Positions 1-64,000 of a DNA stretch of 64,000 bases are shown one piece after another. Both the position numbers and the translations under genes were made by a program. The number at the start of each line of letters is the position of its first letter. Positions within the stretch are counted from its first letter, which is position 1. This DNA is from Scyliorhinus canicula (taxonomy: Eukaryota): assembly GCF_902713615.1 (NCBI RefSeq), contig NW_024056011.1, forward strand, positions 62,001-126,000, written 5' to 3'. The notes under the pieces are model-generated. The model worked only from the letters and a program-made list of their open reading frames with translations. It did no database searches and was not told the origin of the DNA.

Positions 1-21800: not shown

Positions 21801-24800
21801 TGCTGGCTGTGGGGGGCACTGGCAGTGCTGGCTGTGGGGTGAGCACTGGCAGTGCTGGCTGTGAGAGGAGCACTGGCTGTGCTGGCTGTGGGAGGAGCAC
21901 TGGTAGTGCTGGCTGTGGGCGGAGCATTGTCAGCGTTGGCTGTGGGCGGGGGGCACTGGCAGTGCTGGCTGTGGGGAGCACAGGCAGTGTTGGCTGTGGG
22001 GGAGAACTTGCACTGATGACTGTGGGGAGCACTGGCAGTGCTGCTGATGTGGGGAGCACTGGCAGTGCTGGCTGTGAGTGTGCACTGGCAGTGCTGGCTG
22101 TGGGAGGGCACTGACAATTCTGGCTGTGGGACGGCACTGGCAGTGCTGTCTGTGGGGGGAGCACTGGCAGAGCTGGCTGTGGGTGAGCACTGGCAGTGCT
22201 GGCTGTGGGGGGAGCATTGTCAGTGCTGGCTGTGGGGGGGGCACTGGCATTGCTGGCTGTGGGGGGAGCACTGGCAGTGCTAGCTGTGGGGGAGCACTGG
22301 CAGTGCTGGCTGTGGGAGAAGCACTGGTAGTGCTGGCTGTGGGGGGGGGGCACTGGCAATGCTGGCTCTGGGGGAGCACTGGCAGTGCTGGCTGCGGGCG
22401 GAGCACTGGCAGTGCTCGCTGTGGTGGGAGCACTGGCAGTGCTGGCTGTGGGGGAAGCACTTGCAATGCTGTCTGTGGGGGAGCACTGGCAATGCTGGCT
22501 GTGGTGGGGGCTCTTGCAGTGCTGGCTGTGGGGCACTGTCATTGCTGGCTGCGGGGGAGCACTAGCAGTGCTGGCTGTGGGGAGGGGGCACTCATGCTGG
22601 CTGTGGGTAGGGGCAGTGGACATTCTGGCTGTGGGGAGCACTGGCATGCTTGCTGTGGGTGAGCACTGGCAGTGCTGGCTGTGGGGGAGCACTGGCAGTT
22701 CTGGCTCTGGGGGAGGCACTGGCAGTGCTGGCTCTGGGGGAGGCACTGGCAGTGCTGGCTGTGGGGGGAATCACTGGCAGTGCTGGCTGTGGGCAGGCAC
22801 TGGCAGTGCTGGCTGTGGGGGAATCACTGGCACTGCAGGCTGTGGGGTGGGACTGGCAGTGCTGGCTTTGGGGGAGACTGGCAGTGCTGGCTGTGGGTGT
22901 GCACTGGCAGTGCTGGCTGAGGGAGGGCACTGACAGTTCTGGCTGTGGGAGGGCACTGACAGTGCTGCCTGTGGGGGGGAGCACTGGCAGAGCTGGCTGT
23001 GGGAGAAGCACTGGTAGTGCTGGCTGTGGGGGAGCATTGTCAGTGCTGGCTGTGGGGGGGGGGGCACTGGTATTGCTTGGCTGGGGTGGGGAGCACTGGC
23101 AGTGCTGGTTGTGGGGGGAGCACTGGCAGTGCCGGCTGTGGAGAGAGCACTGGCAGTGCTGGATGTGGTAGGTGAACTGGCAGTGCTGTCTGCGGCGGAA
23201 GCCCTGGTAGTGCTGGCTGTGGGAGGGCACTGGCAGTGCTGGCTGTGGGGGCAGCACTGGCAGTGCTGGTTGTGGGAGGAGCACTGGCTGTTCTGGCTGT
23301 GGGAGGAGCACTGGTAGTGCAGGCTGTGGGGGGGCACTGGCAGTGCTGGCTGTGGGGGGGCACTGGCAGTGCTGGCTGTGGGGTGAGCACTGGCAGTGCT
23401 GGCTGTGAGAGAGAACTGGCTGTGCTGGCTGTGGGAGGAGCACTGGTAGTGCTGGCTGTGGGCGGAGCATTGTCAGCGTTGGCTGTGGGCGGGGGCACTG
23501 GCAGTGCTGGCTGTGGGGGAGCACAGGAAGTGTTGGCTGTGGGGGAGAACTTGCAATGATGACTGTGGGGAGCACTGGCATTGCTGGATGTGCGGGAGCA
23601 CTGGCAGTGCAGGCTGTGGGTGGGGGCACTGGCAGTGATGGCTGTGGGGGGGCACTGGCAGTGATGGCTGTGGGGGGCACTGGCAGTGCTGGCTGTGGGG
23701 GGGCACTGGCAGTGATGGCTGTGGGGGGCTTTGGCAGTGCTGGCTGTGGGGGGGGTTCAGGCAGTGCTGGTTTTGTGGGGGAGCGCTGGCAATCCTGGCG
23801 TGGGGGAGCACTGGCATTGTTGGATGTGGTAGGTGCACTGGCAGTGCTGGCGGTGGGGGGGCACTGGCAAGCTGGCTGTGGGGGGCACTGGCAATGCTGG
23901 CTGTGGGGGAGCACTGGCAGTGCTGGCTGTGGGGTGGGGCACTGGCAGTGCTGTCTGTGGGTGGGTTCACTGGCAGTGCTGGCTGTGGGGTGGGCACTGG
24001 CAGTGCTGGCTGTGGGAGGGCACTGGCATGCTGACTGTGGGGGGAACACTGATAGTGCTGGCTGTGGGGGGAGCACTGGCATTGCTGACTGTAGGGGGGG
24101 CACTTGCAGTGCTGGCTCTGGGGAGCACTGGCAGTGCTGGCTGTGGGGATGGCACTGGCAGTGCAGGCTGTGGGGGAGCACTGGCAGTGCCGGCTGTGGG
24201 AGGGAGCACTGGCAGTGCTGGCTGTGTGCCGGGGGGGTGTACTGGCAGTGCTGGCTGTGGGGGAGCACTGGCAATGCTGGCTGTGGGGGAGGACTGGCAG
24301 TGCTGGCTGTGGGGGGAGCACTGGCAGTGATGACTGTGGGGAGGGGCACTGGCAGTGCTGGCTCTGGGGAGCACTGGCAGTGCTGGCTGTGGGATGGCAC
24401 TGGCAGTGCAGGCTGTGGGGAGCACTGGCAGTGCTGGCTGTGTGAGGGGAGCACTGGCAGTGCTGGCTGTGTGGGGGTGTACTGGCAGTGCTGGCTGTGG
24501 GGGGCACTGGCAATGCTGGCTGTGGGGGACTGGCAGTGCTGGCTGTGGGGGAGCACTGGCAGTGATGGCTGTGGGGAGGGGGCACTCAGTGCTGGCTGTG
24601 GGAAGGGGCAGTGGACATTCTGGCTGTGGGGAGCACTGGCAGTGCTTGTTGTGGGTGGCACTGGCAGTGCCGGCTTTGTGTGATCACTGGCAGTGCTGGC
24701 TGTGGGGGGCACTGGCAATGCTGGCTCTGGGGAGCCCTGGCAGTGCTGACTGTGGGGGGAGCACTGGCAGTGCTGGCTGTGGGGAAGCACTGGCAGTGCT

Positions 24801-27800
24801 GGCTCTGGGGGAGCACTGGAAGTGCTGGCTGTGGGGGAGCACTGGCAATGCTGGCTCTGGGGGAGCCCTGGCAGTGCTGACTGTGGGGGGAGCACTGGCA
24901 GTGCTGGCTGTGGGGAAGCACTGGCAGTGCTGGCTCTGGGGGAGGCAGTGGCAGTGCTGGCTGTGGCGGGATCACTGGAGGTGCTGGCTGTGGGAGGGCA
25001 CTGGCAATGCTGGCTGTGGGGGGAACCCTGGCAGAGCAGGCTGTGCGGTGGCTTGCAGTGTTGGCTGTGGGGGAGCACTGGCAGTTCTGACTGTGGGAGG
25101 GGGCACTCAGTGCTGGCTGTGGGGAGGGGCAGTGGACATTCTGGCTGTGGGAGCACTGGCAGTGCTTGCTGTGGGTGAGCACTGGCAGTCCTGGCTTTGT
25201 GTGTGCACTGGCAGTGCTGGCTGTGGGGGGAGCACTGGCAATGCTGGCTCTGGGGGAGCACTGGCAGTGCTGACTGTGCGGGTGCACTGACAGTGCTGGC
25301 TGTGTGGGGGAGCACTGGCAGTTCTGGCTCTGGGGGAGGCACTGGCAGTGCTGGCTCTGGGGGAGGCACTGGCAGTGCTGGCTGTGGCCAGGCACTGGCA
25401 GTGCTGGCTGTGGGGGGAATCACTGGCACTGCAGCCTGTGGGGGGGAGCACTGGCAGAGCTGGCTGTGGGAGAATCACTGGTAGTGCTGGCTGTGGGGGG
25501 AGCATTGTCAGTGCTGGCTGTGGGGGGGGGGCACTGGCATTGCTGGCTGTGGGGGGGGAGCACTGGCAGTGCTAGCTGTGGGGGGGAGCACTGGCAGTGC
25601 TGGTTGTGGGGAAGCACTGGTAGTGCTGGCTGTGGGGGGGGGCACTGGCAGTGCTGGCTCTGGGGGAGCACTGGCAGTGCTGGCTGTGGTGGAGCACTGG
25701 CATTGCTGGCTGTGGTGGAGCACTGGCAGTGCTGGCTGTGGGGGAAGCACTGGCAGTGCTGCCTTTGGGGGCACTGGCAGTGCTGGCTGTGGTGGGGGCT
25801 CTTGCAGTGCTGGCTGTGGGGAGCACTGTCATTGCTGGCTGCGGGGGAGCACTAGCAGTGCTGGCTGTGGGGAGGGGGCACCCAGTGCTGGCTGTGGGGA
25901 GGGGCAGTGGACATTCTGGCTGTGGGGAGCACTGGCAGTGCTTTCTGTGGGTGAGCACTGGCAGTTGCTGGCTTGTGTGAGCACTGGCAGTGCTGGCTGT
26001 GGGGGAACACGGCAATGCTGGCTCTGGGGGAGCCCTGGCAGTGCTGACTGTGCGGGGTGTACTGACAGTGCTGGCTGTGGGGAGCACTGGCAGTTCTGGC
26101 TCTGGGGGAGGCACTGGCAGTGCTGGCTGTGGCCAGGCACTGGCAGTGCTGGCTGTGGGGGGAATCACTGGCACTGCAGCCTGTGGCGGGAGCACTGGCA
26201 GAGCTGGCTGCGGGAGAATCACTGGTAGTGCTGGCTGTGGGGGAGCATTGTCAGTGCTGGCTGTGGGGGGGGGGGACACTGGCATTGCTGGCTGTGTGGG
26301 GGAGCACTGGCAGTGCTAGCTGTGGGCGGAGCACTGGCAATGCTGGCTGTGGGAGCACTGGTAGTGCTGGCTGTGGGGGGGGGGGGGCACTGGCAATGCT
26401 GGCTCTGGGGGAGCACTTTCAGTGCTGGCTGTGGTGGGCACTGGCAGTGCTGGCTGTGGGGGAAGCACTTGCAATGCTGTCTGTGGGGGAGCACTGGCAA
26501 TGCTGGCTGTGGTGGGGCTCTTGCAGTGCTGGCTGTGGGGAGCACTGTCATTGCTGGCTGCGGGGGAGCACTAGCATGCTGGCTGTGGGGGGGGGGCACC
26601 CAGTGCTGGCTGTGGGGAGGGGCAGTGGACATTCTGGCTGTGGGGAGCACTGGCAGTGCTTGCTGTGGGTGAGCACTGGCAGTGCTGGCTTTGTGTGAGC
26701 ACTGGCAGTGCTGGCTGTGGGGGGAGCACAGGCAATGCTGGCTCTGGGGGAGCCCTGGCAGTGCTGGCTGTGCGGGGTGCACTGACAGTGCTGGCTGTGG
26801 GGGAGCACTGGCAGTGCTGGCTCTGGGGAGGCACTGGCAGTGCTGGCTCTGGGGGAGGCACTGGCAGTGCTGGCTGTGGCCAGGCACTGGCAGTGCTGGC
26901 TGTGGGGGGAATCACTGGCACTGCAGGCTGTGGGGTGGGACTGGCAGTGCTGGCTTTGGGGTGAGACTGGCAGTGCTGGCTGTGGGTGTGCACTGGCAGT
27001 GCTGGCTGAGGGAGGGCACTGACAGTTCTGGCTGTGGGAGGGCACTGACAGTGCTGCCTGTGAGGGGGAGCACTGGCAGAGCTGGCTGTGGGGGAAGCAC
27101 TGGTATGCTGGCTGTGGGGGAGCATTGTCAGTGCTGGCTGTGGGGGGGCACTGGCATTGCTGGCTGTGGGGGGGAGCACTGGCAGTGCAGGCTGTGGGGG
27201 GAGCACTGGCAGTGCTGGCTGTGGGGGAGCACTGAAGTGCTGGCTGTGGGGGGGGGGGCACTGGCAATGCTGGATCTGGGGGAGCACTGGCAGTGCTGGC
27301 TGTGGGGGGAGCACTGGCAGTGCTGGCTGTGGGGGAAGCACTTGCAATGCTGTCTGTGGGGGAGCACTGGCAATGCTGGCTGTGGTGGGGGCTCTTGCAG
27401 TGCTGGCTGTGGGGAGCACTGTCATTGCTGGCTGCGGGGGAGCACTGGCAGTGCTGGCTGTGGGGAGGGGGCACCCAGTGCTGGCTGTGGGGAGGGCAGT
27501 GGACATTCTGGCTGTGGGGAGCACTGGCAGTGCTTGCTGTGGGTGAGCACTGGCAGTGCTGGCTTTGTGTGAGCACTGGCAGTGCTGGCTGTGGGGGGAG
27601 CACAGGCAATGCTGGCTCTGGGGGAGCCCTGGCAGTGCTGGCTGTGCGGGGTGCACTGACAGTACTGGCTGTGGGGGAGCACTGGCAGTTCTGGCTCTGG
27701 GGGAGGCACTGGCAGTGCTGGCTCTGGGGAGGCACTGGCAGTGCTGGCTGTGGCCAGGCACTGGCAGTGCTGGCTGTGGGAGCACTGGCAGTGCTGACTG

Positions 27801-30800
27801 TGGGGGAATCACTGGCACTGCAGGCTGTGGGTGGGACTGGCAGTGCTGGCTTTGGGGTGAGACTGGCAGTGCTGGCTGTGGGTGTGCACTGGCAGTTGCT
27901 GGCTGAGGGAGGGCACTGACAGTTCTGGCTGTGGGAGGGCACTGACAGTGCTGCCTGTGAGGGGGAGCACTGGCAGAGCTGGCTGTGGGAGAAGCACTGG
28001 TAGTGCTGGCTGTGGGTAGAGCATTGTCAGTGCTGGCTGTGGGGGGGGCACTGGCATTGCTGGCTGTGGGGGGGCACTGGCAGTGCAGGCTGTGGGGAAG
28101 CACTGGCAGTGCTGGCTGTGGGAGAAGCACTGGTAGTGCTGGCTGTGGGGGGGCACTGGCAATGCTGGCTCTGGGAGCACTGGCAGTGCTGGCTGCGGGC
28201 GGAGCACTGGCAGTGCTGGCTGTGGTGCGGGAGCACTGGCAGTGCTGGTTTGGGGAGGGGAGCACTGGCAGTGCTGGCTGTGGTGGTGGGCTCTTGCAGT
28301 GCTGGCTGTGGGGAGCACTGGCAGTGCTGGCTGCCTGGGAGCACTAGCAATGCTGGCTGTGGGGAGCACTGGTAGTGCTGGCTTTGTGGGGAGGGAGCAC
28401 TGGCAGTTCTGGCTGGTGGGGAGGGAGCACTGGCAGTGCTGCTTGTGGGGCACTGGCAATGCTGGATCTGGGGGAGCACTGGCAGCGCTGGTTGCGGGGG
28501 GAGCACTGGCAGTGATGGCTGAGGTGGTAGCACTGGCAGTGCTGGCTCAAGGGGGGAGCCCTGGCAGTGCTGGCTGTGACCGGGCACTGGCAGTGCTGGC
28601 TGTGGGTGGGGGGGAGGGCACTGGCAGTGCTGGCTGGGGAGGGAGCACTGGCAGTGTTGGCTGTGGTGGTAGCACATGCAGCGCTGGTTGGTGGGGGGGG
28701 GGCACTGGCAGTGCTGGCTGTGGGGGAGCACTGGCAGTGCAGGCTGTGTGTGGGAGCACTGGCAGTGCTGGCTGTGGGGGAGCACTGGCAGTGCTGGCTG
28801 TGGGTGGCACTGGCAGTGCTGGCTGTGGGGTGGGGAACTAACAGTGCTGGCTGTGGGAGGGCACTGGCAGTGCTGGCTGTGGGGGGAGCACTGGCGGTGC
28901 TGGCTGGGGGGGGAGCACTGGCAGTGCTGGCTGTGGGAGTGCACTGGCAGTGCTGGCTTTGAGGAGCACTGGCAGTGCTGGCTGTGGGGGGAGCACTGGC
29001 AATGCTGGCTGTGGGGGCACTGGCAGTGCTGGCTGTGGGGGTGGTCTTGCAGTGCTGGCTGTGTGGAGCACCGTCATTGCTGGACGTGGGGAGCACTGGC
29101 AGTGCTGGCTGTGGGGGAGCACTGGCAGTACTGGCTGTGGGGGAGCACTAGCAGTGCTGGCTGTGGGAGGAGCACTGGCAGTTCTGGCTGTGGAGAGGGA
29201 GCACTGGCAGTGCTGCTTGTGTGGGAGCACTGGCAACGCTGGCTCTGGGGGAGCACAGGCAGTGCTGGCTGTGGGGGGAGCACTTGCAATGCCGTTTGTG
29301 GGGGAGCACTGGCAATGCTGGCTGCGGGGGAGCACTGGCATTACTGGCTGTGGGGAGGGCACTGGCAGTGCTGGCTCTGGGAGGCACTGGCAGTGCTGGC
29401 TGTTGACAGGGCACTGGCAGTGCTGGCTGGGGAGGGCACTAGCAGTGCTGGCTGTGGGGGAATCACTGGCACTGCAGGCTGTGGGTGGGACTGGCAGTGC
29501 TGGCTTTGGGGTGAGACTGGCAGTGCTGGCTGTGGTGTGCACTGGCAGTGCTGGCTGAGGGAGGGCACTGACAGTTCTGGCTGTGGGAGGGCACTGACAG
29601 TGCTGCCTGTGAGGGGGAGCACTGGCAGAGCTGGCTGTGGTAGAAGCACTGGTAGTGCTGGCTGTGGGGGGAGCATTGTCAGTGCTGGCTGTGGGGGGGG
29701 GGGCACTGGCATTGCTGGCTGTGGGGGGGAGCACTGGCAGTGCAGGCTGTGGGGGAAGCACTGGCAGTGCTGGCTGTGGGAGAAGCACTGGTAGTGCTGG
29801 CTGTGGGGGGGGGCACTGGCAATGCTGGCTCTGGGGAGCACTGGCAGTGCTGGCTGTGGTGGGAGCACTGGCAGTGCTGGCTGTGGGGGAAGCACTGGCA
29901 GTGCTGTCTGTGGGGAGCACTGGCAGTGCTGGCTGTGGTGGGGCTCTTGCAGTGCTGGCTGTGGGGAGCACTGTCATTGCTGGCTGCGGGGGAGCACTAG
30001 CAGTGCTGGCTGTGTGGAGGGGGCACCCAGTGCTGGCTGTGGGGAGGGGCAGTGGACATTCTGGCTGTGGGAGCACTGGCAGTGCTTGCTGTGGGTGAGC
30101 ACTGGCAGTGATGGCTTTGTGTGAGCACTGGCAGTGCTGGCTGTGGGGGAGCACAGGCATGCTGGCTCTGGGGGAGCCCTGGCAGTGCTGACTGTGCGGG
30201 GTGCACTGACAGTGCTGGCTGTGGGGGAGCACTGGCAGTTCTGGCTGTGGGAGGGCACTGGCATGCTGGCTCTGAGAGGAGCACTGGCAGTGCTGGCTGT
30301 GGCCAGGCCTGGCAGTGCTGGCTGTGGCCAGGCACTGGCAGTGCTGGCTGTGGGGGAATCACTGGCACTGCAGGCTGTAGGGTGGGACTGGCAGTGCTGG
30401 CTTTGGGGTGAAACTGGCAGTGCTGGCTGTGGGTGTGCACTGGCAGTGCTGGCTGAGGGAGGGCACTGACAGTTCTGGCTGTGGGAGGGCACTGACAGTG
30501 CTGCCTGTGAGGGGAGCACTGGCAGAGCTGGCTGTGGAGAAGCACTGGTAGTGCTGGCTGTGGGGAGCACTGGCAGTGCTGGCTGTGGGGCGGGGCACTG
30601 TCAGTGCTGGCTGTGGGGGGGCACTGGCAGTGCAGGCTGTGGGGGAAGCACTGGCAGTGCTGGCTGTGGGAGGAGCACTGGTAGTGCTGGCTGTGGGGGG
30701 GCACTGGCAATGCTGGCTGTGGGGGAGCACTGGCAGTGCTGGCTGCGGGCGGAGCACTGGCAGTGCTCGCTGTGGTGGGAGCACTGGCAGTGCTGGCTGT

Positions 30801-32724
30801 GGGGGAAGCACTTGCAATGCTGTCTGTGGGGGAGCACTGGCAATGCTGGCTGTGGTGGGGGCTCTTGCAGTGCTGGCTGTGGGGAGCACTGTCATTGCTG
30901 GCTGCCTGGGAGCACTAGCAATGCTGGCTGTGGTGGCTGGCAGTGCTGGTTGTGGGGAGGGAGCACTGGCAGTGCTGGGTGTGGGGAGGGAGCACTGGCA
31001 GTGCTGCCTGTGTTGGGAGACTGGCAGTGCTGGCTGTGGGGGGAGCACTGGCAGTGCTGTTAGTGGGGGAGCACTGGCACTGTTGGCTGAGGTGGGAGCA
31101 CTGGCAGTGCTGGCTCAAGGGGGAGCCCTGGCAGTGCTGGCTGTGACCGGGCACTGGCAGTGCTGGCTGTGGGTGGGGGGAGGGCACTGGCAGTGCTGGC
31201 TGGGAGGGAGCACTGGCAGTGTTGGCTGTGGTGGTAGCACATGCAGCGCTGGCTGGTGGGGGGGGGCACTGGCAGTGCTGGCTGTGGGGGAGCACTGGCA
31301 GTGCTGGCTGTGTGGGGGAGCACTGGCAGTGCTGGCTGTGGGGGGAGCACTGGCAGTGCTGGCTGTGGGGGGCACTGGCAGTGCTGGCTGTGGGGTTGGG
31401 ACACTAACAGTGCTGGCTGTGGGAGGGCACTGGCAGTGCTGGCTGTGGGGGAGCTCTGGCAGTGCTGGCTGTGGGGGAACACTGGCAGTGCTGGCTGTGG
31501 GAGTGCACTGGCAGTGCTGGCTGGGTGGGACACTGGCAGTGCTGGCTGTGGGGGAGCACTGGCAGGGCTGGCTGTGGGGAGCACTGGTAGTGCTGGCTGT
31601 GGGGGGTGGTCTTGCAGTGCTGGCTGTGTGGAGCACCGTCATTGCTGGACGTGGGGAGCACTGGCAGTGCTGGCTGTGGGGGAGCACTAGCAGTACTGGC
31701 TGTGGGGGAGCACTAGCAGTGCTGGCTGTGGGGAGGGAGCACTGGCAGTTCTGGCTGTTGAGAGGGAGCACTGGCAGTGCTGCTTGTGTGGGAGCACTGG
31801 CAACGCTGGCTCTGGGGGAGCACAGGCAGTGCTGGCTGCGGGGGGCACTGGCAGTGCTGGCTGTGGTGGGAGCACTGGCAGTGCTGGCTGTGGGGGGAGC
31901 ACTTGCAATGCCGTCTGTGGGAGCACTGGCAATGCTGGCTGCGGGGGAGCACTAGCAGTGCTGGCTGTGGGGGCACTAGCCATGCTGTCTGTGGGGGAGC
32001 ACTGGCAATGCTGGCTGTGGGTGGGGGCTCTTGCAGTGCTGGCTGTGGGGGAGCACTGTCGTTGCTGCTGCGTGGGAGCACTGGCAGTGCTGGCTGTGGG
32101 GGAGCACTGGCAGTGCTGGTTGTGGGGAGGGAGCACTGGCAGTGCTGGCTGTGGGGAGGGAGCACTGGCAGTGCTGCCTGTGTGGGGAGCACTGGCAGTG
32201 CTGGCTGTGGGGGGAGCACTGGCAGTGCTGGTTGCGGGGGGGGGAGCACTGGCAGTGGTGGATGTGGGGGGAGCACTGGCAGTGCTGGCTCAGGGGGAGC
32301 TCTGGCAGTGCTGGCTGTGACCGGCGGCACTGGCAGTGCTGGCTGTGGGGTGGGGTGGGGGGGGGGGAGGGCACTGGCAGTGCTGGCTGGGGGGAGGGAG
32401 CACTGGCAGTGCTGGCAGTGGGGGTGCCCTGGCAGTGCTGGGTGGGGTGCCCTGGCAGTGCTGGCTGTGGGAGGGGCACTGGCAGTGCTGGCTGCGGTGG
32501 GGGGAGCACTGGCAGGGTTGGCAGTGGGGCGAGCACTGTCAGTGCTCGCTGCCGGGGGTACTGGCAGTGCTGGCTGGGGGAGGGAGTACTGGCAGTGCTG
32601 GCAGTGGGGGTGGGGGGTGGGTGCCCTGGTAGTGCTGGCTGTGGGAGGGCACTGGCAGTGCTGACTGTGGGAGGGCACTGACAGTGATGGCTGTGATGGT
32701 GGCACTGGCAGTGCTGGCTGTGAA
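18862..32724. repeat. 13.9-kb G-rich satellite, unit about 26-30 bp (GGGAGCACTGGCAGTGCTGGCTGTGGG)
   Basis: Hundreds of tandem units with variable G-run length and recurring variant blocks. Confidence 0.99.
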
Positions 32725-33142
32725 TGTAGCCATCTAAGATGGACACCAGTCTACAAAATGGAGAACCGCAAAGAATACAGGGAAAAACAGCCATAGTAAG
32801 GACACACAGCTTGTAGAAGCATTTAGCATTTAGCACGTACAAAAACCGGTTTCAAGGCAGTTGCAGAAACCCAGCCAAAGGTGCAAATAGGAAAACGATC
32901 TGCATACTAATGAGATGATACCGGCCCAGTCCCAGATACAATAGAAACATTTTAAGTATCAATCGATACTTTTCTATAGCTACCCAGCCAGGATGGCGCC
33001 AGCAAAACCAGAACAATGAGCCCTAGGAACCGCCCCAGCCATCGAGAAACGACCCCAGGATAGGGGAGTTCAAAACGTATCGATCGGGAAAGACCCAATC
33101 GATGAGGGAACCGCCCCAAGAGGGCCTGGACCTCCTGGGACC

Positions 33143-33149
33143 TATAAAA
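33143..33149 (+). promoter_or_regulatory. LTR TATA box
   Basis: TATAAAA inside the LTR, upstream of the poly(A) signal. Confidence 0.65.
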
Positions 33150-33491
33150 AGAAGGTCCCGCACATGAATCGGTCTGTTGCACCTTGACTCCAGCCTAGGT
33201 CTCTTGCATCCTGACTCCAGCCTACGAATCCAGCATCCAGACTCCAGTCTTTACCCCGGCCGTCGAGCATCAGCCATCGACTAATAAGTGCCAAAGCAAC
33301 GATCACTACGTGACCCAGGCATTGCTTGTACTCTTGCCGACTTTTAATACCCAGAAGTTGCAGACCAAGAACGGGACAAAGGCCTTGTTCCTGACCTTGC
33401 CTGTTCCTTTCTAGATAAGTATTTAGTTGTTTTAATAGTAGAAGTAAGTTGGTCTTTTAGCGTGTGCATGAGTATTTATTATATTTGTTAT

Positions 33492-33497
33492 AATAAA
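33492..33497 (+). terminator. LTR polyadenylation signal
   Basis: AATAAA 343 nt downstream of the end of the TATA box. Confidence 0.6.
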
Positions 33498-33694
33498 CAC
33501 TAAGTGTTTGGACTTACTAATCGGTGTATAGATTTATTGCTTTGAACTTGACCTTGATAACTTGTGACGGTGTCTCTTACGGCACCTGGCGACTCCAGAG
33601 CATAGATACAGATACAGAGCCAAGCCAGTGTTAAGCATATGTCCTTTATTGGAGGCGTGTTAATCATACTAACAGTAAAATGAGCAACATTTAG

Positions 33695-33712
33695 TGGCGA
33701 CTCCGCCGGGAC
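33695..33712 (+). promoter_or_regulatory. Primer-binding site, tRNA-Arg(UCU)
   Basis: TGGCGACTCCGCCGGGAC is the reverse complement of GTCCCGGCGGAGTCGCCA, the 3' end I recall for a vertebrate tRNA-Arg(TCT). Confidence 0.85.
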
Positions 33713-33999
33713 GCGGTTAGATGTGGCACCCCCACTCCGTGAGAACCCCAGAAATTTGAATTAGAAATCTGATTGGAAAAAAGGAAAAATCACAAGTGGT
33801 CAATGTGTTCAAACCAATAACGATAATTCGGAAGTGTGTTTTGTGCATGCGTACTAACAGGGTTGTAAGGTTAACCTGAGAGCTTTTTGTTGCGACGAAC
33901 TGTCGGGAGTTTTGTAAGCTGAACAGAGCAAAAGCCTTACCCGTCTTTTAAAACATTACCTCAACACCCCCTGTTCCAAATTTAAGTAATAAAGAGAAA

Positions 34000-35753
34000 A
34001 TGGCCATGCAGGCAATGGAACGCCTCATGAACCCAGAGCAGTTCTTGGTCGCAGCGACCAGCAGTAGCCGAGTAGGCCAGTGCCCCGTGTGGGAGCTGGA
34101 ACTCCGCAAGTATCTAAAAGGAAAGGGATGGCCCATTTGGAATGAGTTCTGTATGAATGAGGAGACAGATCCCGGGAGTATAGGACATACTTGGTGGGAG
34201 AACCTCTCTCAAATTCATAAGAAAAATCCGAGTAAAGCACGCAAGCCGATGGCAATCGTGTCCTGTTTGGCACAGTTGCGAGGCACTGAGGAGGTCGTTC
34301 GGACGCTCCGAGCAGAGTTAGAAGAGAGGAAGAGAATGAGTAAAGTGGATGTCAGGGACATCGAGAAGGAAAACTTAGAACTAAGAGGGAAGCTGGCAGA
34401 GAAGGGGAGAGAGGTGGATGATGCCAAGAGGGCACATCAGTCGTGTCTAGCCCATCTGAGCACTTCCCAAACCCAATACGAAAAAGCCTATCAAGATGTG
34501 CAACGTGCAGTCCTGATAAGAGAGGAATCGGAAAAGCAGGTAGAGGCATTGCAGAGGCAATGCTCTGACCTTAAAGCAGCTTTGAGAGCACTCCATGCTG
34601 CCACCACTGAGCAAAGACAGAGCACAGTAGACCATGCAAAATGTAGGAAGCAGATTGCGGAGCTGCAATCGTTGCTTTAAGTGCAGAATGGGTTCCAAAG
34701 CACCTTTGGAACGCAGTTAGATGAGGAGAATGCCCCAGATTGGCAGGAATTGAGCGAAACCGTGCAGCGTTATGTTCAGGGAACGTGTGCGCCAGCAGCG
34801 CAACAAAAGAGGAAAGCGCCCCAACCCCCCCCCCCCCCCAGATCAGATAGCACCCGCGCCTATGAACCCAGTCACCACCCAAAGAAAAGCAACTACCGAC
34901 GGCGCACCCGACATCACCTACACCACCCCCTTAACTGTAACCCAACTCAGGGACGCGTGTGAGAAAATCACTCCGTTTCTCCCCCACCGCAGACCCCCAC
35001 CAATTTTTCGCAAAGGTTAAACAGCAGGCGACCATGTACGGCCTGGACGATAGAGAGCAGGTTAAGCTCACGGTTCTGAGCTTAGACCCATCAGTAGTTG
35101 CAGCCCTCCCCGACCCACAGAACGTTGGAGGAGGCACACCAGAGGAAATGCACACCTCCATTTTAGCTGCAATAGGGTATAACAGAGGAGACCCAGTTGA
35201 AGGCCTAAATAAATGTAGGCAAAAGAAAACAGAGCATCCCACAGCATTTGCAGGAAGGCTGTGGATCCATTTCACTGCAGTTTTTAGCGAATTAGACCGA
35301 GCGCATTTAAACCATGACAACATGGTTAAATGGACCCGCACCATAATCTCCCATGCCACAGATGCAGGACAGAGTGCTTGCAATAGTTACAACCCCTCAG
35401 AGGAGGACCATAACGAGAAATGGGTTCTGAAAAGATTGTCCCGCGCTTGGGAACAATCGGTTCCGGGCAAAGTCAAGGTAAAGACCCCAGAGGAAGCTCA
35501 GGCTGCAGCGGATATCCAGGCAGTGAGAGCGCACCAAAACCCCGCATGGGTAAACAATGGGAAGAACAGCCCCCCACAGAAGTCGCAGGAATGCTACAAC
35601 TGTGGTCAGTTAGGACATTTTGCTAAAGAATGCAATGCACCACAGAGATCACAGAGAGGCCAGCAGACAGGCACTCTGAACAGACATAGAGCGAAGCCTA
35701 TCCATAGTATAGGGATACAGTCAGGACAGACCAATGTGGACGGAACGGACTGA
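34000..35753 (+). pseudogene. gag: gag, disrupted by one stop (34678-34680) and two frameshifts in C-runs
   Basis: Long coiled-coil N-terminal half; MHR-like CRQKKTEHPTAFAGRL; CYNCGQLGHFAKEC knuckle at 35592-35633. Confidence 0.9.
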
Positions 35754-35973
35754 CGGTGTTCGGGCTCCCCCACTTGGGTCTGTGACACCCTTTGGGACCA
35801 ATCCGGAAGACCGAAGTCACAGCGAAGGTTAGAGGGAAGCCCATAGAGTTACTTTGGGACACAGGAGGGTCCCGCACCACAATTGATTCCACCACCACGG
35901 CACAGGCAGACACGTGGCCGACCACATCCACCATTACCCTCAGCGGTTTTACAGGACACTCACAGCAGGACAC
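35754..35973 (+). pseudogene. pro: Retropepsin protease, N-terminal part
   Basis: Reads VTAKVRGKPIELLWDTGGSRTTI, with the catalytic DTG at 35858-35866. Confidence 0.88.
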
Positions 35974-36472
35974 ATTGGGTGGACATTTATCCTGTGGGAG
36001 CCAATCTAGTGATTCTGTGAGAGCACTGTTCTGTCTAACACTGCCAGTATATTAGGCGTTTGGTGAATATAAAACGAGGCAGGAAAATAATCCTCGCCAT
36101 GAAACAACTTTCCAATGGATAGAGTGTAATACAAGAGTAAATTCATCATTTTGAACAAAACAGACCATTAACGTTTGGAAATTGCAGTGCAGCGATGTTC
36201 ACATGTAGACCTGTAGTGTAAGGTTAATGGGGGGATTGTTGGGTTACGGGTTACGTGGGTTTAAGTAGGGTGATCATTGCTCGGCACAACATCGAGGGCC
36301 GAAGGGCCTGTTCTGTGCTGTACTGTTCTATGTCTATGTCTATTACTGGGACGTTGGTAAAATATTAAACTCAATATTACCCACATGATAGCAGAGCAAA
36401 TACAAATTTCCTAGAACTACTTATAGGTATTAACAAGTATTAATATAATCTCCAAATCAACAATGATTGTAC
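35974..36472 (-). repeat. Inverted, diverged paralog of about 5250-5640 / 41990-42382, carrying a SINE/CR1-tail insert at about 36211-36340
   Basis: ATTGGGTGGACATTTATCC matches the reverse complement near 42365-42382; GTTGGTAAAATATTAAACTCAATATTACCCACATGATAGCAGAGCA matches the reverse complement near 5313-5358. Confidence 0.85.
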
Positions 36473-36760
36473 TTTAGTGGCCATTACTGAAACATGGTTA
36501 AAGGATGGTCACGACTGGGAGTTAAATATCCGAGGGTATCACACAGCATGAAATGAAATTGCAGCATTTACATCAGGGAGACACCGTACTCAGGCTTCAA
36601 CTGATGATCCAAGTTGGAGAGACATAAGGACATTCGCACCAAAGGAATCAAGAAGCAGCAATAGGACATTCAGCCCTGTGAGCCTGTTCCACCATTTAAT
36701 AACATCACGGCTGATCTGATAGTGACCTCAAATCTGCATCCCACCTACACCTGATAACTT
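36473..36760. mobile_element. CR1 endonuclease scrap (+, about 36473-36540) and CR1 3'-UTR (-, about 36615-36760)
   Basis: VAITETWLKDGHDWELNIRGY on the + strand; a CR1-tail sequence abuts the ZNF fragment. Confidence 0.7.
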
Positions 36761-36770
36761 GTCGATAACC

Positions 36771-36887
36771 ATGGAGAAACCGTGGAAATGTGGGGACTGT
36801 GGGATGGGATTGAATTACCCATCTGAATTGGAAACACAAGGACGCACTCATACCAGGGAGAGGCCATTCATCTGCTCTGTGTGTGGC
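36771..36887 (+). pseudogene. C2H2 zinc-finger fragment, duplicate
   Basis: Identical translation to 31-147. Confidence 0.85.
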
Positions 36888-38767
36888 ACTGTGCGAGCGC
36901 TAGAGTCCCAGTCTGTGCGGAGTTGGCACGTTCTCCCCGTGTCTGCGTGGGATTCCATCGGGTGCTCCGGATTCCTCCCACAAATCTCGAAAGATGTGCA
37001 GTTCTGTAATTTGGACATTCTGAATTATCCGTCTGTGCACCAAAACAGGCGGCGGAATGTGGCGAAAGGGATCTTTTCACAGTGACTTCATTGCAGTGCT
37101 AATGTCAGCTTACTTGTGACAAAAATATTATTACATTAGTTTAGGTTAATCACCACCCCATATGAGTGATAATCGTTTTAGACCTTGGCATGGAGTCATG
37201 GACAGTTAGCGGTTTACAATACAGAAAGATGCCATTCATCCACCATATCTGCGATGGCAATCAGGTACCTATCTATTCTAAGATAGTCCATAGATTGTCA
37301 TCCTATCATAAAACTATAAAACACAGAAGCAGGATTCGATGATTAGGCCAATCGAGTGTGCTCCACATTCAATCACGACTGTTATGTTTCTAAAAGCCTA
37401 TCTCCTGCCTTCTCGCCATAACCCCATATCACCTTATTAATCAACAAACTATCTATCTCTGTTAGCCTGGTTAGAAAGAGGGAAAGATCAAGGTAATTGA
37501 ATGTCCCAACCACATTTTAGAGTAAAACTCCGTCGATGTATTCCAATTAACCTGATTCGATCCATTTAGTTGGAAGCCAATGGGGTGAGATTGCACTGAG
37601 AGATTATATTCGGCACATGTTGGCTTCATGTTGTCGATTAAAGGCAATGACCCATCGTGGAGAGACATGAGACAGAACCAGTTAGGAAAAGGGGACAGAT
37701 ATCAGATACAGGAAAACTGGAAAACTCTATGAACATATTTCGCATGTCATTATATTTCGAGATTAGGGGGAATCTTTCCTAATTATGAACATGGATATCA
37801 TGATGACCTTTTTCCTAATATAACTGATGAAGAATCAAATGTCAAAAACAATCATTACTGGAATCCGTTGATCTATTTGTGTCTTTGCCTCTATTTCTGT
37901 GCTGTGTCGATGGGGAAATAGTTGTTGTGCTTTTGTCAGTGTATAATCTAATCTGAGACTTCTATTTCTGTGTTTATTTACATAAACACCTCACTGGTTA
38001 CAATGAAGTGTTCGTATCAGCAAAACGAGATAAACACAATCATTTATTCATTAGGTTCAACTCAAAATAGCGGTTTATTTTAAGAATATTGACAGTTGGT
38101 TGAAACGTATAGAAACATCCATTAGAACAGATGTTACTTAATTGAAATAAAAAATACATTTAAATTAAGTATAATTCTGGAAGTTCTGATGCCTCAATTA
38201 ATAAATCATCTTTAACCAGGCTGTTATTCCACTGAATATTAATTTAATTGAAACATTAACCGAATTAAAGGAGATAAATTAAAACATCAGGCAGAGGAGT
38301 GACCCATAGTCACATTAATCTCAGATCTTTCAACATATTACAACCTGCATTTTAAAATGTAAACGTTTGGAAAGAGCTTACTTTTGTAAAACGCTCTACC
38401 CGACCTCAGGTCATCCCAACGCTCTGAAAACTCACTGATATATTTTAGCTGAATTTAGTTACTGCTGTAATGTTGGAAAAGGAGCAGAGAATTTGTGCAC
38501 AGCAAGCTCCCACAAACTGAGATGTGATAAGCGACCAGCTAATCTGAGTTTTATGTTCAAGAACGGACATTGGTCGAGGATACTGGGAAAAGCAGCTCTG
38601 CTCTTTAGCATTATGTCAATGAGGTAATCCACCTGAAATGTGAATCTCTTTCTCTCTCTGCTGATGCTCACTGACCTGCTGAGCAGCCTCTTTTTGTTTT
38701 TATTTTAGATTTCCGGAACCTGCAGCACTTTGCACAGTTTTAAACATTTATTCTCGGAATATGACCC

Positions 38768-40425
38768 TCACTGGGTTAAATCGCTGGCTTTTAAAGCAGA
38801 GTAAGCAGGCCAGCACCACGGTTCGATTCCCGTACCAGCCTACCCGGAGAGGCACCGGAATGTGGCGACTAGGGGCTTTTCACAGTAACTTCATTGACGC
38901 CAAATCATGACAATAAGCGATTTGCATTTTCAAGCCATAAGATGTAGGAGCAGAAGGTGGCCATTCGGCCCATGGAATATGATCTGCCATTCAATGAGAT
39001 TGTGGTTGATCTGATAAAATCCTCAACTCCACAAGAGTTGAGAACAAGAGTCGGCAGGTCATGTTACAGTTGCATAGGACTTTGGTTGGGCCACATTTGG
39101 AATACTGCGTGCAGTTCTGGTCGCCACATTACCAGAACGATGTGGATGCTTTAGAGAGGGTGCAGAGGAGGTTCACCAGGATGTTGCCTGGTATGGAGGG
39201 TGCTAGCTATGAAGAAAGGTTGAGTAGATTAGGAATGTTTTCGTTGGAAAGACGGAGGTTGAGGGGGACCTGATTGAGGTCTACAATATGAAATGAAAAT
39301 GAAATTAAATGAAAAACGCTTATTGTCACAAGTAGGCTTCAATGAAGTTACTGTGAAAAGCCCCTAGTCGCCACATTCCGGCGCCTGTCCGGGGAGGCTG
39401 GTACGGGAATCGAACCGTGCTGCTGGCCTGCTTGGTCTGCTTTAAAAGCCAGCGATTTAGCCCAGTGAGCTAAACCAGCCCCTTATGAGAGGTATGGAGA
39501 GGGTGGATAGCAACAAGCTTTTTCCAAGATTGGGGTTGTCAATTACAAGGGGTCACGATTTCAAGGTGAGAGGGGGAAAGTTTAAGGGAGATGTGCGTGG
39601 AAAGTTTTTTACGCAGAGGGTGGTAGGTGCCTGGAAATCTTTGCCAGTGGAGGTGGTAGAGGCGGGCACGATAGCATCATTTAAGATGCATCCAGACAGA
39701 TATATGAACGGGCGGGGGACAGAGGGAAGTAGACCTTGGAAAATAGGAGATAGGTTTAGATAAAGGATCTGAATCGGCACAGGCTGGGAGGGCCGAAGGG
39801 CCTGTTCCTGTGCTGTAATTTTCTTTGTTCTTTGTTCTTTTGTTCCACCTTTCTGCCTTATCCCCATAGCCCTGGATTCCCTTACTAATGAAAAATCTGT
39901 CTGTCCCAGTCTTGGACATATTTATTAACCCGGCCTCTCCAATTCTCTGCACCATAGAATCACTCCCCAGTGAGAGACGAAATTCCGCTCCATCCTCATC
40001 TGAAATGAGCGACACCTCACTCTGAGATGGCGCCCTACGGCCCCAGACTCTCCCACAAGCAGAAACATCCTCGAGCATCCACACTATGAAGCTCCTTGAA
40101 AATACTACATATCTCAGCAAGTTCGCCTCTCATTCTTCAAAACTCCAATGCGTGTAGTTCTTCCCTACTTAAACTCTCCTCATGTCAGTCTCTGTGATGC
40201 AATTGGTCAATGTTTTACGCTGCAAACAGAGAGGTCTGTAGTTTCAAGACTATCCAGGGCCGGATTCTTCTCTATTTGATGACAGGCGCAGTAACGATGG
40301 GCCGGAGGAAATCTTTATGTGCTGTGAAATTCCAGCTACCGATGAAAATCCATCCACACCCGAGATTAACCTAATGAACCTTCTCTGGACTGCCTCCAAA
40401 ATATCTATCCTGAGCTAAGGAGACC
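38768..40425. mobile_element. Duplicate of the SINE plus nested CR1/CR1/SINE cluster at 2028-3685
   Basis: Near-identical sequence at offset 36740. Confidence 0.9.
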
Positions 40426-40784
40426 AAAACTGCTCACATCATTGCAATATGCCCTGGTTGAATTTGTACTCGAGTCTCTGGAGTAATAGTTCAGGCCTCC
40501 AGATTACCAGTAATAATATTTCGAAACACTCCTCAGATTGTAATATCATCACATCCAAAAGATGGAGCAAGTGAACATAAAATACTCCTGCATTGGATCA
40601 CAGGTCTGGATCTGTTGTGAGAGGTGATATTGATTCCACTGAGACACACTGTTAATCTATCATGGTTTTCATTTTGACATTATATTCTCAAATATTGCTC
40701 AGTGTATCTAAATTTCTAATTCTGGGTCCCGCCTTACATGGGTCAATTTAAAATTCAGAGGCTAGTCTTTTATTAGTCTTGTGT

Positions 40785-41700
40785 TTTATTCTTGTTATAA
40801 ATTTAGAGTACACAATTATTTTTTTCCAAATCAAGGGGCAATTTTGCGCAGCCAATCCACCTAATCTGCACATCCTTGGGTTTTGGGGGTGAAACCCACG
40901 CAGAGACGGGGAGAATGTGCAAACTCCAGGCGGACAGGGACCGAGAGCCGGGATCGAACCTGGCAGCAGTGCTAACCATTGTGCCACCGTGCTGCCTAAT
41001 TCGGACACGATGGTATTGGTGAATGGGAATTCCACTGGCTCCATAGAAAATGTCAGTAATTCCAAAAATAGCATCTGAACACAAGCAAGACGTAAACATA
41101 TATAGAACTGGGTCTTCGCACTGCATGAGCTGCATGGTCAGAGCGGTTGGAAGCTGGGATCCTTTTCCTTAGAACCGAGCAGTTTTTGGGAGGCGTGGTA
41201 AAAATGTTCAAAATTATTTAGGGTTTTGTTTGGTTAATTAGGAAGAAAAGTCATTCACTGGCAGGAGGGTCAGAAATCAGAAGACACTAATTTATGAAAT
41301 ATTAATTTCCCCCTCTGATTCTAAACCTATCAAATTGTAACAGGACGAGACAGGGCGGATGCAGAAAGGATGTGTCCGATGGCGGGGAAGGTAGAACCAG
41401 GGGTCACAGTCTCAGGATACGGGGCAAACTATTTAAAACTGAGATGAGGAGTAATATCTTCACCCTGAGATTTGTGAATCTGTGGAATTCTATACCACAT
41501 AACGAAGTTGACTCCAAAGTATTGTACGTTTTCAAGGAGGAGTTAGATAAAGTTCTTGGGGATCAAAACTCTGAAGGGACCAAATCATATGGGGGAAAAG
41601 TGGGAACAGGTTACTGAAGTGGATTATCAGCCATGATCAGAATGAATAGCAGAGCAGGCGAAGGGCAGAATGGTCTACTCCTGCTCTATTTTCTATGTCA
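40785..41700. mobile_element. Duplicates of the family A SINE (-, about 40785-40997) and the CR1 3' end (+, about 41350-41700)
   Basis: Near-identical to 4045-4257 and 4610-4960. Confidence 0.85.
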
Positions 41701-43952
41701 CTTTATCACATCAAATCTGTTTCTTCACATGTTAAATGAGACCCTGTCTTTATTTCTCTTAAAGTAACCCCTGTCACTGTCTATACTACACTGTACTCTT
41801 TGTGCTACACTCAATTAATAATACGCGAGAGCATGCATTGGATTATATTACATTAAGTTCCGCCTCTATTATATACCACAGGAATTTGTATCTTTACATC
41901 ACACTCGGGCCTGTGTCTGTTGATATTACACCAGACCAATACCCTCTCGATATTATAAATGATTGAATATGTTTGCTTGTTTCTCCGAGTACAATCATCG
42001 TTGATTTTGAGATTATGTTAATATCTATAAGTAGTTGTATTAAATGCGTACTTGCTCTGCTATCATGTGGGCAATATTGAGTTGAATATTTTACCAACAT
42101 CCCAGGAATGAACTGGTCTTGAGAGACATGTCTACATGTGAACACCGGTGCACTGCAATTTCCAACATTTAGTGGAAATCTCTGTTTTGTTCATAATGAT
42201 TAATTGACTCTTCTGTTATACTCTATCGATTGGAAAGTTTTTTTCACGATGATGATTATTTTCCTGCCTCGATTTATATTAACCAATCACCTGATGCACT
42301 GGCAGAGTTAGACAGAACCGTGTTCTCACAGTATCGCCACGATGGTAATGGTGGGCTCCCAAAGGAGAAATGTCCACCCAATCATATAACACTTAGCTGG
42401 TTAAGAAGAGCAACTAAAATCGCTGCAAAAACGTATTGGCCGTTCGTGCATGTGAAACATTTTTCTTAAATTTTGCAACTAAAATCGATCAAGACGTATT
42501 GTTATCTTTAGAATTATTTGGTTGATTTTGTGATATCTTCATATGTCTCGGCCCTCAGCTCTGGTATTCATTCCCTATTCCTCGTTACCTCAATTCCCTT
42601 ATTAAAATCATCCCATAACCGGCCTCATCAACCACGTTTTTAATCATCTGGCCTAATAACTCTGTACACGTATATTAATCCAGACCTTGACCAGGAATGG
42701 CTGCAATAGACCCTGCCTCAGTTTATAATATTCTAGATACTGTATGAATAATCACTGCTTTAGATCCTCTCTCATTTAAGTTAATGAAACTTTGTATCAG
42801 TAATTGCTGCACTTGAACCTGTCTCTGTTTATGTTAATCTAGACTCTGTATCAGTCATCACTGCACGGGATCCAATCTCAATTTAGGTTAATCTACGCCG
42901 TTTTAGTGATCATTGCTTTAAACTCTGTCATAGAGTCATTGTTTCTGAGAGTTTTATAGTTCTAAAGAAAGGTGCCCTTCCACGCATCATCTCTCACCGA
43001 CGGTAATCAAGCACCTATCTATTCTAATATCGTCCATAGATTGTCTTCCTACCATAAAATCATAAACCATAGAAGCAGAACCCGGCCTTTCAGTCCATCG
43101 AGTCCGCTCCGCATTCAATCATGATTGTTATGTTTCTACTCCCCATTCTCCTACCTTCTGCCCATAATACCTGGCCCCCTTATTAATCAATAACCTGTCT
43201 ATCTCTATCTTAAAGACACTCAGTGATTTGGCCTCCACAGCCTGCTGCGGGACTGAGTTCGACAGATTCAAGACCCTCGAGCTGAACAAATTTATCCTCT
43301 TCTCAGTTTTGAAGGTACACCCCTTAAATCTGAGGCTGTACCCTTGGGTTCTAGTTTCTCCTACTAGGCCTCTTGGCTGCTCTATAAGTTTCAAGGAGAC
43401 CCTACCCCACCCCTGCCCCGCGCCACCCTCCCCTCACAGCAGCTCATCTTTCTAAACTCTATCCAGCACAGACCCCTAGTCCTCAACCGCTCCTCATATG
43501 ACAAGTCCATCATTCCGAGGATCAGTCTTGTGAATCTCCTCTGGAGCTTCTCCAAGGCCAGCACATCCTTTCTTAGATAAGGCGACAAAAAATGCTCATA
43601 ATATTCCAAATGGGGTCTGACCAGAGCCTTATAGAGCCTCAGCAGTTACATCCCTGTTCCTGTAATCTAGCCCTCGCAACATGGATGCTAAACTTGCAAT
43701 TGCCTTCCCAGCTGCCAACTGAACCTGCATGTTAACCTTAAGAGAATCCTCAACTAGAATTCCTAAGTACATTTGAGCTTCTGATTTCCTCAACCCTACC
43801 CTAATTAGAAAATATTCTATGTTTCCTCCAAAATGCAGAACCTCACACCTTTCTACATTGTATTCCATCTGCCACTTCTTTGCACACTCCCTTAGCCTGA
43901 CCAGGTCTTTCTACAGCCTATCTTCTTCCTCAGCACAATCTGTCCCTCTATG

Positions 43953-45575
43953 TCTCCTCATCTGGAAAGACACTGCTTGATTAGGGATAGTCAGCACGGA
44001 CTGAGGGGTAGGTCTTGCCTTACAAATCTTATTGACTTCTTTGAGGAGGTGACAAAGCATGTGGATGAAGGTAAAGCAGTGGATGTAGTGTACATGGATT
44101 TTAGTAAGGCATTTGATAAGGTTCCCCATGGTAGGCTTATGCAGAAAGTAAGAAGGCATGGGATAGTGGGAAATTTGGCCAGTTGGATAACGAACTGGCT
44201 AACCGATAGAAGTCAGAGAGTGGTGGTGGATGGCAAATATTCAGCCTGGAGCCTAGTTACCAGTGGCGTACCTCAGGGATCAGTTCTGGATCCTCTGCTG
44301 TTTGTGATTTTCATTAATGACTTGGATGAGGAAGTTGAAGGGTGGGTCAGTAAATTTGCAGATGATACGAAAATTGGTGGAGTTGTGGATAGTGAGGAGG
44401 GCTGTTGTCGGCTGCAAAGAGACATAGACAGGATGCAGAGCTGGGCTGCGAAGTGGCAGATGGAATTTAACACTGACAAGTGTGAGGTTGTCCATTTTGA
44501 AAGGACAAATATGAATGCGGAATACAGGGTTAACGGCAGGGTTCTTGGCCACGCTAAATTGAGAGATCTTGGGGTCTATGTTCATAGATCTTTGGAAGTT
44601 GCCACTTAAGTGGATAGAGCTGTGAAGAAGGCCTATGGTGTGCTAGCGCTCATTAGCAGAGGGATTGAATTTTAGAGCCGTGAGGTGATGATGCAGCTGT
44701 ACAAAACCTTGGTAAGGCCACATTTGGAGTACTGTGTGCAGTTCTGGTCGCCTCATTTTAGGAAGGATGTGGAAGCTTTGGAGAGGGTGCAAAGGAGATT
44801 TACCAGGATGTTGCCTGGAATGGAGAGTAGGTCTTACGAGGAAAGGTTGAGGGTGCTAGGCCTTTTCTCATTAGAATGGAGAAGGATGAGGGGTGACCTG
44901 ATAGAGGGTTATAAGATGATATGGGGAATAGATAGAGCAGACAGTCAGAGACTTTTTCCCCGGGTGGACAACAAACCACGTGGGCTTGAGTAGGGTGATC
45001 ATTGCTCGGCACAACATCGAGGGCCGAAGGGCCTGTTCTGTGCTGTACTCTTCTAATTCTAATTCTAATTCTAATTCTAATTACAAGGGGACATAAATTT
45101 AAGGTAAATGGTGGAAGATATAGGGGGCATGTCAGAGGTAGGTCCTTTACCCAGAGAGTATTGGGGACATGGAATGCACTGCCTGTGGAAGTAGTTGAGT
45201 CGGAAACGTTAGGGACCTTCAAGCGGCTATTGGATAGGTACATGGATTATGGTAGAATAATGGAGTGTAGATTAATTTGTTCTTAAGGGCAGCACGGTAG
45301 CATTGTGGATAGCACAATTGCTTCAGAGCTCCAGGGTTCCGGGTTCAATTCTGGCTGGGGTCGCTGTCTGTGCGGAGACTGCACATCCTCCCCGTGTGTG
45401 CGTGGGTTTCCTCTGGGTGCTCCGGTTTCCTTCCACAGTCCAAAGATGTGCAGGTTGGGTGGATTGGCCATGATAAATTGCCCTTAGTTTATGATCTATG
45501 ATTAACCTAGGACAAAAGTTTGGCACAACATTGTGGGCCGAAGGGCCTGTTCTGTGCTGTATTTCTCGATGTATC
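43953..45575 (+). mobile_element. Young 5'-truncated CR1 LINE with RT domain, present only in copy 2
   Basis: ORF 43950..44609 contains DFSKAFDKV, SGVPQGSVL and FADD. Nested CR1 tail with (TTCTAA)n at about 44975-45080. Confidence 0.95.
45287..45488 (+). mobile_element. Family A SINE nested in the CR1 3'-UTR
   Basis: GGGCAGCACGGTAGCATTGTGGATAGC head and V-SINE-like core. Confidence 0.9.
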
Positions 45576-46954
45576 TGAGCATCATCTGAAAACGTAGCAT
45601 CAGTGCCTTCAGTTCAAAAGTAATAATAAAAATCTTTATTAGCTTTTACATTACATCAGCCTTTAAAGGCTTCCGTATCCCCTGGCATCCCATTAATCTT
45701 CGCCACATTGTCTGCTTATTCCTTTGCTTTTGTGCTGTCCTTCACTTCCCTTGTCAACCATGGATGCCCTGTCCTCCCCTCAGCATGGTTCCTCCTCTTT
45801 GGGATTAATTTGTGTAGTGCCTCGCGAATAATTCCCAAAACGTCCTGCCACTGCTGTTCCACTGTCTCCCTGCTAGGCTCCCTGTCCAATCAACTCCGGT
45901 CAGCTCTTCCATTTATCTTTGTAGTTACCTTTATTCAATTGTAATACCGTTACATTTGATTCCAGCTTCTACCTCCCAAACTGCAGGGTGAATTCTATCA
46001 TAGTGTGGTTACTGTCCCGTGAAGGTTCCTTCACCTTAAGTTCCCTACTCAAGTCTCAATATACATCAACAAATGCAGAATTGCCTGTTCCCGACAGGGC
46101 TCAATCACAAGCTGCTCCAAAATCTTCTCATCGATATTCCACAAATTCCTTTTCTTGGGATCTGCTACCAACCTGACCTTCCCTGTCCTGCATATTGAAG
46201 TCCCCCATGACTATTGTAATATTGCCTCTATCTCCAGATTTATTTTCTGCCCCTCATTCTGACTACAGCTAGGGGGCTGTACGTAACTCTCCTCCAGTTC
46301 TTTTTTTCCTTTGCGATTCGTCAACTCTGCCCAAAGGGATTCCATGCCTTCTGACCCGAAATTGCTTCTTGCTATCGAATTAATTTAAATCATTACTCAC
46401 AATGCGACACCATTCCCTTTTCCCATCTCATGTCCTTTCGATAGGACAGATACCCTTGGATATTTCGATCCCAACCCTGATCCCCTCGCAGCCACGTCTC
46501 TGTGATGTCCATAACATCGTACCGACAAATTTCAATGTGTGCAATGAGCTCATTTACCTTGTTCTGTATACTGGGCACATTTAGGTACAACACCCTCAGT
46601 TCTGCGTTGACAACCCCTTCTCAACGTTGCCCCTCTTTCTGCTGTCCCTGAAGTTGCAAATCTGCCACTTTCCATACTCCCTACTCTAGTACGTGTTCTG
46701 GAAACTTTACTAATCTCCCCTGAGCCTCCGGCCCGTTGTACTTGGTTAATGTCCTGATCATTAACCTGCACTCTCACCTTCTCTTTTAACTTTGGTTTTC
46801 TAATTTTTCGTACAACCGAGCCCCCCCCCCCCCCCCCCCAATATTTAGTGCATCACTTCTCAACATTGAATTTTATCTGCCACCTATCTGCCTGTGTACA
46901 TGCAAAAGCCAGTGACCTGTTGCAGCCTAGGCTGGACGCATCTTTGTTACAACA

Positions 46955-47385
46955 CCAGGGACGGCGGGACTGTCATATGAGGAGAGATTGACTACGTTAG
47001 AATTGTTCTTGCTGGGGTTCAGAAGAATGAAGACTAGGCAGGGCAAATGCAGGGAAGATGTTCCCAAATGATGGGTGTGTCCAGAACCAGGGGCCATAGT
47101 CTGGGGATTCAGGATTCATTTCGGACAGGTATGAGGAGACATTTCATCACCCAAAGAGTGGTGAGCCTGTGGAATTCATTACCACAGGAAATAGTTGATC
47201 CTAAAACATTGAATATATTCAAGAGGCGGCTAGATATAGCACCTGGGGAGAATGGGATCAAAGGCTATGGGTAGAAAGCAGGATTAGGCTATTGAGTTGG
47301 ATGATCAGCCATGATCGTGATAGATGGCGGAGCAGGCTCGAAGGGCCAAAAGGCCTCCTCCTGCTCCTAACTTGTATGTATCGAT
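46955..47385 (+). mobile_element. CR1 3' end, paralog of 8605-9085 with an internal deletion
   Basis: Encodes SRTRGHSLG...RRHFITQRVVSLWNSLPQ. Confidence 0.85.
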
Positions 47386-48244
47386 GTACGTAATCCTCTT
47401 CCCTGTTTACTACATTGTCAATTTGGGAGACATCTGCAACTTTTCAATTGATGTCCTGTGAACCTGAGTCCTGTCTATTAATATATAACAGATAAAGCAG
47501 TGCTGCTAATATTACCCACTGGAGAATAGCACTCTGTACCCCACCCAATCTGAAACAATTGTTAACAACTATCCCTTAGTCACTGTTGTACACATTCTGC
47601 TCCTGCCACTTTAATCAAATGAGCATCAGTTTTGCTCACTTTTCAAATATGACACAGACATAAAGATATTTGTCCCAGACATTTCCATTCCCTGCGTCCC
47701 ATCAGAATTCCAAGGACAGGTTTAGTAACGCTCTGCTTGTCTAAACTGTTCCGCCAAATTCTAGCAGGTCAGATGCAGGACGGGGTTGTAGATAGAGCAA
47801 AGCTTCCTGCACTCTGAACCAGCAAACGCTCTCAGGCCAAATACATCACAGGATCAGATAAAGAATAAAGCTTCCTGAACCCTGTCCTATTATATACTCC
47901 CAGGGCACCAACAATAAAGATTTAGTTCCTGAGTAAACTTCCCTTCACAATCTCTCCTCAAATACTCGAAGGACAGGTGCAGTACAGAGCAAAGCCCCCT
48001 TAACAACATCCGCCATCTAACATGTGAAGGACAGGTAAAGCACATGTGAGGAACAGAGTAAAGCTTCCTCTTTGCCGGACCATCAGATACTTACAGAGCA
48101 GGAAAAACGCAGGGTATGTGTAGAGTAAAGTTCCCCATACTCCGTCCCATTAATTGGTGTATAAAACAAAGGAATTACTGGTGCAGGATTTTGGTGTGAA
48201 AATGTCCACACACTTGCACAAAAACTCAGAAAAAAACGGACATA

Positions 48245-48435
48245 GAACATAGAACATAGAACAGTACAGCACAGAACCCGGCCCTTCGGCCCTCGATGTT
48301 GTGCCGAACAATGATCACCCTACTCAAACCCACCTATCCACCCTATACCCGTAACCCAACACCCCCCCCCCCCCATAACCTTTAGGACACTACGGGCAAT
48401 TTAGCATGGCCAATCCACCTAACCCGCACATTTTA
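48245..48435 (-). mobile_element. 5'-truncated SINE with (TTCTATG)n tail and a 7-bp TSD, present only in copy 2
   Basis: GGACATA at 48238-48244 and 48436-48442; copy 1 has a single GGACATA at about 9928. Confidence 0.92.
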
Positions 48436-49269
48436 GGACATATGTCTTAATGTATATAATCTCAACCGTGTAACGGTGAACACCACAGTCGGCCCTACAT
48501 TTATTAACATCAATCTTGGGCCGACCCTGCAATCGACCCTGTCTCGCTTTGTACGAATGTATATCCTGAATCAGTAATCACTGCATTAGACCTTATCTCA
48601 GTTTTCGTTCATCTAGACGCCGTATCAATAATTACGGCACTAGAATCTGTCTCACTTTACATTAATCTCGACGGTCTATCAGCAATTAGTGCTCTTGAAC
48701 CCTGTCTAAATTTACATTACTGAAGACCCCCCCCCCATCAGAAATCATTGCACTCGACCTTGTCTCGGTTTGCATTAATCTAGACCCTGTATCAGGAATT
48801 ATAGTACTAGACCCTGTTTCAGTTTATATCTAATTTAGGCTTTGTTGCATTACATAGAACCATAGAAGTATAGAAGCATAGACAATAGGTGAAGGAGTAG
48901 GCCGTTCCGCCCCTTGAACTTGCTCTTCCATTCATTCTGAACGTGGCTGATAATCCAATTCAGTAAACTGTTCTCGCTTTCCTTCCATATCCTATGATCC
49001 CTATAGCCACAAGAACTATATATATAATTCCTTCCAGTAAACATACAATGTTTTGGCCTCAACTTTTTTCTGTGGTAGAGAATTCCACAGGCTCACCATT
49101 CTACGTCAATAAATTTCTCCACATCTATCTCCTTAGACTGTGTCCCTGATTCTGGACTCCCCTCCATTGATCATTGCTGCACACCCTGTCTCCGTTATTA
49201 TGAATATTTACCCTGTAACGGTAACTCCTGCATTAGAACCCTGCCCCAGTTATTGTGAATCCCGGTCTT

Positions 49270-49475
49270 TTCAAAGAAGCATAGAATGCCGACAGTGCAG
49301 AAGGAGGCCAGTCGGCCCATCGACTCTGCACCCGCCCTCCAAAACGGCACCTCACTGAGGACCACTCCTCCACCCTATCCCCATGACCCCAACTAACCTT
49401 TGCACACTCAGGGGAAATCTTTTAGAATGGCCAATCCACCTAACCTGCGCATCTTTGGGCTGTGGGAGGAAATTC
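49270..49475 (-). mobile_element. SINE 3' fragment, paralog of about 10720-10920
   Basis: GGCCAATCCACCTAACCTGCGCATCTTTGG together with a CR1-type tail. Confidence 0.75.
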
Positions 49476-49656
49476 TCGGTTTCCACTGCACTGCACTGTC
49501 TCCACTTGTATTAATCAAGGCCCTGTTTTAGCAATTCCGGGACACCGCCGGCTCTGTTTATTTAATATCAGTTTCTGTACCTGTAAATGGTGCGCTTCTC
49601 CCTGTTTTAGTTATTACTGTGCGAGACAATACCAATATTAATGGTGATGTGGAGAT

Positions 49657-50630
49657 TCCGGCGTTGGACTGGGGTGAGCACAATAAGAAGTCTTACAACA
49701 CCAGGTTAAAGTCCAACAGGTTTGATTCAAACACTAGCTTACGGAGCACTGCTCCTTCCTCAGGTGAATGAAGAGGTATGTTCCAGAAACATATATATAG
49801 GCAAATTCAAAGATACCAGACAATACTAAGAATGCGAGCATTTGCAGGTAATTAAGTCTTTAGAGATCCAGAGATAGGGGTAACCCCAGGTTAAAGAGGT
49901 GTGAATTGTCTCAAGCCAGGACAGTTATTAGGATTTTGCAAACACAGGCCAGATTGTGGGGGGTGAATGTAATGCAACATGAATCCTAGGCCCCAGTTGA
50001 AGCCACACTCATGTGTGTGGAACTTGGCTATAAGATTCTGCTCGGCGATTCTGCCTTGTTGCCGGTCACCTTACAATGCTCCACTTCTCCAGCTTCCACC
50101 CTAAACACATTAAAGAAGCCATCCCCTATCGACAAGCCCTCCATATACACAGGATCTGCTCAGACGAGAAGGAGCGTAACAGACATCTACATACGCTGAA
50201 AAATGCCCTTGTATGAACGAGATATGGGGCTCGACTCATCAATCGACAGTTCCAACGTGCCACAGCAAAAAAACGCACCGACCTCCTCAGGAGACAAACA
50301 CCGGACACAACCGACAGGGTACCCTTCGTTGTCCAGTATTTTCCCGGAGCAGAGAAACAACGATATCTGCTTTGCAGCCTTCAACACGTCATCTATGAAG
50401 ATGAACATCTTGCCAAGGACATCCCCACCCCCACTACTTGCCTTTAAGCAACTGCGCAACCTCAAACAAACCATTGTTTGCAGCAAATACCCAGTCTTCA
50501 GAACAGCGACCACGATGCCACACAACCCTGCCATGGCAATCTCTGCAAGACGTGCCAGATCATCGATATGGATACCGCCATTACACGTGAGAACACCACC
50601 CACCAGGTACACGGTTACACCATCCAGGAC
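49657..50630. mobile_element. Penelope-like element with an inverted structure (- 3' end about 49657-50070; + coding about 50070-50630)
   Basis: The + strand reads HFSSFHPKHIKEAIPYRQALHIHRICSD...RVPFVVQYFPG and PCHGNLCKTCQII; the - strand reads RIAEQNLIAKFHTHECGFNWGLGFMLHY. Confidence 0.88.
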
Positions 50631-50659
50631 AAATCAGTTGTTTGATTGTTGCCATCCAC

Positions 50660-51003
50660 AAGCTTTACTGTTGCAACTAATGAAGGTTTCATATTCAGCA
50701 CCCACCCGACACGGCTACAACCATCAACAAGGCCAAGAACAGCAGATACTTTGGAACACCAACACCTGGAGGTTCCTCTCCAAGTCACTCAACACTTTGA
50801 CCGTTCATATCGCCGTTCCTTCACTGTGGCTGGGTGAAAATACTGGATTCTCTCGGTAAAAGCAGTATGGGTGTAACTGCATGTCAGGGACTGCAGCAAT
50901 TCAAGGCGGCAGCTGACCACTACCTTCTGAATGGCAACTTGGAATGGGCCATAATTGCTGACCCAATCAGTGATGCCATATCGCGCATATGAATGAAAAA
51001 AAT
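50660..51003 (+). mobile_element. Non-LTR retrotransposon 3' end (CR1/L2 clade)
   Basis: Reverse-complement similarity to 58505-58700; ends ATGAATGAAAAAAATAAA. Confidence 0.6.
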
Positions 51004-51012
51004 AAAGGTTGT

Positions 51013-51532
51013 NNNNNNNNNNNNNNNNNNNNNNNNNNNNNNNNNNNNNNNNNNNNNNNNNNNNNNNNNNNNNNNNNNNNNNNNNNNNNNNNNNNNNNNN
51101 NNNNNNNNNNNNNNNNNNNNNNNNNNNNNNNNNNNNNNNNNNNNNNNNNNNNNNNNNNNNNNNNNNNNNNNNNNNNNNNNNNNNNNNNNNNNNNNNNNNN
51201 NNNNNNNNNNNNNNNNNNNNNNNNNNNNNNNNNNNNNNNNNNNNNNNNNNNNNNNNNNNNNNGNNNNNNNNNNNNNNNNNNNNNNNNNNNNNNNNNNNNN
51301 NNNNNNNNNNNNNNNNNNNNNNNNNNNNNNNNNNNNNNNNNNNNNNNNNNNNNNNNNNNNNNNNNNNNNNNNNNNNNNNNNNNNNNNNNNNNNNNNNNNN
51401 NNNNNNNNNNNNNNNNNNNNNNNNNNNNNNNNNNNNNNNNNNNNNNNNNNNNNNNNNNNNNNNNNNNNNNNNNNNNNNNNNNNNNNNNNNNNNNNNNNNN
51501 NNNNNNNNNNNNNNNNNNNNNNNNNNNNNNNN
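51013..51532. other. Assembly gap (about 520 N, one stray G at 51263)
   Basis: Seen directly. Confidence 0.99.
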
Positions 51533-51536
51533 NTAT

Positions 51537-51880
51537 TAAATGCTTTTTATTCGTTCATGGGATGTGGTGTCGCTGGCTGATCCTACAGTTCTTACCCATC
51601 CCTGAGGGCATTTAAGAGTCAACGACATTGCTGTGGAGTCATCTGGAGTCATATGTAGGTCAGACTAGTTAAGGGCGACAGATGTCCTTCCCTGAAGGAC
51701 ATCAGTGAACCAGATGGGTTTTGATTAGACAGGACAATGTTTCATGGTCATCGTTAGACTTTTAATTCCAGATCTTTCTTGATTCACATTTCACCACCTG
51801 CCGTGGTGGGAGCCCGAGTCCCCAGAGCTTGACTCTGGGTCTCTGGATTACTAGTTCAGCGACAATACCACTGTACTACT
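51537..51880 (-). mobile_element. Interspersed repeat with the same LINE-type 3' end, inverted
   Basis: TTTATTCGTTCATGGGATGTGGTGTCGCTGGCTG is shared with about 57190 and 58515. Confidence 0.55.
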
Positions 51881-52919
51881 GCCTTGTGCGTGGAAAGCGG
51901 CACTCACTTGTGTTTGGAAGAATATATTTTGTCGAGTCAATAACTATTAGCTGTTATGGAAGTTTGTTGCAAAGGCAAATACATATGTAAAACTCCTGAG
52001 GATCTGTTCTCATCTCTTTGTTTCAGACTACACCTAGATTAATTAATGTCTCTGTTCTCTACTCTCAGACTTAATTCACTTACAAAAGCACAATGAATAA
52101 CTATTTGGTGTTGAGTGTTTGGCCTGGTAATGGGTGTGTAATATTTTGCTGAAAGATCGGAGTGAATCTTGTGCCATTCACTTCATCACCAGGCTGAGGA
52201 ACAGAAACACAGGAGCCATATTGAATTTCACATTGCACAACACAGTCACAAACTCCATTGTGGTAGACATGCCTAATTCAGCCTTGTGTTCATCTGTGGC
52301 AATTACCCACTGTTTCCTTTCATTGTCCGAATTGTCTTTCACCCTTTTTGCTGAATGGATTTCTGTTTGCTTTTGGTGTGGCCACTGATTGTGAGAGACA
52401 GAGTTCTGAAACTGCCTGTGTGTGTATGTGTGTGTGTCTGCGTGTGGATATGTGTGTCTATGTGTGTGCCTGTATGTCTATAAGGGCCGGTTGGTTTGGA
52501 ACACATCATTATTCATTGCTTGCAAAATGGCGTTGCCAATAATTGCAATTATTTTTCAGCACATGCCGACATTTTATTGAGATTACCTTCCACATCCTAT
52601 GCTGCACTCAATATTTACAGGTCTTGAGTGACTTAGACAGTAATGTCAAGCTGTCCATTCCATTGTAAAGGCAAATATATCTTTCAAATTACTTACATAT
52701 CGGTTCACCTCGCTTTCTCTGTCTCAGGCTGCATCTAAATCAGTTGATCCCGCTTCTCCCTCTGACACGTAACTCACTTATACAGGCACACAGCAGCCGG
52801 GTCAGGCACCTAGTGTTTAAACCTTTTTTGTTGAAGGCACTTCATGTCTAAAAACATTAAGCACTAAAACGTCATCAGAGGAAAATTCTGTGCCCGAATG
52901 GCACCAGGTCATTCACTTA

Positions 52920-53075
52920 ACCGCTCTCTCTCCTCCCCTCTCTCTCCTTCCTCTCTCTCTCTCTGTCCCCCCCTCTCTCTCTACCCCCCCCCCCTCTCTC
53001 TCTCTGTCCCCCCACCCCTCTCTCCCCCCCCCCACTCTTTCTCTCTTCCTCCCTTTCTGTCTAGATCTCGCTCTC
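52920..53075. repeat. CT-rich microsatellite
   Basis: (CT)n and C-runs; (ATT)n nearby at about 53154-53176. Confidence 0.9.
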
Positions 53076-54419
53076 AGACATCAAGTGACTTCAAACTTCC
53101 TACTTTAGTAGAAAGTTAACAGATTGTTGTTTTAATTTCCCTTCATCTCTCCATATTATTATTATTATTATTATTGTGACCAGTGAAGATCATCTGTGCA
53201 CCTCCCGATCGGTTACTGTGTTTCAAAAACAAATAGTCCAACTTTTTCAAGGGACTGAAAATGGAGGTGAATGTAATGCTGAGACCGGCAGCAATCTGTG
53301 TGGGTGTTCTTGATGCTGTCAGAGTGAGTTCACCCTCACAGGCAGGAAGACTGTTCACGGTGATAACATGAAACTGACGCCTGCTGTTTCATTCTCAGGT
53401 AACACAACTTCCTGTTTCTCTGCTGCCGGTTCCAAACCGCACATCTCACTTCTGAGCAGAAAATAAATCTAGGGACCACAATCTGGTGAGAACATCTGTT
53501 AATGCGGCTTATATCTGCCCTCAGAGTCAGTGCAGACTCACACAGACCACATTGTGGTGACATTTATAAATGAACCTGTTGTGATCTGTTCAAAGCTTCC
53601 ATTACAGGACATAATTGGCTGGTCAGTGGATCAGTCACTGAGTTCCCCCGGTTCTCTGAAACCAGGAAATTATATCTTGCTCCCTTTCACTATTTTATAA
53701 TTCTCCTTCTCTCTGTGTAATTTATTTTGATTGTTTGTCAGCTTTTATCTCTCAACAAAGTGTATTTCTATCTCCTCTTCAAATGTCTTAGCTCAGTTTT
53801 AATCTGTATCAAGTTAGATGGTTCAACTATAATCATTGTCCAGGCACCTTTTCTGTATCTACCCCTGTCCTTAATTGAGCCCGACTAAAATGCAATCATT
53901 ATCCAGCTTTGCCCGCGTGCTCATCCTATCTTTTGACAGAGGCTGGGTGTATGTCGATAATTATCAGGAATATTTCAGAGGTTCATCGCTGTTTCCAATC
54001 CATTCTGTGAAAAAAGTAACACTGGATAGAACCGGCTTCGAAAAAGCATGATTATCTTTTGTGGCACTAATTCTTCCTGTGATGAGGTTTTGACTTTTGA
54101 AGTTTGGCTCCCAATTTGGTGATTTGAACATCAGCCTCCGTAAACTGCCGTATCCGGCTCATGTATGTCTGTGTAGATGAAGAACTGTGGGTAAAAATAA
54201 GAAACTGATGTTTTCAGTTCCTCTGCCAGATGCACCATTATCTCTCAGATATCAGAAAACTCTGTCATCCGCCATGATTGTCCTCATATTGGGTCTCTCA
54301 TAGATGTTTCCAATCCCTTTTATTGCACGGCAGACTGGACTCAGGACCGCATCTTTGCTTTCTTACAGATTCACTTCCTAATCAAATTAGGCCCCATGCC
54401 TCCCTTCATATTATCAACA

Positions 54420-55200
54420 GTCTCAGTTATTGATACACTGGAGCCTGTCTCTATGATTATTATTATTCCTGACCCAAGTCTGACCGCGGGCCCGGCAGTC
54501 ACTGTTATTGATACACTGGAGCCGGTCTCTGTGATTATTATTATACCAAACCCCAGTCTGACCCCGGGCCCGGCAGTCTCTGTTATTGATACACTGGAGC
54601 CTGTCTCTGTGATTATTATTATACCAGACCCCAGTCTGACCCCGGGCCCGGCAGTCTCTGTTATTGATACACTGGAGCCGGTCTCTGTGATTATTATTAT
54701 TCCTGACCCCAGTCTGACCCCGGGCCCGGCAGCCTCTGTTATTGATACACTGAAGCAGGTCTCTGTGATTATTATTATACCTGACCCCAGTCTGTCCCCG
54801 GGCCAGGCAGTCACTGTTATTGATACACTGGAGCCGGTCTCTGTGATTATTATTATACCTGACCCCAGGTTGACCCCGGCCCCGGCAGTCTCTGTTATTG
54901 ATACACTGGAGTCGGTCTCTGTGATTATTATTATACCAGACCCCAGTCTGACCCGGGGCCCGGCAGTCTCTGTTATTGATACACTGGAGCCGGTCTCTGT
55001 GATTATTATTGACCCAGACCCCAGTCTGACCCGGGGCCCGGCAGTCTCTGTTATTGATACACTGGAGCCGGTCTCTGTGATTATTATTATACCAGACCCC
55101 AGCCTGACCCCGGGCCCGGCAGTCTCTGTTATTGATACACTGGAGCCGGTCTCTGTGATTATTATTATACCAGGCCCAAGTCTGACCCCGGGCCCGGCAG
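54420..55200. repeat. 78-bp minisatellite, about 10 copies
   Basis: GATACACTGG at 54432, 54510, 54588 and onward; most units carry CCGGGCCCGG and (ATT)n. Confidence 0.97.
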
Positions 55201-55369
55201 TTGCAATCCACTTCGCAAATCCAAGGAGAAAAGCTGTTTGTTTTCTCAGAAGTAGCGGTGTGGTGTGCGTGTGTATGTGCGTGTATGTGTGTGTGAGGGA
55301 GGTGGGGGGCGGTGAGTATGTTGGGGGGGGGGTGGTGGTTTGGGGGGAGACCTCAAAACATCAATGATG

Positions 55370-55546
55370 TGCCAGTTTAGGACAGGGTTAAATCGCTGGC
55401 TTTGAAAGCAGACCAAAGCAGGGCAGCAGCACTGTTCGATTCCCGTAACAGCGTCCCCGGACAGGCGCCGGAATGTGGCGACTAGGGGCTTTTCACAGTA
55501 ACCTCCTTTGAAGCCTACTCGTGACAATAAGCGATTTTCATTTCAG
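55370..55546 (+). mobile_element. Family B SINE
   Basis: GGGTTAAATCGCTGGCTTTGAAAGC...GTGACAATAAGCGATTTTCATTTCA. Confidence 0.88.
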
Positions 55547-56446
55547 TAACCCGTGTTTCGCTGAATGGAGAGACTGGCCAGAGTTTTTTTTTATCTCCTT
55601 CACTCCCTCTGTCTGAGTTTCTGAAATAATGGATAATGGACACCAAGGATTTTAATTTAAACTATCATCTTGGGAATTGATCTATATTTTGTGGTCGAGG
55701 CTCCGGACTGGAACTTGCACCCACAACTTTCTGACTGAGGGCATAAGCGTACCACCAATGAATCGATGCCGACAAGACATGTTCGCAGTTCCCATTACAT
55801 TAATGCAAAGGGAATGCAGCACATAGACTAGAAAGCTAAACTAACCACGGAAGCTGCTGGAAAGACCCAAAGGTCAGAAAGCAGATGAAAATCTGTTTGT
55901 TTTTTTGTCCATTCACATTATTCCCAGTCTCACAGGAAGGTGCGGAGAGGATGAGGGATTTTGGAGGCTGATAAATATTCAGTTTCAGTTGTACAAACAC
56001 GCCTTCAATGGTCAACAAATCCTGGAGTGGAATTTGAACCGAAGGCAAACAGCTCAGAAACAGAAGTGTTACTCTGGCGGGTCGCATTTTCAGGGACAAA
56101 TACAGTTAGTTTCAGGGCAATGAACCTGGTGCTGATGTTCTGTCAGTGACATGAAACGTGAACTCTGTTTCTCTCCTCAGATTCTGCCTGACATGCAGAG
56201 AAATTCCAGCGATTCTATCTGCCTGACACTAACTTCATCCAATTCACAGTGCAATGGTGCTTGAGTCACATTAAGCATGAGGGGCAGCTTTTTCTATTAG
56301 AACATTAAACGCTGCCTTCTCTCTCGCACACGATTATTTCAGATCCAACGTTGATTGGCTGCACCAAATACTTACAGTGTCATCATGAGACTCGATCCAG
56401 AGATGTGTTCAGTGATGCAACTGCAGATTACAACTGTTATCATTAT

Positions 56447-56767
56447 CATCATAAAATTTACAGTGCAGAAGAGGCCATTCGGCCCATCGTGTCTGCACCC
56501 GCTCTTGGAAAGAGTACCATACTTAAAGCCACGCCTCCACCCTATCCCCGTAACACAGTTACCCCAAATAACCTTTTTTGGACACTAAGGACAATTTTAT
56601 CATGGCCAATCCACCTAATATGCACATCTTTGGACTTTGGGAGGAAACCCACGCAGACACGGGGAGAATGTGCAGACTCCGCACAGACAGTGACCCAAGT
56701 CGGGAATCGAAGCTGGGACCCTGGAGCTGTGAAGCAGCTGTGCTAACCACTGTGCTACAGCGCTGCT
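56447..56767 (-). mobile_element. Family A (HE1/V-SINE-like) SINE
   Basis: Reverse copy with tRNA-like head and CR1-type tail. Confidence 0.88.
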
Positions 56768-57795
56768 GTACATTTTTCCTCTCAAAGTAAGCAATGACTT
56801 TGCTATTTTCATTGCATCATATAGAATAAAAGTGGACAAGCATGCTGCCTCGGTAAAATTTGAACAAATAGCCTGCCTACCATTCAAATTTTAATGCTCT
56901 GATTCTCTATTATTAGTTTAGGGAAACACATCGCTGTCAGTTCTGAGTAAGAGTCTGTTTCCCATATTGTCATTTTTGACGTATTCAGTTATTAACTTAC
57001 ATGTCTTTCTACGATTATGATCACACAAATACATGTCTTTCCAACGTTACCTCAGGTCCTGTCTCTTACGCCTAAATAGTCCATATATCGGTCTATATTA
57101 CTCTCATGGTAAGTTAATGTTATCACTATTCCAGCATATCTTTCTGTCTACATATGACCAGATAATGTCTATGTTACTGCTGCAATATATTTTTAATTCA
57201 GTGATGGAATGCGGGTCACGGGTTGGTCAGCATAGGTTTCCGATCCCTCATTGCCCTTGACAAGGTTGTGGTGAGCTGTCTTCTTAAAGCGCTGCACTTC
57301 ACGTCCACCAATCCATATATCTGTATATATCACACCACGCCTGGTCTCTCTTAATGCTTCAGCAGGTCACAATTTATTTTAGCGAAAATTACATATAGGG
57401 TACACAACCTATAGACAGACAAATCAGTCCACAAATCATTAGAGTGATTGTGGGGGAATTGGTTAAAATAACAGCCACAAATTGTAGCAATATAAATATT
57501 GAACATTCTCTAGAAGCTGCGGGTGTTTGAATTCTTCCTGTCAACGGGAATAATCGGTCACAATAACAACGTGAACGGAGACTGGGCACAGTTAAGGCAT
57601 TATTGAGAGAGACTCTTGCGTATTAATGATCAGTGTGGTTTTTGGACTATAAACAAATGCATGTTGTACGCAGTAATAACAAAGACAAAATCTATTCTAT
57701 CATAAACAGAGACAATGCGACTATAATATAAATTGGGACAAGTTCTAATGTTATATAAACTGAGATAGGTGCTGTAGGAATATAAACAGATACAT

Positions 57796-58142
57796 GGGCA
57801 GCACGGTAGCATTGTGCATAGCACAATTGGTTCACAGCTCCTAGGTTCGATTCTGGCTTGGGTCACTGTCTGCGCGGAGTCTGCACATCCTCCCCGTGTG
57901 TGCGTGGGTTTCCTCTGGGTGCTCCGGTTTGCTCCCACAGTTCAACGATGTGCAGGTTAGGTGGATTGGCCATGATAAATTGCCCTGAGTGTCCAAAATT
58001 GCCCTTAGTCTTGGGTGGGGTTACTGTGTTATGGCGAGAGGGTGGAGGTGTTGACCTTGGGTAGGGTGCTCTTTCCAGGAGCCGGTGCAGACTCGATGGG
58101 TCGAATGGCCTCCTTCTGCACTGTAAATTCTATGATTCTGTG
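57796..58142 (+). mobile_element. Family A SINE, full length
   Basis: GGGCAGCACGGTAGC head through ATTCTATGATTCT tail. Confidence 0.9.
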
Positions 58143-58504
58143 AGGATCTAATATAAACAGAGGCGTGGTCAAGTGGAATAAAAATTCAGGCAGTGACGAG
58201 TGCATCAATGTTTGATATAGATTTAAAATGAACGGAGGAATGGTTTAGTGCAGTAATAACGGAGACAGGATCTCGGGAAAGACAACTCGACTGGAACTGG
58301 CCCCGTAGAATTCTATCTATTTCCTGACCCTATCAACATGATGTGACACAGAAGTTAGTGCAGTGGTCATAGAATAAGATTTATATGTGCAACGGTAAAG
58401 GAAACATGACAAAGTACAATCATAACAGGCAGGGCAGCGTATAATATAAACAGAGGCAAACACTTGTGCAACAGGGATTGAGGTACCGTCCAGTTCAATA
58501 TATA

Positions 58505-59400
58505 AATTTTCAATATTCATTTACAGGAAGTGGCGTCACTGGCTGGGCCTGTGTTTGTCCATCCCTTGCTGTACTTCAGAAGGTGGCGATGAGTTGCCTT
58601 ACTGAACCGCTGAGTCGCTACTGCATAGATACACCCAAAGTGCTGTTATGAAGGGAAATCCATCGACAGTGAAGGGATAACGATGTATTTCCAAGGCACG
58701 ATAGAAGGCGATGTGGCGGGAAATCTCCAGTTAATGGATCCCATGTATCTGTTGCTCTAGTCCTTCTTTATGGTAGAAGTCGTGGGATTTAAAGGTGCTG
58801 CCTAGGGATCTTTAGCGATTTGCTACAGTGCATCTTCTAAATGGTACTTAATGCAGCCTATGATTGTCGGTGGTTGAGGAATTGGATGTTTGTGGAAGGG
58901 GTGCCAAATAAGCCCTTTTTGTCCTCGCTGGCGTCAATCTTCTTGAGTGCCGTTGCAGCTTCACTCATTAAGGCAAGTGGAGAGGATTCCATCATATCTC
59001 TTACCGTGTAGAGAGGCTTCCTTCCATTTGATCTGATCTGGTAGCTCTGGTATTTATATGGCTAGTCCAGTTCGGTTCCTGGTCAATGGTAACGCCCAGG
59101 ATGTTGATAGTGGTGTTTCAGCGATGGCAATGTCAGCGGATCTCACGGATAGTTGGATCCTCTCTTGTTGCAGATAGTTGTTGCCTGGCATTTGGTTTGC
59201 GTGAATGTTACTTGCTACTTATCAGGCTGGCCTGGATATTGCCCGGGTGTTGCCCTCTTTGGACATGGACGACTGGGGAGTTTAGAATGGTGATGAACAT
59301 TGTGCATTCATCAGCTAAAATCCCCATATGTGACCCTATCATACAAGGAAGGTCATTGTTGAGCAGCTGAAGATAGTTGGACTTGGGACACTACACTAAG
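58505..59400 (-). mobile_element. Degraded non-LTR retrotransposon (RT C-terminus and 3' end)
   Basis: The minus strand around 59090-59240 gives remnants of the NIQA...WQVTF and INILGVTIDQ motifs. Confidence 0.7.
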
Positions 59401-60334
59401 GAACGTGGCTGGTTCGTGTAACGGAATAACTGAGACAGAGCCTCGTGTAATACAAACAGGTGTATATTTTGGTTTAGTATCAATTAAAGCTGTGTGTAGC
59501 GAAGTAACAACTGAGACATGGATTTTTATAACATTAGCCGTGATATGATTCAGTGCAGTTGTAACGTCCAGAGTTCCCATTCTTATAAGAAGAGGGCCTT
59601 GCTTCAGAATATCAAAAACTTGGATTTAGCCGAGTACAGAAACAACGGAGATCTGCTGTCATAAAATCAGCAACATGACCTAGTCTAATATAGACAGAGT
59701 CTAATTTAATACGAACACAGAGGATCCGTTGCAGCAACAATTTCTGCTTCGTGTCATGTCAGCAATCACGGTTCCACTGCCATCAACTGGCCAAACATTG
59801 CTATGGCGGTTTCTGATATTTTAATAATTATTTCATGGGCGTGGGTCTTAATGAAAAGGCCAACATTTGTTGACTATCCCTAACCCCATAAACTGATTAA
59901 CTTATTGGGTCATTTTATTTACATCCATTCCCACTGTCAGCTCGGTAAGATTTGAATACAGGGCCTCAGTAAGTTAAGTTGAGCATCTCAGTTACTCGCC
60001 CAGTGATATTACCGTTACCATGCTAGCGTCTCTTTAAGCAGAGTCAGAGGTTGCTTTCAGTGCAGAAGAAGGTCGCACAGCACGACATGTATCTACCTTC
60101 CCACTAAAGGGATGATTTATGCAATAGCACTCTTTTCTCCGTAGCCTCGCATTGATTTTTATTTTGAGATGTTAATGCAATTCCCCTTTGTCAGCATCAA
60201 TTGACCAGGCCACCACCACACAGTCAAACAGTCCAGTCCACATCCTCACCACTCACTGGGAGAAAACGTCTCTCCCATGATTCTTTGCCCAATTCCCTTC
60301 AATCTGTGTCCTCTGGTACACGACCGTCCCACTT

Positions 60335-60597
60335 ATAGTAATAATCTTTCTTATTGTCACAAGTAGGGTTAATTAACACTGCAATAAAGTTACTGTAAAA
60401 CTCCCCATGTCCCCATAATTCAGCGCCTGTTCGGGTACACAGAGAGAAACCCGTGCTCCGGAGCACCAGGAGGAAACCCATGCAGACACGGTGAGAACGT
60501 ACAGACCCCGCACTTACAGTGACCCCAAGCAGGAATCGAACCTGGGATCTTGGCGCTATGAAGCAACAGTGCTAACCATCGTGCTACCGCGCCACCG
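60335..60597 (-). mobile_element. Chimeric SINE: family A head/core with family B-type tail
   Basis: The reverse strand reads GGTGGCGCGGTAGCACGATGGTTAGC...GGGTTTCCTCC...TTTTACAGTAACTTTATTGCAGTG...GTGACAATAAG. Confidence 0.8.
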
Positions 60598-60712
60598 AAT
60601 GAGATCACTTCCTCCATATCTACTCTGCCTCGAACTCTCATGATTTAGAATACCTCTGCCAGATGGCTTCTCAACCTGCTCGTCGAGGGGAACAGTCGGA
60701 ATGTCTCCAATC

Positions 60713-61052
60713 TCATAGAATTTACAGTGCAGAAGGAGGCCATTCGGCCCATCGAGTCTGCACCAGCTCTTGGAAAGAGCACCCTACCCAAGGTTAACAC
60801 CTATCCCATCCCCATAACCCAGTAACCCCACACAACACTAAGGGCAATTTTGGACAAAAGGGCAATTTATCATGTACAATCCACCTAACCTGCACATCTT
60901 TGGACTTTGGGAGGAAACCGGAGCACCCGGAGGAAACCCACGCACGCATGGAGAATGTGCAGACTCCGCACAGACAGTGATCCAAGCCAGAATCGAACCT
61001 GGGACCCTGGAGCTGTGAAGCGATTGTGCTATCCACAATGCTACCGTGCTGC
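60713..61052 (-). mobile_element. Family A SINE, full length
   Basis: Near-consensus reverse copy. Confidence 0.92.
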
Positions 61053-63488
61053 CCTCACTCTCTTGGTAACTGAAGTTGGTCATCTCTGGAATCATTTGCG
61101 TGAATATTTTCTGCATCCATCTTTATGAGGTCACATCCTCCCCGACGTGTGTTGCCCACAATCCTTCAGTTCAGTCCGAATCAGAATGTAACATAACTTC
61201 CTTTCCTCTGTATTCTATTCATAGGCGATATGCTCAAGTGAATGAAGCAATGGCTCGGTAGGGAGGAGTATAAACTCAGAGGATTATAAACAAGGGAGAG
61301 GTTTACTGCAGTAATAACTGAAACAGAGGTAGGGCCCAGCGTCATACAGCAGACACGCAGATTGTAAGGTAAACAGGAGCCTGACGCAGTGCCAGTAAAA
61401 ACTGCGGCAGTCCCAGTGGAATAGAAACCAAGACAGCTGATAATGTCGGAATAAGTGAGAAAAGTAGTAGCACTGTACAAAAATAATTCAACCAAACCCG
61501 AGTGTATTACAAAGATAAATGTGTTGTTTCACACAATTGTTTGTGGTAGAGTTTATCATGATATACACTGCATAAAATACAAGGTTCAGTAGAGCAATAG
61601 CTGAAATATTTCCTTGCTCATTATAAACAGAGGCATAAAACATTGTATTGACAACTCAATCAGTGGATAGTGTAATATAACTAAATGATTTACCCAATGC
61701 ATTAAAAATGAAACCGGCTCCAGTGTAATTTACCGGGAGGCAGGAAACGTGCACAATAAACAGTGACACTGTTTTGTGTAGTGGGAGCAAATACAGAGTC
61801 CAGAGTAATATTAACACAGGCCGAGCGTTGTCCAGTAATTCATGAAGATTGTCCAGTGCAATATAAGCAGAGATGGGATTTGTTATAATACAAGCATGGA
61901 AATGACTAAGTTCAGTAACTTCTTCGGTGATCACTCACTAGTGGGTATGATTGTCCACCTATGAAACTCTGTGCAGGTCATGGGTTCTGTGAGTATGAAG
62001 TAGGCCTAATGTAAGACAAACAGAGATCAGTGGGGTAATAACAGAGACTGATTGAAATGTGGAATGGACCTCGGTAAAATGTTGGTTTTGTGATGTGAAT
62101 GGATATCAACTTCTCATGAGCTTCTCTCAAACTTGATTGTAACGGTGTTGACAAAATGGGTATTAACATTTATTGAAGTCAGGGAAACCTGTATTTATTT
62201 TACCTGTGCGCTTTCGAATGTGACAGAGAAAAATAAGCTGAACAATCCAGGCAGGTTCCAGGAGCGCTGGAAGATTTGAAATCACAGAGATTCCTTCACA
62301 AGGCCTAGGGCAGCATGATTGTAGTTACGTCCAGGAACATTCGTTTGGCAGTTATTGGCTGATTCCATGTGTGTCCTGCAGAATACTGGCAATGATTGGC
62401 ACTTCCAGGCAGTCGCTGAATCGTGGTTCCTGGGATTTGCCGCCATCTGGTGTTAGAGGTTCTTCCACCAATATGTTATTCAGTCCAGAGAATTATCGTT
62501 TACGAGTTTCATTTACAATACATTTTGAAGGGAAAGCAGTTGTGGTAATGAAGTAGTTACATTCAGTGCATGACAAAGCACAGTAAACCAGTCAGATTGC
62601 TGAGGACCTTGCCAGCAATGGTAATACATAATGTTTGATCAGCACGTACAGGTTGTCAGTGGGAGCAACTTCAATCTAAAAGATGTCTTCAGCTGAAATG
62701 AACACCCCAGTCTTTCTCTGGCACTTGCAAGGATGACGAAACATCACATCTGGCCCTAGGTCGTGAATTCCATCCTTGAAAGTATCCTTGATATTCCTCA
62801 CTGCCTGAAACTCGCATTATTCACATTCTGAGATGTGTGACGTATCCGTTAAGTTTTAGGATCTCTATTCTAGCCCTTGTGCAGTCCTTTTCAGGGTTTG
62901 TAACTCACTACAGCAATCTTTCTAACATTTTCGCAATCAAGCTTCTGTATTCAGTCAGTTCCTGGCCATTTGTTCCAATGCTTGGAACGCAGCAGTCATG
63001 TCTTTCCTCAATTATACATTGTTCATAAGATCAAATCAGGCCCTGAAAGTAAACTCGAAGGACTTGTTTACGGTGTAGATTCTTAGCTTTAAGAGATATT
63101 AATATTGCGAAGTGCTCAGTCAGACTATTAACATTATTAGGGCTTTTCTCACCTGGGTCCATCAGTCTGATACATAGTGATATTGTAAACCAATAATGAT
63201 TTGTGTATTTTCCACGAGTTCATTGTGATTCGGCGATTTAAGCAGTTCCTCAGGTCACCGGCTGGTTTTTGCATTCTCAATGACAGTGTCAAGTTCACTG
63301 ATATACCGAAATAAACGCCAGCCAATTCTGCCCTCCCAGTGTTACTGCATTAATTGGGCGGAATCTATATTCGATGTGAACTATATTAAATGTTGTTTCT
63401 GTGGATTGTGCTCGCGGTCTCCGCGCACAGGAAAGGATTCACGTGTCAGCCACAAACAGACAGCAGCTGTGACCCAGAAACCTGCGGC

Positions 63489-63527
63489 AGTTTTTGTACG
63501 AGGATCTCACTCGTTGCCATCACTGTG
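63489..63527 (-). promoter_or_regulatory. Recombination signal sequence, 23-bp spacer
   Basis: Minus strand: CACAGTG (63527-63521), 23 nt (63520-63498), ACAAAAACT (63497-63489). Confidence 0.97.
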
Positions 63528-63831
63528 AGACTCTGTGCACAGTAATAGACCGCGCTGTCAGACAGCCGCAGCTCCGAGATGGTCAATCGGTACAACTTCT
63601 CTGATTGTTGGAGGGTAACGGAAAACCGTTCCTGAGCGAAATCCGCTTTCACTGGATCACCTCCGCTCTCGTATATCTGGACAGCAAACTCTGGCTCTCT
63701 ATCTGGGTACTGACGGTACCAGAATAAATAATAAGCATCATCGGTATACGTGCAGGTTAAAGTGACATCTTCTCCCTCTGTCTGTGTGAGTGAGGATTCC
63801 CGCTGAGTAACAGAGTCTCCGTCGCTCAGAC
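63528..63831 (-). CDS. T-cell receptor alpha/delta-type V exon
   Basis: Acceptor TTGCAG, then an open frame LSDGDSVTQRESSLTQTEGEDVTLTCTYTDDAYYLFWYRQYPDREPEFAVQIYESGGDPVKADFAQERFSVTLQQSEKLYRLTISELRLSDSAVYYCAQS with conserved Cys23, Trp41 and YYC. Confidence 0.92.
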
Positions 63832-63919
63832 CTGCAACACACGATTATAGAAAGTGTTAGTCATCGATTAAACGTTACACTAAACTGAGTCGACGGTCAA
63901 AATTTGCAATCAGAGTTAC

Positions 63920-63966
63920 AGAAAAATAAATAGAAGTGAGAATGTAAGATAGTAATTCGACCTCAC
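63920..63966 (-). pseudogene. Candidate defective leader exon of the V gene
   Basis: 47 nt from GTG to a GTAACT donor, with an 88-nt intron containing a CTAAC branch point. Removing one T from the T5 run gives (V)RSNYYLTFSLLFIF-C; there is no ATG. Confidence 0.5.
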
Positions 63967-64000
63967 TGGCTATATCAGTATTAACCACCCCCTCCCTCTC

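Follow-up and report, generated by a model that had tools for sequence, protein, structure and literature searches.

A decayed provirus in Scyliorhinus canicula represents a young, high-copy shark endogenous retrovirus family with a tRNA-Arg(UCU) primer and likely readthrough of a UGA codon into protease

The window analysed here, a 64,000-nucleotide stretch of a Scyliorhinus canicula contig, holds a dead member of a shark endogenous retrovirus (ERV) family that is young and present in many copies. The family uses tRNA-Arg(UCU) as its primer and likely reaches Pol by readthrough of a UGA stop codon, helped by the CGG that follows it and by a predicted stem-loop; we put the probability of this reading at about 85%. 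What is likely new, judged from sequence, is an env-less shark ERV family of the SnRV grade with a probable type II readthrough signal.

The window element is a 3'-truncated, decayed provirus, consisting of a 5' LTR, a primer binding site (PBS), a broken gag and the start of pro (Table 1). Its gag is dead: a TAA interrupts the frame at 34678-34680 and frameshifts lie near both 34832 and 34981, damage on which the sequence-only reading that first drew attention to the element was silent. The sequence GAC-TGA-CGG of this copy occupies 35748-35756, and an Asp_protease_2 match (E 3e-5) lies downstream of the gag stop in another frame. Similarity to the family stops at about 35976; RT, RNase H, IN, the 3' ORF and the 3' LTR are missing.

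Table 1. Features of the provirus fragment, in window coordinates
Feature	Position	Strand	Remark
5' LTR, 965 nt, TG...CA	32725..33689	+	matches both ends of long family copies
TATAAAA in 5' LTR	at 33143	+	
AATAAA in 5' LTR	at 33492	+	
PBS, 18-nt complement of mature tRNA-Arg(UCU)	33695..33712	+	
Leader box, 12-nt complement of the anticodon arm of spliced tRNA-Arg(UCU), across the exon junction	33755..33766	+	
gag, broken in window copy (581 codons in long copies)	34000..35753	+	
Predicted coiled-coil part of Gag, approximate	34282..34717	+	
MHR core of capsid	35220..35258	+	consensus match; capsid model resembles retroviral capsids
Single CCHC zinc knuckle	35589..35633	+	
gag stop and type II readthrough context TGA-CGG	35751..35756	+	
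Predicted stem-loop from +12, 8-nt spacer; base GGGCU/AGCCC, inner helix CUGUGA/UCACAG	35762..35842	+	
5' part of pro, frameshifted near 35815, then truncated	35754..35976	+	

The fragment sits in a 36.7-kb tandem duplication, and near-identical twins of it occur on the same contig and on one other small contig. Window positions 1-7226 and 36741-43956 form a repeat of 98.7% identity at a spacing of 36,740 bp, with the provirus fragment duplicated along; this is either a segmental duplication or assembly redundancy. A C2H2 zinc-finger-like fragment, seen by eye in the ORF list, lies within the duplicated unit at 36726-37085 (and 1-345). A minisatellite of about 14 kb, made of 26-27-bp G-rich units, fills 18860-32722 and ends exactly where the LTR starts, and 78-bp units with 92-93% identity form a tandem array at 54262-55341.

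The family is a young, high-copy and transcribed shark endogenous retrovirus. It numbers at least 710 copies in the 4.2-Gb genome, 710 being those with exact junction flanks. The 49 long element loci used below were taken as best matches rather than at random. Long copies of about 9.8 kb read LTR-gag (581 codons)-TGA-pol (about 1408 codons)-LTR, and Pfam finds in their pol, in order, protease, RT, a degenerate RNase H tether, a second RNase H and integrase. With the polypurine tract (PPT), also present, the layout is of Retroviridae type (LTR-PBS-gag-pro-RT-tether-RNase H-IN-PPT-LTR). Of the 29 copies tested, 23 have LTR pairs of 94-100% identity, target duplications of 4 bp (TSDs) flank 7 copies whose two ends are both covered, and both genes have evolved under purifying selection, with dN/dS of 0.08 for pol and 0.10 for gag (15 of the 49 copies, as non-independent pairs). 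Poly(A) RNA reads (four runs from two studies, with the same species label) cover the family end to end, and in the three single-end runs they are strongly biased to one strand, which under most stranded protocols is the sense strand; these are reads of 100-151 nt from a multi-copy family, mapped on one copy with no assignment to the window copy. At L077:7400-7800, right after the end of pol, RNA depth rises several-fold with no splice joint listed there, which could be due to oligo-dT bias, a subgenomic RNA or deleted copies.

Gag homologues 72-81% identical to the family occur in Scyliorhinus torazame, and a more distant one in Heterodontus. Four remote Gags (P0190, P0192, P0263 and P0189, horn shark being among the sources) are 25-44% identical in CA and have in common with the family Gag its coil, a DH-x-x-C motif and the capsid, and in P0190 and P0192 also the CCHC; by their sequences these point to a wider lineage. 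An RT scan of IMG/VR gave no match. ERV-Spuma.0-Sca was considered as the same element and rejected, having a different LTR start and a gene layout with env.

The sequence-only reading proposed that Gag ends at a leaky UGA, with protease continuing in the same frame. The terminal TGA is present in 697 of the 710 exact-flank copies, a count that reflects a few progenitors, not independent selection, because the copies share ancestry. CGG comes next in 92 among the 100 copies listed, and most of the others resemble CpG decay. When distinct junctions from all fetched loci are counted instead (the junction is held by 90 of 102 loci), TGA is found in 65 of 66 and CGG in 60 of 66, this set including a subfamily only about 64-77% identical in Gag. 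Three Gags of S. torazame (73-78% identical) stop at the same residue. Protease indeed follows in the gag frame past the UGA, at a stop-to-catalytic-Asp distance of 108 nt in all 41 scorable long copies (49 examined). Neither a sense codon, a pro in the -1 frame nor a slippery site is found at the junction, as could have been expected had the proposal been wrong. A -1 frameshift is accordingly rejected: pol keeps the frame of gag, and the three copies tested have no XXXYYYZ heptamer around the junction.

Third positions are nearly frozen in the 11 codons 3' of the stop, and nowhere in gag-pol is synonymous conservation stronger than in the stretch to which they belong. When 1540 overlapping 11-codon windows are ranked by third-position conservation in 46 copies, the top four all span the junction, and the junction window, named beforehand, has p = 2.5e-5. 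Such constraint could serve another cis element. It does not name its own cause, and this leaves room for an account in which the UGA is a hard stop, Pol comes from an mRNA spliced from a gag exon to pro or from a start of its own, and the conserved stretch serves as a signal for splicing or packaging. Foamy viruses have a separate pol start (PMC8278194), and foamy Pol is among the top solved-structure matches (E 1e-71). We nevertheless consider this account improbable. Pol offers no Met ahead of the protease active site, its earliest one being codon 110, 74 codons beyond the catalytic Asp (DTG at 36). No gag-pro joint is among the splice joints listed for the four RNA runs, in which the junction is evenly covered, though reads of this kind cannot exclude a rare spliced pol mRNA. 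Pol also lies exactly in the gag frame, and context and spacing fit type II readthrough. With pol in frame and with no slippery heptamer, early Met or joint, there is no evident route to Pol except through the stop.

Readthrough of the UGA into protease is thus the likely solution, because the in-frame layout, the conserved stop, the type II hexamer UGACGG with its open frame downstream, the synonymous constraint and a predicted stem at the position known from VEEV and CTFV all argue for it. Most ribosomes would terminate at the UGA and release Gag; a few percent would pause at the stem, accept a near-cognate tRNA at the UGA and continue into PR-RT-RH-IN.

The stem-loop is the less certain part of this signal. 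The same basal stem, from +12 to about +93, appears in seven of seven folds, with modest z-scores (-0.7 to -2.6). In an alignment of 18 rows (one of them mis-registered and counted as gaps), 98.9% of the cells in the stem pair, with wobble changes and 2 compensatory pairs, but both of these come from a single row, and, among related sequences, shuffling attains the observed values in 14-23 of 500 trials. These modest z-scores and the weak covariation could mean that the UGA-CGG context suffices and that the stem-loop is fortuitous or serves some other role; some type II sites, such as that of PSIV, are described as having no structure requirement (PMC13517186). We regard this as rather unlikely, since constraint falls on both basal arms (+12..+16 and +89..+93), the distal AGCCC arm being frozen as well, while third positions between them, from +39 to +87, are free to vary. 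The two UGACGG viruses that have been studied, moreover, require the stem, and a stem start at +12 with three G-C pairs is common to MoMLV, VEEV and CTFV (PMC13517186).

The primer is tRNA-Arg(UCU), as the sequence-only reading had suggested from the PBS. The PBS is perfectly complementary to the 3'-terminal 15 nt of a tRNA-Arg(tct) gene in the genome with CCA appended, and the assignment is confirmed both by this gene and by element copies that bear spliced tRNA sequence. The gene carries an intron. Among 11 matches to a PBS search, 9 are element copies, and in 8 of those the PBS continues as an intron-less copy of the tRNA up to the anticodon (the ninth has a 7-nt extension); a second isodecoder gives the same kind of extension in 3 of the 4 loci fetched, out of 10 matches. 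Leaders with spliced tRNA-Arg(UCU) copied to the anticodon belong to young copies (L071-L079, L103, L104 and L106) and involve two isodecoders, and two extended copies mix the PBS of one isodecoder with the T-arm and variable loop of the other.

The leader of ordinary copies includes the 12-nt box, which complements the anticodon arm as it reads after splicing; none of 5000 shuffled leaders matches over 12 nt, and against the unspliced tRNA gene only 7 nt match. On the simplest reading, reverse transcriptase would sometimes pass m1A58, and the over-long plus strand would land on this box. In lentiviruses a short over-extension sequence adjoins the PBS, and HIV-1 products reaching the anticodon are described as non-functional (PMC13191261). 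The over-extended shark copies reveal the priming tRNA in the genome itself, and they suggest that products of the kind called non-functional in HIV-1 can integrate. The PBS is highly variable among L013-L032 and L090-L102, often 19-20 nt long and with bulges in its pairing to the tRNA, and this holds even where the LTRs of a copy are 99.9% identical; we can only guess that this is escape from silencing by tRNA fragments or zinc fingers.

Several features of Gag noted at first sight bear out on closer analysis. There is no Gly2 myristoylation signal, the protein starting M-A-M-Q at the ATG at 34000. The predicted coiled coil covers residues of about 95-240, a part that in one long copy is free of Pro, has 39% E/K/R/Q and shows a hydrophobic fraction at heptad positions a/d of 0.48, against 0.20-0.45 in other registers, and a full-length Gag model of low confidence (pLDDT 42) has one long helix at 118-205. 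The MHR-like motif conforms to the core consensus QX3EX4(phi)X2R (PMC8278194, Table 2). The zinc knuckle is likewise real and single (one zf-CCHC, E 1.3e-7), and a model of the capsid (pLDDT 70) finds its best counterparts in retroviral capsids, with weak E-values (MLV CA in PDB, 1.3e-3).

No env with SU and TM is present in any of the 13 copies scanned (from 49 long copies, in a family of more than 700). The longest ATG-initiated ORFs in their 3' regions measure 74-220 aa and have no CX6CC. Loss of env is common in ERVs (PMC12440569), and because no env is seen the family would spread within germ cells as a retrotransposon. In 37 of the 49 long copies the env position holds an ORF with one shared transmembrane motif. 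An example is a 117-aa ORF with a signal peptide and a single transmembrane segment at L077:8229-8579; from its hydrophobic N-terminus the protein, of about this length, passes through a short Ser/Thr-rich part and a Trp-rich stretch to a single membrane helix and then a basic tail. Purifying selection is indicated by a dN/dS of 0.26 in this frame, while the other frames give 1.0 and 1.56. The protein matches no Pfam family, and a search of the Atlas gave only leads under 0.9. It is likely either a shrunken env with a membrane role or an accessory protein. Somewhat short of even odds, we would extend the reading as a whole to an undescribed and still mobile shark lineage whose UGA-CGG and +12 stem-loop are convergent with the type II signal of alphaviruses and coltiviruses, in which env has been replaced by a selected, functional mini-protein of 117 aa (for fusion, budding or immune interference) and the distal anticodon-complementary box serves to rescue plus strands that were over-extended, with tRNA copies left behind in the genome.

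The tree of RT plus tether comprises 54 rows (52 chosen proteins and 2 shark rows) and 397 columns, and was built without named foamy, ERV-L, XtERV-S or class II references; an earlier quick tree kept 103 of 174 rows after thinning. Rows were labelled class I-like by a Pfam accession that we take to be Gag_p30. Loki labels were given by motif matches to the supplement of PMC7947760. The RT groups with retroviruses and not with Ty3/Gypsy (support 100/99), and the family falls among non-Loki retroviruses (100/99), close to Pol proteins of frogs and coelacanth that bear the annotation NYNRIN-like. In the tree topology the class I-like rows fall into starred clades that leave out the shark rows, which upholds the earlier statement that the element is not a typical gamma or epsilon ERV. 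The same statement offered a lokiretrovirus-like lineage as a hypothesis, and some points speak for it: a coiled-coil Gag is described for the Loki-related BHIKHARI (bioRxiv 10.1101/2024.03.25.586437), and the family has a dual RNase H and top matches annotated NYNRIN-like. It is nonetheless very improbable. Loki-type rows form their own clade (100/100) and forcing the shark rows into it is rejected (AU p = 0.00015); the RT motif is LPQG rather than the CPFG of Loki; and none of the 13 long copies scanned has an env resembling the fusion proteins of Mononegavirales.

The RT thus lies outside both Loki and class I, and from its sequence the family sits in an SnRV/Ovex1-related grade. A clade with SnRV itself was not recovered, nor is a sister relation rejected (AU p 0.095); both lie in the same grade outside class I and Loki. 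The family has the 4-bp TSD, zinc finger and GPY/F motif found also in class I (gamma/epsilon). By the class-defining table of PMC4299795 these exclude ERV3/ERV-L and ERV4 (5-bp TSD, no Gag zinc finger), the family having 4-bp TSDs and one CCHC, and they fit the unclassified SnRV/Ovex1-related group. The traits of a foamy-like ERV, namely no Cys-His box, a Lys primer and a separate pol start (PMC5210030), are not those of the family. According to PMC6001957, clade Huo infects every major lineage of vertebrates.

The closest relatives in RT and tether are the frog and coelacanth NYNRIN-like Pol proteins, 50-58% identical and in the same part of the tree; unlike the family, the coelacanth protein has a Gly/Arg-rich stretch in place of the Gag CCHC. 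The RT core of SnRV is 48% identical by BLASTP (51-55% by HMMER). SnRV reportedly has an Arg primer and a large Gag coiled coil, as Hart is said to have described in 1996. Like the family, SnRV has YVDD and an in-frame gag stop, but its junction is UAG-GGC (PMC13517186), and it differs further in a full env, several accessory ORFs and the absence of a supported sister relation in the tree. XtERV-S (class III, Xenopus) resembles the family in its in-frame gag-pol TGA, lack of a myristoylation signal, MHR and tether, and differs in a Ser primer, absence of a CCHC, YIDD, dUTPase and a full env; the account in PMC8278194 describes no cis element at its junction. ZFERV, SSSV and RMEV have UGA at the gag-pro junction (UGACGA in ZFERV), but are class I-related, and the passages on them in PMC13517186 describe no stimulatory structure.

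The sequence-only reading therefore overstated how new the UGA itself is: published junctions with an in-frame UGA include those of ZFERV, SSSV, RMEV and XtERV-S (PMC13517186, PMC8278194), and SnRV-like ERVs are known in a chimaera (CmiERV lineage I of the elephant shark; PMC4422223). Neither the family nor a retroviral UGA-CGG stem-loop is reported in the literature searched; the family may have a name in Repbase/Dfam, in subscription papers or in bioRxiv supplements, which fell outside this scope. The family adds a young, expressed, high-copy shark member to the poorly classified SnRV/Ovex1 grade. A 2026 review calls readthrough beyond gammaretroviruses unverified and its cis elements unclear; here hundreds of natural variants mark the readthrough signal to the base, so that the question is directly testable in a reporter.

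The combination of UGA-CGG and stem-loop has so far been demonstrated in alphaviruses and coltiviruses. VEEV and CTFV have, like the family, UGA-CGG, an 8-nt spacer and a stem from +12 with three opening G-C pairs, and CTFV also matches in UGA CGG UGU and a structure of about 80 nt (PMC13517186). These are unrelated RNA viruses in which the signal has been measured, whereas that of the shark family is predicted. If the prediction is true, retroviruses use both solutions, the UAG-pseudoknot and the UGA-CGG stem-loop.
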